Assembly (NCBI GenBank): GCA_964609975.1
Contig: CAZSTR010000002.1
Span: 16,051-80,050 of the forward strand
DNA: 64,000 nucleotides
Direction of reading: 5' to 3'
From: an uncultured Ruminococcus sp.
GTDB taxonomy: Bacteria > Bacillota > Clostridia > Oscillospirales > Acutalibacteraceae
In this document: piece by piece, positions 1 through 64,000 of the stretch
Layout of the letters: the number at the start of each line of letters is the position of its first letter
Position numbering within the stretch: position 1 is the first letter of the stretch
The notes under the pieces: generated by a model
The model's database searches: none
Seen by the model: only the letters and a program-made list of their open reading frames with translations
What the model was told of the DNA's origin: nothing
Translations under genes and position numbers: made by a program

Positions 1-68
1 TTTTTTCTTATCGTCGAAAATGAAGCGGATAAAGCCGCCGGGTTGCCGAAGAAGGAGAGGTGCGGAGA

Positions 69-407
69 ATGGCTGTCTTTGAAACGTTGCGGGAAAACAA
101 GGACTTCCGGGCGTTATATTATCGTGGCCGTTCTCAGGTGCATCCGGCTCTTGTGACCTATGTGCGGCCGAACCGCTTCGGCTTTCCCCGGGTGGGTATC
201 ACCACCGGAAAAAAATTGGGCGGCGCTGTGCAGCGCAGCCGTTGCCGCCGTGTGATTCGTGCGGCCTTTCAGGAACTGCAGCCGATGGTGGGCGGCTTCG
301 ATATTGTGTTTGTGGCGCGGGGGCGCCTTTTGACCATGAAAAGCACCCAGCTAGTTCCGGTGATGGAAAAACAGCTGGCCGCATTGAAGGTGTTGTGTCG
401 TGAATGA
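69..407 (+). CDS. rnpA: ribonuclease P protein component
   Basis: ORF 60..407. Small basic protein with GITTGKKLGGAVQRSRCRRVIR-type core. The ATG at 69 lies 9 nt after GAAGGAGAGG (50-59), whereas the GTG at 60 abuts it. Followed by yidD-yidC-jag, the conserved order. Confidence 0.9.
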   Translation: MAVFETLRENKDFRALYYRGRSQVHPALVTYVRPNRFGFPRVGITTGKKLGGAVQRSRCRRVIRAAFQELQPMVGGFDIVFVARGRLLTMKSTQLVPVMEKQLAALKVLCRE

Positions 408-729
408 AAAGCTGCTTCGCTTTTCGCCGCGGCGGTTGCCCATCGCCCTTATCCATTTATATCAGAAATGGTCCGCGAACACGCCGCCGGTCTGCCGTTT
501 TTCTCCTACCTGCTCGGCCTATGCCATCGAAGCATATCAGCGCTATGGCATAGGAATCGGCACCGGCCTGACTCTGTGGCGCCTGTTGCGCTGCAACCCT
601 CTTTTCCGGGGCGGCTTTGATCCGGTTCCGACGCGCATCGCCTGGCCCGGTCAGAAAAAGCGGCCGCTCGGAGCGACGAAACCGCCGAAAAAAACAAAAC
701 GGAAAAGACGCTTTGACTTTCGAAAATAA
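400..729 (+). CDS. yidD: membrane protein insertion efficiency factor YidD
   Basis: Motif CRFSPTCSAYAIEAYQRYG...RLLRCNPLFRGGFDPVP is the YidD signature. GTG start overlaps the rnpA stop by 8 nt. Has a basic C-terminal tail. Confidence 0.85.
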   Translation: MNEKLLRFSPRRLPIALIHLYQKWSANTPPVCRFSPTCSAYAIEAYQRYGIGIGTGLTLWRLLRCNPLFRGGFDPVPTRIAWPGQKKRPLGATKPPKKTKRKRRFDFRK

Positions 730-744
730 AGGAGGCCGAGGGCC

Positions 745-1929
745 ATGATGTCCATATTCGGACTGTTTGCTAAACCGTTGGGTTATTTGCTCCAGTGGAT
801 TTATTCGCTGGTGCCCAGCTATTTTGTGGCGATTTTTCTGTTCACTCTGTTGATTCGACTGGTGCTGTTCCCCCTGTCCATTAAACAGCAAAAGGGACAG
901 GCGGATCGGGCGCGGCTGGCGCCTCGCCTGGAGCGCATCGAGAAAAAATATGCCAACGATCGGGTGAAAATGCAACAAAAACAACAGGAGCTGTACCAGA
1001 AGGAGGGCGTGAGCCTGACCGGCGGCTGTCTGCCGATGCTGTTACAGATGCTGGTGCTCATGAGCATTATTGCCGTGATCTATAAGCCTTTGACCTATGT
1101 GCAGACAAAAAACATTACGGCGACGGAAATTTCCACCTGCGTGACCGCGGTGCAGCAGGGGCTGACCGAGGGCATGGAGGCGGATTCGAAGGAATATAAG
1201 AACACCGTCAGCAAGTTCCAGGAGAATTCCTATTATCGGGAACTGTATCTGCTGCAATATGCTGACACCTACAGCGATGAAATCCAGTCGGCTCTGTTAA
1301 CCGCAAACAAGGAAGCCGGGATGGCGGAAGCGCCGGCGACCGCGGCGGCCACCGCCACGCTGGAGGTTCTGCGGAACACGAAAGAGGAATTCAGTATTTT
1401 TGGTGTTTCCCTGCTGGATATGCCCAACAAGGATGGCATAAAGCCCAACTGGCTGTGGCTTGTGGCGATTGCCTCCGGTCTGTCGGCGTTGCTGTCCAGT
1501 GTTCTAAGTATGCATTACAGCAAGGGCACTATGTCCAAGGCGCAGCAGGAAATGGGCGGTTGCTCCACGAAGGGCATGATGTATTCTATGCCGCTGTTTT
1601 CTTTGGTAATTTCCTTCACCGTTCCCGGTGGTGTGGCGCTCTACTGGATTTTCTCCAACCTGTTGGCGTTGGTGCAGACGGTGGTGCTCAACCAGATGTA
1701 TAACCCCGCGAAAATCCGTGCTCAGGCGGAAGCAGAATACGCGGAGCGCCGACGGAAAAAAGCGGAGGATAAGGCGCGCCTGAAGGCGGCGCGGTTGGAG
1801 GAGCAGGCGGCCTGGCAACGGGAAGAAAACGAGAAAAAAGCCGCCAAGGAGGGAAAGTGCCCTCCGAAAAAGAAAATGGAAGAAAAATCCGAGAATCCGG
1901 AGAGCAAAACCACGGATTCTGTGGAATGA
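745..1929 (+). CDS. yidC: YidC/Oxa1-family membrane protein insertase
   Basis: ATG preceded by AAAGGAGG. Multi-TM protein with the conserved YidC segment MMYSMPLFSLVISFTVPGGVALYWIFSNLLALVQ and a lysine/glutamate-rich C-terminal tail. Synteny with rnpA and jag. Confidence 0.9.
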   Translation: MMSIFGLFAKPLGYLLQWIYSLVPSYFVAIFLFTLLIRLVLFPLSIKQQKGQADRARLAPRLERIEKKYANDRVKMQQKQQELYQKEGVSLTGGCLPMLLQMLVLMSIIAVIYKPLTYVQTKNITATEISTCVTAVQQGLTEGMEADSKEYKNTVSKFQENSYYRELYLLQYADTYSDEIQSALLTANKEAGMAEAPATAAATATLEVLRNTKEEFSIFGVSLLDMPNKDGIKPNWLWLVAIASGLSALLSSVLSMHYSKGTMSKAQQEMGGCSTKGMMYSMPLFSLVISFTVPGGVALYWIFSNLLALVQTVVLNQMYNPAKIRAQAEAEYAERRRKKAEDKARLKAARLEEQAAWQREENEKKAAKEGKCPPKKKMEEKSENPESKTTDSVE

Positions 1930-1945
1930 GAAAGGAAAATGGACA

Positions 1946-2821
1946 ATGACGGAGCTGATTAAAGAAGCCGCTTCTCTGGAGGAGGCGCGAAAGGCGATTG
2001 CTTCGGAGATGGGCGTTTCCGAGGAAGCAATTGAATTCGAAATTCTCCAGGAGCCGGGAAAAAAGCTGCTGGGTCTTTTCGGCGGAGCGCCGGCGATTGT
2101 GAAGGGCGTTGCCAAGGGCGGCGCCGCGGATCGGGCGAAAAGCTATCTGTGTGATGTGCTGAGGGCCATGGGCGCGACAGATTTTGACACCACGGTGAAG
2201 GAGACCGAGAACGGCTGTGAAATTTCCCTTGAGGGCGAGGATCTCGGCTTTATCATCGGTCGCCGCGGCGACACGCTGGACGCGCTCCAATGTCTGGCTG
2301 GACTGGTGGCGAATCGGGCCGAGAGCGGCTATTATCGCGTGTCCCTGAACATTGGAAACTATCGCGAAAAGCGGGAGCAGGCGCTGGTGAGCTTGGCGCG
2401 GCGGTTGGGCGGCCAGACCGCCCGCACCGGTCGGCGTCATTCGCTGGAGCCGATGAATCCCTATGAGCGGCGCATTATCCACACCACAGTGCAGGATATG
2501 GAGGGTGTGACCTCCTGGAGCGTCGGCAGTGACCCGAACCGGCATGTGGTGATCGGCCCTTCGGACGACAACCCTAACAAGGAGCGCGCCGAGGAACGCC
2601 GCCGCAATAACCGTAGCCGTTCCGGCTCTGGCGAAGGCCGCGGTCGCCGCGGCGGTCGTGAGGAGCGGCGGGAGCATGAAATTGTGGCGCCGGAGCGACC
2701 GGTTCGTCAGTTCATTTCTCGGAGCAATCCCCTGCCCACGGCGGACGGGGCAACTCCCCCCTCTCGCACCGAATCGGAAAAGGAAGAAAGCGCCACCCTG
2801 TATGGCCGCATCGACCTGTAA
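1946..2821 (+). CDS. jag: Jag/KhpB-type RNA-binding protein (Jag_N, KH, R3H)
   Basis: KH-like block GFIIGRRGDTLDALQ and R3H block LEPMNPYERRIIHTTVQ. Position immediately after yidC. Carries an unusual ~85 aa Arg/Glu/Gly-rich C-terminal extension. Confidence 0.85.
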   Translation: MTELIKEAASLEEARKAIASEMGVSEEAIEFEILQEPGKKLLGLFGGAPAIVKGVAKGGAADRAKSYLCDVLRAMGATDFDTTVKETENGCEISLEGEDLGFIIGRRGDTLDALQCLAGLVANRAESGYYRVSLNIGNYREKREQALVSLARRLGGQTARTGRRHSLEPMNPYERRIIHTTVQDMEGVTSWSVGSDPNRHVVIGPSDDNPNKERAEERRRNNRSRSGSGEGRGRRGGREERREHEIVAPERPVRQFISRSNPLPTADGATPPSRTESEKEESATLYGRIDL

Positions 2822-2835
2822 AAATGCAAATGTTG

Positions 2836-2870
2836 AAAGCTTCCCGGCTAAAGCCGGGAAGCTTTTTGTT
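2836..2870 (+). terminator. Rho-independent terminator after jag
   Basis: 13-bp perfect stem AAAGCTTCCCGGC / GCCGGGAAGCTTT with loop TAAA, followed by TTGTT. Confidence 0.8.
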
Positions 2871-3407
2871 ATAGCACGGCTATGCCAGCGCTTTTGTGGC
2901 GGCTTTTTGCCATTTCTCCCTTCTCCCGTTTTCCTCTTTCCCGCCTTTTTTGGGTTTTCTTGTTTTTCCCTTGGGGAATATCTGCTGTGGGATGGACATT
3001 AGAAATTGTCCGCGTGCATCCATTGGCATCTCTGGCACCGATAAAGAAAATCGCCCTTCGGCCGGCGTGCCATTTTTCTGCGAATGACTCCTGGCATGTG
3101 GAAAATAAGGCAAAAAAGCAAAAAATTCGCGGAATTATATGCGTGTAGAGTCCTCTACACACGGTAGAAGGCTTCGAAAGGCTGGCTTTTCCGAGCTTTC
3201 GGGGCTTTTTTGCAGAGCGCAGAAGAGCTTTTTCGGAGCAACGGAAAAGCTCTACTCCCGGCGCCGAGTGGTGTAGAGCATCGGCGGCGGAAAGTAGGTT
3301 GTGTCCGGCGGAAAAATTTGCTATGCTGGGCACTATGGTTCGTCGCGTGAGATTGCGCGGCGTCCGTTCCGATAAAATCGAGACCAAAAGGCAGGGAGAG
3401 GGCTTTT

Positions 3408-4283
3408 ATGATTGCATTGTTCACAGATTCGGCGGCCAATCTGCCGGCAGAGCTGACCGACCGCCTGGAAATTCAGGTTATCCCCTTCACCTATAACGAA
3501 AACGGTGTGGAAAAAAATCCATTGGACGCAAGCTTCGATGAGATAGCCTTTTATGACGCCCTGCGGGGCGGCGCGGTGGTGAAAACCTCCATGGTCAACG
3601 CCGCGGCCTTCGAGGAGCGCTTTGCGACGGCGCTGGCCGAGGGAAAGGATGTGTTGTATATCGGTCTTTCCGGCGGAATCAGCGGAACGGTGGCTACCGC
3701 ACGCATTGCCGCCGAATAGCTGCGTCCTCGTTTCCCGGAGCGAAAAATTGAAATTGTCGATTTGCTGGGCGCCTCCCTTGGAGAGGGGCTGTTGGTGCTG
3801 GAGGCGGCGGCGCAGATTTTGCGGGGCGATGGGCTGGAGACGGCGCTTTCCTATACCCGCAAAAAAATCGGCCAGATGTGCCAGTGCTTCACCGTGGAGG
3901 ATTTGGGGCATCTGCGCAAGAGCGGCCGCATTTCCGGCGCGGCGGCGCTGGTGGGCGGCCTTTTGGGAATTCGCCCGGTGCTGGTGGGAAGCCCGGAGGG
4001 GAAAATCGTGATGACATCAAAAGCGCGGGGCTTTCGGGCGGTGCTGGATCGGCTGGCGGAGAGCAATAATCGGCTGGCTCTGCGGCGCACGGCCGCGGTG
4101 GGTATCGCCCACGCGGACAACGAAGCGGGCACGGTGGCGCTGTTGAACCGGTTGCGGGAGCGGGGCTTCCTCGGCTCGGCGCTGACGGTGGGATATGAGC
4201 CGGTCACCGGCTCCCATGTGGGGCCGGGGGCTTTGGCGCTGTTTTTTTTCGGCGAGGATCGGGCGCGGCTTTTGGAGGATTGA
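3408..4283 (+). pseudogene. DegV family fatty-acid-binding protein interrupted by an in-frame TAG at 3717-3719
   Basis: ORFs 3408..3719 and 3762..4283 are in the same frame. Read-through gives a continuous DegV-like sequence ...GISGTVATARIAAE*LRPRFPERKIEIVDLLGASLGEGLLVLEAA... RBS AGGGAGAGGG lies before the ATG at 3408. Confidence 0.7.
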
Positions 4284-4378
4284 AGCCGAGAAAGGTTGTG
4301 TTTTTTTTCGCGGGGGCTTGCTTTTCTGCCCGTTTGGGAGTATACTCCCAGTGATAGATAAAATTAGGAGGAAAGAAC

Positions 4379-5794
4379 ATGGCATTGTTGTCGCAGACGC
4401 CCCCGGAACGGGTCTGGTATTATTTTGAGAAAATTTGTGCGATTCCCCATGGGTCGGGAAACACGAAGGAAATTAGCGATTTTTGTATGCGCTTCGCCCA
4501 GGAGCATGGGCTGGCAGCGCGACAGGACGCATATAATAATGTTTTGATTCAGAAGCCTGGCTCGGCCGGTCTGGAAAAGCATCCCCCGGTGATTTTTCAG
4601 GGGCATTTGGACATGGTGTGCGAACAGGAGCCGGATTGTTCGCTGGATATGAGACGGGACGGTCTGGAGCTGTTTTTGGAGGGCGATTGGCTGGGTGCAC
4701 GGGGCACAACCCTCGGCGGAGACGACGGCATCGCCGTGGCGATAGGGCTGGCGTTGCTGGAGGATAAAACGCTTGTGCATCCGCCGCTGGAGGTGCTGTT
4801 CACAACGGATGAGGAAACCGGCATGGATGGGGCGATTGGCTTAGACCCGGCCTGGCTGGCCGGCCGCACCCTCCTCAATGCGGATTCCGAGGAGGAGGGC
4901 GTGCTGACAGTGGGCTGTGCCGGCGGCGCGCGGGCTGAGCTGAGCCTGCCGGTGAAACGGGAGGCGGTGGCTCTCCCTTGCTATCGGGTGACGGTGGACG
5001 GGCTGGCCGGAGGCCATTCCGGCGCAGAAATTCATAAGGGACGGCTGAATTCAAATGTGGTGATGGGACAGTTCCTGTCCGGGCTGGAAGAGGATTTTCA
5101 TATCGTGTCGCTGGCCGGTGGCTTAAAGGATAACGCGATTCCCCGCCAGACGGTGTGCGTTTTGGCGACGGCTCAGGAGCTGTCGCCGGCGGCGGATGTC
5201 TTTGTCGCGACCCATCGAATTCCCGCCGACCCGGCGCTGACGGTGACGGTGGCGCCGGTGGAGGCCGCTTCGACGGCGGTGACGGCGGCCGATTCCCGGA
5301 AAATCGCCCGCTTCCTTTCGACGGTGAAAAACGGAGTGCAGGCTATGAGCCGCGACATCGACGGGCTGGTGGAAACCTCGCTGAATTTGGGAATTTTACA
5401 GCTGGAGGAGGATGCGCTGGCCGCCTCCTTCTCGGTGCGCAGCAGCGTGGGTACCTCGAAAACGGCGCTGTTGGCACAGCTGGAGGAAACCGCCGCCGCC
5501 TTCGGTGGCAGCTATTCCAGCCACAGCCATTATCCTGCCTGGGAATATCGCAAGGAGTCTTCCCTGCGGGATGTGATGGCCGCGGTGTATGAGGAAATGA
5601 CCGGCGAAAAGCCGGTCATCGAGGCTATCCATGCGGGGCTGGAATGTGGGCTGTTTTCGGAAAAGCTGCCCGGCTTGGACGCGGTCTCCTTTGGGCCGCG
5701 GATGCGGGATATTCACACCACGCGGGAACGGCTGAGCGTGTCCTCGGTGGAGCGCACCTATGGGTATCTTTGCCGGGTGCTGGCGCGGCTTTGA
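4379..5794 (+). CDS. pepD: aminoacyl-histidine dipeptidase (M20 family, PepD-like)
   Basis: 471 aa. N-terminus WYYFEKICAIPHGSGN, plus HLDMVCE, GTTLGGDDGIAVA and TTDEETGMDGA, the metal-ligand blocks typical of PepD. Confidence 0.9.
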   Translation: MALLSQTPPERVWYYFEKICAIPHGSGNTKEISDFCMRFAQEHGLAARQDAYNNVLIQKPGSAGLEKHPPVIFQGHLDMVCEQEPDCSLDMRRDGLELFLEGDWLGARGTTLGGDDGIAVAIGLALLEDKTLVHPPLEVLFTTDEETGMDGAIGLDPAWLAGRTLLNADSEEEGVLTVGCAGGARAELSLPVKREAVALPCYRVTVDGLAGGHSGAEIHKGRLNSNVVMGQFLSGLEEDFHIVSLAGGLKDNAIPRQTVCVLATAQELSPAADVFVATHRIPADPALTVTVAPVEAASTAVTAADSRKIARFLSTVKNGVQAMSRDIDGLVETSLNLGILQLEEDALAASFSVRSSVGTSKTALLAQLEETAAAFGGSYSSHSHYPAWEYRKESSLRDVMAAVYEEMTGEKPVIEAIHAGLECGLFSEKLPGLDAVSFGPRMRDIHTTRERLSVSSVERTYGYLCRVLARL

Positions 5795-5921
5795 GCGGGC
5801 TTCGCTGTTTACATTTTCTCTCTAAAAAGAAATCGCCCCGAACGCGCACAAAAGCACAATCGGGGCGGCTTGCCGCTGGGGTGGAGCTTCTTTTGTTCAG
5901 CGAAAAACGGAGGAAAACAAA

Positions 5922-6665
5922 ATGCGTTTTGAAGTGGGCTTGTGTTCTGTATCCTTCCGCGGGGAACCCCCGGAAAGTATATTGGCGAATATGCAAAAAG
6001 CGGGAATTTTTGCCATCGAATGGGGAAGCGATGTGCACGCGCCTCAGGAAAACCGGGAACAGCTTCATAAAATAGCGCGACTACAACAGGAATATGGTAT
6101 ACGGTGTTGTTCTTACGGCACCTATTTTCGGCTGGGGGTTATGCCCATGGATGCGCTTCTCAGCTATATCGAAGCGGCGAAAATGTTGGGCACAAACACG
6201 CTTCGACTTTGGTGCGGGAATAAAAACAGCGAGGAGTATGCGGAAAGCGAGAAAACTGCGCTTTTTGACGCCTGCAAAGAGGCGGCGGCCATAGCAGAGA
6301 AGCACGGTGTGGTGCTCTGCATGGAATGTCATGCAAACAGCTATACGAACACAAAGGAATCGGCCTATGCGCTTATGCAGGCGGTCGCTTCTGACCGCTT
6401 TCGAATGTATTGGCAGCCGAATTCCTTTGCTTCTTTTGCGGAAAACACAGCGTATGCGAAAAGAATAGCGGATTATACAGAGCATATACACGTGTTTCAC
6501 TGGCAGAAGGAGCGGAAGCTCTCGATGTGCGAGGGGAAAGACTGCTGGAAGGAGTATTTGTCCTGCTTTGACGGAGTGAGAATGCTTCTTTTGGAGTTTA
6601 TGCCGGATGATAGGCTTGAATCGCTGAAAACGGAAGCGGAAGCGCTCAAGGAGATTATACAATGA
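5922..6665 (+). CDS. sugar phosphate isomerase/epimerase (xylose-isomerase-like TIM barrel)
   Basis: 247 aa with FAIEWGSDVHAP, LRLWCG, CMECHANSYTNT and HIHVFHW blocks typical of the AP_endonuc_2/TIM-barrel family. Stop overlaps the next start (ATGA). Confidence 0.7.
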   Translation: MRFEVGLCSVSFRGEPPESILANMQKAGIFAIEWGSDVHAPQENREQLHKIARLQQEYGIRCCSYGTYFRLGVMPMDALLSYIEAAKMLGTNTLRLWCGNKNSEEYAESEKTALFDACKEAAAIAEKHGVVLCMECHANSYTNTKESAYALMQAVASDRFRMYWQPNSFASFAENTAYAKRIADYTEHIHVFHWQKERKLSMCEGKDCWKEYLSCFDGVRMLLLEFMPDDRLESLKTEAEALKEIIQ

Positions 6666-7627
6666 AACATATCTTTCTGTGCGAGGACGCCGAAAATGTG
6701 AAAAACGCATACGGAACCGCGGAAACGGTTTATTGCAAAGCGGATGTGTTGGAAAACAGCGAAAAATTTTCGGAAACGGAGTTTATTTTTTCCACCTGGG
6801 GTATGGCGGTGTTCACCGAGGCGGAAATCGGCCGTCTTTTCCCCAGCCTGAAAGCGGTGTTTTACGCCGCCGGGTCTGTGCAGGCGTTTGCCCGGCCGTT
6901 TTTGAATAAAGGCGTTCGGGTGTTTTCGGCATGGGTGGCAAATGCGGTGCCGGTTGCCGAATATACCGTTGCACAAATCCTCCTTGCCAACAAGGGCTTT
7001 TATCAAAGCGCACGCCTCGCGAAAACCGGGGATTATGCGGCGGCCTCGGCGTTTTCCCGCTCCAACACCGGCAATTATGATGTGAAAATCGGGATCATCG
7101 GCGCCGGAATGGTGGGAAAAACGGTGATTCATCTGCTTAAGGCCTACAAGTTTTCGGTGCTGGTGTTCGACCCTTTTTTGTCGCAGGAGAACGCTGAAGC
7201 GCTGGGTGTGACCCGGTGCTCGCTGGAAACGCTTTTCAGAGAATGTCAGGTGGTGTCCAACCACCTGGCCGATAACGAACAGACCAGAGGTCTGTTAAAT
7301 AAAGCGCTGTTCAAAGAAATGCGGCCGTATGCGACTTTCTTGAACACCGGCAGGGGTGCTCAGGTGGCGGAGGCGGATTTGATAGCGGTTTTGAAAGCGC
7401 GCTCGGATCTTACGGCGGTTTTGGATGTGACTTATCCGGAGCCGCCGGAAAAGGACAGCGAATTATTCATGCTGGAAAATTGCGTTCTGACGCCGCATAT
7501 TGCTGGAAGCGCCGGAAAAGAAGTGCGTCGGATGGGCGATTTTATGCTTCAAGAATATGCGCGTCTTATCCAAAACGCTCCCTGCCAATATGAAGTGACC
7601 CTGAAAATGCTGAAAACCATGGCATGA
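6662..7627 (+). CDS. D-isomer-specific 2-hydroxyacid dehydrogenase family protein
   Basis: Rossmann motif GIIGAGMVGK, plus NTGRG, LDVTYPEP and TPHIAGS catalytic blocks. Translationally coupled to the upstream TIM-barrel gene. Confidence 0.85.
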   Translation: MKHIFLCEDAENVKNAYGTAETVYCKADVLENSEKFSETEFIFSTWGMAVFTEAEIGRLFPSLKAVFYAAGSVQAFARPFLNKGVRVFSAWVANAVPVAEYTVAQILLANKGFYQSARLAKTGDYAAASAFSRSNTGNYDVKIGIIGAGMVGKTVIHLLKAYKFSVLVFDPFLSQENAEALGVTRCSLETLFRECQVVSNHLADNEQTRGLLNKALFKEMRPYATFLNTGRGAQVAEADLIAVLKARSDLTAVLDVTYPEPPEKDSELFMLENCVLTPHIAGSAGKEVRRMGDFMLQEYARLIQNAPCQYEVTLKMLKTMA

Positions 7628-7954
7628 ACCGAAAGAGCTGACAGGCACAGGCGAAGCGCCCGCTTCTGCCCACAGAACTTTGACCTCCTTGCCGGTGCGT
7701 TCTCTGAGCTCGTTGGCGAAGGGCGCGAGAGAGGCTTTTTCCAGAAAGGCGCTGTTGGTATAGGCCTCCAGGTGGATGCCGCCGACAGACTCCAGCAGGT
7801 TCGCCAGCCGGTCATATTCTTGATAAAACAGACTGTAAAATTCGATGTCACCCCCAAAGCGGTTGGGGCTGAAGGCCCTGTCACGGAGCTTTTCGATTCT
7901 GTCCATATTGGTGCAAAAATCTCTTATAGAATGAACGGATAAACAGCTGTCCAT
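7463..7954 (-). CDS. hypothetical protein, possibly a 3'-truncated remnant
   Basis: 163-aa ORF. Its last ~55 codons run antisense inside the 3' end of the dehydrogenase gene (overlap 7463-7627). Starts 3 nt after the stop of the upstream low-GC ORF. No recognisable motif. Confidence 0.25.
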   Translation of the reverse strand: MDSCLSVHSIRDFCTNMDRIEKLRDRAFSPNRFGGDIEFYSLFYQEYDRLANLLESVGGIHLEAYTNSAFLEKASLAPFANELRERTGKEVKVLWAEAGASPVPVSSFGSCHGFQHFQGHFILAGSVLDKTRIFLKHKIAHPTHFFSGASSNMRRQNAIFQHE

Positions 7955-7957
7955 AAA

Positions 7958-8326
7958 TTATGATTGTGTTTTTGCTTTAGAAGTTACTGTTTTGATTGTG
8001 CGATTAACTCTTTTGGCGATATATTCCACAATATCGTTTTCGAATTCGTTGAGGTCATCAAAATTCCACTCGCACCAGGAAACTTCGTCATCAAGAGAAG
8101 CATATAAATATTTTTTGCCATCACATTTTTGCGTACCGATTTCAAGCATTAATTCCATATTGTCCGGCGAACCGGCAAAGGCAACGGTAAACTCATCGTA
8201 ATCCAGGAAATTATCCAGGCCGCATTTTTGACCAATTGCATTTTTAATTCTTAAAATGCAAGCCTTTTCTCTTTGAATATCGTTTTCAAGCAGTTTGGTT
8301 GTGTGAAAGAATTTGAATAATGACAT
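7958..8326 (-). CDS. hypothetical small acidic protein (low-GC gene)
   Basis: 122-aa ORF with clean coding appearance, Asp/Glu-rich (DDEVSWCEWNFDDLNEFENDIVEY). Sampled 60-nt lines are 28-45% GC against a ~60%+ background. Confidence 0.45.
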   Translation of the reverse strand: MSLFKFFHTTKLLENDIQREKACILRIKNAIGQKCGLDNFLDYDEFTVAFAGSPDNMELMLEIGTQKCDGKKYLYASLDDEVSWCEWNFDDLNEFENDIVEYIAKRVNRTIKTVTSKAKTQS

Positions 8327-8385
8327 ATTTTCATCTCCTTAATTTTTATTATATCAAATCCACCCTTAAAAAGCTATTCTAAGCA

Positions 8386-8444
8386 GTATAAATCCCCTTT
8401 GTTTACAGATAATAGCAATGTTATCAAATCGACAAAGGGGATTT
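8386..8444 (+). promoter_or_regulatory. candidate forespore-type promoter plus 13-bp inverted repeat upstream of spoVT
   Basis: GTATA (8386-8390), 17 nt, then GATAATA resembles sigma-F/G promoters. Perfect IR AAATCCCCTTTGT (8390-8402) / ACAAAGGGGATTT (8432-8444); the right arm contains the RBS. Confidence 0.4.
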
Positions 8445-8448
8445 TTGT

Positions 8449-8991
8449 ATGAAGGCGACAGGGATAGTGCGCAGAATTGACGACCTTGGACGGGTGGTGA
8501 TTCCGAAGGAAATCCGCCGCACCATGCGTATCCGCGAGGGCGACCCGTTGGAGATTTTCACGGAGCGAGACGGTGAGGTGGTGTTCAAAAAATATTCGCC
8601 GGTGGGCGAGCTTTCGCCCTTCGCGGTGCAATATGCGGATGTGCTGTCGCGGGCCTGCAATATGACGGTATTGATTTGCGACCGGGACCATGTGGTGGCC
8701 GCTGCCGGGGCCAGCCGCAAGGATTTTTATGACCGGCGTATTTCAGCCCAGCTGGAGGAGGCGATGGATTCGCGCCAGGTGTATGTGACCCGCGCCGGCG
8801 CCGTTCAGCGCCTTCAGCCGGTGGAGGCGATTCACCGCTTTGCGTCGGTGGCGGCGCCGATTTTGGTCGGCGGCGACATCACCGGCACCGTCTGTCTTCT
8901 CCAGCCGGAGAGCGGCGTTATCCCTGCGGAAGGGGATGTGCGGTTGGCACAGGTGGCCGCCGAGTTTTTGGGAAAGCAGATGGAGGAATAA
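8449..8991 (+). CDS. spoVT: stage V sporulation protein T (AbrB/SpoVT family regulator)
   Basis: N-terminal SpoVT/AbrB swapped-hairpin MKATGIVRRIDDLGRVVIPKEIRRTMRIREGDPLEIF, followed by a GAF-like C-terminal domain. 180 aa, as in SpoVT. Confidence 0.9.
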   Translation: MKATGIVRRIDDLGRVVIPKEIRRTMRIREGDPLEIFTERDGEVVFKKYSPVGELSPFAVQYADVLSRACNMTVLICDRDHVVAAAGASRKDFYDRRISAQLEEAMDSRQVYVTRAGAVQRLQPVEAIHRFASVAAPILVGGDITGTVCLLQPESGVIPAEGDVRLAQVAAEFLGKQMEE

Positions 8992-9053
8992 CCCCATAAA
9001 AACCGCCCCTGCCGCAAAGCGTGATTGCGGCAGGGGCATGCTGTTGTGCTTTT

Positions 9054-9299
9054 TTATAGCCGGGGCAACACCGTGTTTTCGAAAAAATCGGGAAAGCTCT
9101 CCGGCGTGATGCCGGTGAAAATCTCGCCGTCCACGGTGACGGTGACGCCGCTTCGGTTGCATTGGCCGGAGCAGAAGCTGGCCGCCAGGGTAATTTTGTC
9201 CTCTATGCTCTGCTGGGCGACGGCTTTTTGAAACAGCTCCACGACCCGCTTCGACCCTTTCAGATGGCAAGCGGAGCCGATGCAAATTTGTATCGTCAT
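9054..9299 (-). CDS. thioredoxin-like [2Fe-2S] ferredoxin domain protein
   Basis: 81 aa, MTIQICIGSACHLKGS...ASFCSGQCNRS (Cys-x4-Cys ... Cys-x3-Cys). RBS GGAGGAG. Its ATG overlaps the upstream stop (ATGA at 9296-9299). Confidence 0.65.
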   Translation of the reverse strand: MTIQICIGSACHLKGSKRVVELFQKAVAQQSIEDKITLAASFCSGQCNRSGVTVTVDGEIFTGITPESFPDFFENTVLPRL

Positions 9300-10057
9300 G
9301 ACCTCTCCTCCTCGGTTTTCAGTTCGGTTTTCAGCCAATCCAGCCACCTTCGTCGGGGCGTCGCGGCGCTTCCGGGAAGCAAAAATACGGCCGCGACCGG
9401 AAACAGGCGACGAATGTGCGCGGCCAGCCGGGCATCTCCGCCGGCATAGGCGGCCAAGTATTTTTTTGGTGGGAGCGCGTCGGTCAGCAACAGCTTTCCA
9501 TAGGTGAGCGCCGCGTCGAAGGCGGGGTCGCCCGCGCAGGCGCGGCAGCAATCCAGAATGAACAGCGTCCCCTGCTCACCCTCCAAAAGGTTTTCCGGAG
9601 AAAAATCGCCGTGGAGAATACGGTCGCGGTCTGCCACCTCTGCAAAGCGGCGGCGCAGAGCGGCCGCCTCATCGGCGCTAAGCTCCGGCGGCAGAGGGAG
9701 CTGGCGCAGCAGCTCGGTCAGCCGAAAGAGGGGTGCGCCGCCCTTTTTGTGCATTTTCTTTTGCAGGGCGACCAGCCGTTCCAGCAGTGTGTCGGCTTCC
9801 TCTGGGCTTTCCGACAGCCTGCGCGCCAGCGTTTTTCCGGGGATAAAGGCGCTGACGATGGCCGGATGACCGTCTACGGCGCTCACCTGCAGCACCGGCG
9901 GCACGGGTAGCCCTGCCTCCCGCAGGGCGGTCTGGTTCATGGCCTCCCGGAGCACATCTGTTTCCGTCCGTCCGCTGAGAAACACCTTCAAACAGCGCTC
10001 GCCATCCCGATAAACGGTTTTGCGGCTGGTCACCGCGATGATTCGATCTAGTTCCAC
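9296..10057 (-). CDS. aminoglycoside/choline-kinase-type phosphotransferase family protein
   Basis: Catalytic loop HGDFSPENLL and ILDCCRACAGDPAFD block of the APH/ChoK fold. GTG start lies 8 nt after GAGGAGG. Confidence 0.75.
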   Translation of the reverse strand: MELDRIIAVTSRKTVYRDGERCLKVFLSGRTETDVLREAMNQTALREAGLPVPPVLQVSAVDGHPAIVSAFIPGKTLARRLSESPEEADTLLERLVALQKKMHKKGGAPLFRLTELLRQLPLPPELSADEAAALRRRFAEVADRDRILHGDFSPENLLEGEQGTLFILDCCRACAGDPAFDAALTYGKLLLTDALPPKKYLAAYAGGDARLAAHIRRLFPVAAVFLLPGSAATPRRRWLDWLKTELKTEEERS

Positions 10058-10076
10058 CGGGCTTGCCTCCTCTGCG

Positions 10077-11003
10077 TCAGTCGAACAGCTCCCGCTTGAC
10101 CTGGATCAGCTCGTTGATGAACTGGTGATCCAGCGGGGAAAAGGTGTAGTCGCGCCGATGAATCAGCACATCCTTATAGATGCGGTCGTTTCCGGCGCAG
10201 GGGCGTAAAATCAGTCCATATCGCTCCAACAGCGCCGGAGGGATGGCGGAAACCCACATGAAGGTATGGGGGTTTTCGGCCAACAGCTCCAGCTGGCTGG
10301 CGCGCTCGAAAACGAAAATCCGCCGCCGCACGCTGTCCGGCAGCTCCGTCTTGCGCACCTCGGAAAAGGGCAAAAAGGGCACGAAGGGATCGGCATGGGC
10401 GATTTCGGTATAAGACTCCAAATGCTTTTCCTCGATCGCCTCCAGTTGGGCCAGCGGGCTGTCGCGCTGCACCAGAAGCGCCGACTGAAATTCGGCCACC
10501 AGCTCATGGCAAAGGTTCTTTTCCTCCAGCAGGGCTTTGTAATAGCGGTCATATTCCGCCGCGTAGCGAATGATGCCCAGGCGATATTCCTCCTGGAGCA
10601 CATTGCGGATGGTGCGGGCGGCGTTGGTTTCTTTGTAGAAGGCCTCCACATCGGTTTCGGCGGTCAGTGCTTGCGAAAAGCGGGAGAAGGCCTTGGAAAT
10701 GTAGCTGGCGCGGGGCACGGACACGGAAAACCGCTTTTTCACAGAGAGTCCGTTGCGGAAGGTGTCCTCCACGGTGTCCACCTGCTTCAAAATGCTGCGG
10801 GCATAGCCCATGAAGGTTTCACCCTCGGCGGTGAGGGCCATTCCCTTGGCGCTACGCTCGAAAATGCGGATGCCAAGGGATGCTTCCAGCTCTTTGATGG
10901 CGCGGCTCAAATTCGGTTGGCCAATCAACAGCTTTTCCGCCGCTTTGTTGATGGAGCCGGCCTTGGCCACCTCCACAGCGTATTTGATATGTAGCAAATT
11001 CAC
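10077..11003 (-). CDS. LysR family transcriptional regulator
   Basis: N-terminal HTH MNLLHIKYAVEVAKAGSINKAAEKLLIGQPNLSRAIKELE plus a ~200 aa substrate-binding domain. Confidence 0.9.
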   Translation of the reverse strand: MNLLHIKYAVEVAKAGSINKAAEKLLIGQPNLSRAIKELEASLGIRIFERSAKGMALTAEGETFMGYARSILKQVDTVEDTFRNGLSVKKRFSVSVPRASYISKAFSRFSQALTAETDVEAFYKETNAARTIRNVLQEEYRLGIIRYAAEYDRYYKALLEEKNLCHELVAEFQSALLVQRDSPLAQLEAIEEKHLESYTEIAHADPFVPFLPFSEVRKTELPDSVRRRIFVFERASQLELLAENPHTFMWVSAIPPALLERYGLILRPCAGNDRIYKDVLIHRRDYTFSPLDHQFINELIQVKRELFD

Positions 11004-11240
11004 ATGATTGCCTCCCCTGCCCTGGATAAATTCAGTATAACATAGACAAAAGAAAAATTCAATGCTTTTCCCTGGAAAGGCAAGATTTTGCGGCTTTTGC
11101 TGATTTTTTCAAGGAAATTTTGGCAAAAGCGCTTGACAAGCGGCCGTTGTGTGTGTATCATATGGAAGGCGCGTCTCCGTTTGGCGCCGGCGCCGCGGCT
11201 TCGCGGCGAGGTGGACGTGTCCGAAAACAGAATAACGGTG

Positions 11241-11331
11241 AAAACAAGGGGTGCTGCCAGAGGGCGGCTGAGAGAACCGAGGGGTTCAACTCTGTGACCT
11301 GATCCGGATAATACCGGCGGAGGGATGTTTT
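11241..11331 (+). promoter_or_regulatory. TPP (THI-box) riboswitch aptamer
   Basis: Conserved blocks GGGGTGC...GCTGAGA...ACCTGATCCGGATAATACCGGCGGAGGGA, closed by P1 AAAACA/TGTTTT. Located directly upstream of thiT. Confidence 0.9.
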
Positions 11332-11365
11332 GCTGAAACGGCGAGGATGCTCGCTGTCTTTGGAG

Positions 11366-11393
11366 GACCTTCGCTGCGGCGAAGGTCTTTTTT
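11366..11393 (+). terminator. riboswitch expression-platform terminator
   Basis: Stem GACCTTCGC / GCGAAGGTC, loop TGCG, followed by TTTTTT. Lies between the aptamer and the thiT start. Confidence 0.8.
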
Positions 11394-11403
11394 GCCGCGA
11401 AAA

Positions 11404-12240
11404 ATGAAAGGGTTCGATGAAACGATGCAAAAAATGCAAAAATCCTTGCGGCTGGTGGAAAGCGCGCTGTTGTTGGCGGTGGCGACGGTGCTCAGTCTTG
11501 TGAAGCTGTTGGAAATGCCCTACGGGGGCAGTGTCACCGCCTGCAGTGCCTTGCCGCTGTTGCTAATTTCTTATCGGCATGGCGTGGGCTGGGGGCTGTT
11601 TTCCGGGCTGGTATTCAGTCTTCTCCAGCTGTTTTTGGGGATGAGCAGTCTGTCCTATTGTACCACGGCGGCGTCGGTGGTGGCGGTGATTTTGCTGGAT
11701 TATGTGGTGGCCTTCGCCGTCTATGGCTTGGGCGGGCTTTTTCGCCAGAAGGGGCGCACGCAGGGGCGGGCGCTGGTGCTGGGGAGCTTGCTGGCGCAGG
11801 GGCTGCGCTATCTGTGCCATGTGCTTTCCGGCTGTACTGTTTGGGCGGGGCTGTCCATTCCCACCAATGCCGCGTTTCTCTATTCACTGGGATATAACGG
11901 AACCTATATGGTGCCGGAGCTGGTGGTGACGGTGCTTGGCGCCTGGTATTTCTCGCGGGTTCTGGATGTGAACGGTCAACAGCCCGCCCGTGCCGTTACA
12001 TCGGCCGCCGGGAACGGAAAAGCCCTAGTCGCCGGGCTGTTGCGGTCGCTGGTGCTGGTGGTGACGGGGGTTGTGAATTTGCTGTGGATTGCCTACCGTC
12101 TCCAAAGCCCGGAGGACGGAAGCTTCACCTTCGCCGGTCTTGCGCAGGTGAACTGGTTGGCGGTGGCGCTGGTCACTGCTGGCGGCGGGCTGGTCGCCGG
12201 TGGACTGGAGCTGTGGCGCCGTCGCGCCGCCCGCGGATAG
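11404..12240 (+). CDS. thiT: energy-coupling-factor thiamine transporter S component ThiT, with C-terminal extension
   Basis: Multi-TM protein with LLAVATVLSLVKLLEMPYGGSVT...LPLLLISYRHGVGWG, typical of ThiT. Start taken as the first ATG after the terminator; 11425 is also possible. TPP riboswitch upstream. Confidence 0.8.
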   Translation: MKGFDETMQKMQKSLRLVESALLLAVATVLSLVKLLEMPYGGSVTACSALPLLLISYRHGVGWGLFSGLVFSLLQLFLGMSSLSYCTTAASVVAVILLDYVVAFAVYGLGGLFRQKGRTQGRALVLGSLLAQGLRYLCHVLSGCTVWAGLSIPTNAAFLYSLGYNGTYMVPELVVTVLGAWYFSRVLDVNGQQPARAVTSAAGNGKALVAGLLRSLVLVVTGVVNLLWIAYRLQSPEDGSFTFAGLAQVNWLAVALVTAGGGLVAGGLELWRRRAARG

Positions 12241-12265
12241 GCCGCGCGAAAAGCGAAAAAAGAGG

Positions 12266-12313
12266 GAAATCCCCGTTCTTGACCGTCTCGGTCAAGAACG
12301 GGGATTTCTTTTT
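12266..12313. terminator. bidirectional terminator between thiT and the Na/Pi transporter gene
   Basis: 19-bp perfect stem GAAATCCCCGTTCTTGACC / GGTCAAGAACGGGGATTTC, flanked by an A-run upstream and a T-run downstream. Confidence 0.85.
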
Positions 12314-12330
12314 GTTTTCTATATAGGCCT

Positions 12331-14085
12331 TCAGCCTTCGACCAGGGCGAACCGGTGGTCATATTCGTCATAATATCGGTTGAATTCGTGGTTTCCGAAT
12401 TTGACACCGTTCAGATACTTGTGGGTGTCGAAGCTGTTGGCCTCCACCTCGATGACGGCCACAGCCACATTGGAGCAGTGGTCGGAGATGCGTTCGAAGT
12501 TGGTGAGCATATCCGACAGCACGAAGCCACATTCGATACTGCAGGAGCCACTGCGCAGACGATTGATGTGGTTGTTGCGGATGCGGGCGATGAGGCCGTC
12601 GATGACCTGCTCCAGCGGCTCCACGCGGGCGGCGATAGCGGTGTCGTTTTTGGTATAGGCTTCGCCGGTGAGGGTGAGGATTTCCTGAATGGCGCCGGTG
12701 AGCACCGCCAGCTCCTGTTGGGCGGCCGTGGTGAAGGTGATTTCCTTGTCGTGAACCTCGCGCGCGCTGTTGAGCAGGTTCAGGGCGTGGTCGCCCAGCC
12801 GCTCAAAGTTGCCGATAGCATGGAGGATTTTCGAAACTACCTGAGAGTCCTCTTGAGACAATGCCTCGGAGGAAAGCCGCACAAGATAGGTGCCCAGCTT
12901 GTCCTCGTAGGAGTCCAGCCGGCTTTCCACCTCGTTGATGTTCTCGGCCTCCTTTTCGCTGAAATGTGCGAACTGGTCCATGGCGCGGAGCACATTATCC
13001 TGGGCCAGGCAGCACATTTTCTTGGAGCAGGAGTTGCTTTCGGACACCGCCACGGAGGGGGACTTCAGCAATCGCTCGTCCAGCAGAGGCTCGTCCTTTT
13101 CCTCGGCGCCTTTGTCGGGCAACAGCCAGCAAATGAGCTTTTCCAGCTTTTTCGTGAAGGGCACCAGCAGACACACCGTCAAAAGGTTGAACACCGAATG
13201 AGCCAGCGCGATGGTCACGGGCGAGGCAGCTGCCGTCAGGAAGGGCCAGTCAATCAGCAGGCTGACGATCCAGAAAACGCTCAGCCACACGACGGTTCCG
13301 ATGACGTTGATGGACAGATGGATGAGCGCCGCCTGCTTCGCCTTGCGGTTGGTGCCGATGCTGGAAATCATGGAGGTGACGCAGGTGCCGATGTTGGCGC
13401 CCATGACGATGGGGATGATCATCCCATTGGTCAGACTGCCGGTCAGGGAAAGCGCTTGCAAAATACCGGTGGTGGCGGCGGAGGATTGGATCACGCCGGT
13501 CACCAGCGCACCGATCAGCATACCGAGGAGTGGGTTGTTAAACTGGATGAGCAGCTGGGCGAACACCGGCGAATCCGCCAGCGGCTCCAGCGCGCCGGTC
13601 ATCATGGTCATGCCGTAAATGAGCACGGCGAAGCCTACGCAAACCGTGCCGATGCTTTTGCGCCGGTCGTTTTTCGACATCATCAGCAGGATGATGCCTG
13701 CCAGCGCCACCAGCGGAGAGAAGTTCTCCGGCTTGAGCATCTGCAGGAACAGGCTGTCGCTCTGGATGCCGGACAGGCTGAGAATCCAGGCGGTCAGGGT
13801 GGTGCCGATGTTGGCGCCATAGATGATATACAGCGTTTGGGACAGGGTCATCAGCCCGGAGTTCACCAGGCCAACCAGCATCACCGTCGTGGCCGAGGAG
13901 GATTGCACCGCCACGGTGATGGCCGCGCCCAGCACGATGCTGATGATGGGGTTGGCGGTCATTTTGCGGAGCATATGCTCCAGCTTTCCGCCGGCCATTT
14001 TTTCCAAGCTTCCGGACATCACATTCATGCCGAATAGGAAAAAGACCAGGCCGCCGATCATGGACAAAACAGAAAACAGATTCAT
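12331..14085 (-). CDS. Na/Pi cotransporter family protein with PhoU-like C-terminal domains
   Basis: 584 aa. Duplicated QSSSATT / QSSAATTG transporter motifs in the N-terminal membrane half; helical PhoU-like repeats in the C-terminal half. Confidence 0.9.
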   Translation of the reverse strand: MNLFSVLSMIGGLVFFLFGMNVMSGSLEKMAGGKLEHMLRKMTANPIISIVLGAAITVAVQSSSATTVMLVGLVNSGLMTLSQTLYIIYGANIGTTLTAWILSLSGIQSDSLFLQMLKPENFSPLVALAGIILLMMSKNDRRKSIGTVCVGFAVLIYGMTMMTGALEPLADSPVFAQLLIQFNNPLLGMLIGALVTGVIQSSAATTGILQALSLTGSLTNGMIIPIVMGANIGTCVTSMISSIGTNRKAKQAALIHLSINVIGTVVWLSVFWIVSLLIDWPFLTAAASPVTIALAHSVFNLLTVCLLVPFTKKLEKLICWLLPDKGAEEKDEPLLDERLLKSPSVAVSESNSCSKKMCCLAQDNVLRAMDQFAHFSEKEAENINEVESRLDSYEDKLGTYLVRLSSEALSQEDSQVVSKILHAIGNFERLGDHALNLLNSAREVHDKEITFTTAAQQELAVLTGAIQEILTLTGEAYTKNDTAIAARVEPLEQVIDGLIARIRNNHINRLRSGSCSIECGFVLSDMLTNFERISDHCSNVAVAVIEVEANSFDTHKYLNGVKFGNHEFNRYYDEYDHRFALVEG

Positions 14086-14246
14086 TCGTTAAGCCTCCAA
14101 TAACGCCCCGCGTCCTGCGGCGGCGCCGTTTTTTGTTATCTATGAAAAGTCGGAGAATATTTGCATATTCCCGGACGGATGTTTCCCAAACTACACCAGT
14201 ATATATCTTAGCATATTTCCCACGGGGAAGTCAATCCGTTAAACGA

Positions 14247-14305
14247 CAAAAATTCCCTCTTTTCCCCCGACGGGATTTTGGGAAATCCGCCGAGGGAAAA
14301 GAGGG
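14247..14305 (-). terminator. terminator downstream of the MerR-family gene
   Basis: 12-bp arms CCCTCTTTTCCC (14255-14266) / GGGAAAAGAGGG (14294-14305) with an inner stem. On the minus strand it is followed by AATTTTTG. Confidence 0.6.
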
Positions 14306-14316
14306 GTGAAGGGACA

Positions 14317-14763
14317 TTAATACCCCTTGAGCCGGAGACGCACCGCCCGGAAGGCCTCCGGCAGCTTTTCGAGCGGCATTTCCCGTGGCACGGCGGTTGT
14401 GCCGGCCGCCTTTGCGGTGGTATAGTACCATTCCTTGAATTCCAGCGTGCGCAGGGTGTCGTTTAGGGTGGCGATTTTCTCCTCCACCGCCGCCTTTTGC
14501 CGGGAGATGAGCGCCAGCCGAGTTTCGATGGTTTCGTCCCCCTCCATGGCCATTTCCACGAAGCGCCGGATGTCCTTGAGGGTCATTCCGGTCTTTTTGA
14601 GGCAGGCGATGACCTGGAGCCATTCGTAGTCGCTGTCCTTGAACACCCGCACGCCGCTCCCGGAGCGCTCCACGAAGGGAAGAAGCCCCTCCCGGTCATA
14701 ATAGCGGAGGGCAGAGGGGGCGACGCCCAGCCGCTTGGCCATTTCGCCGATGGTGTATACCAT
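14317..14763 (-). CDS. MerR family transcriptional regulator
   Basis: HTH MVYTIGEMAKRLGVAPSALRYYDREGLLPFVERSGSGVRVF. The ATG at 14763 lies 7 nt after AAGGAGA; the longer TTG start at 14784 has no RBS. Confidence 0.85.
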   Translation of the reverse strand: MVYTIGEMAKRLGVAPSALRYYDREGLLPFVERSGSGVRVFKDSDYEWLQVIACLKKTGMTLKDIRRFVEMAMEGDETIETRLALISRQKAAVEEKIATLNDTLRTLEFKEWYYTTAKAAGTTAVPREMPLEKLPEAFRAVRLRLKGY

Positions 14764-14798
14764 GCCGTATTTCTCCTTTTCCAAAAGAATAAAAACGC

Positions 14799-14829
14799 TT
14801 GACTTGAAGTATACTTTAAGCTATATAAT
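14799..14829 (+). promoter_or_regulatory. MerR-type promoter with 19-bp spacer and operator palindrome
   Basis: TTGACT (14799-14804), 19 nt, TATAAT (14824-14829). The spacer holds the imperfect palindrome CTTGAAGTA|TACTTTAAG. Divergent from the merR-family gene and upstream of the reductase genes. Confidence 0.7.
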
Positions 14830-14882
14830 GTGCTTGTACCGATTGTACAACAATTCGATTTGGTCGTCAAGGAGGTTTTGTC

Positions 14883-15770
14883 ATGGAATATGTAACCTTG
14901 TCTAACGGGGTGCGGATGCCCCAGCTGGGGTATGGCGTGTACCAGGTGACGCGGGAGGCATGTGAGCGCTGTGTGCTGGACGCCATCGGGGTGGGCTATC
15001 GGCTCATCGACACGGCACAAAGCTATTTCAACGAGGCGGAGGTGGGCAACGCGATTGCCCGCTGCGGCGTTCCTCGTGAAGAGCTGTTTTTGACGACGAA
15101 AGTGTGGCTGGAGCATTATGACTTCGAGGCAACGCGGGCGTCGGTTCTGGAGTCCATGAAGAAGCTGCAGGTGGATTATTTGGATCTATGCCTGCTCCAC
15201 CAGCCCTTCGGGGATATATACGGAGCTTATCGGGCGCTGGAGGAGCTGTATGACGAAGGGAAAATCCGCGCCATCGGTATTTCCAATTTCTATCCCGACC
15301 GGATGGTGGATTTGGCCTCCTTTGCCCGGATTCGGCCGATGGTGAACCAGATTGAGTTGCATCCACATCATCAGCAGGTGGACAGCCTGCGCTGGCACGA
15401 AAAATACGGCGTTCAGCCGGAGGCGTGGGCACCCTTCGGCGAGGGACGAGGAGGAATGTTCGCCCTGCCGGAGCTGCAGGCCATCGCCGCCCGCCACGGA
15501 AAAACCGTGGCTCAGGTCATCCTGCGCTGGCATATCCAGCGGGGTGTGGTGGCGATTCCGAAATCTACCCATGTGGAGCGGATGCGGGAGAATTTTCGGG
15601 TTTTCGATTTCACGCTGACAGAGGCGGAGATGGAGGAGATTGCTGCCCTCGACCGCGGCGAAAGCGCCTTCTTTTCCCATACCGATCCGAAAATGGTGGA
15701 ATGGTTTGTGCAAATGGTAGAAGAACGAAAGAAAAATACCGATTGTAAAAAAGAGAAAAAAGATTGGTGA
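14883..15770 (+). CDS. aldo/keto reductase
   Basis: AKR blocks GYRLIDTAQSYFNE, LDYLDLCLLHQP, AIGISNF and IPKSTHVERMRENF. Confidence 0.9.
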   Translation: MEYVTLSNGVRMPQLGYGVYQVTREACERCVLDAIGVGYRLIDTAQSYFNEAEVGNAIARCGVPREELFLTTKVWLEHYDFEATRASVLESMKKLQVDYLDLCLLHQPFGDIYGAYRALEELYDEGKIRAIGISNFYPDRMVDLASFARIRPMVNQIELHPHHQQVDSLRWHEKYGVQPEAWAPFGEGRGGMFALPELQAIAARHGKTVAQVILRWHIQRGVVAIPKSTHVERMRENFRVFDFTLTEAEMEEIAALDRGESAFFSHTDPKMVEWFVQMVEERKKNTDCKKEKKDW

Positions 15771-15784
15771 AGGAGTGGCTGGAT

Positions 15785-16345
15785 ATGAAAAAGGATCTGG
15801 GGGCACAGCCCTATTTGTTTCCGATGCCGGTGCTGATTGTGGGCACCTATTGTGAGGATGGAACGCCCGATGCCATGAACGCTGCCTGGGGAACGATTTG
15901 CGATTATCAAAGGGTGGCGCTGTTTCTCAGTCCGGGGCACAAAACCGTGGCGAACATTCGCAACCGAAGGGCTTTCACGGTGGCGGTGGCGGATGAGGCA
16001 CATTTGGTGGCCTGCGACTATGTGGGGCTGGTTTCCGCCAACAGCGACAGGGCAAAAATGGAAAAAACCGGGTGGACGCTGGAAAAAAGTCGGCTGGTGG
16101 ATGCGCCGGTTGTGACGGATTTGCCGCTGGCGCTGGAGTGTCGGCTGGAGCGCATCGACGAGGAGGCTGGCTGCGTTTACGGCGAAATCGTGAATGTGCT
16201 GGCGGAGGAGCGGGTACTCTTGGAGGGACGGGTGGATTTGAAAAAGCTGAACCCTCTGTCCTATGACCCGGCCGGGCATGGCTATTATGCCATGGGCGAA
16301 CGGGTGGGCACAGCCTTCCACGATGGCGCGGCGCTGAAAAGGTGA
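15785..16345 (+). CDS. flavin reductase family protein (flavoredoxin-like)
   Basis: ~186 aa. Blocks PVLIVGT...PDAMNAAWG and FTVAV are typical of the Flavin_Reduct fold. The ATG at 15785 lies 9 nt after GGAG; the TTG at 15764 is a less likely start. Confidence 0.75.
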   Translation: MKKDLGAQPYLFPMPVLIVGTYCEDGTPDAMNAAWGTICDYQRVALFLSPGHKTVANIRNRRAFTVAVADEAHLVACDYVGLVSANSDRAKMEKTGWTLEKSRLVDAPVVTDLPLALECRLERIDEEAGCVYGEIVNVLAEERVLLEGRVDLKKLNPLSYDPAGHGYYAMGERVGTAFHDGAALKR

Positions 16346-16434
16346 ATGTGTTCACAACAAAAAATCCTCCGAAAACGGTTGAACGCCGCTTTCGGGGGAT
16401 TTTTTTCGTTGATCCCTGCTGATTTTTCGTTGGC

Positions 16435-18417
16435 TTATTTTGCTTTTCGGTCGGAAAGCAGGCGCAACACATTGGCGACGCACAGCAGGGTCACGCCTGT
16501 GTCGGCAAACACTGCTAGCCACATGGGAGCGATGCCACAAACCGCCAGTACCAGCACCGCCGCCTTCACCGCCAGAGAGAAGCCAATGTTTTCCTGGATG
16601 ATGCCCATCACCCGGCGGCAAAGCCGCACGGCCGCGGGCAACGCGGCCAGCCCGTTGACTTTTCTGTTCTCTCCGCCGGAAATCAGCACCGCGTCGGCGG
16701 TTTCGATGGCGGCGGGAGAGCCGAGACCCATGGCGATGCCGATGTCGGCCGCCGCCAGCACCGGCGCGTCGTTGATGCCGTCGCCGACGAAGGCGGTGAC
16801 GAGTCCTTCCTTTTGCAATGCTTCCACGGCCGCCAGCTTATCCTCCGGCAACAGCTCCGCCTTCACCTGCGTTAGCCCAACTGCCTTTGCCACGGCGTCG
16901 GCCTGGCTCTTGCGGTCGCCGGTGAGCATGACCTGGCGGGAAACGCCCAGCGCGGAAAGGGCGGCCACGGCTTCGGCGGCTCCTTCTTGTAAGGTGGCCT
17001 TTCCGTAAAAGGCAGCGCTCACACGGCCGTTTTCTAGCAGAAAGGCGGTGCCGTCCCGTAGGGCGGGCGGAAGGGTGGCGGGGTCGTTGCCCTGCTCGCG
17101 AAGCAGGCGCAGTCCGCCGCAGGCGACGGGAACGCCGTCGATGCTTCCGATGATGCCGATGCCCGGCTGCTCGTGAAGGCTTTCCGCGGCGGGGAGGGGC
17201 GCTTCTGCCGCCGCGCAGATGGCGCGAGCCATGGGGTGGGTGGAGCTTTGCTCCAGCGCGGCGGTCAGCGCCAGCGCCCGGTCGGCGTCTGTTCCGGCGA
17301 CTACCGCCACCCGATCTAAGGACAGAGCGTTGGTGGTGAGGGTGCCGGTTTTGTCGTAGGCCACCGCCTGCACCCTCGCCAGCTTTTCCACGAACAGCCC
17401 GCCCTTGAGCAAAATGCCGCGACGGGCTGCTGCTGCGATGCCGGCATAGAAGCCCAGCGGCACCGAAATCACCAGTGCGCAGGGGCAGGAGGCGACGAGA
17501 AACACCAGCGCCCGATAAATCCATGCTTGGAAAGTGCCTGCGCCGAGGAGGGGCGGCAGAAGCGCCACCGCCACCGCCAGCCCGGTGACGATGGGGGTGT
17601 ATAGCCGGGCGAAGCGGGTGATGAAGCGCTCCGAACGCCCTTTTCGGGCGGTGGCCTCCTCCACCAGCTTCAAAATCCGCGCCGCGGCAGAGTCTCCGGT
17701 GGCGCGCAAAGCCTCGACAGTTAAAGCGCCGTCGCCGTTCACTGTGCCGGAGAGCAGCTCGTCGCCGATGCTCACCGGCCGGGGCGCGCTTTCGCCTGTC
17801 AGCGCGGCGGTGTCCACGGCGGAGGCGCCGTCGGTTATGCGACAATCCGCCGCCACGCGGGCGTGGGGCGGAATCCAAAGGCTGTCCCCTACACGCACTT
17901 CTTCGGCGTGAATTTCCTCCCGCTTTCCGTCGGGCGAAAGGCGCAGAGCTGTGTCCGGGGTCACCGCTGCCAGCGCGGTCACCGCGTGGCGGGAGTGACC
18001 GACGGCCTTGTGCTCCAGCCATTCGCCCAGCGAAAAGAGCAACAGCACCAACGTGCCGTCCACCGCTTCGCCGATGGCGAAGGCTGCCACGACGGCGATC
18101 ACCAGCAGTGTGTTTTCGCCCATGGAACGGTGGCGCAGCTCCTCCAACGCCTCCTGCGCAATCGGGAGAAAGGGCCAGATGGCCGCAGCGGCCATCCAAA
18201 CCGGCCGTACGAAGGCGGGCATGGCCACCAGCGCCGTCAAAATCCAGCCGACGAGAAAAACGGCGCCGCCGAAGAACAGCGTAGCCGGAAATCGGCCGGC
18301 GTCTCCGTCGTGGTCATGGCTGTGGCCGTGCGCACAGCCACAACCACAGCCGCAATTGGATTCCTGGCAGTGGTGATGGTTGTGTTCGTATTCGTGATGC
18401 TCATTGTGCTTCGTCAT
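16435..18417 (-). CDS. heavy-metal-translocating P1B-type ATPase (Zn/Cd/Co-type)
   Basis: CPC motif (LVASCPCALVIS), DKTGTLT phosphorylation site, GDGINDAP hinge, and a His/Cys-rich N-terminus MTKHNEHHEYEHNHHHCQESNCGCGCGCAHGHSHDHD. ATG at 18417 follows GGAGGAGAAC and overlaps the arsR-family stop by 17 nt. Confidence 0.9.
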   Translation of the reverse strand: MTKHNEHHEYEHNHHHCQESNCGCGCGCAHGHSHDHDGDAGRFPATLFFGGAVFLVGWILTALVAMPAFVRPVWMAAAAIWPFLPIAQEALEELRHRSMGENTLLVIAVVAAFAIGEAVDGTLVLLLFSLGEWLEHKAVGHSRHAVTALAAVTPDTALRLSPDGKREEIHAEEVRVGDSLWIPPHARVAADCRITDGASAVDTAALTGESAPRPVSIGDELLSGTVNGDGALTVEALRATGDSAAARILKLVEEATARKGRSERFITRFARLYTPIVTGLAVAVALLPPLLGAGTFQAWIYRALVFLVASCPCALVISVPLGFYAGIAAAARRGILLKGGLFVEKLARVQAVAYDKTGTLTTNALSLDRVAVVAGTDADRALALTAALEQSSTHPMARAICAAAEAPLPAAESLHEQPGIGIIGSIDGVPVACGGLRLLREQGNDPATLPPALRDGTAFLLENGRVSAAFYGKATLQEGAAEAVAALSALGVSRQVMLTGDRKSQADAVAKAVGLTQVKAELLPEDKLAAVEALQKEGLVTAFVGDGINDAPVLAAADIGIAMGLGSPAAIETADAVLISGGENRKVNGLAALPAAVRLCRRVMGIIQENIGFSLAVKAAVLVLAVCGIAPMWLAVFADTGVTLLCVANVLRLLSDRKAK

Positions 18418-18832
18418 GGTGTTCTCCTCCTTTTTCCTTCTCCAGAACATGGGAAAGTCCCAGCCGGATGATTTGCCAAACGTGTTCGTCGTCCAGCATA
18501 TACACGGAGGATTTCCCCTTTTTTTCGAAGCGTACCAGCCGGGCCTGGCGCAGCAGGCGAAGCTGGTGAGAGACGGCCGATTGTCCACAGTCCAACAGCT
18601 CCGCCAGGTCACAAACGCACAACGGTCCCTGGGACAGCGCCCACAGCAGGCGCACGCGGGTGGCGTCGCCGAAAAGACGGAATTGCTCGGCTAGGTTTTG
18701 CATGGTTTCGCCGTCGGGCATATCCAGCGCGGCCAGCCGCAGGGTGTGGATGTGCTCCTGCGGGCGGGCACAGCCCACGACGGTGGATTTTTCGCCGCCC
18801 TCGCCAATAGCGGCGGCTTTGTTTTCGTTCAC
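18401..18832 (-). CDS. ArsR/SmtB family metalloregulator
   Basis: HTH block FRLFGDATRVRLLWALSQGPLCVCDLAELLDCGQSAVSHQLRLLRQARLV. The ATG at 18874 lies inside the operator and upstream of the predicted TSS, so the GTG at 18832 (after GAAGG) is preferred. Confidence 0.8.
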   Translation of the reverse strand: MNENKAAAIGEGGEKSTVVGCARPQEHIHTLRLAALDMPDGETMQNLAEQFRLFGDATRVRLLWALSQGPLCVCDLAELLDCGQSAVSHQLRLLRQARLVRFEKKGKSSVYMLDDEHVWQIIRLGLSHVLEKEKGGEHHDEAQ

Positions 18833-18845
18833 GAAATCGCCTTCT

Positions 18846-18903
18846 TTCGTATTATCATATGAACAGTTGTTCATATGATAATACGAAAATGCGCTCTTGT
18901 CAA
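18846..18903 (-). promoter_or_regulatory. arsR-ATPase promoter with SmtB-type inverted-repeat operator
   Basis: 20-2-20 perfect IR TTCGTATTATCATATGAACA-GT-TGTTCATATGATAATACGAA (18846-18887), whose core TGAACAGTTGTTCA resembles SmtB/CzrA operators. On the minus strand, TTGACA (18898-18903), 17 nt, TATCAT (18875-18880) overlaps the IR. Confidence 0.8.
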
Positions 18904-19366
18904 CACTTTTTGCGAAAAAAGTGGCAAGAATTGAGGATGTGTGCGACGGAGGGTGAAAATTTTCGTGTCCATGGCTTGGAAAAGGAGTTTTTTGAAAAAC
19001 GCGGTTCCGCGGAAGCGATCTGGTCGGAAGTGCTGGAGTCTATGATGCGTATGGTATATAGTATTATACAAATATATTATACCTATGATACACTTGTTAT
19101 ATGTTCTATGGTAGACATATAGTATACTTTAATATTGGATTTTAGAATAGATTTGTAGTACACAATCGTTTTTTGATGATGCGTCATTCAAAAAATGTAT
19201 AAATATGTGAATATACGTCCAAAAATAGTGGGAATATGCAAAATAGTTCCTGAATCCATTTGGGAAGGTGTATAAAAACAGCTCAACAACCATGGCTTCG
19301 ACAAGTTGCACAGAAAGAGTGGAAAACATTTTTATTCGTTTGTAAGTATTTTTATGCAAAAAAGTG

Positions 19367-19395
19367 TTGACAATATGCAGTTTCGGGTGTATACT
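19367..19395 (+). promoter_or_regulatory. sigma-A-type promoter of the amino-acid ABC transporter operon
   Basis: TTGACA (19367-19372), 17 nt, TATACT (19390-19395). Confidence 0.7.
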
Positions 19396-19465
19396 ATGTC
19401 ATGTTCCCGGGAGATACACCCGGTTACCCAAAGAAAAAATCAAAAAGAAAAAGGAGAAAACTGTT

Positions 19466-20305
19466 ATGAAAAAACTGATTGCTTTGGTGGCGGCCGTTGC
19501 CACCCTCGCCATCCTCTGCTGCTCCTGCGGCAGCTCCAACACCGCGAAGGTGATCGACATCCAGCTGACCAGCGAGGAATATGCTTTCGCGGTCAACCCC
19601 AACGATACCGAGCTGCAAACGAAGGTCAACAAATTCCTGAAGGAAATCAAGTCCAATGGCAAATTTGACGAGATTTGCCAGCACTATTTCGGCGATGGTG
19701 AGCCGGTGGCCGTGTCCTCTGCGAAGGAGGACTCCTCCAAGGACCAGCTCATCGTGGTGACGGAGCCCGGCTTCGAGCCCTTCGAGTATACCGACGGCGA
19801 CAAGTATAAGGGTATCGACATGGAGATGGCTCAGCTGCTGGCGGAGTATCTGAACAAAGAACTGGTTATCAAACCCATCGAATTCGACGCGATTTTCCAG
19901 ACCCTGAACACCAACGGCGCGGACATCGGCATGGCCGGCATCACCGTGAACGCGGAACGGGCGAAGCTGGTGACCTTCAGCGACACCTATTACAATGCAG
20001 CGCAGAAGCTCATCGTGAAGAGCGATGACAAGACCTTCGATGAGTGCAAGACGAAGGAGGATGTGGAAGCCATCCTGAACGGCTTCGATGCCAGCGTGAA
20101 GATCGGCGTGCAGACCGGCACCACCGGCCACTCCTATGTGGAGGGCGGCGAGGGCTTCGGCTTTACCGGCCTGAAGGCGAAGGCGGTTGGCTATACCAAC
20201 GGCTCTCTGGCGGTGTCCTCCATGCTCAACGGCGATGTGAGCTATGTGATCATCGACGAGGCTCCCGCCGCCGCCATCACCAAGGCGCTGAACGCAATGC
20301 AATAA
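19466..20305 (+). CDS. amino-acid ABC transporter substrate-binding lipoprotein
   Basis: Start MKKLIALVAAVATLAILCCSCGSS (signal peptide plus lipobox-like Cys) after AAAGGAGAA. SBP family 3 blocks FEPFEY, GADIGMAGITV and TFSDTYY. Confidence 0.9.
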   Translation: MKKLIALVAAVATLAILCCSCGSSNTAKVIDIQLTSEEYAFAVNPNDTELQTKVNKFLKEIKSNGKFDEICQHYFGDGEPVAVSSAKEDSSKDQLIVVTEPGFEPFEYTDGDKYKGIDMEMAQLLAEYLNKELVIKPIEFDAIFQTLNTNGADIGMAGITVNAERAKLVTFSDTYYNAAQKLIVKSDDKTFDECKTKEDVEAILNGFDASVKIGVQTGTTGHSYVEGGEGFGFTGLKAKAVGYTNGSLAVSSMLNGDVSYVIIDEAPAAAITKALNAMQ

Positions 20306-20328
20306 TTCCGACCGATCGGATTGGCGGC

Positions 20329-20360
20329 TATCCCCTCGCTCCATCTGGGACGAGGGGATA
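20329..20360 (+). other. intercistronic stem-loop between the SBP and permease genes
   Basis: 10-bp perfect stem TATCCCCTCG / CGAGGGGATA with a 12-nt loop and no T-run. May stabilise the mRNA or cause partial termination. Confidence 0.5.
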
Positions 20361-20406
20361 TGCGTCATTCGGAAGGACGGCGGTTTTTGAAAAGAAAGGT
20401 TAGCTT

Positions 20407-21117
20407 ATGGGAAATTTTGCATTAAAATGGGAAAAATTTGTCCATGCGATGATTGATAACGGCGGTTATCACAATGTGCTGGAGGGCTTGCGCAACACCC
20501 TTTTGGTGGCGGTCTTTGGCCTGCTTATCGGTATCGTCATCGGCACACTCATCGCCTCGGTAGCAGTGATGCCGAAATACAAGCGTTTCCCCTGGATTCT
20601 CAACCGGATTTGTCAGCTGTATGTGGCCTTTTTCCGGGGCACGCCGCTGGTGGTGCAGCTGCTTGTGGGCTATTTTGTGCTGCGGCCGATGCTGGGGCTG
20701 AGCATTTCGGCGTTGACCTCCTGTATCATTATCTATGGTATGAACTCCGGCGCCTATGTGTCGGAAATCATGCGGGGCGGCATCCATTCGGTGGATGGCG
20801 GCCAGATGGAGGCGGGTCGCGCTCTGGGCCTCGGCTATGGAACGACCATGCTGCGGGTGGTGATTCCCCAGGCTGTGAAAAACATTCTGCCGACTTTAGG
20901 CAACGAGTTTATTGCGCTGGTGAAGGATACCTCTATCGTCAGCTTCGTGGGCACGACGGATTTGTATGTGGCCTTCAAGTTTATCGGCACGAACAACTAT
21001 GAATTCATGATTCCCTATTTGGTGATGGCGCTGATTTATATCGTGCTGGTGCTGTTGATCACCTTTGGAATTCACATGATGGAAAGGAGCCTGAAGAAGA
21101 GTGATCGACGCAATTAA
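20407..21117 (+). CDS. amino-acid ABC transporter permease (HisMQ/GlnP type)
   Basis: 236 aa multi-TM protein. Has the EAA-loop-like block [24 protein letters not shown] and the [15 protein letters not shown] block. Confidence 0.9.
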
Positions 21118-21853
21118 TTTAACGAAAAAATACGGCGACCTGACGGTGCTGGACGGCATCACCGAAACCATCCACGAGGGCGAGCGCATCGTGGTCATCG
21201 GCCCCTCCGGGAGCGGAAAATCGACATTTTTGCGCTGTCTCAACTGCATGGAGGACCCCACCTCCGGCTCCATCATGTTCGAGGGCGTGGACATCGCCGA
21301 CATGAAGGTGGACATCAATGTACACCGTCAGCACATGGGCATGGTTTTTCAGCAGTTCAATTTGTTCAACAACAAGACGGTGCTGGAAAACATCACCATG
21401 GCCCCCTATCTTGTGGGGAAAAAGAAGGCGAAGGGACGCGCCGAAAAGGCGGCCCTAAAGGCGCAGGTGGAGGCGCGGGCCCATGAGCTTCTCCAGCGCA
21501 TCGGGCTGGATGACTGGGCGGATAAATATCCCTCCACCCTGTCCGGCGGCCAGAAGCAGCGGGTGGCCATCGTGCGGGCGCTGGCGATGAATCCGAAGGT
21601 GATTTTATTCGACGAGCCGACCTCGGCACTGGACCCGGAAATGGTGGGCGAGGTGCTTGATTTGATAAAGGAGCTGGCCGATGAGGGGATGACGATGGTG
21701 ATCGTCACCCACGAAATGGGCTTCGCGCGTGAGGTGGCCTCCCGCGTGTTCTTTATGGACGGCGGCCATATTCAGGAGCAGGGAACGCCGGAGGATATTT
21801 TCGAGCATCCCCGTTCTTCTCGCTTGAAGGAATTTTTGAGCAAGGTTCTGTGA
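21101..21853 (+). CDS. amino-acid ABC transporter ATP-binding protein
   Basis: Walker [11 protein letters not shown]-loop, signature [11 protein letters not shown], Walker [12 protein letters not shown], and H-loop VTHEM. Confidence 0.95.
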
Positions 21854-21870
21854 GCCTTGTCATAGACAGA

Positions 21871-21901
21871 AAAACCGGGCGTCATGGACGCCCGGTTTTT
21901 T
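21871..21901. terminator. bidirectional terminator between the convergent ABC operon and hemolysin-family gene
   Basis: Stem AAAACCGGGCGTC / GACGCCCGGTTTT, loop ATG, with an A-run on one side and a T-run on the other. Confidence 0.85.
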
Positions 21902-21961
21902 GCTTGAAAAGGAAAACCGGAGGGGGAACAACTTTCTGTCCGCCTCCGGCGTAAAGATGAT

Positions 21962-23233
21962 TTATTTTTTCTCTGCCGGCTCCTCCGCCGGCAGGGAATG
22001 CACCAGAATTTCCTCCGGGTGGTTTCCGTCCATGCGGGTGACCTGCACCTGCAGTCCGTCGGCGCAGAAGGTGTCGCCCACCTGGGGGATACACCCCAGC
22101 GCATCCATCACCCAGCCGCTGACCGTGGAGGCCTCGCACTCCGTTTCGGTGTCGAAAAGCTCCATCAGGCTGTCCAGCTCTGCCGCGCATAGCACCGCCC
22201 GGCCGCCGTCCTCCAGCGGTCGAATCAGCTCTACCACATCGTCGTGCTCGTCCCAGATTTCACCCACAAGCTCCTCCAGCACATCCTCCATGGTGACTAG
22301 GCCCTGGGTGCCGCCATATTCGTCGGAAACGATGGCGATATGGGATTTCTGCTCCTGCAAAAGTCGCAGAAGCAGGCGGATTTTCATGGTCGGCGGCACA
22401 AAAACCGGCGACTGCATGATTTCGCGGGGGCGGGGCTGTTGGCTTTGCACCGCCAGATAATCCTTCAGATGCACAACGCCTACGATATGGTCCATGGTGT
22501 CCTCATACACCGGCAAACGGGAATAGCCGCTTTCCGCGAACAGCGCCGCCATCTCTTCGGCGGTGGCCTCTGCGTCGATGCCGGTCATGTCCACGCGGGG
22601 GATGAGAATGTCCACCGCTTCCCTGTCGTTGAAATCAATGACGCGGCGGATAAGCTCGCTTTCCTGCTCATTGATGGAGCCGCCCTGCTCCGCTTCGTCC
22701 ACGATGGTGAGCAGCTCCTGCTCGGTCACAACCTGGTCGCCGCTGGATTTGAAAACCTTGCCCAACAGCTTTTTCCACATGGAGAATAGCCAGTTCACCG
22801 GATATAGTAGAATCACAATCAACCGCAAAATCGGTGCGGTGGCCAAAACAAAGCTCTCCGCGTGCTCCTTCGCCAGGCTTTTTGGCGAAATCTCGCCGAA
22901 AATCAGCACCACGACGGTGGAGACGACGGTGGCCAGCGTAGTGCCGGTGCCGCTTCCGTAAAGATCGACAAAAAACACCGTGGCCAGCGAGGTCAACAGA
23001 ATGTTTACGATGTTGTTGCCCACAAGGATAGTGGACAGCAGGCGGTCATAGCCGGCCGCCAGAGACATGGCGAGCCGTGCCCGCTTGTCCCCCTCCTCGG
23101 CCATGTTTTTCAACCGGATGCGGTTGAAGGATGAAAAGGCGGTCTCGGTCGCCGAAAAATACGCCGACAGAGAAACGAGCACAAGCATACACAACAGAAG
23201 CTGGATGCTACTGTTACTGCCATCAGGGTCCAT
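21962..23233 (-). CDS. hemolysin-family protein (CNNM/DUF21 membrane domain, CBS pair, CorC_HlyC)
   Basis: 423 aa. DUF21-type N-terminal TM region, GEISPKSLA block, CBS pair, and C-terminal transporter-associated domain. Confidence 0.85.
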   Translation of the reverse strand: MDPDGSNSSIQLLLCMLVLVSLSAYFSATETAFSSFNRIRLKNMAEEGDKRARLAMSLAAGYDRLLSTILVGNNIVNILLTSLATVFFVDLYGSGTGTTLATVVSTVVVLIFGEISPKSLAKEHAESFVLATAPILRLIVILLYPVNWLFSMWKKLLGKVFKSSGDQVVTEQELLTIVDEAEQGGSINEQESELIRRVIDFNDREAVDILIPRVDMTGIDAEATAEEMAALFAESGYSRLPVYEDTMDHIVGVVHLKDYLAVQSQQPRPREIMQSPVFVPPTMKIRLLLRLLQEQKSHIAIVSDEYGGTQGLVTMEDVLEELVGEIWDEHDDVVELIRPLEDGGRAVLCAAELDSLMELFDTETECEASTVSGWVMDALGCIPQVGDTFCADGLQVQVTRMDGNHPEEILVHSLPAEEPAEKK

Positions 23234-23411
23234 TTTGATTGATTCCTCCTAAAATTCGGGTTTTGCTGTCCCGAAGACAGCAAAACCAATATAATAGCGC
23301 CATCATAGCAGAAAAGAAGCACGCTGTCCAGTGTTTTTTGAGATTTTTACATATTTTTTTCATTTTGCGAGATACTATGCCTGTGAAACCGAGGAAAAAG
23401 GGGCGCGGAAA

Positions 23412-23777
23412 ATGGATTGGTGGATGCTTTTGAAGGCTTTTGGGGTGGGCGGTGGCATTTGTGTTGTCGGCCAGCTGTTGCTAGAATATACCCGTCTGAC
23501 GCCGGCCCGAATTTTGGTGGCTTTTGTGACGGCGGGGGTGGCGCTGACGGCGGTGGGGATTTATGAACCGCTGGTGAAACTCGCCGGCTGTGGGGCAACG
23601 GTGCCCTTGACCGGCTTTGGCTATTCTCTGGCCATGGGTGTGCGGGAGGCGGTGACCGAGCGAGGTCTGTTGGGAGCGCTGACCGGCGGACTGACCGGAA
23701 CAGCCGGGGGTATCGCCGCAGCGGTGAGCTTTGGCCTTTTGTGCGCGCTGGTGGCGACGCCCGGCGACAAGGCGTGA
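23412..23777 (+). CDS. spoVAE: stage V sporulation protein AE
   Basis: MDWWMLLKAFGVGGGICVVGQLLLEYTRLTPARILV...GATVPLTGFGYSLAMGVREAV...GGLTGTAGGIAAA closely follows the SpoVAE pattern. ~121 aa. Confidence 0.85.
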   Translation: MDWWMLLKAFGVGGGICVVGQLLLEYTRLTPARILVAFVTAGVALTAVGIYEPLVKLAGCGATVPLTGFGYSLAMGVREAVTERGLLGALTGGLTGTAGGIAAAVSFGLLCALVATPGDKA

Positions 23778-23829
23778 AAAAGCGGAGGAGGTTGCTTTTT
23801 CGGCAATCTCCTCCGCTTTTTTGGATGAA

Positions 23830-26367
23830 TTACGGCTTTGGACGATAGATAGAATAGAGGTCAAAGCCCACCCCGTCGTCCGGGGTCTTGGGTGGCAGGG
23901 GCGTTTTTGTGTCCTCCGGGGGCGGCAGAAGGATGGCTTCCGGCGTCTGTGCTGTCGGGGCGGTCGGCGTCACAACGGCGGCGTGGCGAACACGCCGATT
24001 GGGGCCGGAAACGACGATGAGATATACCGCCAACAGCACCAGTCCGACGGCGGAAATCCGGGCGCCGGTTTGCAGTCCCGGTGTGGCATAATCGAAGCGG
24101 ACGGAAATGTCCGCGCCGGCGGGACAGGCGACGGCCATGAAGCCCACATTCACCTTGTGAATTTCCGCCGGCTGGCCGTTGACGGTGGCGCTCCAGCCGC
24201 TCTCGTAGGGAACGCTGAAGAAGACCCAGTTTTCTGTGCCTTGGGTCAGGGTGGCGGAGAAGCCGACCTTGTCGGTGGAAAAGGCGGTGACGGCGGAATC
24301 CGCCCGGCGGGCGCAGTCGAGGAAATATTCTGTCTCATCGCAGAACATGGTATAGGGGTCGAAATGGGGCAAGGGAACCGCTTCGGCGTCCTCATCCTCC
24401 ACCACCAGCGCCTTGAGCAACAGGAACTGGCGGCGCTCCTCCGACTGCTCCTCATATTCGCTACGGGTGATATAGCCTGTGTAGGTGAAGCCCATGGGGA
24501 TGAAGCATTCGTTTTCATAAATGGAATATCCCTGCTGGCTGTCATAATAGCGCCAGCCAGGCATGGCGGTTTCTTCATCTACGCAAAAGGCGTCCTCCGG
24601 GTCTTTGTTGTATAGCTGGACATCCCCTGCCTCCGGTACATAGTCGAACAGCCAGCGCACCGATAAAAGACTGCGCAGAGCATAGGTGTCGCTGTTCGGG
24701 CGGGAGGCTACACTGCGGGAAACCCCCACCGAGGAATAAAAATCCATCACCGATCCGGGGACGATGCTGTGGAAGGCCTGGATGGTGGGAAGCTGCCAAT
24801 ACATTCCCTGGTTGTCCATTCCCTTGTGCATATCGGTGCGGCAGAAAATATCCTCGTTTTCCAGCGAAAAATTGCCGCCCCGAATCAGCTTTTCGATGAC
24901 ATAGTCGTCCGGATAGTTGCTGATGGTTTTCCCCATCGCCAGATAGGCCCAACCGAAAAGGAGGGACACCGACGCGCAAACGGCGGTGCACCAGCCGATG
25001 AAGCGGCGGGGGCTTTGGCGCCATTGATAAACCAACAGCCCCGTCAGCGCCAGACAGATGGCGGCGATGAGCACATACAGCCAGAACCAGGCGGGGATTT
25101 TCTCCAGCCCCCAATCCAGCCTTCCGGTTTCCTCGTCGGGGGTCCAGCTTTTGGGCAGTAGGCCGATGACCGCGGCGAAGAAGGCGGTCATGCCGCCGGC
25201 CCAGCCGATGGCTCTCCCCCATTCCACCGGCGGCTGCTGCTCCTCGAAGCAGCGCACGGTGGCCAGTGCCAGCATCAGCACCAGCATATAATACCAACGG
25301 GCATAGTAAATCTGGTTGAACAGCTGGAACATGGCGTTGAGGCCGGGGATGACGGCGCAAAGGAACACCACCACCAGCATCCGCCGCAGCCAGTCGGTGT
25401 GGCGGCGGGATTGAAAATAAGCGATGGCGCCGGTGCAGCCGAAAACCGGGAGCCAGGCGGTCATGGAGGCCCATTTGTTGTTGGCGTCCGGAAAAAAGTT
25501 GGCGCGGGCGGGAAGCTCCGGCGGGAACAGAAAGCTGTGAAGAATGTCATACAGCCGCTGGCCGGTGCCGTAAATCAAAAAGCCGAAGCCCTCCAGGTAT
25601 TGGGTGGAGCGGCTGTTTTGAATTACCGAATAAAAGGAAGGGAGAAGTAAAATTCCGGCGCCGGCCACACCGAGAAGGGCTTGAAGCCACAGGCCGAAGA
25701 AGCCGCGCACGCGATGCTCCCATTCGCCGGAGATGGCTCGCACCAGCCAATAGAGAATGACAAAAAAGACCTGCCCGATGAAGAAATAATAGTTGGACAG
25801 GGCGCTGAGCAGCACTGCAACGGCGAAAAGCCCCCGCCGTCGCTCGGTCATTTGCTGTTCAATGCCCAAAAGGAGGAGGGGAAACCAAATCATGGCTTCG
25901 TGGAAATGGTTGAAAAAGATGTTATAAAAGGAAAAGCCGGAAAAGGCATAAAGCAATCCGGCCACCACCGCCAGCCGGGGCTGTAAAAACCGGCGAGTGT
26001 AGGCATAGGCGGCGAGAGAGGCGCAGGCGATTTTCAGCGCCAGCAACGGCGCCATCAGATAGGGCACCGCCGCCGACGGGAAGGGGAGCGTCAGCCAGAA
26101 AAAGGGACTTCCCAGCAGATAAAAGGAATAGGAGCCGACAAAATTCGCCCCCAAATCCGTCAGCCAACTCCAGCCCAGCCGGCCGTCGCGCACCGCGTCG
26201 TGTGCCAGCTGGTAAAAAGGGATTTGCTGGGCGTTGAAATCGCCGTAATAGATGAAATATCCCCGATTATAGATGACAAAGGGGAGAAACAGCAGCAGAG
26301 CCAGCCCCAGCGGGAGAAAAAAGGCCATTGCCGCCCGGCTTTTCGGTTTTGTTAAGCAGTTTTCCAT
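23830..26367 (-). CDS. YfhO family membrane glycosyltransferase (GT-C-like)
   Basis: 845 aa with >10 TM segments. N-terminus ...FIYYGDFNAQQIPFYQLAHDAV is typical of YfhO. ATG at 26367 follows AAGGAGGGCG. Confidence 0.85.
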   Translation of the reverse strand: MENCLTKPKSRAAMAFFLPLGLALLLFLPFVIYNRGYFIYYGDFNAQQIPFYQLAHDAVRDGRLGWSWLTDLGANFVGSYSFYLLGSPFFWLTLPFPSAAVPYLMAPLLALKIACASLAAYAYTRRFLQPRLAVVAGLLYAFSGFSFYNIFFNHFHEAMIWFPLLLLGIEQQMTERRRGLFAVAVLLSALSNYYFFIGQVFFVILYWLVRAISGEWEHRVRGFFGLWLQALLGVAGAGILLLPSFYSVIQNSRSTQYLEGFGFLIYGTGQRLYDILHSFLFPPELPARANFFPDANNKWASMTAWLPVFGCTGAIAYFQSRRHTDWLRRMLVVVFLCAVIPGLNAMFQLFNQIYYARWYYMLVLMLALATVRCFEEQQPPVEWGRAIGWAGGMTAFFAAVIGLLPKSWTPDEETGRLDWGLEKIPAWFWLYVLIAAICLALTGLLVYQWRQSPRRFIGWCTAVCASVSLLFGWAYLAMGKTISNYPDDYVIEKLIRGGNFSLENEDIFCRTDMHKGMDNQGMYWQLPTIQAFHSIVPGSVMDFYSSVGVSRSVASRPNSDTYALRSLLSVRWLFDYVPEAGDVQLYNKDPEDAFCVDEETAMPGWRYYDSQQGYSIYENECFIPMGFTYTGYITRSEYEEQSEERRQFLLLKALVVEDEDAEAVPLPHFDPYTMFCDETEYFLDCARRADSAVTAFSTDKVGFSATLTQGTENWVFFSVPYESGWSATVNGQPAEIHKVNVGFMAVACPAGADISVRFDYATPGLQTGARISAVGLVLLAVYLIVVSGPNRRVRHAAVVTPTAPTAQTPEAILLPPPEDTKTPLPPKTPDDGVGFDLYSIYRPKP

Positions 26368-26532
26368 GAACGCCCTCCTTGTCCGGTTTGTATAGATGCC
26401 TTCAGTATAGCAGAAACCGCAAAAAAAAGAAAGCCCCTCCGCCGAAAAAATCCGGTTTTCGGAATTCACACAAATTTCACATTCCTATGCTACAATATCC
26501 CGGAACGGGATGTTGCGAAGGGATGAAAAACG

Positions 26533-28800
26533 ATGACAAACGAGAAAAGTGCAATTCGACGGCCAGAGCGGCCGCCGCTTTTTTCCTGCCGCTTGCCAGG
26601 CGGCGTGGTGCTGTCCGCGACGCCGCGGCGTCTGGTGGGCGCGGGTGTTTTTTTTCTGTGTGTGCTGTTGCTGGTTTTGTTGCATAAGGATCGGTTTCTT
26701 GGCGCCGAGGTGACGGCCGGGGGGCTGTTGTTCGGTCTGAGTCTGGCTGCCTGCGTGGTGCTGGGGCTGATGACGGCTGTGCGCTGGGAGCTTCCGCGAA
26801 AGGCGGAGGCGGCGGTGAGCGTGGCGGCGGTGGCGTTGCTGCCGGTGGTGGCGATGACTATGGCGGAATGTCTCAACGGGGTGTTCACCTGGGATTGGAC
26901 GCCCCAGACGCTGATGCTCAATTATATTCTGTATTTTGTTTTCTATGGGCTGGTATATGCCCTTTCCGGCAGCTTTCGGCTGGCCTTTTTGGTGGTGGAT
27001 GCGCTGGTATTTGTGCTGGCGCTGACGAACCATTATGTATACGCCTTTCGCGGCACGCCCTTTGTGCCTATGGATTTGTTCAGCGCCGGCACTGCTGCCA
27101 ATGTGGCGGTGACCTATGATTTCTCCTTTGATTATCAGATTGTGATTGCGATTTTGCTGTTGGTCTTTCTGTCGGTGGCGGCCTTTCGACTGCGGGTGCC
27201 CCGCGGAGACGCGGTGCTGCATATTGCTACGCGGGTGTTTTTTGCCGCCCTGACCTTGTGCATCGTGGGGATTTATGTGTTCACGGACCAATATGCCCAG
27301 GCGGGATTGAAGCCGGATTTCTGGAACCAAAGCCGGGGCTATCGTCGCACCGGTGTGGTGATGAATTTCTGTTTGAACACGAAATATATCCGCTATTCGA
27401 AGCCGGCGGGCTATGATCCGGAGAAGATTTCCTCCATTGTGTACGGCGTGCTGGGGGAAAGCGACAACAGCAGTGTGTCCGAGGCGGAAACGGCGCCGAC
27501 GCCGGAGAAGGCCCCGAACATCATTTGCATCATGAACGAGTCTCTATCGGATTTGAGCGTGCTGGGTGAGGTGCACACGAACGAGGACTATATGCCCTTT
27601 CTCCGTTCTCTGACCGAAAACACGGTGCGCGGGAATTTGTATGTGCCGGTTATCGGCTCCGGTACAAGCAACACGGAATTCGAATTTCTCACCGGGGTGC
27701 CCACCGCCTTTTTCCCGGCGGGGAGCAATGCCTATATGCTGTATGTGAAAAATCCGCTGTATTCGCTAGTGTCCACGCTGGGCGCGCAGGGCTATTCGAA
27801 GCTGGCCTTCCATCCCTATTATTCCAGCGGCTGGAACCGTACGAAGGTGTACAGCTGTCTCGACTTTGACCGCTTTTTCTCCATTTCCTCGGTGATTTCC
27901 TCGGACATTCTCTCCGCCTATCAGTCCAGCGGCTTCGACGCATCGACTCTGGAGAAACTGGTGGAGGCGGCCTATCCCGGTCAGGGAGTGCTGCTGCGCC
28001 GCTATGTCAGCGACAGCTATAACTACCAGCGGGTCATAGATATGTATGAGGGACGGGAGAAGAACACGCCCTTTTTCCTGTTCAATGTCACTATGCAAAA
28101 CCACGGAAGCTATACCGAGCGGGCGGAAAATTTCCGCCAGGAAATCTATATCACCGACGAAAACGGACAAAAGGCAACAAAGGTGAACGCCGCCGGAAGC
28201 ATAGTGGAAAAATATCCGCTGGCAAACCAGTATCTATCGCTGGTGAAGGCCTCCGACGACGCCTTCCGGGAGTTGGTGGAATATTTCTCCGCCCAGGAGG
28301 AGCCGACGGTGATTTGTATGTTCGGCGATCACCAGCCCAGTATTGAAACCGCCTATATCCGAGAGCTGCTGGGAGTGGATTCGCTATATTCGCTGACGCT
28401 GGAGCAGGAACAGCAGCGCTATGTGACCCCCTTCTATATTTGGGCGAACTATGACATTGAGGAGCAGACGGTGGAGCGGTTGAGCAGTAACTATCTGGCC
28501 TCCTATGTGCTTCAGGTGGCGGGGGTGCCCATGACCGATTATAACCGCTATTTGCTGAAGCTGGCGGAGACTCTACCGGTGATTGACACCGCCGGATATA
28601 TTGATGCCGCCGGGAACTATTATAAAAACGGTGAGGAGTCGGACTATTCCGCCCTGCTGGATGGCTATAAAAAGGTGATTTATAATCTGGTGTTTGACGA
28701 GGACGCGAAATGTGAGGACATCTTTTCGTCTTATTTCAGCTCTGCCAGAAATTCGATGCCCGGTCCGGGAGTGGCTCTGGCCCGGATGGTTCCCCGGTGA
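26533..28800 (+). CDS. LtaS/GacH-like sulfatase-family phosphotransferase with extended N-terminal membrane domain
   Basis: ~325-aa polytopic N-terminal region, then a sulfatase-type domain starting NIICIMNESLSD, with GSGTSNTEFEFLTG and MFGDHQP blocks. Confidence 0.8.
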   Translation: MTNEKSAIRRPERPPLFSCRLPGGVVLSATPRRLVGAGVFFLCVLLLVLLHKDRFLGAEVTAGGLLFGLSLAACVVLGLMTAVRWELPRKAEAAVSVAAVALLPVVAMTMAECLNGVFTWDWTPQTLMLNYILYFVFYGLVYALSGSFRLAFLVVDALVFVLALTNHYVYAFRGTPFVPMDLFSAGTAANVAVTYDFSFDYQIVIAILLLVFLSVAAFRLRVPRGDAVLHIATRVFFAALTLCIVGIYVFTDQYAQAGLKPDFWNQSRGYRRTGVVMNFCLNTKYIRYSKPAGYDPEKISSIVYGVLGESDNSSVSEAETAPTPEKAPNIICIMNESLSDLSVLGEVHTNEDYMPFLRSLTENTVRGNLYVPVIGSGTSNTEFEFLTGVPTAFFPAGSNAYMLYVKNPLYSLVSTLGAQGYSKLAFHPYYSSGWNRTKVYSCLDFDRFFSISSVISSDILSAYQSSGFDASTLEKLVEAAYPGQGVLLRRYVSDSYNYQRVIDMYEGREKNTPFFLFNVTMQNHGSYTERAENFRQEIYITDENGQKATKVNAAGSIVEKYPLANQYLSLVKASDDAFRELVEYFSAQEEPTVICMFGDHQPSIETAYIRELLGVDSLYSLTLEQEQQRYVTPFYIWANYDIEEQTVERLSSNYLASYVLQVAGVPMTDYNRYLLKLAETLPVIDTAGYIDAAGNYYKNGEESDYSALLDGYKKVIYNLVFDEDAKCEDIFSSYFSSARNSMPGPGVALARMVPR

Positions 28801-29954
28801 GCCTTGACGATGCTGCGCGCCAGGGAGAGTCCGACGCCGAAGCCGCCGGAGGAGCGGGCGGTGTCGGCGCGATAGAATCGGTCGAAAAACCGAGGAATCT
28901 TTTCCGGCTCCAGCCCGGCGCAGGCGTTGGCCGTGCGCAGAAGGACGCCCCTTTTCTCCCGGATCAGCCCAAGAAAAATCGGGGTGTCCGGGTCGGCATA
29001 GCGAATGGCGTTGTCCAGCAGGATGGACACCAGCTGGCACAGGGCATATTCGTCGCCGACATAGGTGATTTGCGGAGCGATGGACAGCTCCAGCGGATGT
29101 CCGGCGCACAGCGCAAAATCCCGAAAGGATTCGGCGGTTTCCTCCACCGCCTTGCTGAGCGGGAAAGGGCGCGAATGTAAGAGGGGGTCTCCTTCGTCCA
29201 GCCGGGACAGGGTGACCAGCTGGTTTACCAGCTCTCCCAGCTTCTCGGTCTGGCCTCGCGCCTTGTCGATCCATTTTTGTGGCCCGGTTTCCATTTCCAG
29301 CACCTTGAGGCTGGTGGCGATGACGGTGATGGGGGTTTTCAGCTCATGGCTGGCGTCGGTGATGAACTGCTTTTGCTGTTCGATGCTTTTCACCACCGGG
29401 TCAATGGCTCGGCGGGAAAAGAGGGAGACCGCAACCAGAACCAACAGCACACACACGCCGATAGCCACCGCCGTCAGCAGCGCGAGGCTGACAAGCCCCC
29501 GCAGGCTGTCGTGACAGTCGAGAAAAATCGCCATATAGCGGTCGCCGCCGGAGCACACCACCAGAAATTTGTAGCCGTCGGCAAAGCCATAGCCTGGGCC
29601 GTGCTTTTTCGCGACGGCGAGATAGTCGCCGACGGTGTCCTCGGTGACGGCGGCGATGCTGGACAGGTCGGCGCGAACCAGTGTGCCGTCCTGCATATAG
29701 CGGAGCACAAAATAGCGGGTGGTATAGGGGGTTTCCGGGGAAAAGGCGCCCTGCCGTCCGCCCTCCGGGTGTCCGGACGGCGGTGCGGAGGGGGCCTTTC
29801 CCTGATTTTGATAAATGGCCTCCAGCATCCGGTTTTGTTCGGCGTTGACGGAAAGAAGGTTGGCGGTGTTGAGAATCAGGCCCAGCAGAACTAGCACCGC
29901 CGACACGGAAATCGCCGCCAGACGGATGAAGCGCAGACGAAGCTTTTTAATCAT
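28731..29954 (-). CDS. sensor histidine kinase
   Basis: Two TM segments, H-box FITDASHELKTPITVI, N-box LLDNAIRYA, and G-boxes DRFYRAD...GGFGVGLSLA. ATG at 29954 overlaps the regulator stop by 8 nt. Confidence 0.9.
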   Translation of the reverse strand: MIKKLRLRFIRLAAISVSAVLVLLGLILNTANLLSVNAEQNRMLEAIYQNQGKAPSAPPSGHPEGGRQGAFSPETPYTTRYFVLRYMQDGTLVRADLSSIAAVTEDTVGDYLAVAKKHGPGYGFADGYKFLVVCSGGDRYMAIFLDCHDSLRGLVSLALLTAVAIGVCVLLVLVAVSLFSRRAIDPVVKSIEQQKQFITDASHELKTPITVIATSLKVLEMETGPQKWIDKARGQTEKLGELVNQLVTLSRLDEGDPLLHSRPFPLSKAVEETAESFRDFALCAGHPLELSIAPQITYVGDEYALCQLVSILLDNAIRYADPDTPIFLGLIREKRGVLLRTANACAGLEPEKIPRFFDRFYRADTARSSGGFGVGLSLARSIVKAHRGTIRARATPGPGIEFLAELK

Positions 29955-30624
29955 GGTGCGCCTCCAGCCGATAGCCCAGTCCCCGGTTGGCCTGGATGGT
30001 GACGGGAGAGCCGATGGCGCGCAGCTTTTTGCGCAAATTGGAGATATGCACCCAAACCACATGAATTTCCGCCTCGCCGTTGAAGCCCCAAACCCGTTCC
30101 AAAATTCGCTCGGCGGACAGCAATACCTGCGGGGAGCGCAAAAACAGCTCCATCACCTGAAATTCCCGGCCGCTGAGCTGTATTTGTCCGTTCTCGCAGG
30201 CCAAAATCCCGGTTCCCGGATCCAGAGACAGCCCATCAAAGGTGAGCACAGTGGGGCGGTATTCGCCGCCACGGCGGAGCATGGCTCGCACCCGGCAAAT
30301 CAGCTCGTCCGGCGCAAAGGGCTTCGGTAGATAATCGTCGGCGCCGGCGTTGAAGCCAAGGATGCGGTCGGCCTTTTGGGAGCGGGCGGTGAGCAGCATG
30401 GCCGGCGTGCGTACCCCCTCCTCCCGCAGACAGCGAAGTACCTCCAGCCCATCCATGCCGGGCATCATCACATCCAGCACCAGCGCATCATATTCCCCCA
30501 CGCGGGCATAGGCATAGGCGGCGCTTCCGTCGTGGACGGTGTCCACCGAAAATTGGTTTTTTTCGAAAAAAACCGTTAGCGCCTCGGCTAAATCCTGCTC
30601 GTCCTCGGCAATCAGCAAGCGCAT
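29947..30624 (-). CDS. OmpR/PhoB-family response regulator
   Basis: Receiver MRLLIAEDEQDLAEAL...LVLDVMMPGMDG...KADRILGFNAGADDYLPKPF, plus a winged-helix output domain. RBS GGGGAGGGAA. Confidence 0.9.
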   Translation of the reverse strand: MRLLIAEDEQDLAEALTVFFEKNQFSVDTVHDGSAAYAYARVGEYDALVLDVMMPGMDGLEVLRCLREEGVRTPAMLLTARSQKADRILGFNAGADDYLPKPFAPDELICRVRAMLRRGGEYRPTVLTFDGLSLDPGTGILACENGQIQLSGREFQVMELFLRSPQVLLSAERILERVWGFNGEAEIHVVWVHISNLRKKLRAIGSPVTIQANRGLGYRLEAHHD

Positions 30625-30689
30625 GGTGTTCCCTCCCCGGTTGTTTTTCCTCAGTATAGCACAAAGGGACGGCGAAGCGCAAGGGGCGT

Positions 30690-31352
30690 TTACAGGGCGT
30701 CCCGTACCAGCTCCCGGCTGCACAGCACATTCAGGTTTCCGTTGCGACAGCGGATTTCATCCAGAAAGGTCTTCGGTATGGTGGGCGTTTTTAGCGTGAT
30801 GCGGTATTGCAGCTCATACAGTGTGCCCATGTTGGCGGTTTTCACCTTTTCCAGTGTATAGTCGCTGGTGTATTGCTCCAGCAAATCGTCCAATAGCTCC
30901 TCATAGTCCAGATTTTCGGGGATGGTGACCCGCAAAATGCGGTCGAGGGGACTTTGGTCGCCGAAGCCGGTGAGGGTAATGGCCAGCATCACCCCGGCGA
31001 CGATCACGAAAAACAGAGCCGCCAGCCCCACATAGCCCATGCCAGTGGCCAGACCAATGGCCATGGCCAGAAAAATCACGCCGATTTCCCGCGCGTTTCC
31101 GGGGACGGAGCGAAAGCGCACAAGGCTGAAGGCTCCGGCCACGGCCACGCCAGCGCCCACATTCCCATTGACTAGCATGATGACGGTTTGCACGATGGCG
31201 GGAAGCACCGTCAGCGCCATGACGAAGCTGCGGGAGTGCTTTTCCCGGAATATTCCCACCAGCGCCGTGCCGAAGCCCAAAAGCAGGGACACGCCAGTGC
31301 ACAGCAGAAAGGTGGGCAGGGTGATGGTGGTTTCAATGATGGACTCAAACAT
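30690..31352 (-). CDS. DUF4956 domain-containing membrane protein
   Basis: 4-5 TM helices followed by a soluble C-terminal domain. Conserved block AFSLVRFRSVPGNAREIGVIFLAMAIGLATG. ATG at 31352 lies 8 nt after AGGAGG and overlaps the VTC gene stop by 8 nt. Confidence 0.75.
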   Translation of the reverse strand: MFESIIETTITLPTFLLCTGVSLLLGFGTALVGIFREKHSRSFVMALTVLPAIVQTVIMLVNGNVGAGVAVAGAFSLVRFRSVPGNAREIGVIFLAMAIGLATGMGYVGLAALFFVIVAGVMLAITLTGFGDQSPLDRILRVTIPENLDYEELLDDLLEQYTSDYTLEKVKTANMGTLYELQYRITLKTPTIPKTFLDEIRCRNGNLNVLCSRELVRDAL

Positions 31353-32118
31353 GAGACAGACCTCCTTCAAAATGTTGCTGGGGCAAAATGAATGTGCGAT
31401 AACAGGTGCCGTATTTCGAAAAGGACGTGGGATATAGCGCCAGCTCCGACAAAATTCGACTCAGCCAAAGGGGACAAACGCCAGGCAGCTTCAGTTCCAT
31501 GAGAATTCGGTCGTCCTCCGGCAAAAGCGGCGCGCCCGCATCCCCCCGGCATAAATCCAGCCCGGTTGTGCGCCAGCGCAAACGGGTGTCGAAGGTGACG
31601 CGCAGCTCCGGCTGTTCTGTCCCGACCAGAGCGATGCGGTCGTAAGCGATGAACGCGCGGGGCGCGGCGGCATACACCTGCTGAAAGCGGGCGATTTCCC
31701 GGCCGATTTGCGCTCCGGCCTGCGGCGGAAGCGCTACATATTCCGAGGCGGCGGATTTTCCGCCGCCCGCCGCGGCGAGGAAGGCGGCGGCCTGGGCGGG
31801 GGTGCCCTGGATGCGCCGCTTGTATACGATGCTGTCGAATTTTTTCTTCAGCTCCAGAAACACCGGCCCCTCCGGGGAGGGCGTGCCATAGCTGCGCACC
31901 CGGAGCTTTTCCTTGTATACAGGCTTTTCGATGGAGGCGCGGATGAGCCGCCAGTCGGGGGTGTCATAATAAATGTTGCAGATGGCGGTTTTTCCGTAGG
32001 TGTCCTCCTGCATATAGGGGGCGAGGCGTTCTCGCAGGGCGCAATATTGGGCGGGGGTGCAAAAATATTTCTTTTCGTACCGTTGAAAGGAAAACTGAAC
32101 GGCTTTGGCTTTGGCCAT
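31345..32118 (-). CDS. VTC-domain (polyphosphate-polymerase-like, CYTH/TTM fold) protein
   Basis: 257 aa. N-terminal FQRYEKKYF strand (ExK-type tunnel motif), plus ICNIYYDTPDWRLIR and KLRVRSYG blocks typical of bacterial VTC-domain proteins. RBS GGAGGGGA. Confidence 0.75.
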   Translation of the reverse strand: MAKAKAVQFSFQRYEKKYFCTPAQYCALRERLAPYMQEDTYGKTAICNIYYDTPDWRLIRASIEKPVYKEKLRVRSYGTPSPEGPVFLELKKKFDSIVYKRRIQGTPAQAAAFLAAAGGGKSAASEYVALPPQAGAQIGREIARFQQVYAAAPRAFIAYDRIALVGTEQPELRVTFDTRLRWRTTGLDLCRGDAGAPLLPEDDRILMELKLPGVCPLWLSRILSELALYPTSFSKYGTCYRTFILPQQHFEGGLSHV

Positions 32119-32278
32119 GAAATCCCCTCCTGTTTTTCTGTATTATCGCGCCGCCACCTAAATTCTGCCTAAAGAAGCGAAAAAAGCCCGGCTACGGCCG
32201 GAAAACGACGCTTGCTTTAGGCAGATTTTAGCTTTGTTGGGCAAAATAAAGAATAATAGATGAAGGAGGGCATGACCT

Positions 32279-34171
32279 ATGACAAAAAATCAAGCCTTTT
32301 GGGCCTTTTTGGGCGTTTTCGCTGTGGGGGCAAGCCTGTTGGGCGGCTGTGGCGCACCGGGAAAAACGCCGGCGGGAGGATACAGCGGCAAGGTGGAGGA
32401 GAACGGCGAGGAAATCCGGCTGGAAAACGCCGATGGCTCGGCGATTGTCTCCTGCGTCGATGGCGCTATCCGTCTGGAGGGGGCGGATGGGCGAACGGTG
32501 ACGCTGGCGGCGGACGGCACGGTGAGCGAAAAGGAAACGCCCGTGGGCGCGGAAACGGTACAGGGGCTGACCGAAGGGGTGACGACCATTACGAAGGGCG
32601 GCACCTATACCCTGGCGGGCACGGTGGCGGACGGCCGTGTTGTGGTGAATGCACCCGGCGAGAAGGTGCATCTGGTGCTGGCCGGGGTGCGGCTTGCTTG
32701 CTCCTATGGCAGTCCGCTGTATGTATACAAGGCGGCGCAGGTGACGGTGGAGCTAGTGGAGGGCACTGCCAATTATCTGTCCGACGGAGCGAGCTATACC
32801 TTCTCCGACAGCTTTTCCTCTAAGGCGGAGGATGAGCCGAACGCCTGCATTTATTCCAAGGCGGATTTGATCCTTTGCGGAAAGGGGGCGCTGACGGTGG
32901 AGGCGGCGTATCATAACGGCATCACCGGGAAGGACACTCTTACCGTGGAGGACGCCGCCGTGACGGTGTATGCGGTCAACCATGGCATCACCGGGAAGGA
33001 CCGTCTGACGGCGAAGGGCGCCCGCTTCACCGTGGTGGCCGGCGGAGATGCACTGCGCTCCACAAAGGAGGGGGATGAAAACTGGGGCTTCGTGTCGCTG
33101 ACCGATTGCCGGCTGGCGCTGGTGGCCGGCGAGGATGGGGTGCAGGCGGAAACGGTGCTGACCCTGTCCGGCGGAAGCGGCGCAGTGACCGCCGGCGGCG
33201 GCGTAGGCGGCACGGTGGGGGTGGACGCCAGCGCCAAGGGGCTGAAGGCCGGAACGGAACTGAAGCTAACCGGCGGCGCTTATGCTTTCAACTGCTGTGA
33301 TGATGCCATTCATTCCAATGGGAATGCGACCCTGTCCGATGGGAATTATACGGTGCGCACAGGGGACGACGGCTTGCACGCGGATGAAAGTGCGCTGGTT
33401 TCCGGAGGTGTTTTACGGGTTTTGCAAAGCTATGAGGGGCTGGAGGGGAAAACCGTGACCGTCTCCGGTGGCACTTTGTCGCTGAACGCCGACGATGATG
33501 GAATCAACGCCGCCGGGGGCGCCGACGGAAGCGGCTTCGGTGGGCGGATGGATACCTTCGGCGGAAGCTTGGATTGCTCGCTGACGGTTTCCGGCGGAAA
33601 GGTGGAGATTTGCGCCGGAGGCGATGGGCTGGATTCCAATGGAAGTCTGACGGTTTCCGGCGGCGAGATATATGTCAGCGGCCCGACCGACAACGGCAAC
33701 GGCGCGCTGGACTGTGACGGCGAGGCGACCGTCACCGGCGGCTCGGTGGTGGCTGTTGGCTCCTCCGGTATGGCAGAAAATTTCGGCTCAAATTCTACTC
33801 AAGGGAGTATTTTGCTGAATTATTCCTCTTGGTTGACCGGCGAGGTGACGGTGAAGAACTCTGCCGGGACGGTGCTTTTGCAATATACGCCGCAAAAGCA
33901 GTATAGCAGCGTAATGGTCAGCTGTCCCCAGCTGAAGAAGGGCGAGGTCTATACAGTGGAGGCCGGCGGGGAGATCCAGATGGTGACGCTGTCCAGCCTG
34001 ATTTACGGCTCCGGCGGCATGGGCATGGGCGGCCGCCCCGGCGGCAACCTGGGCGGAGCCCCTGGCGCGGACGGTGGCGGCGGGCGCGGCGACCGTCCGG
34101 GCGGCGGCTTTGGCGGTGGTGGCTTCGGCGGTAAAACCCCGCCTGCAAAGCCGGAGGGCAACGCCATGTGA
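32279..34171 (+). CDS. Cthe_2159-type carbohydrate-binding beta-helix lipoprotein with Gly/Arg-rich tail
   Basis: Lipoprotein signal ...GASLLGGCGAPGK. Recurring DDAIHSNG / GDDGLHADE / DDDGINAAGG / GDGLDSNGSL turns. C-terminus GGMGMGGRPGGNLGGAPGADGGGGRGDRPGGGFGGGGFGG. RBS GAAGGAGGG lies 8 nt upstream. Confidence 0.7.
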   Translation: MTKNQAFWAFLGVFAVGASLLGGCGAPGKTPAGGYSGKVEENGEEIRLENADGSAIVSCVDGAIRLEGADGRTVTLAADGTVSEKETPVGAETVQGLTEGVTTITKGGTYTLAGTVADGRVVVNAPGEKVHLVLAGVRLACSYGSPLYVYKAAQVTVELVEGTANYLSDGASYTFSDSFSSKAEDEPNACIYSKADLILCGKGALTVEAAYHNGITGKDTLTVEDAAVTVYAVNHGITGKDRLTAKGARFTVVAGGDALRSTKEGDENWGFVSLTDCRLALVAGEDGVQAETVLTLSGGSGAVTAGGGVGGTVGVDASAKGLKAGTELKLTGGAYAFNCCDDAIHSNGNATLSDGNYTVRTGDDGLHADESALVSGGVLRVLQSYEGLEGKTVTVSGGTLSLNADDDGINAAGGADGSGFGGRMDTFGGSLDCSLTVSGGKVEICAGGDGLDSNGSLTVSGGEIYVSGPTDNGNGALDCDGEATVTGGSVVAVGSSGMAENFGSNSTQGSILLNYSSWLTGEVTVKNSAGTVLLQYTPQKQYSSVMVSCPQLKKGEVYTVEAGGEIQMVTLSSLIYGSGGMGMGGRPGGNLGGAPGADGGGGRGDRPGGGFGGGGFGGKTPPAKPEGNAM

Positions 34172-34228
34172 TGCTCCGCTTTTGTTCCTTGCTTATTTTC
34201 GGCGTTGGGGATGCTTGAGCAAAAAAGA

Positions 34229-34265
34229 ACCCGCCGGTGCATCCATAACGGATGCACCGGCGGGT
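34229..34265. terminator. bidirectional terminator between the beta-helix lipoprotein gene and pckG
   Basis: 16-bp perfect stem ACCCGCCGGTGCATCC / GGATGCACCGGCGGGT, with an A-run upstream and T-rich sequence downstream. Confidence 0.85.
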
Positions 34266-34294
34266 GTTTGCTTTATATACTTTTGCGTGTTTGC

Positions 34295-36073
34295 TTAGGC
34301 CAGATTTTTCTTCAGGGTTTCCAGCTGGTCGCGCAACTCGGCGGGCAGCTTGTCGCCGAATTTCTTGTAGTGCTCCTCGATCTCAGCGGCTTCCTTGACC
34401 CACACATCGTGATCCACGGTGAGGATGCCCTTGAGGGTGTTCATGTCCATATCCAGATCGGTCAAGTCGATATCCTCCGGCTTCGGCACATAGCCGATGG
34501 CGGTTTCGGTGGCGTCCGCCTTGCCCTCGCAACGATCCACGATCCAGTTCAGCACGCGCATATTGTCGCCGAAGCCCGGCCAGATGAAGTTTCCATCGTC
34601 ATCGGTGCGGAACCAGTTGACGTTGAAAATTTTAGGAGCCTTGTCGCCCAGCTTCTTGCCCATATCCAGCCAGTGCTGGAAATAGTCGCCCATGTGATAG
34701 CCGCAGAAGGGCAGCATCGCCATGGGATCCCGCCGCACAACGCCCACGGCGCCGGCCGCGGCCGCGGTGGTCTCGCTGGCCATGGCGGAGCCGATGAACA
34801 CGCCGTTTTCCCAGTCGCGGGACTGATAGACCAGCGGTGCGCACTTGGCGCGACGGCCGCCGAAGATGATGGCGGAGATGGGCACGCCGGCGCCCTTGTC
34901 GAATTCGGGAGAGATGCAGGGGCAGTTCTGCGCCGGAGCGGTGAAGCGGGAGTTGGGATGAGCTGCATAGGTGCTCTTGTCCTGCTTGTCGAATTTAGAA
35001 GCATCCCATTTGTTGCCCTTCCACTCGATGGCGTTCTGGGGCAGCTCCTTGTTTAGACCCTCCCACCACACGGTGTTGTCGTCCAGGTTCAGCGCCACAT
35101 TGGTGAAGATGGTGTTCTTCTTGGTGGACTCCAGAGCATTGAAGTTGGAGTGGGCGTTGGTGCCGGGCGCCACGCCGAAGAAGCCGTTCTCCGGGTTGAT
35201 GGCGTACAGACGGCCATCCTCGCCGATGCGCATCCAGGCGATGTCATCGCCCACGGTCCAAATCTTATAGCCCTTCTTACGCAGATACTCCGGCGGAATC
35301 AGCATGGCCAGGTTGGTCTTGCCGCAGGCGGAGGGGAAGGCCGCCGCTACATAATGGATTTCGCCCTGGGGATTTTCCAGACCCAAAATCAGCATATGCT
35401 CGGCCATCCAGCCCTCTTTCCAGCCCTGATAGGAGGCGATGCGCAGGGCGAAGCACTTTTTGCCCAGCAGCACGTTGCCGCCGTAGGCGGAGTTGACGGA
35501 GATGATGGCGTTATCCTCCGGGAACTGGCAGATATACCGCTTCTCCGGGTCGATGTCGCAGGAGGCATGGAAGCCACGCACCCAGTCGTTGCTGTCGCCC
35601 AGCGTGTCCAGAACCTTCTGGCCCACGCGGGTCATGATAGCCATATTCAGCACCACATAGATCGAATCGGTGATTTCGATGCCGATCTTCGCCAGAGGCG
35701 AGCCGATGGGCCCCATGGAGAAGGGAATCACATACATGGTGCGGCCCTTATAGCTGCCACGGGCGATGTCATACAGACGCTTGTACATTTCCTGGGGATC
35801 GCACCAGTGGTTGGTGGGGCCGGCGTTCTCCTCCTTGCGAGAGCAGATGAAGGTACGATCCTCCACCCGCGCCACATCGTTGGGCTTCGTGCGATGGAGA
35901 TAGCAGCCGGGCAACCTCTCCTCGTTCAGCTTGATCATTTCGCCGGTCTCGACCGCAGTTTTGCGCAGCTGATCCAGCTGCTCCTCGCTGCCGTCGATCC
36001 ACATCACCTGATCGGGGCAGACCAGCGCCTTCTTTTCCTCGATCCAGTCGAGGACGGTCTTGTTGTTGGTCAT
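34295..36073 (-). CDS. pckG: phosphoenolpyruvate carboxykinase (GTP)
   Basis: 592 aa. Blocks FPSACGKTNLAML (kinase-1a P-loop), WMAEHMLILG, NWFR and FLWPGFGDN-like (FIWPGFGDNMRVL) are diagnostic of GTP-PEPCK. ATG at 36073 follows GGAAAGGAG. Confidence 0.95.
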   Translation of the reverse strand: MTNNKTVLDWIEEKKALVCPDQVMWIDGSEEQLDQLRKTAVETGEMIKLNEERLPGCYLHRTKPNDVARVEDRTFICSRKEENAGPTNHWCDPQEMYKRLYDIARGSYKGRTMYVIPFSMGPIGSPLAKIGIEITDSIYVVLNMAIMTRVGQKVLDTLGDSNDWVRGFHASCDIDPEKRYICQFPEDNAIISVNSAYGGNVLLGKKCFALRIASYQGWKEGWMAEHMLILGLENPQGEIHYVAAAFPSACGKTNLAMLIPPEYLRKKGYKIWTVGDDIAWMRIGEDGRLYAINPENGFFGVAPGTNAHSNFNALESTKKNTIFTNVALNLDDNTVWWEGLNKELPQNAIEWKGNKWDASKFDKQDKSTYAAHPNSRFTAPAQNCPCISPEFDKGAGVPISAIIFGGRRAKCAPLVYQSRDWENGVFIGSAMASETTAAAAGAVGVVRRDPMAMLPFCGYHMGDYFQHWLDMGKKLGDKAPKIFNVNWFRTDDDGNFIWPGFGDNMRVLNWIVDRCEGKADATETAIGYVPKPEDIDLTDLDMDMNTLKGILTVDHDVWVKEAAEIEEHYKKFGDKLPAELRDQLETLKKNLA

Positions 36074-36100
36074 ACTTAGAGCTCCTTTCCCATTCGGGTG

Positions 36101-36177
36101 TATCATTTCGGGAAATGATAAAAAATATCATTTCTTCGACGCATATCATTATACTCTTAAAGCGTCAAGCTTTGCAA
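36101..36177 (-). promoter_or_regulatory. pckG promoter and leader with four TATCATT(T) repeat units
   Basis: On the minus strand, TTGCAA (36172-36177), 18 nt, TATAAT (36148-36153). TATCATTT occurs at 36101-36108 and 36126-36133, its complement AAATGATA at 36113-36120, and a 7/8 copy at 36144-36150 overlaps the -10. Confidence 0.55.
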
Positions 36178-36286
36178 CCCCTAATTGTGAATTTTTTCAT
36201 AAATTTTGCCGAAAGTGAAAAATTCGTTGCTTCTGCCCGAAAAAAACGAAGGGATCGCGAAAAAATGCGGCTTTTTTTCTTTGGAT

Positions 36287-36315
36287 TTGACAACCGCGCC
36301 CTTTTGTGCTATATA
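36287..36315 (+). promoter_or_regulatory. promoter in front of the polysaccharide locus
   Basis: TTGACA (36287-36292), 17 nt, extended -10 TGC-TATATA (36307-36315). Confidence 0.6.
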
Positions 36316-36374
36316 TAACGGAGAAGACCTGATGGTGTTGCCGTTGAAAAAGAGGGCGAGAGGATGGGTGGCGT

Positions 36375-37289
36375 ATGCGAATTGTGGCGATTGTGGTCAC
36401 CTATAACCGTTTGCCCATGCTGCGGCGCTGTCTCGCCGCGCTGGAGGCACAGCAGGGCGCTTTTGCGGATATTCTGGTTGTGGACAACCATTCCACCGAC
36501 GGAACCGGTCGGGCGCTGGCGCCGTTGGCGGAGGCTGGCCGTCTGTGCTATTATGACACGGGGGCCAATCTGGGCGGCGCCGGTGGCTTCTCCTTCGGGA
36601 TGAAGCGGGCTGTGGAGGCCGGATATACCCATCTTTGGGTGATGGATGATGATTGCATCCCGGAGCCGATGGCTCTTGCGGCGCTGGTGGCGGCAGATCG
36701 CCGTCTGGCGGGGGAATATGGCTTTTTATCCGGTCGCGCTCTCTGGAAGGACGGCTCCCTTTGCCGCATGAACATACAAAAGACCACCCTGCGCTCCCGG
36801 CTGGATTCTATGGAGCGGTCTCTGGAGCCGGTGATGATGGCCACCTTCGTGTCGGCCTTTTTTCCGGCGGAGCGGGTGCGCGCGGTGGGGCTCCCTATAA
36901 AGGAGTTTTTCATCTGGGCGGACGATTTGGAGTATACGCGCCGCCTGTCCCGGCTCTATCCCTGCTATGCGGTGGCCGATTGCCGGGTGCTTCATGCTAT
37001 GGAAAGCAACCGCCGGGTGGACATTGCCACCGACAGCCCTGCGCGGCTGGAGCGGTATCGCTATTTGTATCGCAATGAGGTGTTTCTCTATCGCCGAGAG
37101 GGCGCGTGGGGGCTTGTGTATTTTGCGGCGCGCCTGCTTTGCCATTGCGGGCGGGTGGTGGTCAGCCACGCTCCCCGGAAGGGACAGCGCTTAAAAACGG
37201 TGGTTTTCTCGGCCCTTTCCGGTCTCCGGTTTCGGCCGACGGTGGAGTTCCCTGCTCCCCGGATAGAAACGGATAAATCGAACGAATGA
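36375..37289 (+). CDS. glycosyltransferase family 2 protein (soluble, WbbL/rhamnosyltransferase-like)
   Basis: IVAIVVTYNRLPMLRRCLAAL..., VVDNHSTDGT, GANLGGAGGF and WVMDDDC (DxD) blocks. No TM segments. Confidence 0.8.
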   Translation: MRIVAIVVTYNRLPMLRRCLAALEAQQGAFADILVVDNHSTDGTGRALAPLAEAGRLCYYDTGANLGGAGGFSFGMKRAVEAGYTHLWVMDDDCIPEPMALAALVAADRRLAGEYGFLSGRALWKDGSLCRMNIQKTTLRSRLDSMERSLEPVMMATFVSAFFPAERVRAVGLPIKEFFIWADDLEYTRRLSRLYPCYAVADCRVLHAMESNRRVDIATDSPARLERYRYLYRNEVFLYRREGAWGLVYFAARLLCHCGRVVVSHAPRKGQRLKTVVFSALSGLRFRPTVEFPAPRIETDKSNE

Positions 37290-37341
37290 AGGCGTACCCC
37301 TTTTTGCCGGAGAAAGACTTCTCCGGCCGGAGGATTTGTAT

Positions 37342-38793
37342 ATGCAGACAACCATTCGGAAAAACTATTTTTATAATGTTCTGTTGCAGCTGATTTCGCT
37401 GCTTCTTCCCTTCATCACAACGCCGTATGTGGCGCGGGCGCTGACCCCCGCCGGCGTCGGAACCTATAGCTATATCAGCTCTATTGCCACGAACTTTTCG
37501 TTGCTGGCTGCGCTGGGAACTTCTTCTTATGGCCTGCGGGAGCTGGCGCGCTGTCGGGATGACCGCTACCGCTCGGTGAGGCTGTTTCGGGAGCTGAGCC
37601 TGCTTCGCTTTGCTTCGACGGCGGCGGCGCTGGCGCTTTATTGGGTGTTTGTGGCGGCCTTCGGCCAGGATTGGCGGCTGTATTTGGCCAGCTGTCCGGT
37701 GATTTTGGCCGCCGGAACGGATTGCAGCTGGTATTTTCAGGCGAAGGAGAATTTCCGCCTTTTGATGCTACGCAATCTGCTGGTGAAGCTGGCGGCGACG
37801 GTGTGTATTCTGGTGTTTGTGCGCCAGCCGGAGGATTTGTGGCTGTATCTTTTGATTCAGGGGGGCAGTCTGCTGCTGTCCAATGCGTTTTTGTCCCTGC
37901 GGCTGTTGCGGCGTATGCCGTTGATTCCCTGGAGAGAACTGACCTTTCGCCGCCATTTCCGGGAAACGCTGGCTTATTTCATTCCGACGGTGGCCACCTC
38001 GGTGTATACGGTGATGGATCGGACGATGATCGGCCTTATCACGCGGGATATGAACCAGAACGGCTATTATGACCAGGCGAGCCGCCTTGTGCATATGCTG
38101 ATGACCCTCATCACCTCCCTTCATGTGGTGATGGGCGTGCGCACCTCCTATCTCTTCGGCCAAAACCGCAAGCGGGAGATTCGCCGCCATGTATACAGCT
38201 CCTTCCGGTTTACCTATTTGCTTTCCTTCCCCATGGTGGCGGGGCTGATAGCCTGCGTGCCCCATTTCGTGCCCTGGTTTTTCGGTGAGGGCTATGATGG
38301 GGTGGCGCCCCTGCTGGTGGGGCTGACACCTCTGCTGGTGATTATCGGCACAAGCCATGTGCTGGGCACGCTGTATCTTACCCCCTGCGGCCAACGCGCC
38401 CGTAGCAATCGGGCAATCATCGGGGGTGCGGTGTGTAACTTTCTGCTGAATCTGCTGTTGATTCCCCGGCGGTCTGCCCAGGGGGCGGTGATCGCCTCCG
38501 TGGTGGCGGAGCTGTTGATTTCGGTGGCGTATCTGTATTATAGCCGCCGTTTTATCCGCGTGTCGGTGGTGGTGGGGCTGATGCTCCGCTATGGCCTGCT
38601 GGCGGGGGTCATGTTTGTGCCGGTGTGGCTTATCGGCCGCGCCTGCCATCCCGGCTTTTGGGGCTTGCTGCTGCAAATCGGCGTGGGAATTCTGATTTAC
38701 AGCGTGGAGCTGATTTTGGTGCGTGACCCGGTGTGGCAGGAGCTTTGTGGCCTGCTGCGCCGCCGCGGAAGGAGGGCGTCGGATGCAGGCTGA
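37342..38793 (+). CDS. oligosaccharide flippase (Wzx/MOP family), copy 1
   Basis: ~483 aa with ~12-14 TM. N-terminus NYFYNVLLQLISLLLPFITTPYVARALTPAGVGTYSY is typical of polysaccharide flippases. ATG at 37342 lies 7 nt after GGAGGA. Confidence 0.85.
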   Translation: MQTTIRKNYFYNVLLQLISLLLPFITTPYVARALTPAGVGTYSYISSIATNFSLLAALGTSSYGLRELARCRDDRYRSVRLFRELSLLRFASTAAALALYWVFVAAFGQDWRLYLASCPVILAAGTDCSWYFQAKENFRLLMLRNLLVKLAATVCILVFVRQPEDLWLYLLIQGGSLLLSNAFLSLRLLRRMPLIPWRELTFRRHFRETLAYFIPTVATSVYTVMDRTMIGLITRDMNQNGYYDQASRLVHMLMTLITSLHVVMGVRTSYLFGQNRKREIRRHVYSSFRFTYLLSFPMVAGLIACVPHFVPWFFGEGYDGVAPLLVGLTPLLVIIGTSHVLGTLYLTPCGQRARSNRAIIGGAVCNFLLNLLLIPRRSAQGAVIASVVAELLISVAYLYYSRRFIRVSVVVGLMLRYGLLAGVMFVPVWLIGRACHPGFWGLLLQIGVGILIYSVELILVRDPVWQELCGLLRRRGRRASDAG

Positions 38794-39691
38794 TGCTTCC
38801 TTTTTGGCAGCGGAGGTGCGCTGTGGCTATCCGGTTTCGGCGCAGATAAAGCGGGTTTGGGCGGTGGAGCTGGAGCTGTTGGCGGAGCTACAACGGGTGT
38901 GCCGGGAGGCGGGGCTTGTGTGCTTTGCCGGCGGCGGCACGCTGTTGGGTGCGGTGCGGCACGGGGGCTTTATCCCCTGGGACGACGACATAGATATGTG
39001 TATGCTTCGGCCGGACTATGACCGGCTGTTGGCCATCGGGCCGACGGCGTTTCGCCCGCCCTTTTTCTTTCAAACGCCGTCTACCGACCGGCGGTATAGC
39101 CGGGGACATATCCAGCTTCGCTATGACGGAACGACGGCTATGCGCCCGTCGGAGGGGACGAAATTTCCCTTTCATCAGGGTATATTCATCGACATTTTTC
39201 CGCTGGACCGGGTGCCGGATGACCCGAAGCGCTTTGCTGCTTTGCGTCGGCGGCTGATGCTGTGTGACCGGTTGCTCAACGCTTCGGTGCGCTATCCGGC
39301 CAGCGAGCATAAGACTCTGTGGAAAACGGCGGCGCACGCACTGCTGTTTCCCCTGCCATGGAGGGCGGTGCGCCGGCGGCTGGAGACGCTGGCGCGCACG
39401 GGCGGCTGTGCCGCGGACAGCCGGGTGGCGCCGCTGACCTTTTTGCCGGGCGAGGACGCCCAGCTTTTTCCGGCCGCCTGCTTTGCGTCGATGGAGACGG
39501 TGCCCTTCGAATATCTGCAAATCCCCATCCCGACAGGGTATGACACCCTTTTGCACATCCAATACGGCGATTATAGAACGCCTCGCCGGGCGCCCAGTCT
39601 GCACGGCGAGCTGTGGCTGGACCCGGATTTGGATTTTCGTATAGCCCGCCAAAGGGCGAAAAAGTCCATCAATAAACACAGAGGAGATTAA
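38783..39691 (+). CDS. LicD family phosphotransferase, copy 1
   Basis: LicD signature ...CFAGGGTLLGAVRHGGFIPWDDDIDMCMLRPDY. Start overlaps the flippase stop. Confidence 0.85.
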   Translation: MQADASFLAAEVRCGYPVSAQIKRVWAVELELLAELQRVCREAGLVCFAGGGTLLGAVRHGGFIPWDDDIDMCMLRPDYDRLLAIGPTAFRPPFFFQTPSTDRRYSRGHIQLRYDGTTAMRPSEGTKFPFHQGIFIDIFPLDRVPDDPKRFAALRRRLMLCDRLLNASVRYPASEHKTLWKTAAHALLFPLPWRAVRRRLETLARTGGCAADSRVAPLTFLPGEDAQLFPAACFASMETVPFEYLQIPIPTGYDTLLHIQYGDYRTPRRAPSLHGELWLDPDLDFRIARQRAKKSINKHRGD

Positions 39692-39696
39692 ATCGT

Positions 39697-41115
39697 ATGA
39701 AAAACAGAAGGCCTTGCCCCCCCGAGGATATTCTCATTCAATGGCGCGATTTGTTCTATGCGGTGCTTCGGCATTGGCGCAGTTTGCTTGCAGCGGCGCT
39801 GGTGCTGGCGCTGGTGCTGGCTGGCGGCCAGTTCCTGCTGGATTATCGAAGCTATCAGACCGCGTTGAAATCAGAGAAGCCGGTGTCCATCCTCAAGGAT
39901 GCCCAGTCGCTGGCTAAAGCCACCGTGGCGATTCGCTATGCGCGAGAATATGAGCAGGCGGCGCAGTATCTGCGGGAGGCTCCGCTGATGAAAATCGACG
40001 CCAAGGCGACCCCCACCCGCACCCTTACCTATTACATTTCCGGCGCCCGCAGTCGGGCGGCGGCGGGGCTGTATCGAGAGCGTCTGGTGGATGAGGAGCC
40101 GTATCTGTCTCTGGCCGAGTCCTTTGGAAAAACTGCGACGGCTACCCAGGTGATGGAGCTGGTGTCGGTGAGCCTTGCGCCGGATGACGCCGGGCTGACC
40201 GAGGATATGGACTATATGCTGTTGACCCTGCGGATTGTCGCGCCCTCTCAGGAGCTGTGTGAGACGATGGCCAACAGGCTGAAAGCCTATATGAGCGATG
40301 TGGCCACCGGCGTGAACGGGATTGTGGGGGTGCATAGCTGTCGGCTGGCCGGCGACTCCTTTGCCCGTGTCAGCAACGAGTCTGTGCGCTCCTTTCAGCA
40401 AGGGGTGCTGAGTAGCTATCAGTCGCTGGGCACGACTGTGAAGAGCACGCGGGATGCTTTGAACTCGGAGGAGCGGGCTTATTATGACCGGGAGCTGCAG
40501 GCCACCGGTGAGGACGAGGAGGCGCAGGAGCTGACGGCCCCCTCGGTGAGCAAAAAAATGCTGGTGCTGGGCGCCTTTGGCGGATTCGCGGTGCTGGCGG
40601 TGCTGTATGTGGTGCAGTTCTTGTTCGACCGCCGGGTGAAGTCGGCGGCGGATTTGGAGGAGCGGTTCTCTCTGCCGGTGCTGGGCGCCTGGGCGTCGGA
40701 GAATGCGGCGGCGAAGGGCTGGCTTTATCGCCGCTTTTATCCGAAAACCGCCGACCCCTCCGCGGATAAGAATGTGGATTTGCTCTGCTGTCAGATTCAA
40801 CAGCTGGCCGAAGCGGTGGATGTGCCCGGCGCTGGGGACGGCTGCCTGTATCTCACGGGAACGGCAGTGGACGAAGCCGCGGTTGCCGATCTGAAGACGC
40901 TGGCTGGTGCGCTGAAAACGCGGTTTGGTCTGGAGGCCCGTTGGGGCATCAGCCCGCTGAAATCGGCGGAGGCGCTGAAGGCCTTTGAGGAGGCCGGCTG
41001 TGTGATTCTTCTGGAAACGGCGGGCGTGTCCTGTTATGAGGATCTGTATCGGATGTATGAGCTGTGCGACCGGTTGCCCCATGCGGTGCTGGCCGGGGCG
41101 GTGCTGGTCGTGTGA
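39697..41115 (+). CDS. Wzz/PCP-like chain-length determinant topology protein with C-terminal degenerate P-loop-like domain
   Basis: TM1 [19 protein letters not shown], a ~250 aa extracytoplasmic region, then TM2 [23 protein letters not shown]. The C-terminal ~130 aa resembles a BY-kinase fold but lacks GK[ST]. Confidence 0.55.
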
Positions 41116-41245
41116 GATCCGGCGCGGCAAACAAACCGAAAATGAAACGGGGACTGCACTTTTCGCGTGGCGGAGAGCGCGATCCCTTTTTGTCGCCTTT
41201 GCGGGCGCGCGCCGGCGGCATTTGTGCCGGGATGGTAGAATTTTC

Positions 41246-41274
41246 TTGCCTTTCTGTAGAGAATGTTGTATAAT
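41246..41274 (+). promoter_or_regulatory. internal promoter upstream of rfbA
   Basis: TTGCCT (41246-41251), 17 nt, TGT-TATAAT (41266-41274), within a 230-nt non-coding gap. Confidence 0.6.
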
Positions 41275-41344
41275 AACCCAAGAATATGGATTTCTGTGCC
41301 CAATGAATGGTTTTGAGACAGAATTTGAAGGAGGAAAGGTTCCC

Positions 41345-42241
41345 GTGAAAGGTATCATTTTGGCCGGAGGCTCCGGCACGCGCCTGTATCCGTTGACGAA
41401 GGTGACCTCGAAACAGCTTCTCCCGATTTATGATAAGCCGATGATTTATTATCCTATGTCGGTGCTCATGAACGCGGGGATTCGGGAAATTCTGATTATT
41501 TCCACTCCCCAGGACACTCCGCGCTTCCGCGAGCTGCTGGGGGATGGCCGCCAGTTCGGGCTGGAGCTGTCCTATGCGGTGCAGCCCTCGCCGGACGGAT
41601 TGGCGCAGGCCTTTGTGATCGGCGCCGATTTCATCGGAGACGATACGGTGGCGATGGTGCTGGGCGACAACATCTTTTCCGGTCATGGCCTGCGCAAGCG
41701 TCTGCAGGCGGCGGTGGCCAACGCCGCTGAAGGGCGGGGCGCGACCGTGTTCGGGTATTATGTGGATGACCCGGAGCGCTTCGGGATTGTGGAATTCGAC
41801 GCCGCCGGACGGGCGGTTTCCATCGAGGAAAAGCCGGCTCAGCCAAAAAGCAACTATTGCGTCACCGGGCTGTATTTCTATGACAACCGGGTGGTGGAAT
41901 TCGCCCGCGGGCTGAAGCCCTCGGCGCGGGGTGAGCTGGAAATCACCGACCTGAACCGGATTTATCTGGAGAAGGGCGCGCTGAATGTGGAGCTGTTGGG
42001 TCAGGGCTTCACCTGGCTGGACACCGGCACCCACGAAAGCCTGGTGGACGCCACCAATTTTGTGAAAACGGTGGAAACCCATCAGCATCGTAAAATCGCC
42101 TGCCTGGAGGAAATCGCCTATCGCAACGGCTGGATTTCCCGCGAGGATGTGCTCCGTGTGTACGAGGAGCTGAAGAAAAACCAATATGGCCAGTATCTCA
42201 AGGATGTGCTGGACGGAAAATTTTTGGATATTCTTCGCTGA
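41345..42241 (+). CDS. rfbA: glucose-1-phosphate thymidylyltransferase
   Basis: [32 protein letters not shown] and LGDNIF blocks. GTG at 41345 lies 5 nt after GGAGGAAAGG; the long upstream extension of the ORF is unlikely. Confidence 0.95.
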
Positions 42242-42261
42242 AAAACGAAAGGATGAAAATC

Positions 42262-43287
42262 ATGAAAAAAACCGTTATCGTCACCGGCGGCGCCGGCTTT
42301 ATCGGAAGCAACTTTGTGTTCCATATGCTGAAAACCTATCCCGATTACCGCATCGTCTGCCTGGACAAGCTGACCTATGCCGGAAATTTGTCCACGCTGG
42401 CGCCGGTGATGGACAACCCCCAGTTTCGCTTCGTGAAGGCGGATATTTGCGAGCGGGCGGCGGTGGAGCGCCTTTTTGAGGAGGAGCATCCGGATGTGGT
42501 GGTGAACTTCGCCGCCGAAAGCCATGTAGATCGCTCCATCGAGGATCCGGGCATTTTCCTGCAAACCAATATTCTCGGCACGGCGACTCTCATGGACGCC
42601 TGCCGCAAATACGGAATCGAGCGCTATCATCAGGTGTCCACCGACGAGGTCTATGGCGATTTGCCGCTGGATCGGCCGGATTTGTTCTTCACCGAGGAGA
42701 CGCCGATTCACACCAGCTCTCCCTATAGCAGCTCCAAGGCGGGAGCGGATTTGCTGGTGCTGGCTTATCACCGCACCTATGGCTTGCCGGTGACTATCAG
42801 CCGTTGCTCCAACAACTATGGCCCCTATCATTTCCCGGAGAAGCTGATTCCGCTGATGATTGCCAATGCCCTCAACGACAAGCCTCTGCCGGTGTATGGC
42901 GAGGGGCTGAATGTGCGGGATTGGCTGTATGTGGAGGACCACTGCAAGGCCATCGATCGGATTCTTCATAAGGGTCGCGTGGGCGAGATTTATAATGTGG
43001 GCGGCCACAATGAAATGAAAAATATCGACATCGTCAAGCTCATCTGCCGGGAACTGGGAAAGCCGGAAAGCCTCATCGCCCATGTGGCCGACCGCAAGGG
43101 ACACGATATGCGCTATGCCATCGACCCGACGAAAATTCACCGGGAGCTGGGCTGGTTGCCGGAGACGCGCTTTGAGGACGGAATTCGGAAAACCATTCGC
43201 TGGTATCTGGATAACAAGGAATGGTGGGAGACCATTATTTCCGGGGAATACCAGAGCTATTATGAGAAAATGTACGGAGACCGATAA
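42262..43287 (+). CDS. rfbB: dTDP-glucose 4,6-dehydratase
   Basis: VTGGAGFIGSNF, HVDRSI, STDEVYG and YSSSKAGADLL (YxxxK) blocks. The ATG at 42262 lies 8 nt after AAAGGA; the alternative ATG at 42253 is in frame. Confidence 0.95.
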   Translation: MKKTVIVTGGAGFIGSNFVFHMLKTYPDYRIVCLDKLTYAGNLSTLAPVMDNPQFRFVKADICERAAVERLFEEEHPDVVVNFAAESHVDRSIEDPGIFLQTNILGTATLMDACRKYGIERYHQVSTDEVYGDLPLDRPDLFFTEETPIHTSSPYSSSKAGADLLVLAYHRTYGLPVTISRCSNNYGPYHFPEKLIPLMIANALNDKPLPVYGEGLNVRDWLYVEDHCKAIDRILHKGRVGEIYNVGGHNEMKNIDIVKLICRELGKPESLIAHVADRKGHDMRYAIDPTKIHRELGWLPETRFEDGIRKTIRWYLDNKEWWETIISGEYQSYYEKMYGDR

Positions 43288-43352
43288 CGGCTTTCCGTCG
43301 CGGAAGGACGAAAAGGCCGAAAAATCGAGAAACCGGAGAGAGAGGAAAAGCT

Positions 43353-44279
43353 ATGCGCGTTTTTGTGACCGGCGTGGGCGGCCAGCTGGGCCATGATGTG
43401 ATGAATGAGCTGTATCGCCGCAGCTATGAGGGGATCGGCTCCGATGTGGCGCCGGCCTATAGTGGCGTGGCGGATGAAAGCCCGGTGACGACAATGCCCT
43501 ATGTGTCGCTGGACATCACCGACGAGGCTGCCGTGGCGGAAACGCTGGAGCGGGTGCGGCCGGACGCAGTGATTCATTGCGCTGCCTGGACGGCGGTGGA
43601 CGCCGCAGAGGAGCCGGAGAACCAGGGGAAGGTGGTGGCTGTGAACGCCACGGGCACGCGTAGCATCGCCGCCGCCTGCGGCCGGCTGGGCTGCAAGCTG
43701 ATGTATATCAGCACCGACTATGTGTTCGACGGCCAGGGAGAGACGCCCTGGGAGCCGGATTGCGACGCCTTCGCCCCCTTGAGCGTATATGGGCGCACAA
43801 AGCTGGACGGTGAGCTGGCCGTGCGTGGGCTGACCGAGCGGTTTTTCATTGTACGTATCGCCTGGGTTTTTGGCGTGAACGGAAACAATTTCATCAAAAC
43901 CATGCTGCGCCTGAGCGAGACCCATGACACCCTGCGGGTGGTGAGCGACCAAATCGGGACGCCCACCTATACGCTGGATTTGGCGCGTCTGCTGGTGGAT
44001 ATGGTGGAGACGGAAAAATACGGGATTTACCATGCGACCAACGAGGGTGGCTTCATCAGCTGGGCGGATTTTGCAACGGAGATTTTCCGCCAGGCGGGCC
44101 GCGCCACGCAGGTGATTCCGGTGACGACGGCGGAATATGGGCTGTCGAAGGCGGCACGCCCCTTCAACAGCCGCTTGGATAAGACGAAGCTGGTCGCCCA
44201 GGGGTTCACTTCTCTGCCGGACTGGCGGGATGCGCTGGGACGGTATTTGGCCCAGCTGGCGAAGAAGGATGAGGAGTGA
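43353..44279 (+). CDS. rfbD: dTDP-4-dehydrorhamnose reductase
   Basis: MRVFVTGVGGQLG, VIHCAAWTAVD, STDYVFDG, YGRTKLDGE and DQIGTPTY blocks. Confidence 0.95.
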   Translation: MRVFVTGVGGQLGHDVMNELYRRSYEGIGSDVAPAYSGVADESPVTTMPYVSLDITDEAAVAETLERVRPDAVIHCAAWTAVDAAEEPENQGKVVAVNATGTRSIAAACGRLGCKLMYISTDYVFDGQGETPWEPDCDAFAPLSVYGRTKLDGELAVRGLTERFFIVRIAWVFGVNGNNFIKTMLRLSETHDTLRVVSDQIGTPTYTLDLARLLVDMVETEKYGIYHATNEGGFISWADFATEIFRQAGRATQVIPVTTAEYGLSKAARPFNSRLDKTKLVAQGFTSLPDWRDALGRYLAQLAKKDEE

Positions 44280-44286
44280 GCGCATT

Positions 44287-44889
44287 ATGGGACAGATTCA
44301 GGTGACCAAGGCTCCGATCGAGGGGCTGTATGTGATTGAGCCCACCGTCCATGGAGACGAACGGGGCTATTTCATGGAGACCTATAACCAGAAGGATATG
44401 GAGCAGGCGGGGCTGGACATGGTTTTCGTGCAGGACAACCAGAGTATGTCTAAAAAGGGCGTTTTGCGGGGCCTGCATTTCCAGAAGGAATTCCCCCAGG
44501 GGAAGCTGGTGCGGGTGATTCGCGGCCGCGTGTTCGATGTGGCGGTGGATTTGCGCGCGGGAAGCGAAACCTACGGAAAATGGTATGGCGTGGAGCTGAC
44601 CGCCGAGAACAAAAAGCAGTTTTATATCTCCGAGGGCTTCGCTCATGGCTTTTTGGTGCTCAGCGAGGAAGCGGAATTCTGCTATAAGGTGACGGATTTC
44701 TACCATCCGGGAGACGAGGGCGGTCTGGCCTGGAATGACCCGGCCATCGGCATCAAGTGGCCGGAGCTTGTTGGCGCCTATGCCGGAAACGCCGGCGCCG
44801 CCGGCTATGCGCTGGCGGACGGCACTCCTCTGATCCTAAGCGAAAAGGACGAAAAATGGCTGGGCTTGCAGGATACATTTCATTTTTGA
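44287..44889 (+). CDS. rfbC: dTDP-4-dehydrorhamnose 3,5-epimerase
   Basis: IEGLYVIEPTVHGDERGYFMETYN, GVLRGLHFQ, KLVRVIRGRVFDVAVDLR and EGFAHGF blocks. Confidence 0.95.
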   Translation: MGQIQVTKAPIEGLYVIEPTVHGDERGYFMETYNQKDMEQAGLDMVFVQDNQSMSKKGVLRGLHFQKEFPQGKLVRVIRGRVFDVAVDLRAGSETYGKWYGVELTAENKKQFYISEGFAHGFLVLSEEAEFCYKVTDFYHPGDEGGLAWNDPAIGIKWPELVGAYAGNAGAAGYALADGTPLILSEKDEKWLGLQDTFHF

Positions 44890-44902
44890 GGGGGCATGAA
44901 CT

Positions 44903-46063
44903 GTGCAGCATATATTCATTGTTGGGTCTAAGGGGATTCCGGGAGCGTATGGCGGTTATGAAACCTTTGTGGACAAGCTGACAGAGTATCATCGGGATAA
45001 CGAACAGCTGAAATATCATGTGGCGTGCAAGGACACGGAAAACCGCGAGGAGGAATATCATAACGCGCGCTGTTTTCATATAAAGGTGCCGAACATCGGC
45101 CCGGCGCAGGCGATTTATTATGATGTGGCGGCGTTGCATCGTTGCTGTGCCTATATTGAAAAAAATCAAATCCCCCACCCCATCGTGTATGTGTTGGCCT
45201 GCCGCATTGGGCCATTTGCGGCGCATTATCAGCGCCGTATTCATAAACTGGGCGGCGTGCTGTATGTCAATCCGGATGGCCACGAATGGTTGCGTGCAAA
45301 ATGGGCACCGTCGATTCGAAAATATTGGAAGCTGTCCGAAAAAATGATGGTGAAGCACGCGGATTTGCTGATTTGCGATAGCGTGAACATCGAGAAGTAT
45401 ATTCAGGAGACCTATGCGGCCTTCCGGCCGAAAACCACTTTCATTGCCTATGGCGCGGAAACACGGAAAAGTGCTTTGACGGACGAAGACGAAAAGTTGA
45501 CCGCCTGGTATGCGGAAAAGGGGCTGGCTCCGGGAGAATATTATCTGGTTGTGGGACGCTTTGTTCCGGAAAACAACTACGAAACGATGATTCGGGAGTT
45601 CATGCGCAGTAAAACAGCTCGGAATTTTGCACTGATTACGAATGTCAGCGATGGTTTTCTGGAGGAGCTGAAGAAAAAAACCGGCTTGGATCGGGATCCG
45701 CGGATAAAATTTGTCGGCACCGTGTATGATAAAGAGCTGTTGATGAAAATTCGCGAAAATGCGTATGGATATTTTCACGGCCATGAGGTGGGCGGAACCA
45801 ATCCAAGCCTTTTGGAAGCGCTGGGCAGCACGCGGATAAATTTGCTGTTGGATGTGGGCTTTAACTGCGAAGTGGGCGAGGATGCGGCGCTGTATTGGAC
45901 GAAAGAACCGGGAAATTTAGCGGCGCTTATCGAACGGGCGGACAGCCTGGGCGAGGAGGAAATCGTCGCGCTGGGCGAAAAGGCGAAAAAGCGCATCGCC
46001 GTAGCATATAGCTGGGAATATATCACCGGCCGGTACGCAGAGGTGTTTCTGCAACGGCGCTGA
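44903..46063 (+). CDS. GT4 glycosyltransferase with DUF1972 N-terminus (RgpA/WchF-type rhamnosyltransferase-like)
   Basis: IFIVGSKGIPGAYGGYETFVDKLTEY is the DUF1972 signature. C-terminal GT1/GT4 block GHEVGGTNPSLLEALG. Sits directly after the rfb genes. Confidence 0.8.
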   Translation: MQHIFIVGSKGIPGAYGGYETFVDKLTEYHRDNEQLKYHVACKDTENREEEYHNARCFHIKVPNIGPAQAIYYDVAALHRCCAYIEKNQIPHPIVYVLACRIGPFAAHYQRRIHKLGGVLYVNPDGHEWLRAKWAPSIRKYWKLSEKMMVKHADLLICDSVNIEKYIQETYAAFRPKTTFIAYGAETRKSALTDEDEKLTAWYAEKGLAPGEYYLVVGRFVPENNYETMIREFMRSKTARNFALITNVSDGFLEELKKKTGLDRDPRIKFVGTVYDKELLMKIRENAYGYFHGHEVGGTNPSLLEALGSTRINLLLDVGFNCEVGEDAALYWTKEPGNLAALIERADSLGEEEIVALGEKAKKRIAVAYSWEYITGRYAEVFLQRR

Positions 46064-46081
46064 GGAGACGATGAAACGGAT

Positions 46082-46843
46082 ATGAGCTTACAGGAAACGC
46101 ATGAACAGCTGTTGGCGCTGGTAGAGGAATTTGACGCCGTGTGTGCGGCGAACCATATCCCCTATACCCTGCACGGTGGCTCTTTGCTTGGGGCGATTCG
46201 GGAGCATGGATTTATTCCGTGGGATGACGATGTGGACATGGCTATGACCCGAACGGCCTTTGAAAGACTGGAGCAGGTGCTGGCGCAGGATGAACGCTTT
46301 TATATTTATGGAGACATCAAAAAGCAGTTTCGCCGGCGGGGCGAAGATGCTTTCTGGGTGGATATTTTTGTGTGCGACCCAATAGGCACGGGGTGGAAAA
46401 GAAAGCTGAAGCTGTTTTTGCTGACCATGCTGGACATCATGAGCCGGGATAAAAACAGTATCCAGCTGAGCCAGTTTTCGCGGTACGGTTTTGGAAAAAG
46501 ACTGGCTTTTCAAGGCGCCTATTGGCTTGGAAGGCTGTTTCCCCGCAAAATAAAAACGCGCTGGTATGCCGATGTTTCTCAAAAAGGGTATGGCGCCGAT
46601 GGTCGCTTTCTCCATCGAAGCAACGACCAGTATAAAGGCCGAAAAGAGGAGTTCCCCTCCAAGTGGATGGAGTCTTTTCAGAAGGTACCCTTTGAGACCT
46701 CTTCTTTGTTGGTAATGACCCATGCTCACGATATGCTGGTGAAATGCTATGGCGAGGCGTATATGACCCCGGTGCAGGATACACGCAATCAGGACGTGCA
46801 CAATCTGGTGCGCGGAGCAGGAAAAGGAGATGTGCAGCTATGA
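46082..46843 (+). CDS. LicD family phosphotransferase, copy 2
   Basis: YTLHGGSLLGAIREHGFIPWDDDVDMAMTR signature. Stop overlaps the next ATG (ATGA at 46840-46843). Confidence 0.85.
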   Translation: MSLQETHEQLLALVEEFDAVCAANHIPYTLHGGSLLGAIREHGFIPWDDDVDMAMTRTAFERLEQVLAQDERFYIYGDIKKQFRRRGEDAFWVDIFVCDPIGTGWKRKLKLFLLTMLDIMSRDKNSIQLSQFSRYGFGKRLAFQGAYWLGRLFPRKIKTRWYADVSQKGYGADGRFLHRSNDQYKGRKEEFPSKWMESFQKVPFETSSLLVMTHAHDMLVKCYGEAYMTPVQDTRNQDVHNLVRGAGKGDVQL

Positions 46844-47568
46844 ATATCGGTGTGATTTTCGCCGGCGGTATCGGAAGCCGGATGCATAGCAAGGAAAAAC
46901 CGAAGCAGTTTTTGGAAATTTATAACAAGCCTATTATTATATACACCATCGAACATTTTGAGCGGCATCCGGAGATAGATGCGGTTGTTGTGGTTTGCGT
47001 AAAAGAGTGGATTCCATTTTTGCAGGAGCTTTTGTACCGTTATCGAATTGAAAAGGTGAAACTGGTTGTGCCGGGCGGCGAAACGGGCCAGTTGTCTATT
47101 TACAACGGCTTAAAGGCGGCAAAAGAGGTAGCCGATGACGAAAAGTCGATTGTGTTGATTCATGATGGCGTGCGCCCGCTCATTAACGAAAAGCTTATCA
47201 CCGAGAACATCGCCAGCGTGAAGAAAAACGGGTCGGCGATCACCACGGCCGTGGTGAAGGAAACGATTCTTGTGGTCAACGATGATGCGGCGACGATTGA
47301 TTATGTGCCCAGCCGCAAAAATTCCCGGGTGGCTCGTGCACCTCAGAGCTTTTGGCTGGATGATATTCTCGGCGCACACGAACGCTCGTTGGCAGAGGGA
47401 GAAACGAACTGTATCGACTCCTGCACAATGATGCAAAAATATGGGCATAATCTGTATCTGGTGGATGGGCCGAATGAGAATATTAAGATCACAACGCCGG
47501 AGGATTTTTATACCATGCGTGCCATTCTGGAGGCTAAGGAGAATGCTCAAATTTACGGGATTGAATGA
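46840..47568 (+). CDS. IspD/TarI-family cytidylyltransferase (CDP-alditol synthesis)
   Basis: NIGVIFAGGIGSRMHSKEKPKQFLEIYNKPII, VVPGGETGQLS and IHDGVRPLI blocks of the IspD/TarI fold. Confidence 0.8.
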   Translation: MNIGVIFAGGIGSRMHSKEKPKQFLEIYNKPIIIYTIEHFERHPEIDAVVVVCVKEWIPFLQELLYRYRIEKVKLVVPGGETGQLSIYNGLKAAKEVADDEKSIVLIHDGVRPLINEKLITENIASVKKNGSAITTAVVKETILVVNDDAATIDYVPSRKNSRVARAPQSFWLDDILGAHERSLAEGETNCIDSCTMMQKYGHNLYLVDGPNENIKITTPEDFYTMRAILEAKENAQIYGIE

Positions 47569-47582
47569 TAGGAGAAACGCTC

Positions 47583-48662
47583 ATGACACAGCAGTTGGAA
47601 AGCCCCAAGGATGCGGTGCTGCAGGAGGATTTGGAGAAAATTGCTGCCGCTCATTTGCCCTTTGAAAAAATGAAGGAGTCCCGCGTTTTGGTGACCGGTG
47701 CCACGGGACTGGTGGGAATGTCGCTGGTCCGGGCGCTGTTGTGCGTGAACCGTCTCTATGGATTTCGTATGCAGATTGTGGCGCTGGTGCGCAATCCCGA
47801 AAAGGCGGAAGGTCTTTATGGTGATTTGTTAAAGCGCTCCGACCTGACGCTGGTGACTGGGGATGTGACGGAACCGGTGGTTATAGAAGGCGCGGTGGAT
47901 TATGTGTTCCATTGCGCCAGTGTCACCGCCTCGAAGGTGATGGTGACAAAGCCGGTGGAAACGCTGATGACGGCGGTGCACGGGACGAATCATCTGCTGG
48001 CGTTGGCGGTTGAAAAGCGGGTGCGCTCCTTTGTATATGTGTCCTCGATGGAAATGTACGGAGCGTTTACGGAGCCGGGCCGATGTGTAACGGAGCAGGA
48101 GCTGGGCTATATTGACCCGCTCCGGATTCGTAGCAATTATCCGGAAAGCAAGCGCCTGTGCGAGAATTTGTGTGTGGCTTATCACAGCGAGTACGGCGTG
48201 CCGGTGAAAATCGCCCGGTTAGCCCAAACCTTTGGCGCCGGGATTTTGCCCGGCGAAAATCGGGTTTTTGCCCAGTTTGCCCGTAGCGCAATGACGGGTC
48301 AGGATATTGTGTTACATACCAAAGGGCTGTCGGAGGGCAATTACTGCTATACCCGCGATACGGTAGTGGGTTTGCTGACCATTCTTCTTTGTGGAATAGA
48401 CGGAGAGGCGTATAATGTAACCAATCCGCAGACGCATACCACCATTGCGGCAATGGCACAGATGGTATGTGAGCGGTTGTCCGATGGCCGGAGTCGGGTG
48501 GTGTTCGACATTCCGGCGGAGAACACATATGGCTATGCCGCAGACACGAAGATGAAGCTTTCGGCGAAGAAGCTGATGGCCTTGGGTTGGCAGCCGGAAG
48601 TGGGGCTTGAGGAAGCCTATCGGCGGCTGATGGATAGCATAAAATGTGAAAGCGAGCAGTAA
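47583..48662 (+). CDS. NAD-dependent epimerase/dehydratase-family (extended SDR) protein
   Basis: VLVTGATGLVGMSL Rossmann motif and YPESKRLCE (YxxxK). The ATG at 47583 lies 7 nt after AGGAGA; the ATG at 47565 is in frame and overlaps the tarI-like stop. Confidence 0.8.
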   Translation: MTQQLESPKDAVLQEDLEKIAAAHLPFEKMKESRVLVTGATGLVGMSLVRALLCVNRLYGFRMQIVALVRNPEKAEGLYGDLLKRSDLTLVTGDVTEPVVIEGAVDYVFHCASVTASKVMVTKPVETLMTAVHGTNHLLALAVEKRVRSFVYVSSMEMYGAFTEPGRCVTEQELGYIDPLRIRSNYPESKRLCENLCVAYHSEYGVPVKIARLAQTFGAGILPGENRVFAQFARSAMTGQDIVLHTKGLSEGNYCYTRDTVVGLLTILLCGIDGEAYNVTNPQTHTTIAAMAQMVCERLSDGRSRVVFDIPAENTYGYAADTKMKLSAKKLMALGWQPEVGLEEAYRRLMDSIKCESEQ

Positions 48663-48671
48663 GGAGCGGGC

Positions 48672-49634
48672 ATGAAAAAGTTTCTGGCGATTTTCAACAA
48701 GGTGGGCGGCCGTGAAATTCTCGGCCGCTATGCGCGCGCGCATGTGCTGGTATATGCGTTGGTGATAACGGCGCTGCTAGGCTTTTCGCGCAAGGGCTTG
48801 GAAATTGTACGGTTGGCGATGAACAATCGGATTTTGTGCAAGCTTCGGCGGAAATATCAGCGGGAAATCGCCGGTTTTCAACAGGCTCAGCTGACGGTCG
48901 AAGCTCTTCCTCGTCAACAGAGCAACCGTGTTTGGGTTTGTTGGTTACAGGGGATGGAGCAGGCGCCGGCCCTGGTGAAACGGTGCTTTGCGTCGTTGCA
49001 GGAGCATTTGGTTGACCGGGAAATTGTGGTGCTGACCGAGGAGAATTATCGGGATTATGTAAACTTCTCGGAGCATATTCAGGCGAAAATAGATGCCGGG
49101 TGCATTACGCGCACGCATATGTCGGATTTGCTCCGCTTGGAGCTGCTGATTCGTTATGGCGGAACCTGGATTGACGCGACGGTGTTCTGCTCCGGCGGGG
49201 AAATCCCCGCCTATATGCTGGAGGATGATTTGTTTGTGTTCCAGAATTTGAAGCCGGGCTTGGACGGCCACTGCACTTCTATGTCCAGCTGGTTTATGAC
49301 GGCGTGCACCAATCATCCGATTCTTCTTTTGACCCGGCATTTGCTGTATGCCTATTGGGAAAAGCACACGCGGATGACCGACTATTTTTTGCTACACGAC
49401 TTTTTCCAGTTGGCCACAGAGGTCTATGCGGAGGAATGGCACCAGGTGATTCCCGTGTCCAATTCTGCTCCGCACATCCTGCTTTTGCGCTTGTTTGAAC
49501 CTTATGACGAACGGGTTTGGAAAACGGTCACCGCAGCCACCCCCTTCCATAAGCTCAGCTATAAGGAGCAACCGAAGGAAAAGATTGAAAATTCAAATAC
49601 GTATTACGATGTGATAACTTGCTTTGGGAAGTGA
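48672..49634 (+). CDS. capsular polysaccharide synthesis (Caps_synth / GT32-like) glycosyltransferase
   Basis: VWVCWLQGMEQAP...ITRTHMSDLLRLELLIRYGGTWIDATVF matches the Caps_synth family pattern. Confidence 0.7.
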   Translation: MKKFLAIFNKVGGREILGRYARAHVLVYALVITALLGFSRKGLEIVRLAMNNRILCKLRRKYQREIAGFQQAQLTVEALPRQQSNRVWVCWLQGMEQAPALVKRCFASLQEHLVDREIVVLTEENYRDYVNFSEHIQAKIDAGCITRTHMSDLLRLELLIRYGGTWIDATVFCSGGEIPAYMLEDDLFVFQNLKPGLDGHCTSMSSWFMTACTNHPILLLTRHLLYAYWEKHTRMTDYFLLHDFFQLATEVYAEEWHQVIPVSNSAPHILLLRLFEPYDERVWKTVTAATPFHKLSYKEQPKEKIENSNTYYDVITCFGK

Positions 49635-49638
49635 TACA

Positions 49639-50559
49639 ATGAGCTCGTCCGAAACGAACTTGACGGTGTTGATGTCAACATATAATGGGGCCACCTATTT
49701 GTCAGAACAAATCGAATCCATCCTGGGACAAACTGGCGATTTTCGTTTGCGGCTGTTTGTGCGGGACGATGGCTCCACGGATGACACCTTGGATATACTT
49801 CAGTCGTATGAAGCGCAAGGGAAAGTGCAGTATATTACTGGCGATAATCTGCGTCCGGCGCAAAGCTTTATGGAATTGTTGCTACAAGCGGAGGATAGCG
49901 ATTATTACGCTTTTGCGGACCAGGATGATGTGTGGTTAAACGGTAAAATGAGCGCTGCGTTGGATATGCTGAAAAATGAGGAAAGCCCAGCTTTGTATTT
50001 TTCAAATGCAAATCTGGTAGATGCACATCTGCAATCTTTGGGGCGCAGAGTATATAAAAATTATCCAGCGTTAGATGTTTTTACACTTTCTTGTGCTGGG
50101 GGACTTTTAGGTTGCACCATGGTGATGAACAGGAAATTGGCGGAGCTTTTACGGCAACAGCCCCGCCCCACAAAAATGGTTATGCACGATTTTTATGTAG
50201 CACTGGTTTGCGCAGCTGTCGGCGGTAAAATTTTGTATGATGATTGTGGATATTTGCAATATCGCCAGCATGGAAACAATGTGATTGGCGTGTCTCACGG
50301 CTTTTTGCAAGCGATAAAATCTCGTTTACATAACATCGTGACAACGCCGAAGGTGACAGTGGATGCACAGGCGATGGAGGTGTTAACTCGCTATGAATCT
50401 CTTATGTCTCCGGAAAACATTGTGTGGTTACGGCGTGTGGCCGGCTATAGAAAAAGTCTTTGTAGTCGTATAAGGTTGGCTTTTTCCAGAAAAACCAGGT
50501 ATGCGCAGAAAAACAGGGCGATAGAACTGCGGTTGGCGTTATTGTGGGGTAATCGCTGA
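49639..50559 (+). CDS. glycosyltransferase family 2 protein
   Basis: LTVLMSTYNGATYLSEQIESIL, VRDDGSTDDT and FADQDDVW (DxD) blocks. Confidence 0.85.
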   Translation: MSSSETNLTVLMSTYNGATYLSEQIESILGQTGDFRLRLFVRDDGSTDDTLDILQSYEAQGKVQYITGDNLRPAQSFMELLLQAEDSDYYAFADQDDVWLNGKMSAALDMLKNEESPALYFSNANLVDAHLQSLGRRVYKNYPALDVFTLSCAGGLLGCTMVMNRKLAELLRQQPRPTKMVMHDFYVALVCAAVGGKILYDDCGYLQYRQHGNNVIGVSHGFLQAIKSRLHNIVTTPKVTVDAQAMEVLTRYESLMSPENIVWLRRVAGYRKSLCSRIRLAFSRKTRYAQKNRAIELRLALLWGNR

Positions 50560-50576
50560 TGAATCTTGAGTAAGGA

Positions 50577-51968
50577 ATGGAAAGAATGGAGATAGTTAGT
50601 TGGATTTTTTGGGTTGTAATATTTGTTGCAACCACATTTTTATCCGTAAAGAAAAGTCGGACCAATCGGCGATATTTGCTGCTTTTTATGGCATGGTATC
50701 CGTTTTTGCCGAATTCTTTCGGGGTTGAATTGTCTGACTCTCTTCCTCTGTTAACTGTCAATCGGCTGTTTTTACTGGTTTTGTTTGTGTATTATTGTTC
50801 GCGCTTCAAGGTGATTCGGCTAACTTTTTTTCGGAGGCACATTTATCTGCTGGCCTTTTTCCTGTTGGTGATTTTGGGTAATCTATGGGCAAGCTTTTCG
50901 TATTCCGGTGCCATAAAGTCCCTGTTTTCAATTGTGGTGGAGCAACTTTTTTTACTTGTTATCCTTGTTAATATACTCAATGATCGGGACACCCTGTATG
51001 CAGGCATAGAGCTGCTTTTATGTGTATTTGCAGTCATATGTTTTGTTGGGATTTTGCAGACAGTTACGGGATACAATTTGGCCGATGTGCTGAAAATGGT
51101 TACAACCCGCGGAGAGTTGACGGCGGAAATTGAGATGCGTATGGGGCGCGTGAGAGCGGCATCGGTATTAAATGCGATTTCTTTCGCTAATCTTTGTGTG
51201 TTTATGACGCCGCTGATCATGTATATGTACGAGACAACAAAAAGTTTGAAATATTTAGCGTTTTTGACACTGGATTTGGTAGCGTTGATTTGCACTATGA
51301 CGCGCGGAGCTCTGTTCAATTTGGCCCTTATCGTGTTAATTATGTGGATTGAACGGGGAAGGAAATTTGTTAAGCACTATATTTGGTATGCTCTTGCGGC
51401 GATAGGCGCTGTTGGTGTGCTATGCATCGTTTCATCTTCTGCGAGAAGTGTGGTAGTCGGTGTTATGCAATCGTTGCTGAATGTATTTGGGTTGAATGTG
51501 CGTATCGAAAATTTTGGAGCGAATGAAACGCGGGGAGTGATTTCGCGGACGGAGCAGTGGACCGGTATTCTTTGGGCGCTAAAAAATTGTCCGCTGTTTG
51601 GCTTTGGACCGGATGCCTATGCGCGAGGGCTGGTGTATTATTACAGTGTGGAGGCGGGATGGTATCCTGCCAGAGCATTGGATACAGGCTTTACCTCCAT
51701 CGTTGCGCAAAACGGTTGCGTGGGCGGCGTGGCTTATTTAATTTTATATATCTGTTTGCTTGTTGGAGCATTTCGTCGTAGTTATCGTGTTCCCCAAAAA
51801 GACAATATGAACCGGGCTTTTAAGTATTGTTTTTTGCTCCTGTTTACACTAAATACCACATCTACCTTTTTGGATCAGAATATTTTCTGGATCGTTACAG
51901 CAATGTATATTGCTTTCAACACGAACAGATTATATTCATCACCGGAAAAGAAGGAGGCGATCTATTGA
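50577..51968 (+). CDS. O-antigen ligase/polymerase family membrane protein (Wzy-like)
   Basis: 463 aa with ~11-12 TM and a large loop carrying TMTRGALF...GFGPDAY-type blocks. Markedly low GC. Confidence 0.7.
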   Translation: MERMEIVSWIFWVVIFVATTFLSVKKSRTNRRYLLLFMAWYPFLPNSFGVELSDSLPLLTVNRLFLLVLFVYYCSRFKVIRLTFFRRHIYLLAFFLLVILGNLWASFSYSGAIKSLFSIVVEQLFLLVILVNILNDRDTLYAGIELLLCVFAVICFVGILQTVTGYNLADVLKMVTTRGELTAEIEMRMGRVRAASVLNAISFANLCVFMTPLIMYMYETTKSLKYLAFLTLDLVALICTMTRGALFNLALIVLIMWIERGRKFVKHYIWYALAAIGAVGVLCIVSSSARSVVVGVMQSLLNVFGLNVRIENFGANETRGVISRTEQWTGILWALKNCPLFGFGPDAYARGLVYYYSVEAGWYPARALDTGFTSIVAQNGCVGGVAYLILYICLLVGAFRRSYRVPQKDNMNRAFKYCFLLLFTLNTTSTFLDQNIFWIVTAMYIAFNTNRLYSSPEKKEAIY

Positions 51969-52603
51969 ATATCACAAAAAAGATGCGTTCTTTGTGGCAT
52001 AAAAGGAAGCTGAAAAAGCAGTGGCGTATTCGCAATCCGCACAACCACACATATGCAGCTTCTGTTTTTCCGGTAGAGTCTGTTACGGTTGGAGAGGGAA
52101 CATACGGTCCGATTCGCGCGATATACTATGCCGGTTGTAATTGTCATTTGACAATTGGGCGGTATTGTTCTTTGGCAGAGCAGACCTCGTTTTTGTTAGG
52201 TGGCGAGCATCCTCTAAACCGTATATCCACCTATCCGTTTGGGAAGTGGTTTGAATCCGATTTTTCAGATTGCATATCCAAGGGTGACATTGTTCTGGAA
52301 GATGATGTGTGGTTGGGATATGGAGTTACAGTTCTCTCTAATGCGCATATTGGCCGTGGATGTGTGGTTGCTGCGGGCGCGGTTGTGGTTGGAGAGCTGG
52401 AGCCTTATGGAATTTATGCAGGAGTGCCTGCCCGTTTGATTCGAAAGCGCTTTTCTGACGAAATCATTGAAAAGTTGATGCAGATAGACTATAAGAAAAT
52501 CGACGGCGAATTTTATTTGAAAAACAAAGAGTTGTTTTCAACAACGGCAACTGCGGAAACGTTGGAACGGTTATTGAACGCTTTGCAGGGAGGGGTTCTA
52601 TGA
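51965..52603 (+). CDS. hexapeptide-repeat O-acetyltransferase (CatB/Vat-like)
   Basis: LLGGEHPLNRISTYPF, VWLGYGVTVLSNAHIGRGCVVAAGAVV and GVPARLIRKRF blocks. The TTG at 51965 lies 8 nt after GAAGGAGG; the ATG at 51983 is an alternative. Confidence 0.8.
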   Translation: MNITKKMRSLWHKRKLKKQWRIRNPHNHTYAASVFPVESVTVGEGTYGPIRAIYYAGCNCHLTIGRYCSLAEQTSFLLGGEHPLNRISTYPFGKWFESDFSDCISKGDIVLEDDVWLGYGVTVLSNAHIGRGCVVAAGAVVVGELEPYGIYAGVPARLIRKRFSDEIIEKLMQIDYKKIDGEFYLKNKELFSTTATAETLERLLNALQGGVL

Positions 52604-53409
52604 CAGCTTTTTTTGTTGTAACACATAAGCAGGCGGCTATTCCACAAAAGCCGGGCTTTGTTCCAATGCTGGTTGGCAAAAAAGATTTTTCTTTGCCGGG
52701 GGCGGCACGAGATGATATTGGTGATAATATTGCCGAAAAAAACCCCTCCTTTTGTGAGCTGACAGCGCAGTATACGATGTGGAAAAATCCTCCGGTTATG
52801 TCCGACTATGTGGCATTGGCGCATTATCGGCGTTATTTTACCACCAGAGCGCTCAGCTCAAGTTCTCGCTTTTTTCTGGATGCGGAAACGACAGAACAGG
52901 CGATGCATAAAGCGGAAGTGTTGTTGGCAGCTCCGCGATATTTCAGCTGTACAGTTGAGAAAAATTATTATCTGTACGGAGCGGGAAAGCGAAAGGATTT
53001 GGAAAACACCGAGCGTATTTTACAAGATAAGTATCCAGAGTATCTTGAGACATTTCGGCGGGTGCTTCGTCGAAATCATGCCAGCTACTTTAATATGTTT
53101 GTTATGAGCCGTATGCATTTTGAGAAATACTGTACCTGGTTGTTCGATGTGTTGTTTACTCTGGAGGCACAAACGGATTTGACTGGGTATACGGATGCCG
53201 AGAGGCGTGTGTTTGGCTATCTGTCTGAAATTCTTTTGAATGTGTGGGTGGAGAAAAATCAACTTCGCGTACGATATATGCCCGTTGCTGAAACAGAGGT
53301 AAAGGGGAATTATCAAAAGCACTGTTTTCGTAAATTTGTGGTTCAGTGGAGACGAAGAATCTCCTACTGGGTTCGTTTACGGGATTTAAGAAAGGCGAAC
53401 GATGAATAA
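52600..53409 (+). CDS. DUF4422 domain-containing putative glycosyltransferase
   Basis: FVVTHKQ...MLVGK...DNIAEKNPSFCELTAQYTMWKN...LAHYRRYF is the DUF4422 pattern. The family is frequently linked with glf. Confidence 0.75.
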   Translation: MTAFFVVTHKQAAIPQKPGFVPMLVGKKDFSLPGAARDDIGDNIAEKNPSFCELTAQYTMWKNPPVMSDYVALAHYRRYFTTRALSSSSRFFLDAETTEQAMHKAEVLLAAPRYFSCTVEKNYYLYGAGKRKDLENTERILQDKYPEYLETFRRVLRRNHASYFNMFVMSRMHFEKYCTWLFDVLFTLEAQTDLTGYTDAERRVFGYLSEILLNVWVEKNQLRVRYMPVAETEVKGNYQKHCFRKFVVQWRRRISYWVRLRDLRKANDE

Positions 53410-54880
53410 TCGAGAAAAAAAGGCACCGTCTGTGCGCACCAATTTTTTGATGAACACATTTTTGACGATGTCACAGTTCATTTTTCCACTTATAACTTTT
53501 CCGTACGTTTCAAGGACTTTGCAACCTGTTGGCGTTGGAAAAGTTACTTTTGCCACCTCGGTTGTTTCATATTTTTTGATATTGGCACAGCTGGGGATAC
53601 CGACCTATGGAATACGCGCCTGTGCTCGTGTGCGTGATGACCGAGAGAAACTGACGCGCACAGTACATGAGCTTTTGTTCATCAATGTGGTGACCTGTGC
53701 GCTGGCGTATGTGCTGTTTTTTGGCGCAATTATGATTGTGCCTCGCTTCCGGCATGATTGGGTGCTGATGCTTGTTGTGAGCTTTAGTATGCTTTTCAAT
53801 ACGATTGGCGTTGAATGGTTATATAAAGCCATTGAGCAGTATACCTATATCACTGTGCGCTCTATCCTGTTTAAGCTTGTTGCTGTTGTGGCGATGATTA
53901 TTTTAGTGCATCGGCCGGAGGACTATGTGATTTATGGTGGTATTTCCATATTTGCTGCTTCGGCGTCCAATTTGTTGAACTTTATCAATCTGCACAAGCA
54001 CATCGGCTTGCGTCCGGTAGGCGATTTTCAGCCATGGCGGCATTTGAAGGCGGTGCTTGTGTTTTTTGCCATGTCCTGTACTACGACTATCTATACAAAT
54101 TTAGATACGGTTATGCTGGGCTTTATGCAGGGCGATGCGGAGGTGGGATATTATAATACGGCAGTAAAAATTCGGTATTTGCTGGTTTGCTTGGTAACCT
54201 CGCTGGGAGCGGTCCTATTGCCGAGAGTGTCCTATTATATCGAAAAGAAGCAATTAGACGAATTTTATCGTGTTAATCGCAAAGCGATGAATTTTATGCT
54301 TCTGCTGGCGGCGCCTTTAACGGTATATTTCACACTCTTCGCCAATGAGGGAATTGCTTTTATTGCTTCTTCTGAGTTCGCAAATGCAGCTTTTCCGTTG
54401 CGGTTGTTATTGCCCACAATTTTGTTAATTGGAATGACGAATCTAACAGGTCTCCAGGTGCTGGTTCCTATGGGGAAAGAAAAAATTGTGTTTATTTCTA
54501 CCGTCTGTGGTGCTATAACAGATTTGATTGCGAATGCCATATTGATACCCTCGATGGCTTCGGCAGGAGCGGCGATTGGCACACTGATTGCGGAAATGGT
54601 TGTGTGGGTCGTTCAGCATATTGCATTGCGAAAGACGGTTGGACAACTGTATACAGGGATACGATATTTTTCTATAGTTGTAGCATTGATTGCTGGAGGT
54701 ATCGCTTCTTTTTGGGTGCACTATTGTGCGATTGGTACATTTTGGACCTTGGCGGTATCAGCCATCTTGTTTTTTTGTGTATATGGAGGCTTGCTATTGC
54801 TTTTGCGAGAGCCGCTGGTCACTGAGCTTGTGCAGCAGCTTGTACACAAGGCAAGCAAATTACTCAAAAGGGAGGTTTGA
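53402..54880 (+). CDS. oligosaccharide flippase (Wzx/MOP family), copy 2
   Basis: 492 aa with ~14 TM. N-terminus NFLMNTFLTMSQFIFPLITFPYVSRTLQPVGVGKVTF. Confidence 0.85.
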   Translation: MNNREKKAPSVRTNFLMNTFLTMSQFIFPLITFPYVSRTLQPVGVGKVTFATSVVSYFLILAQLGIPTYGIRACARVRDDREKLTRTVHELLFINVVTCALAYVLFFGAIMIVPRFRHDWVLMLVVSFSMLFNTIGVEWLYKAIEQYTYITVRSILFKLVAVVAMIILVHRPEDYVIYGGISIFAASASNLLNFINLHKHIGLRPVGDFQPWRHLKAVLVFFAMSCTTTIYTNLDTVMLGFMQGDAEVGYYNTAVKIRYLLVCLVTSLGAVLLPRVSYYIEKKQLDEFYRVNRKAMNFMLLLAAPLTVYFTLFANEGIAFIASSEFANAAFPLRLLLPTILLIGMTNLTGLQVLVPMGKEKIVFISTVCGAITDLIANAILIPSMASAGAAIGTLIAEMVVWVVQHIALRKTVGQLYTGIRYFSIVVALIAGGIASFWVHYCAIGTFWTLAVSAILFFCVYGGLLLLLREPLVTELVQQLVHKASKLLKREV

Positions 54881-54888
54881 CATCGTCG

Positions 54889-55983
54889 ATGTATGATTAT
54901 CTGATTGTGGGAGCTGGGCTATACGGTGCGGTGATAGCGCGACAGGCGCTGGATGCCGGAAAGACGGTGCTGGTGGTGGACAAGCGCCCCCATATCGCCG
55001 GCAATGTGTATACCGAGGAGCTGGAGAACATTCATGTACATCGGTATGGAGCACACATTTTTCACACGAACGATTCTGCGGTGTGGAGCTATGTGAACCG
55101 CTTTGCGGAATTTAACCGCTTTACTAATGCGCCGGTGGCGAATTTCCACGGGGAACTGTATTCCATGCCCTTCAATATGTACACCTTCAACCGGATGTGG
55201 GGTGTGGTAACACCGGAGCAGGCGGCCGCAAAAATCGAGGAACAGCGGAAGGCGGCGGGCATCACAAACCCGAAAAACCTGGAGGAGCAGGCGATTTCGC
55301 TGGTGGGAACGGACATCTATGAAAAGCTGATTCAAGGCTATACGGAGAAGCAATGGGGCCGCCCCTGCCGGGAATTGCCGGCTTTCATCATTCGGCGGCT
55401 TCCGGTGCGTCTCACCTTTGACAACAACTATTTTAACGCTCGCTACCAGGGAATTCCGCTGGGCGGGTATACCGCTATGGTGGAGCGGATGTTGGCGGGC
55501 GCCGAGGTGCGCACGGGGGTGGATTATCTGGACCAAAAGGCGGAACTGGACGGGCTGGCGGAGCAGGTGATTTATACCGGCTCCATCGATGCCTATTTCG
55601 ACTATCGACTGGGCGCGCTGCAATATCGGTCGGTGCGTTTTGAAACCGAGGTGCTGGATATGCCGAATTTCCAGGGGAATGCCGCGGTGAACTATACGGA
55701 CCGGGAGACGCCCTTCACGCGCATTATCGAGCACAAGTGGTTCGAGGACAAAAATCAACCGAAAACCGTTATCAGTCGTGAATATAGCTCCGAATGGAAG
55801 CCGGGCGACGAACCGTATTATCCGGTCAATGACCAGCGCAACAACGAGCTGTATGAGGCGTATCGCCAGCTGGCAGAGAATGAGAAAAAGGTCTCCTTTG
55901 GCGGCCGCTTGGGCGAATATAAGTATTATGACATGGACGCGGTGATTGGGGTGGCGCTGAAGAAAGCGCAGGAGCTGTTCTGA
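54889..55983 (+). CDS. glf: UDP-galactopyranose mutase
   Basis: MYDYLIVGAGLYGAVIA (FAD motif), NVYTEE...HRYGAHIFHT, YTEKQWG and IEHKWF blocks. The TTG at 54877 abuts the RBS, so the ATG at 54889 is preferred. Confidence 0.95.
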   Translation: MYDYLIVGAGLYGAVIARQALDAGKTVLVVDKRPHIAGNVYTEELENIHVHRYGAHIFHTNDSAVWSYVNRFAEFNRFTNAPVANFHGELYSMPFNMYTFNRMWGVVTPEQAAAKIEEQRKAAGITNPKNLEEQAISLVGTDIYEKLIQGYTEKQWGRPCRELPAFIIRRLPVRLTFDNNYFNARYQGIPLGGYTAMVERMLAGAEVRTGVDYLDQKAELDGLAEQVIYTGSIDAYFDYRLGALQYRSVRFETEVLDMPNFQGNAAVNYTDRETPFTRIIEHKWFEDKNQPKTVISREYSSEWKPGDEPYYPVNDQRNNELYEAYRQLAENEKKVSFGGRLGEYKYYDMDAVIGVALKKAQELF

Positions 55984-56022
55984 GCCACGGCGAAGCGTAG
56001 ACCCGAAGCAAAGGAGAACGAA

Positions 56023-56700
56023 ATGTATCTATACGAAATGCACCAGCACACCGGCGGCTGTAGCGCCTGCTCCGCCGCCGAGCCTCGCGAGGTGGTGCGG
56101 GCGCTGAAAAGGGACGGCTTTTCCGGCATGGTGCTGACCAACCATTTTTATCACGGAAACACCGGGATTGTGCGACATCAGCCCTGGGAGGATTTCGTGC
56201 GCCCCTTCGAAGCAGCCTATGAGGAGGCGCGCGCCGAAGGAGAGCGGCTGGATTTTGATGTGCTCTTCGGCCTGGAGGAGGCGGTGGGCGGCGGCAAAGA
56301 GGTGCTGCTGTATGGCATCACCCCAACCTTTCTCTATGCCCATCCGGAGTTGCGGGACGGCGGACTGGAGCTGGTGGCGGAGCGGGTACATGAGGCCGGC
56401 GGGCTGGTGTTTCAAGCCCATCCCTTTCGGGTGCGGGACTATATCGAAGATCCCAACGCGCCGTTGCCGACGGCTTTCCTGGACGGAATGGAAACCTTCA
56501 ACGCCTGCAACGGCGATTTGGAAAACCGGCGGGCGGAGCTGTATGCCCAGGCCAATGGACTGCGCCCCTGCGCCGGGTCGGACGCCCACGCGGCGGATTT
56601 CTCCGCTCGTGTCGGAATTGTCGCGGAACGGCGTTTGCACACCGAGGCGGAGCTGGCGGAGGCCTTGCGCCGGGGTGAATACACTCTGCAAACGAAATGA
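56023..56700 (+). CDS. PHP domain-containing metal-dependent phosphoesterase
   Basis: MYLYEMHQHTGGCS (HxH motif I), MVLTNHF, QAHPF and GSDAH blocks. Confidence 0.7.
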   Translation: MYLYEMHQHTGGCSACSAAEPREVVRALKRDGFSGMVLTNHFYHGNTGIVRHQPWEDFVRPFEAAYEEARAEGERLDFDVLFGLEEAVGGGKEVLLYGITPTFLYAHPELRDGGLELVAERVHEAGGLVFQAHPFRVRDYIEDPNAPLPTAFLDGMETFNACNGDLENRRAELYAQANGLRPCAGSDAHAADFSARVGIVAERRLHTEAELAEALRRGEYTLQTK

Positions 56701-56702
56701 TA

Positions 56703-56730
56703 AAAGCGAAGGCCACGCGGCCTTCGCTTT
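56703..56730 (+). terminator. stem-loop after the PHP gene
   Basis: 12-bp perfect stem AAAGCGAAGGCC / GGCCTTCGCTTT, loop ACGC. Only a short T tract. Confidence 0.5.
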
Positions 56731-56875
56731 ATCACCATATACAATAGGGTGGTATATAATGGGCAATGGGGAGCGCGGCCGGGCATCCTCTGTGAGAACT
56801 TCCCCGGCGGTATTGCTTTTTCGTTGGGAAATTGCTATAATGGGCAAAGGAGTATAAGAAAGGATTCAAAAGAAT

Positions 56876-58051
56876 ATGGCACAGACAGAAAACGGATTTT
56901 CTTCTTTGGCCCTTAGCGAGCCGACTATGAAGGCGCTGGACGCGATGGGCTTCAATGCCCCCACCCCGATTCAGCGGGAAACGATTCCACTGATGATGGA
57001 GGGGCGGGATTTAATTGCGAAGGCCCCTACCGGCACAGGAAAAACCTGCGCCTTCGGCATTCCGCTGATTGAATGTCTAAACCCGGACATGAAGGATTTG
57101 CAGGCGGTGGTGGTTTGCCCCACACGGGAGCTTTGCGAGCAGATTACGGCGGATTTGCGGGCGCTGGTGCGCTTCAACCCGGCGATTCGGGTGGCGGCGG
57201 TATACGGCGGTCAGCCCATGGGGAAGCAGGTGGAGGCGTTGAAGCGCCATCCTCATATTGTGGTGGCGACGCCCGGCCGCCTGCTGGACCATATGAGCCG
57301 CGGAAATATTTGGCTGGGGAATTTGTATACGGCGGTTCTGGACGAAGCGGACGAAATGCTGAAAATGGGCTTCATCAAGGATGTGCGCCGCATCCTCAAC
57401 GCTACCCCCGGTGACACCCAGGTGGTGATGTTCAGCGCTACCATTTCCCGGGAGGTGATGGATGTGGCCTGGGAATATCAGCACGATGCGGTGGAAATTC
57501 AGGTGGCGGCGGAGGGCGACAGCCGCCCCCGTATCGACCAATATCTCATCCCCTCCTCCGGCTCTCAGCGTCTGGAGGATATGCTGGATATCATCCGACA
57601 GGAGGATTATCACCGAGTGATGGTGTTCGCCAACATGAAATGCACCGTGCGCCAGCTCACCGAGCGCCTGCAAAAGCGTCATGGCTCAGTAGACTGTCTC
57701 CATGGAGATATGCCCCAGGTTCTGCGCAACAAGGTGATGGCAAAATTCCGCGCCAACCAGCTGGAGCTGCTGGTAGCCACGGATGTGGCCGCCCGTGGGA
57801 TTGATGTGGAGGATGTAGAAGCGGTTTTCAACTATGACATCCCGGAGGAGAACGAATATTATCTCCATCGCATCGGCCGCACCGGCCGGGCGAAGCGTCA
57901 GGGCGCCGCCTACACCTTCTACACGGAGAGCGATCGCTATCGGATTCGGGATATTCTCAAATATACCCGGTCGGAGGCAATGGCTATGCGCTTCGATGAA
58001 AACCGCCGGTTGGTTTCGGCGGAAACAACTGCTGAACAGCCGAAAAACTGA
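56876..58051 (+). CDS. DEAD-box ATP-dependent RNA helicase
   Basis: Q motif, AKAPTGTGKT, PTRELC, LDEADEML (DEAD), SAT, and HRIGRTGRA. Confidence 0.95.
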   Translation: MAQTENGFSSLALSEPTMKALDAMGFNAPTPIQRETIPLMMEGRDLIAKAPTGTGKTCAFGIPLIECLNPDMKDLQAVVVCPTRELCEQITADLRALVRFNPAIRVAAVYGGQPMGKQVEALKRHPHIVVATPGRLLDHMSRGNIWLGNLYTAVLDEADEMLKMGFIKDVRRILNATPGDTQVVMFSATISREVMDVAWEYQHDAVEIQVAAEGDSRPRIDQYLIPSSGSQRLEDMLDIIRQEDYHRVMVFANMKCTVRQLTERLQKRHGSVDCLHGDMPQVLRNKVMAKFRANQLELLVATDVAARGIDVEDVEAVFNYDIPEENEYYLHRIGRTGRAKRQGAAYTFYTESDRYRIRDILKYTRSEAMAMRFDENRRLVSAETTAEQPKN

Positions 58052-58064
58052 AAAAATTTCCAAA

Positions 58065-58103
58065 GGGAAGCGCCGGTTTTTTGACCGGTCGCTTCCCTTT
58101 TTT
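58065..58103 (+). terminator. Rho-independent terminator after the helicase gene
   Basis: GGGAAGCG...CGCTTCCC stem with inner CCGGT/ACCGG pairing, followed by TTTTTT. Confidence 0.85.
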
Positions 58104-58330
58104 GCACCAAAAGTGGGCGAAGGATTGGCAATTCCACCCGGATTTTAGATTTATACGGAAAAATGTAAAAAAATCCGAGCGAAAACTAGGAAAACCTGGA
58201 TTTTCGGCTAAAATAAATTGATTTTTTCTCTTTTTTGCGGTCGCTGGATGGGGCGGATTTGGTTGGTTGCACAAAAAATTGCCATTTTTCGGGAGCTTTG
58301 ATTTCGCTCCCATAAATGGCAGAAAAAGGC

Positions 58331-58378
58331 AAAAAGTGAGGAAAAGGTTACAATTTTGTAACCTTTTCCTCACTTTTT
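58331..58378. repeat. 48-nt near-perfect palindrome (terminator-like on both strands)
   Basis: AAAAAGTGAGGAAAAGGTTACAA (58331-58353) and its exact complement TTGTAACCTTTTCCTCACTTTTT (58356-58378). No annotated gene ends here. Confidence 0.8.
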
Positions 58379-58514
58379 TGGTCGGATTTACGCAAAATGC
58401 GGAAAAATGCCGCGAAAACGCTGCCGGCCGTTTTTGAATTTTGGTTTTGCGGCTTTTTTCGAAAAAACCGCGAAATTATTGCATTTTGCACAAAAACCGT
58501 GCTTTTCAATGCGG

Positions 58515-58543
58515 TTGACATTACGGATTTGTCTGCGTATAAT
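58515..58543 (+). promoter_or_regulatory. consensus sigma-A promoter driving a ~300-nt leader
   Basis: TTGACA (58515-58520), 17 nt, TATAAT (58538-58543). The next start codon with an RBS is at 58854. Confidence 0.75.
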
Positions 58544-58853
58544 GGCACATAGATTGAAAGTCCCCATTGTTTGACCGATTTGCAGAGGACTGCGCGAAGG
58601 TGCCGGCGATGAATTTCTGTGTGCTGCCGAAAAGCCTTTGCTTCCCCCTCTTGCTGTTTTGAATAAACGGAGAATCCAACCGAAACGGCAAGCGTCCCTG
58701 CAAACAACAGACGGTGCGCTCCTTTAGGAAGGAACGGAGATTTTGCATAACCTTCCGAAAAAGAGAAATACTGGAATCGGGCGATATATTTTCCGGTTTC
58801 CGTTGGATGCTCTGTATGGCAGAACCTGCTCCGTCGGCAGAAAGGAAGCAATT

Positions 58854-59888
58854 ATGGAACAACTCAACCGAATTATGGCGATTTTGCGGCGCTTTGTGCG
58901 CACCCGTATTTGCGCCGCCCTTTGTCTGGCGTTGGCCACTACGTTGATGGTGACCTTCGTCTCCGTGAACTCGCAGGCGGTGACTGTCAACGACGGCGAA
59001 TCCAGCCGCGTGGTGCTGACCATGCACAGTGACCCCTATTTGACCGTTTCCGCCGCCGGTGTGGCTCTGGAAAGCTATGACCGCTTGCAGGTGAATCCGG
59101 TGGCTGGGACCATTGATGTGAACCGGGCGATGACTGTGGAGGTGCGGGCGGATGGCCTGTCCACGCTGCTGCACATGAACGATGGCACGGTGGCGGAGGC
59201 TTTGCGCCGGGCGCAGGTGACGGTGGGCGCTTATGACACCGTCAGCGAGAAAACGGACACACCCGTCACCGATGGCATGGCCATCACGGTGGAGCGGGTG
59301 GCCTATGAGGAATATCAGGTCACCGAGGCGGTTCCCTTTGAGACGGTGACGAAATACACCTGCGTGCTCTTGCCGGGGCGCACGAAGGTGCAGCAGGCCG
59401 GTGTGAACGGAAGCAAAACCCTCACCTATCGGAAAACACTGGTGGACGGCCAGGTGGTGGCCACGGATTTGGTGAGTGAAAAGGTGACCAAAAAAGCGGT
59501 TTCCAAAATCGTGTTGAAGGGCGCCAGCTTTGGCACGCCCTTGTCGGAGGCGCCCTTTGACATCCAGCTGGATGCGAAGGGACAGCCGGTGAGCTATAAG
59601 AAGGTGTATACCGGAAAAAGCTGTACCGCCTATTCCACCGGCACGCGGGGCGCGTCCGGGATGAAGCTGAAGGTGGGCACCGTGGCTGTGAATCCCAATA
59701 TCATCCCCTACGGAACGAAGCTGTGGATTACCTCCGCCGATGGAAAGTTTGTGTATGGCTATGCCATCGCGGCAGACACCGGCGCCTTTGCCAGCGGCAC
59801 GCGCACCTTCTGCGATGTGTATATGGGCTCTTATGCGGAGGCTTGCGCCTTCGGCCGGAGAAATCTGAACATTTATGTGATCGGCTAA
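58854..59888 (+). CDS. YabE-like cell-wall protein (DUF348 repeats, G5 domain, 3D domain)
   Basis: N-terminal TM, two DUF348-like repeats, G5 block VQQAGVNGSKTLTYRKTLVDG, and C-terminal 3D block TAYSTGTRGASG...GTVAVNPNIIPYGTKLWI...GYAIAADTG. ATG follows AAAGGAAG. Confidence 0.85.
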   Translation: MEQLNRIMAILRRFVRTRICAALCLALATTLMVTFVSVNSQAVTVNDGESSRVVLTMHSDPYLTVSAAGVALESYDRLQVNPVAGTIDVNRAMTVEVRADGLSTLLHMNDGTVAEALRRAQVTVGAYDTVSEKTDTPVTDGMAITVERVAYEEYQVTEAVPFETVTKYTCVLLPGRTKVQQAGVNGSKTLTYRKTLVDGQVVATDLVSEKVTKKAVSKIVLKGASFGTPLSEAPFDIQLDAKGQPVSYKKVYTGKSCTAYSTGTRGASGMKLKVGTVAVNPNIIPYGTKLWITSADGKFVYGYAIAADTGAFASGTRTFCDVYMGSYAEACAFGRRNLNIYVIG

Positions 59889-59999
59889 TGCGATGAAAAA
59901 TCAGGACGCTTCCGCCTACTGGCGGGGGCGTCCTTTCTGCTTTTCGGCATAAATGAGCCGCGCCCTCTCATATATTTTGGAAAAAAGGAGGGGGTCGGG

Positions 60000-60809
60000 A
60001 TGTTTTTGGTTATTAAACGCGCCCAGGCGCTGCTGGCGCTGACGGTGGCTGTGGCCTTGACGGCGGGGGCGATTGGCTTGGGGGCGTATGGGCAAAGGCG
60101 GGCAACCGTCGCAGCCGCGGCGGTCACCAACTGGGGGCTGGGCTTTCATGAGGCGGGACAACCGCCCACCGGGAACGCCTCGGTGGAACAGCTGAAGGGC
60201 TATAACGCCTATTATCGCGGGAGCGAGACGGAAAAGACGATTTATCTGACCTTTGATGCGGGCTATGAAAACGGATATACCGCCTCCATTTTGGACACGC
60301 TGAAGAAGCAGGGGGTGTCGGCGACCTTTTTCGTTGTGGGGCATTATCTGGACACGGCGCCGGAGCTGGTGCAACGGATGGTGGCGGAGGGACACACCGT
60401 CGGCAACCACACCGACCATCATCCGGATATGTCGGCCATCGCCGACCGGGCGGCCTTCGAACAAGAGCTTCAAGGGGTGGAGGAGCGCTATCAGAAGCTG
60501 ATCGGCGCGCCCATGGAGAAGCTCTATCGCCCGCCCCAGGGAAAATATAGCGTGAAAAACCTCGAAATGGCGCAACAGCTGGGCTATGCCACCTTCTTCT
60601 GGAGCTTGGCTTATGTGGATTGGTATACCGACCGTCAGCCGACGGCACAGCAGGCCTTCGACAGGTTGTTGCCGCGGATGCATAACGGGGCAATTTTGCT
60701 GTTGCACAGCACCTCCGCCACCAACGCTTCCATTCTTGACGAGTTGCTCACCGCCTGGAAACAGCAGGGCTATACCTTCGAAAAACTTTCCCGGCTTTGC
60801 GTCGCATAA
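60000..60809 (+). CDS. pdaA: delta-lactam-biosynthetic de-N-acetylase (polysaccharide deacetylase, PdaA type)
   Basis: IYLTFDAGYENGYT, ATFFVVGHY, GHTVGNHTDHHPDM, LYRPPQGKYS and ILLLHS blocks. RBS AAGGAGGGGG. Confidence 0.85.
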   Translation: MFLVIKRAQALLALTVAVALTAGAIGLGAYGQRRATVAAAAVTNWGLGFHEAGQPPTGNASVEQLKGYNAYYRGSETEKTIYLTFDAGYENGYTASILDTLKKQGVSATFFVVGHYLDTAPELVQRMVAEGHTVGNHTDHHPDMSAIADRAAFEQELQGVEERYQKLIGAPMEKLYRPPQGKYSVKNLEMAQQLGYATFFWSLAYVDWYTDRQPTAQQAFDRLLPRMHNGAILLLHSTSATNASILDELLTAWKQQGYTFEKLSRLCVA

Positions 60810-60891
60810 GCGGGGACGAAAGGGGCATACTTCTATTGCCGCGGAGCGAAGGGCGCTTCGCCGCAATCCGTCAGAAAGGAGAGCACCGATT

Positions 60892-61056
60892 ATGGATCAT
60901 GCGAACAAAAGCATCCGTTGTACCGTGACATCCTGCTCCAACCACTGCTCCTGTGAGGATTATTGCAGTCTGGACAGTATTCAGGTGGGGACGCATGAAT
61001 GCGATCCGACGATGGACCAGTGCACCGATTGTCTGTCCTTTGTAAAGAAGGATTGA
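60892..61056 (+). CDS. DUF1540 domain-containing small Cys-rich protein
   Basis: 54 aa, IRCTVTSCSNHCSCEDYCSLDSIQVGTHECDPTMDQCTDCLSF. RBS AGAAAGGAGAG lies 8 nt upstream. The longer ORF 60586..61056 overlaps pdaA and is rejected. Confidence 0.75.
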   Translation: MDHANKSIRCTVTSCSNHCSCEDYCSLDSIQVGTHECDPTMDQCTDCLSFVKKD

Positions 61057-61178
61057 CCCTGCGGGCACAGCAAAAGCGCCCTGCCCCTTCAGCCGAAGGA
61101 GCGGGGCGCAGATTTTTCTTCCCTTTTGGCGGAGGATATGCTATACTGCCCTTGTACGAATTTCGATGGCGAGGAGCA

Positions 61179-62048
61179 ATGGACATGAAACGGTGTGCGG
61201 GTCTGCTGTTGGCGATTCTCTTTTGCCTTTGGCCACTGACGGTGTGCGCAGAGGAAGCGGTGGAAAAGGGCGTCGCGCTCATCACGGAGCCGTCGGCGTG
61301 GGCGGACGGGCTGGTATATTCCGTGAACGGTCAGCCGCAAGGCTCCGCAGAAATCCCCTGGGAGACAGGAGGCAACGGCCAGGCGCTCCGCTTGAGCGCC
61401 GGTGGAGCGGGCGTATATTTGGAGGAGGTCACTCTGCCGGAGCGGTTTTCTTTGAGCCTCTGGTTTCGCTTTGAACCGGCGGAGGCTTTGTGGGATAGGC
61501 CGATGGCGGCGGAGCTGTTGACCATGGAGGGTGAGCCGGGGCTGGCGTTTTTGCCCGCCGGGGACGGAGCGGGCCTCCCCTATACGCCCCTTTTGCGCCT
61601 GACCGATGCCGGCGGAGAAGTGCAGGAGCAGACGAACCCGAATGCGAAGGTGCTGAACGACGGCGAATGGCATATTCTGGCGGTGGTCGGCGACGAAAAA
61701 GGAACGGCGGTGTATGTGGACGGTGCGCTGTGGACGAAAACGGAGCTGTCCTTCAGCGGCGCGGGATTGCGGCGGCTTTGCTTCGGCGGCCTGTCGGCAG
61801 AGACGGGGATTGACGCGCTGGTGGACGATGTGGAGCTGTTCGACCGGGCGCTGTCGGCTGCCCAGGTGGCAAAAATGTACGTTCAGCCACCCGCCATGAC
61901 CGTAACGCCGTCTCAAACCGCCACCACCACCGAGGGAACCCTCCCGGACCCGCTGGAAAGCTCCTCTCAGCTATGGCTGTTGCTTTTCCCGCTGGTGGCG
62001 GGCGTGCTGCTGGCTGTTGCTTTTCTTTTGAAAAAATCGGAAAATTGA
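61179..62048 (+). CDS. LamG (concanavalin-A-like) domain protein with signal peptide and C-terminal TM anchor
   Basis: Signal MKRCAGLLLAILFCLWPLTVCA. LamG blocks FSLSLWFRF, DGEWHILAVVGDEKGTAVYVDG and VDDVELFDRALSAAQV. C-terminal LWLLLFPLVAGVLLAVAFLL. Confidence 0.75.
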   Translation: MDMKRCAGLLLAILFCLWPLTVCAEEAVEKGVALITEPSAWADGLVYSVNGQPQGSAEIPWETGGNGQALRLSAGGAGVYLEEVTLPERFSLSLWFRFEPAEALWDRPMAAELLTMEGEPGLAFLPAGDGAGLPYTPLLRLTDAGGEVQEQTNPNAKVLNDGEWHILAVVGDEKGTAVYVDGALWTKTELSFSGAGLRRLCFGGLSAETGIDALVDDVELFDRALSAAQVAKMYVQPPAMTVTPSQTATTTEGTLPDPLESSSQLWLLLFPLVAGVLLAVAFLLKKSEN

Positions 62049-62170
62049 CGAGAACCGCCGGAGAGGAATTTTCCTTCCTCCCCGGCGTTTTTTGTTTTTC
62101 AGCGAACGGTTGATGGCGGGGGAGCATATACTGACAAAAGAGAAAAGCGGGGAAAGAGGGGCGATGGGCG

Positions 62171-62449
62171 GTGGAAAACAGGATAGCGCTGTGCGCTTTG
62201 CGCCCCGGCGAGGGGGCGGTGGTGCGCCAGCTGCTTTCGGCGGGAAGCCTTCGCCGACGGCTGATGGACATTGGTTTGATCCCCGGCGGTGCGGTGCAGT
62301 GTGTCGGCCGCAGTCCCGGCGGCGACCCGGCCGCCTATCGAATTCGGGGCGCGATTGTAGCCTTGCGGGATGCAGACGCGGCGCGAGTGCTTGTGCAACG
62401 GACAGAGAGGAGGGCGGACGGTGGGCGCAAGAGAAAAAGCCGCCGTTGA
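62171..62449 (+). CDS. feoA: FeoA family protein
   Basis: LRPGEGAVVRQL...RRRLMDIGLIPGGAVQCVGRSPGGDPAAYRIRGAIVALR is the FeoA SH3-like pattern. GTG start. Basic tail overlaps feoB. Confidence 0.8.
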   Translation: MENRIALCALRPGEGAVVRQLLSAGSLRRRLMDIGLIPGGAVQCVGRSPGGDPAAYRIRGAIVALRDADAARVLVQRTERRADGGRKRKSRR

Positions 62450-64000
62450 GCGGCGGCTGGTGTTGGCTGGGAACCCGAATGTGGGGAAAAGCACGGTATT
62501 CAACGGCCTCACCGGCTTGCATCAGCACACGGGCAACTGGCCGGGGAAAACCGTGGCTAATGCTCAGGGAGCCTTTTCCGCCGCCGGTGTCCGCTATCGG
62601 CTGACGGATGTGCCCGGCGCCTATTCGCTGACCGCCCATTCTCCGGAGGAGGAAGTGGCGCGGGAGGGGATTTGCTTCGAGGAGGCGGACGGCATTGTGG
62701 TGGTGTGTGACGCCACCTGTTTGGAACGAAATCTGGTTTTGGTGTTGCAAATCCTGGAGCTGGGACGGCCGGTGCTGGTTTGCGTGAATTTGATGGATGA
62801 AGCGCGCCGCCGCGGTATAACGCCCCGGCTGGAAGCGTTGTCTGACCGGTTGGGTGTGCCGGTTTGCGGCGCCCAGGCCCGCCAACGGGGCGGCCTGCAG
62901 GCGCTGCTACGGGGGCTTCCCGCTCTTCGCCGGCCGCCGGAACGACCGGTGGAATATCCGGCGGCGGTGGAGCAGGCGGTGGAGATGCTTTGTCCCCTGC
63001 TGGAGCCGCTGGTGGGGGCGCGGATGGCGCCCCGCTTCGCAGCGTTGCGGTTGCTGGAGGGAGAGCCGGGCTGGCGCCAGGCGCTGGCCGCCTTTTTCGG
63101 CCGGGATGTTGCGGCCGAGCCGGCGGTGGCCGCGCCCCTGCAAAAGGCGCAGGAAGCGTTGGAGGCGACCGGTCTCGCGGGAGCGGCTTTTGGCGACTGT
63201 GTCACCGATGCGTTGGTTCATCGGGCGCAAGGTCTTGCGGCGGAGGCGGTTCCGGCCGCGCCGGACGCCGACCGCCGGGATTGGTGCATCGACGGAGTGG
63301 TTACCGGCCGCCTTGTGGGGTATCCGCTGATGCTTTTGTTGCTGTTGGCGGTGCTTTGGATCACCTTGCAAGGGGCGAACGCGCCCTCGGAGTGGCTTTC
63401 TGCCCGGTTTCTGCAGTTGCAGGAGCTTCTTTCCGCCCTTTTCGCCCATTGGAATGCGCCAGAGTGGCTTCATGGGGCGTTGGTGCTGGGGGCTTATCGG
63501 GTGCTGGCCTTTGTGACTGCGGTGATGCTGCCGCCGATGGCGATTTTCTTTCCTCTGTTCACGCTGTTGGAGGATGTGGGCTATCTGCCCCGCATCGCCT
63601 ATAATCTGGATCGCCCCTTTCAGCGCTGTCATGCCTGTGGTAAGCAGGCGCTGACCATGTGCATGGGCTTTGGATGTAACGCGGTGGGGGTGGTCGGCTG
63701 TCGCATTGTGGATTCGCCGCGGGAGCGACTGTTGGCGATTCTCACCAATAGCCTTGTCCCATGCAATGGCCGCTTTCCGGCGCTGGTGGCTTTGCTGTCG
63801 CTGTTTTTCGTCGGCGACGGCGGCGACGGCGGCTTTTTGGCGGCGACGCTGTTGACGGGATTGCTGGTGCTGGCGGTGGTGGTGTCCATGGGCGTGACCC
63901 GCCTGCTGTCGGCGACGCTGTTGCGGGGGCTTCCCTCCTCCTTTGTGCTGGAGCTGCCGCCCTATCGGCGGCCGCAGGTGGGGCGGGTGCTGGTGCGGTC
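62421..64000 (+). CDS. feoB: ferrous iron transport protein B (3'-truncated by the window end)
   Basis: Not in the ORF track because it is open-ended. My own translation from the GTG at 62421 (after AGAGAGGAGGG) gives LVLAGNPNVGKSTVFNGLTG (G1), TDVPGAYSL, CVNLMDEA (G4), then the gate region LEDVGYLPRIAYNLDRPF and MGFGCNAVGV. Open through 64000. Confidence 0.9.
   Translation, partial: MGAREKAAVERRLVLAGNPNVGKSTVFNGLTGLHQHTGNWPGKTVANAQGAFSAAGVRYRLTDVPGAYSLTAHSPEEEVAREGICFEEADGIVVVCDATCLERNLVLVLQILELGRPVLVCVNLMDEARRRGITPRLEALSDRLGVPVCGAQARQRGGLQALLRGLPALRRPPERPVEYPAAVEQAVEMLCPLLEPLVGARMAPRFAALRLLEGEPGWRQALAAFFGRDVAAEPAVAAPLQKAQEALEATGLAGAAFGDCVTDALVHRAQGLAAEAVPAAPDADRRDWCIDGVVTGRLVGYPLMLLLLLAVLWITLQGANAPSEWLSARFLQLQELLSALFAHWNAPEWLHGALVLGAYRVLAFVTAVMLPPMAIFFPLFTLLEDVGYLPRIAYNLDRPFQRCHACGKQALTMCMGFGCNAVGVVGCRIVDSPRERLLAILTNSLVPCNGRFPALVALLSLFFVGDGGDGGFLAATLLTGLLVLAVVVSMGVTRLLSATLLRGLPSSFVLELPPYRRPQVGRVLVR

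Follow-up and report, generated by a model that had tools for sequence, protein, structure and literature searches.

Organisation of the locus

The window, by which we mean the whole 64 kb stretch of DNA analysed here, carries a group of five genes (Table 1). A stand-alone VTC protein, a DUF4956 membrane protein, a response regulator (RR) and a sensor histidine kinase (HK) are encoded on the minus strand, and a Cthe_2159-family lipoprotein is encoded divergently on the plus strand. All five open reading frames were re-found as originally predicted, with two 8-nt overlaps and a 160-nt divergent spacer (32119-32278) between the VTC and lipoprotein genes, and the same genes were called independently on three public contigs whose proteins are identical. 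The predicted domain assignments were likewise borne out by strong Pfam matches in an HMM check.

Table 1. Genes and regulatory features of the five-gene locus (window positions).
Feature	Position	Strand	Length	Basis or detail
Sensor histidine kinase (HK)	28731-29954	-	407 aa	HisKA + HATPase_c (Pfam)
Response regulator (RR), OmpR/PhoB family	29947-30624	-	225 aa	Response_reg + Trans_reg_C (Pfam)
Extended -10-like TGcTATACT, possible basal promoter of two-component genes	30653-30661	-		putative, from sequence reading
DUF4956 membrane protein	30690-31352	-	220 aa	Pfam PF16316, E 7.8e-16
VTC protein, stand-alone	31345-32118	-	257 aa	Pfam PF09359, E 4.8e-38
-10-like hexamer GATAAT, VTC operon promoter	32142-32147	-		promoter scan; 9 nt downstream of box
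Regulator box to VTC operon, CTTTAGG-cagA-ATTTAGG	32157-32174	-		two 7-mers, 11-bp period
GC hairpin CCCGGCTACGGCCGGA in 40-nt inter-box spacer	32187-32202	.		fold/promoter analysis
Regulator box to lipoprotein gene, CTTTAGG-cagA-TTTTAGC	32215-32232	+		box pattern search, related loci
-10-like hexamer CAAAAT (weak), lipoprotein promoter	32242-32247	+		putative; 9 nt after box
Cthe_2159-family lipoprotein	32279-34171	+	630 aa	Pfam PF14262, E 2.2e-79
Bidirectional terminator hairpin, strong	34229-34265	.		16-17 bp stem, 12 GC pairs, T runs on both strands

At the VTC/DUF4956 junction (ATGTTTGA), the start of DUF4956 lies over the stop of VTC, with GGAGG 8 nt upstream; the RR/HK junction (ATGATTAA) also has its 8-nt overlap and an upstream GGAGG. 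The original view of the four minus-strand genes as one unit needs one correction: an extended -10-like element lies in the 65 nt that separate DUF4956 from the RR gene, so the four may not strictly form one transcript. On the other side, the terminator hairpin closes both the lipoprotein gene and a convergent PEPCK gene.

Co-occurrence across genomes

A neighbourhood survey upheld the predicted co-occurrence of VTC and DUF4956 beyond chance. In 75 of 79 genome loci from Clostridia the gene immediately 3′ of VTC is DUF4956, which also adjoins VTC in all four distant loci (Paenibacillus, Acetoanaerobium, Enterococcus and Nonomuraea). The same 8-nt overlap recurs in 40 of the Clostridia loci, and the split, translationally coupled pair first described from the window holds up. 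Of the 79, 50 also carry a Cthe_2159 homologue, transcribed divergently from the operon or placed within it, and about 40 have an RR and HK pair; the earlier suggestion of a dedicated sensor pair is supported. In one related species the five genes sit between unrelated flanks. The unit is self-contained and widespread in gut Firmicutes.

The third partner, Cthe_2159 or, at two distant loci, CotH, is exported wherever examined and often comes directly after DUF4956 in the same operon. Neither the window nor 80 Clostridia loci contained CotH. A metallo-beta-lactamase-fold lipoprotein is a possible third partner at one locus only. Two P-type cation ATPases border the Acetoanaerobium locus, and at one VTC locus a cardiolipin-synthase-like gene follows DUF4956.

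That VTC and DUF4956 genes are associated had already been noted in the literature (2010, 2019/2020). Whitfield et al. (10.1101/768473) described an accessory set of cotH, poly-phosphate polymerase, DUF4956 and DUF4832 beside Gram-positive pel loci, which shares with our locus the VTC and DUF4956 core pair and an exported third protein. C. perfringens NELoc-2 (PMC2879425) looks similar by gene order, its VTC genes each being followed by a gene in the position of DUF4956, known as 'tubulin/FtsZ' by annotation, and then by CotH. Neither has an assigned function. The unit described here differs from both: it has a Cthe_2159 beta-helix lipoprotein in place of CotH as third protein, it has its own two-component system, and it does not lie beside pel genes.

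The VTC protein

The VTC protein has no signal peptide or transmembrane segment and matches its Pfam family at 131.5 bits (cut-off 23). A profile of 84 homologues matches Vtc4 (3G3Q) at E 7.5e-15. The AF2 model (pLDDT 91.5) has Vtc4 3G3R as its top Foldseek match (TM 0.71, E 1.7e-13), and its structural neighbours are, in order, Vtc4, Vtc2/3 and other TTMs.

Polyphosphate (polyP) synthesis by Vtc4 needs K200, R264, R266, K281, Y359, R361, S457 and K458, as defined by mutation, and the Mn-binding E426 (10.1101/2023.01.27.525886). The first six align with K17, R73, R75, K91, Y159 and R161 of the VTC protein. S457, K458 and E426 align with S234, K235 and E208 in a stand-alone hhalign comparison that is weak (E 1e-3, probability 22%) and is backed by the full-length Pfam and fold matches. 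The acidic and basic tunnel residues on which the original prediction had staked itself are thus present, and are invariant in the 84 homologues except at Y159 (70/84) and S234 (83/84). The Lys458 equivalent is Lys in 84/84, whereas inactive Vtc2/3 have Ile or Leu. R13 and K210, like their Vtc4 counterparts, are basic, where hydrolytic TTMs have Glu (PMC4641920). At the position of Vtc4 Thr198 stands an invariant acidic residue, E15; with it, one half of the hydrolytic-TTM motif ExExK is regained, and hydrolase or other transferase chemistry is compatible with it. Four further invariant basic residues (K69, K71, K93 and R101) have no Vtc4 counterpart.

Sequence and model together predict a stand-alone Vtc4-type triphosphate tunnel enzyme, the putative catalytic subunit of a polyphosphate polymerase, and the protein is somewhat more likely than not to synthesise polyP. 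The unit may therefore represent a second bacterial route to polyphosphate. In keeping with what had been supposed at the outset, the searched literature yielded no biochemical work on a VTC/DUF4956 unit and no measured activity for any bacterial VTC protein.

With the eukaryotic VTC complex (yeast Vtc4/Vtc3 or Vtc2/Vtc1; 3G3Q, 7YTJ, 8I6V), the bacterial unit shares the catalytic family, the predicted fold, all experimentally defined catalytic residues including Lys458, and the pairing of a catalytic domain with a polytopic membrane partner. It differs in that the tunnel domain stands alone, without SPX or a fused transmembrane domain, in carrying E15 and the four additional basic residues, and in a membrane partner that shares no homology with the DUF202 channel domain. 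Control is by inositol pyrophosphate and SPX in the eukaryotic complex and would be by a two-component system here; the target is the vacuole in the one and would be the cell surface in the other.

The membrane partner

DUF4956 has five predicted helices, N-out/C-in by the positive-inside rule, followed by a C-terminal alpha/beta domain. A cytoplasmic loop, RFRSxPG (79-85), is invariant; the outer loops are only 3 residues long, and the helices lack conserved basic residues. The AF2 model is of low confidence (pLDDT 64) and returned no significant structural neighbours.

Aligned with the MgtC family by hhalign, DUF4956 gave a probability of 81% (E 1.3e-5, 196 columns) and a score of 39.5, against at most 18.5 for reversed and shuffled controls. 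A weak Pfam MgtC match occurs in 29 of 41 homologues, with a best E of 0.019, below the Pfam threshold. The profile-profile match covers both the membrane domain of about 130 aa and the alpha/beta domain of about 85 aa that characterise MgtC/SapB/YhiD (PF02308), and the MgtC motif GxGxxGAG...A.IG...G.G.Y aligns with GAGVAVAGAF...AMAIGLATGMGY. These comparisons identify DUF4956 as a distant MgtC/SapB/YhiD relative, set apart by its sub-threshold score, its own invariant RFRSxPG loop and, unlike MgtC, its constant pairing with a VTC gene. To our knowledge MgtC proteins, its nearest relatives, are regulators rather than channels, and channel activity has never been demonstrated in this family.

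The membrane protein had been proposed as a counterpart of the VTC channel, a view that did not hold: Pfam DUF202 matches are at noise level, occurring in 4 of 41 homologues with a best E of 1.4. Because DUF4956 is unrelated to that channel, the proposed 'synthesise and export' function rests on analogy and on the extracytoplasmic third partner. The case for export is weaker than that for synthesis, as DUF4956 is no known channel and the conserved surface of the lipoprotein is acidic rather than basic.

The lipoprotein

The lipoprotein signal is MTKNQAFWAFLGVFAVGASLLGG-C24, and its lipobox Cys24 is kept in 26 of 30 homologues. A beta-helix (about 87 to 560) precedes a Gly/Met/Pro/Arg-rich tail (about 575 to 630); Gly makes up 43% of the final 60 residues, among which are 5 Arg/Lys. 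The protein is a direct homologue of Cthe_2159 of Clostridium thermocellum (4PEU/4PHB, E 4e-31), with the same Asp-rich beta-helix rungs. It differs in being a lipoprotein, in being about twice as long, in its Gly/Met/Arg tail and in its genetic tie to VTC-DUF4956.

The conserved residues are Gly and an Asp/Asn/Glu/His ladder with one conserved Lys, and the protein carries an RTX-like motif, GGDGLDSNG. From this pattern, the conserved surface looks like a Ca-binding acidic type rather than a basic groove suited to the polyanion-binding lipoprotein first envisaged. PolyP binding would therefore need cation bridging or the Gly/Arg tail.

Divergent promoters and regulator boxes

The box pattern has two matches in the window against 0.15 expected, both in the intergenic spacer. 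In related loci it is about 770-fold enriched upstream of VTC, lying about 55 nt upstream in 20 of 76 loci, with just 2 matches elsewhere in those loci. A -10-like hexamer follows 9 nt after all 25 box instances, in both directions; it is TAnnnT in 23, the others being the GATAAT and CAAAAT of the window, and related loci show TAnnnT at the position of CAAAAT. The whole arrangement recurs in 13 related loci; the inter-box spacer and its inner hairpin are conserved in neither sequence nor length. On comparison, the intergenic palindrome resolves into two inverted PhoB-style tandem boxes, one per divergent promoter. Since boxes are conserved at both promoters, the lipoprotein gene and the VTC operon form one regulon; the functional link proposed between them gains further support from their co-occurrence in shuffled gene orders.

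The layout resembles class II activation at pho boxes, with two 7-bp direct repeats of 11-bp period in the -35 region, some 9-10 bp upstream of the -10, and with an OmpR/PhoB-family regulator that would autoregulate its own operon. It differs in its half-site (CTTTAGG) and in having two inverted boxes that serve divergent promoters; the likeness is one of box layout. Compared with NCBIfam equivalogs, the RR reached no cut-off, RppA, TctD, MtrA and PhoB being the best. The HK has two transmembrane segments around an extracytoplasmic loop of about 130 aa of no recognised type. The cognate RR is very likely the box-binding protein.

Proposed mechanism and alternatives

Gene structure, homology, residue conservation, co-occurrence and common regulator boxes are observed here, and from them we tentatively propose a signal-inducible five-gene regulon that makes membrane-coupled polyP with a surface lipoprotein partner. 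An extracytoplasmic cue sensed by the HK would lead to phosphorylation of the RR, which would bind the two inverted tandem boxes (CTTTAGG-N4-nTTTAGG) that stand in for the -35 elements at the two promoters. Binding would turn on VTC-DUF4956-RR-HK, a positive autoregulation, together with the lipoprotein gene. The soluble VTC protein would use a divalent metal and the gamma-phosphate of ATP to polymerise inorganic polyphosphate. Translational coupling would yield it in step with the five-helix DUF4956, on whose cytoplasmic face, at the RFRSxPG loop and alpha/beta domain, it would dock, so that polymer is made at the membrane; physical coupling of the two is likely. In this scheme the polymer would most likely be handed to the outer face, where the lipoprotein would hold or use it, a role that could fall in other lineages to an exported CotH kinase or possibly the metallo-beta-lactamase-fold lipoprotein. 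Taken by itself, export by the VTC/DUF4956 unit is argued from analogy, and we regard it as doubtful.

PolyP might instead be made on the cytoplasmic face and stay there, with DUF4956 as an MgtC-like membrane anchor or a regulator linked to the balance of Mg2+/Pi/ATP, and the lipoprotein as a co-induced envelope protein that acts separately and binds divalent cations. The regulon would then answer cation or phosphate stress and would not be a secretion machine. The full-length likeness to MgtC, the tiny outer loops and helices without conserved basic residues, the Asp/Asn ladder with its RTX-like motif, and the cation ATPases at the Acetoanaerobium locus all fit such a reading. We consider it unlikely: MgtC-family biology, known chiefly from one Salmonella protein, is a weak guide, and a recurrent third partner that is extracytoplasmic wherever examined and often next to DUF4956 is hard to explain without a cross-membrane link. 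Less probable again is that the VTC protein is not a polyP polymerase. It might hydrolyse tri-/polyphosphate or NTPs, or transfer phosphate or pyrophosphate to another acceptor, in which case DUF4956 could hold, for instance, a lipid carrier or cell-wall glycopolymer and the beta-helix or CotH partner would handle the product outside. E15 occupies the acidic-patch position for the second, catalytic metal of hydrolytic TTMs, and the cardiolipin-synthase-like gene at one locus also suits this reading. Conserved residues are not by themselves enough to settle the chemistry, since AtTTM3 has the same tunnel centre as Vtc4 but acts as a tripolyphosphatase (PMC4641920). Set against this, two of the mapped acidic-patch positions, R13 and K210, carry basic residues like those of Vtc4, the closest sequence and fold neighbours are Vtc4 rather than CYTH hydrolases, and the invariant K235 corresponds to Lys458, which is critical for polymerase and dispensable for tripolyphosphatase activity (PMC4641920).

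That the genes are chance neighbours, and the palindrome an RNA structure or terminator with no regulatory site, is extremely improbable. The spacer does fold well as RNA (z -5 to -6), with a terminator-like hairpin on its minus strand. Against this reading, the spacer has no Rfam match, and co-occurrence over 79 + 4 loci in shuffled gene order, box enrichment, and the retention of the arms, but not of the spacer or inner hairpin, as tandem 7-mers at a fixed 9 nt from the -10 effectively refute it.

Gene organisation of the VTC module

The VTC module comprises four minus-strand genes, encoding a VTC protein, a DUF4956 membrane protein, an OmpR/PhoB-family response regulator (RR) and a sensor histidine kinase (HK), which face a divergent gene for a Cthe_2159-family lipoprotein. 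Gene boundaries in our ORF map agree with independent gene calls on three public contigs whose encoded proteins are identical (see table). The annotation in the original prediction holds throughout, from the ORFs and overlaps to the 160-nt spacer between the VTC and lipoprotein genes on the ORF map. The Pfam assignments of all five proteins, including the VTC, DUF4956 and Cthe_2159 matches, lie far above threshold.

Both 8-nt overlaps are real. Read directly at the junctions, VTC and DUF4956 share ATGTTTGA and RR and HK share ATGATTAA, each with GGAGG close upstream. The description of the four genes as one tight unit is borne out by these overlaps, but weakened by a 65-nt gap between DUF4956 and RR that carries an extended -10-like element, TGcTATACT. 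This element may provide basal expression of the two-component system, apart from the induced promoter.

Features of the VTC module, its flanks and comparable loci. Positions refer to the window, except where an L-number names another VTC-DUF4956 locus in its own coordinates
Feature	Position	Strand	Basis or remark
YfhO-family glycosyltransferase-like protein	23830-26469	minus	879 aa; adjoins LtaS-like gene
LtaS-like sulfatase-family membrane protein	26533-28800	plus	755 aa; convergent with HK, 3' ends overlap by 70 nt
HK	28731-29954	minus	ORF map; same in independent gene calls
RR	29947-30624	minus	ORF map; same in independent gene calls
Extended -10-like element	30653-30661	minus	DUF4956/RR gap
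DUF4956	30690-31352	minus	ORF map; same in independent gene calls
VTC	31345-32118	minus	ORF map; same in independent gene calls
Regulator box	32157-32174	minus	CTTTAGG-type tandem 7-mers
GC hairpin, then T run	32187-32202	minus	Between the boxes; not conserved in related loci
Regulator box	32215-32232	plus	CTTTAGG-type tandem 7-mers
Cthe_2159-family lipoprotein	32279-34171	plus	630 aa; ORF map; same in independent gene calls
Gly/Met/Pro-rich low-complexity segments	33990-34171; L097 11686-13110; L096 9483-11060
Bidirectional GC-rich terminator	34229-34265		16-17 bp; common to lipoprotein and PEPCK genes
GTP-type PEPCK gene	34295-36106		Convergent with lipoprotein gene
Cell-wall or capsular glycan locus	36375-44279	plus	Continues further downstream
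SigI/RsgI-like or metallo-beta-lactamase neighbours	L035 11447-12942; L065 11409-12020, 9107-9973; L029 11351-12283
Paenibacillus, distant locus			DUF4956 then Cthe_2159; RR+HK pair also adjoining
E. faecalis plasmid, distant locus			VTC-DUF4956 then RR, HK, CotH lipoprotein
Nonomuraea, distant locus			VTC-DUF4956 then CotH
Acetoanaerobium noterae	L095 1830-13903		RR+HK upstream; cardiolipin-synthase-like PLD gene after; two flanking P-type cation ATPases

A Vtc4-like tunnel enzyme

The VTC protein scores 131.5 bits on PF09359, whose cut-off is 23, its residues 12-243 covering profile positions 1-234 of 235. It belongs to a very large family, with at least 4,855 clusters at 50% identity recovered at E <= 1e-3 from 1.84 billion representative proteins; among the best 150 of these clusters, most proteins have ~230-260 aa and no added domains. 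VTC is also the sole Pfam domain of the 257-aa window protein, in which no SPX domain was found, whereas the catalytic subunit of the eukaryotic VTC complex carries one.

A single-sequence query against PDB chains returned nothing relevant. It took a profile of 84 homologues to match Vtc4 (3G3Q), the yeast catalytic subunit, with an E-value of 7.5e-15. An AF2 model of the protein (pLDDT 91.5) has eight long strands and a C-terminal helix at 235-253, and in a Foldseek search with this model the top nine matches were all Vtc4 (best 3G3R, TM 0.71), followed by the inactive paralogues Vtc3 and Vtc2, with CYTH-type tunnel enzymes lower. The predicted fold, closest to that of Vtc4, is thus a closed beta-tunnel of eight strands, plugged by a C-terminal helix.

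Mutation of Vtc4 K200, R264, R266, K281, Y359, R361, S457 or K458 lowers polyphosphate (polyP), and E426 holds Mn2+; among these residues, K458 alone is altered (to Ile or Leu) in inactive Vtc2/3 (10.1101/2023.01.27.525886). An HMM alignment places the first six at K17, R73, R75, K91, Y159 and R161 of the window protein. Vtc4 was not recovered by a profile restricted to the C-terminal third, and residues 420-481 of the Vtc4 sequence from the PDB were therefore aligned by hhalign to the bacterial C-terminal profile. This alignment, weak by itself, pairs LMELK with Vtc4 LEVK and SFSKYG with Vtc4 FSKF, so that E426, S457 and K458 correspond to E208, S234 and K235. The original prediction had made the tunnel residues a point on which it could fail, and here it stands: the nine equivalents are invariant in the 84 homologues, save Y159 (70/84) and S234 (83/84), and K235, in the motif SFSKYG, is Lys in every one.

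Basic residues of Vtc4 give way to an acidic patch in hydrolytic tunnel enzymes (Martinez et al., PMC4641920). At the mapped patch positions, R13 and K210 of the window protein are basic, as in Vtc4, but the place of Vtc4 Thr198 is taken by an invariant Glu, E15. The bacterial proteins also have four invariant basic residues that are absent from Vtc4 (K69, K71, K93 and R101). With the mapped residues kept, the enzyme is therefore Vtc4-like at every mutation-tested position, E15 being the one clear departure. We lean, with some reserve, towards polyP synthesis as its probable activity.

A membrane partner related to MgtC

DUF4956 has five predicted helices, a conserved RFRSxPG loop and a C-terminal beta-alpha-beta-beta-alpha domain. 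The positive-inside rule, applied to Arg/Lys clusters at residues 35-40 and 79-88, suggests an N-out/C-in topology, which would leave the loop and the C-terminal domain in the cytoplasm.

The eukaryotic VTC complex has three-helix DUF202 channel domains, which DUF4956 does not match. DUF202 (PF02656) found no match in the VTC protein or in DUF4956, and among 41 DUF4956 homologues it appeared at noise level in four (best E 1.4). Since DUF202 yields noise alone, DUF4956 is not the VTC channel domain, and the proposal that it is the bacterial counterpart of that channel fails.

Pfam MgtC is instead the commonest second match of the DUF4956 homologues (29/41, best E 0.019), other families reaching at most eight, and one close homologue carries the JGI label YhiD. 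The window protein itself falls below threshold for MgtC (PF02308), with 9.4 bits against a gathering score of 31.4 and an E-value of 1.8. When the family was compared by hhalign with an MgtC-family alignment of E. coli yhiD and eight plasmid genes, the match extended over 196 columns across both domains (Prob 81%, E 1.3e-5). It scored 39.5, against at most 18.5 for the reversed and 20 column-shuffled controls. We infer that DUF4956 is a remote MgtC/SapB/YhiD homologue in both its membrane and C-terminal domains. An hhalign comparison with one YhiD sequence returned nothing, as did a DUF4956 profile search of PDB sequences. The AF2 model, built from a shallow alignment, is poor (pLDDT 64) and had no significant Foldseek neighbour; its matches were small ACT/ferredoxin-like domains, with an MgtC C-domain at rank 47. 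Consequently, it is sequence profiles that carry the homology.

The exported lipoprotein

The lipoprotein scores 266.9 bits against PF14262, and its residues 87-315 match the Cthe_2159 structure 4PEU/4PHB (E 4e-31). Its signal, read from the sequence, ends in ASLLGG before the lipobox Cys, C24, which is kept in 26 of 30 homologues. The residues conserved over these homologues are Gly together with Asp, Asn, Glu and His, as in D363-D364-x2-H367-x-D369, E386/E389, D406-D407-x2-N410 and GGDGLDSNG at 447-455; Lys is conserved once. This pattern suggests a metal-binding, pectate-lyase-like, acidic face and not a basic polyanion groove, and it speaks against the polyanion-binding role originally proposed. 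The tail of the protein is 43% Gly. Similar Gly/Met/Pro-rich (GGMGG-type) C-terminal tails, often ending in Arg or Lys, occur in 27 of 45 Cthe_2159 partners, and comparable segments lie inside CotH partners of unrelated loci.

A constant core with exchangeable partners

We examined 79 Clostridia genome loci collected with the VTC profile, from the 80 closest loci listed, all of them in Clostridia. DUF4956 directly follows VTC in 75, with the same 8-nt overlap in 40. The pair is also kept in four of four distant loci; plasmid-collection matches were annotated in this analysis. The expected co-occurrence of the two genes is thus confirmed. Of the 79 loci, 50 have a Cthe_2159 homologue, either divergent upstream or on the same strand directly after DUF4956, and ~40 an RR+HK pair, downstream as in the window or upstream. 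In an unbiased clustering of all neighbouring ORFs, no further gene exceeded 12 loci; the others were shadow ORFs.

The exported partner varies. CotH was found neither in the window nor in the Clostridia loci; where it does occur, its N-terminus carries a signal or a lipobox, and the same is true of nearly all Cthe_2159 partners. Some loci without Cthe_2159 carry a SigI-like sigma factor and an RsgI-like anti-sigma beside VTC-DUF4956, and others a metallo-beta-lactamase-fold protein, with a lipoprotein-type N-terminus in the sole example inspected (L065). Such genes seem to serve as alternative regulators and exported partners. The constant core is a cytoplasmic tunnel enzyme with DUF4956, to which most loci add an exported protein and an outside-reading regulator.

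A predicted shared promoter architecture

By Pfam, RR has a receiver and a winged-helix domain, and HK has HisKA and HATPase_c domains with TM segments. No NCBIfam equivalog for RR (PhoB, RppA and others) reached cut-off. The divergent spacer contains a 17-nt inverted repeat that folds well as RNA. An RNA structure was ruled out, since in 13 aligned loci of divergent layout the arms alone are conserved and an Rfam scan of 28000-36500 found no family. Each arm reads CTTTAGG-N4-nTTTAGG, a tandem pair of 7-mers whose period is 11 bp. The spacer also contains, on the minus strand, a GC hairpin with a T run behind it.

The 64-kb window has only two box matches, both in the spacer, against 0.15 expected. 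Of 76 related loci, 20 have a box ~55 nt upstream of VTC, and only two matches occur elsewhere in these loci; the density is 0.77 per kb upstream of VTC, against 0.001 per kb elsewhere. The RR of box-bearing loci is mostly 63-70% identical to that of the window. A -10-like hexamer lies exactly 9 nt downstream of each of the 25 boxes, whichever way the box faces; it reads TAnnnT in 23 cases, and GATAAT and CAAAAT in the window. In this layout we see the geometry of the pho box, as used by activators of the OmpR/PhoB type, the box standing in for the -35 element. The shared boxes and fixed -10 spacing place the VTC-DUF4956-RR-HK operon and the lipoprotein gene in one predicted regulon. Most simply, the encoded RR would control it.

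Possible functions and significance

Bacterial polyP synthesis is credited to PPK1/PPK2, and VTC was described as the eukaryote-type enzyme in a 2025 review (PMC12526157). Bacterial VTC and DUF4956 appear in the searched literature in gene lists alone, including transcriptome tables. Bacterial VTC is listed in C. perfringens NELoc-2 (PMC2879425), DUF4956 belongs to a cotH/PPP/DUF4956/DUF4832 accessory set that neighbours pel loci of Gram-positive bacteria (10.1101/768473), and a VTC gene of C. thermocellum is mutated in ethanol-adapted lines (PMC10503014). No biochemical work on either protein was found in that literature, in agreement with the original prediction; the gene association is thus known, but the module is uncharacterised. 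Nor did we find there an intact Vtc4 active site in the bacterial proteins, any link of DUF4956 to MgtC, the exchange of one exported partner for another, or the regulator boxes.

The best-supported model is a signal-induced, membrane-associated Vtc4-type polyP polymerase, its product linked to the cell surface. A synthesise-and-export mechanism, as first proposed, is plausible and partly supported: the Vtc4 active site and the gene linkage favour it, but the partner has no DUF202 channel and the lipoprotein face is acidic, and we regard export of polyP as possible though doubtful. In the main rival the enzyme is the same and the role of DUF4956 is regulatory, like that of MgtC, within a response to cation/phosphate stress; we judge this unlikely. 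That the tunnel enzyme performs other chemistry is favoured by the invariant E15; it strikes us as improbable.

Extending the surface-linked polymerase model, we speculate that a PPK-independent Vtc4-type synthase, with an MgtC-like partner threading the chain out, would build an inducible surface polyP layer in Gram-positive gut bacteria. The beta-helix lipoprotein would hold this layer through Ca2+; in other lineages, exported CotH kinases would use it instead. As a whole this picture is quite unlikely; if true, it would provide the first molecular activity for the membrane domain of the MgtC superfamily.

The window is an ordinary instance of a very common module, and the value lies in the module rather than the locus. 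If VTC activity were shown, it would be a second bacterial polyP synthase, and may be relevant to the route by which polyP gets to the bacterial surface and to any host effects of extracellular polyP from gut commensals. Further, the module offers a handle on MgtC, a virulence-associated family, and its conserved boxes a ready reporter for the inducing signal.

Genomic surroundings

In a related species all five genes recur between entirely different neighbours, and the LtaS-like, YfhO-family and PEPCK genes that flank the module in the window are therefore incidental. All three were ruled out as module partners, being absent from related loci; the LtaS-like and YfhO-family genes are not conserved beside the module in other genomes. 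The downstream glycan locus encodes a GT2, a Wzx-type flippase, LicD, a 472-aa membrane protein and RmlA/RmlB/RmlD-like proteins. At 50-54 kb, GC falls to 43-45%, against ~57% elsewhere in the window, which suggests an acquired cassette.
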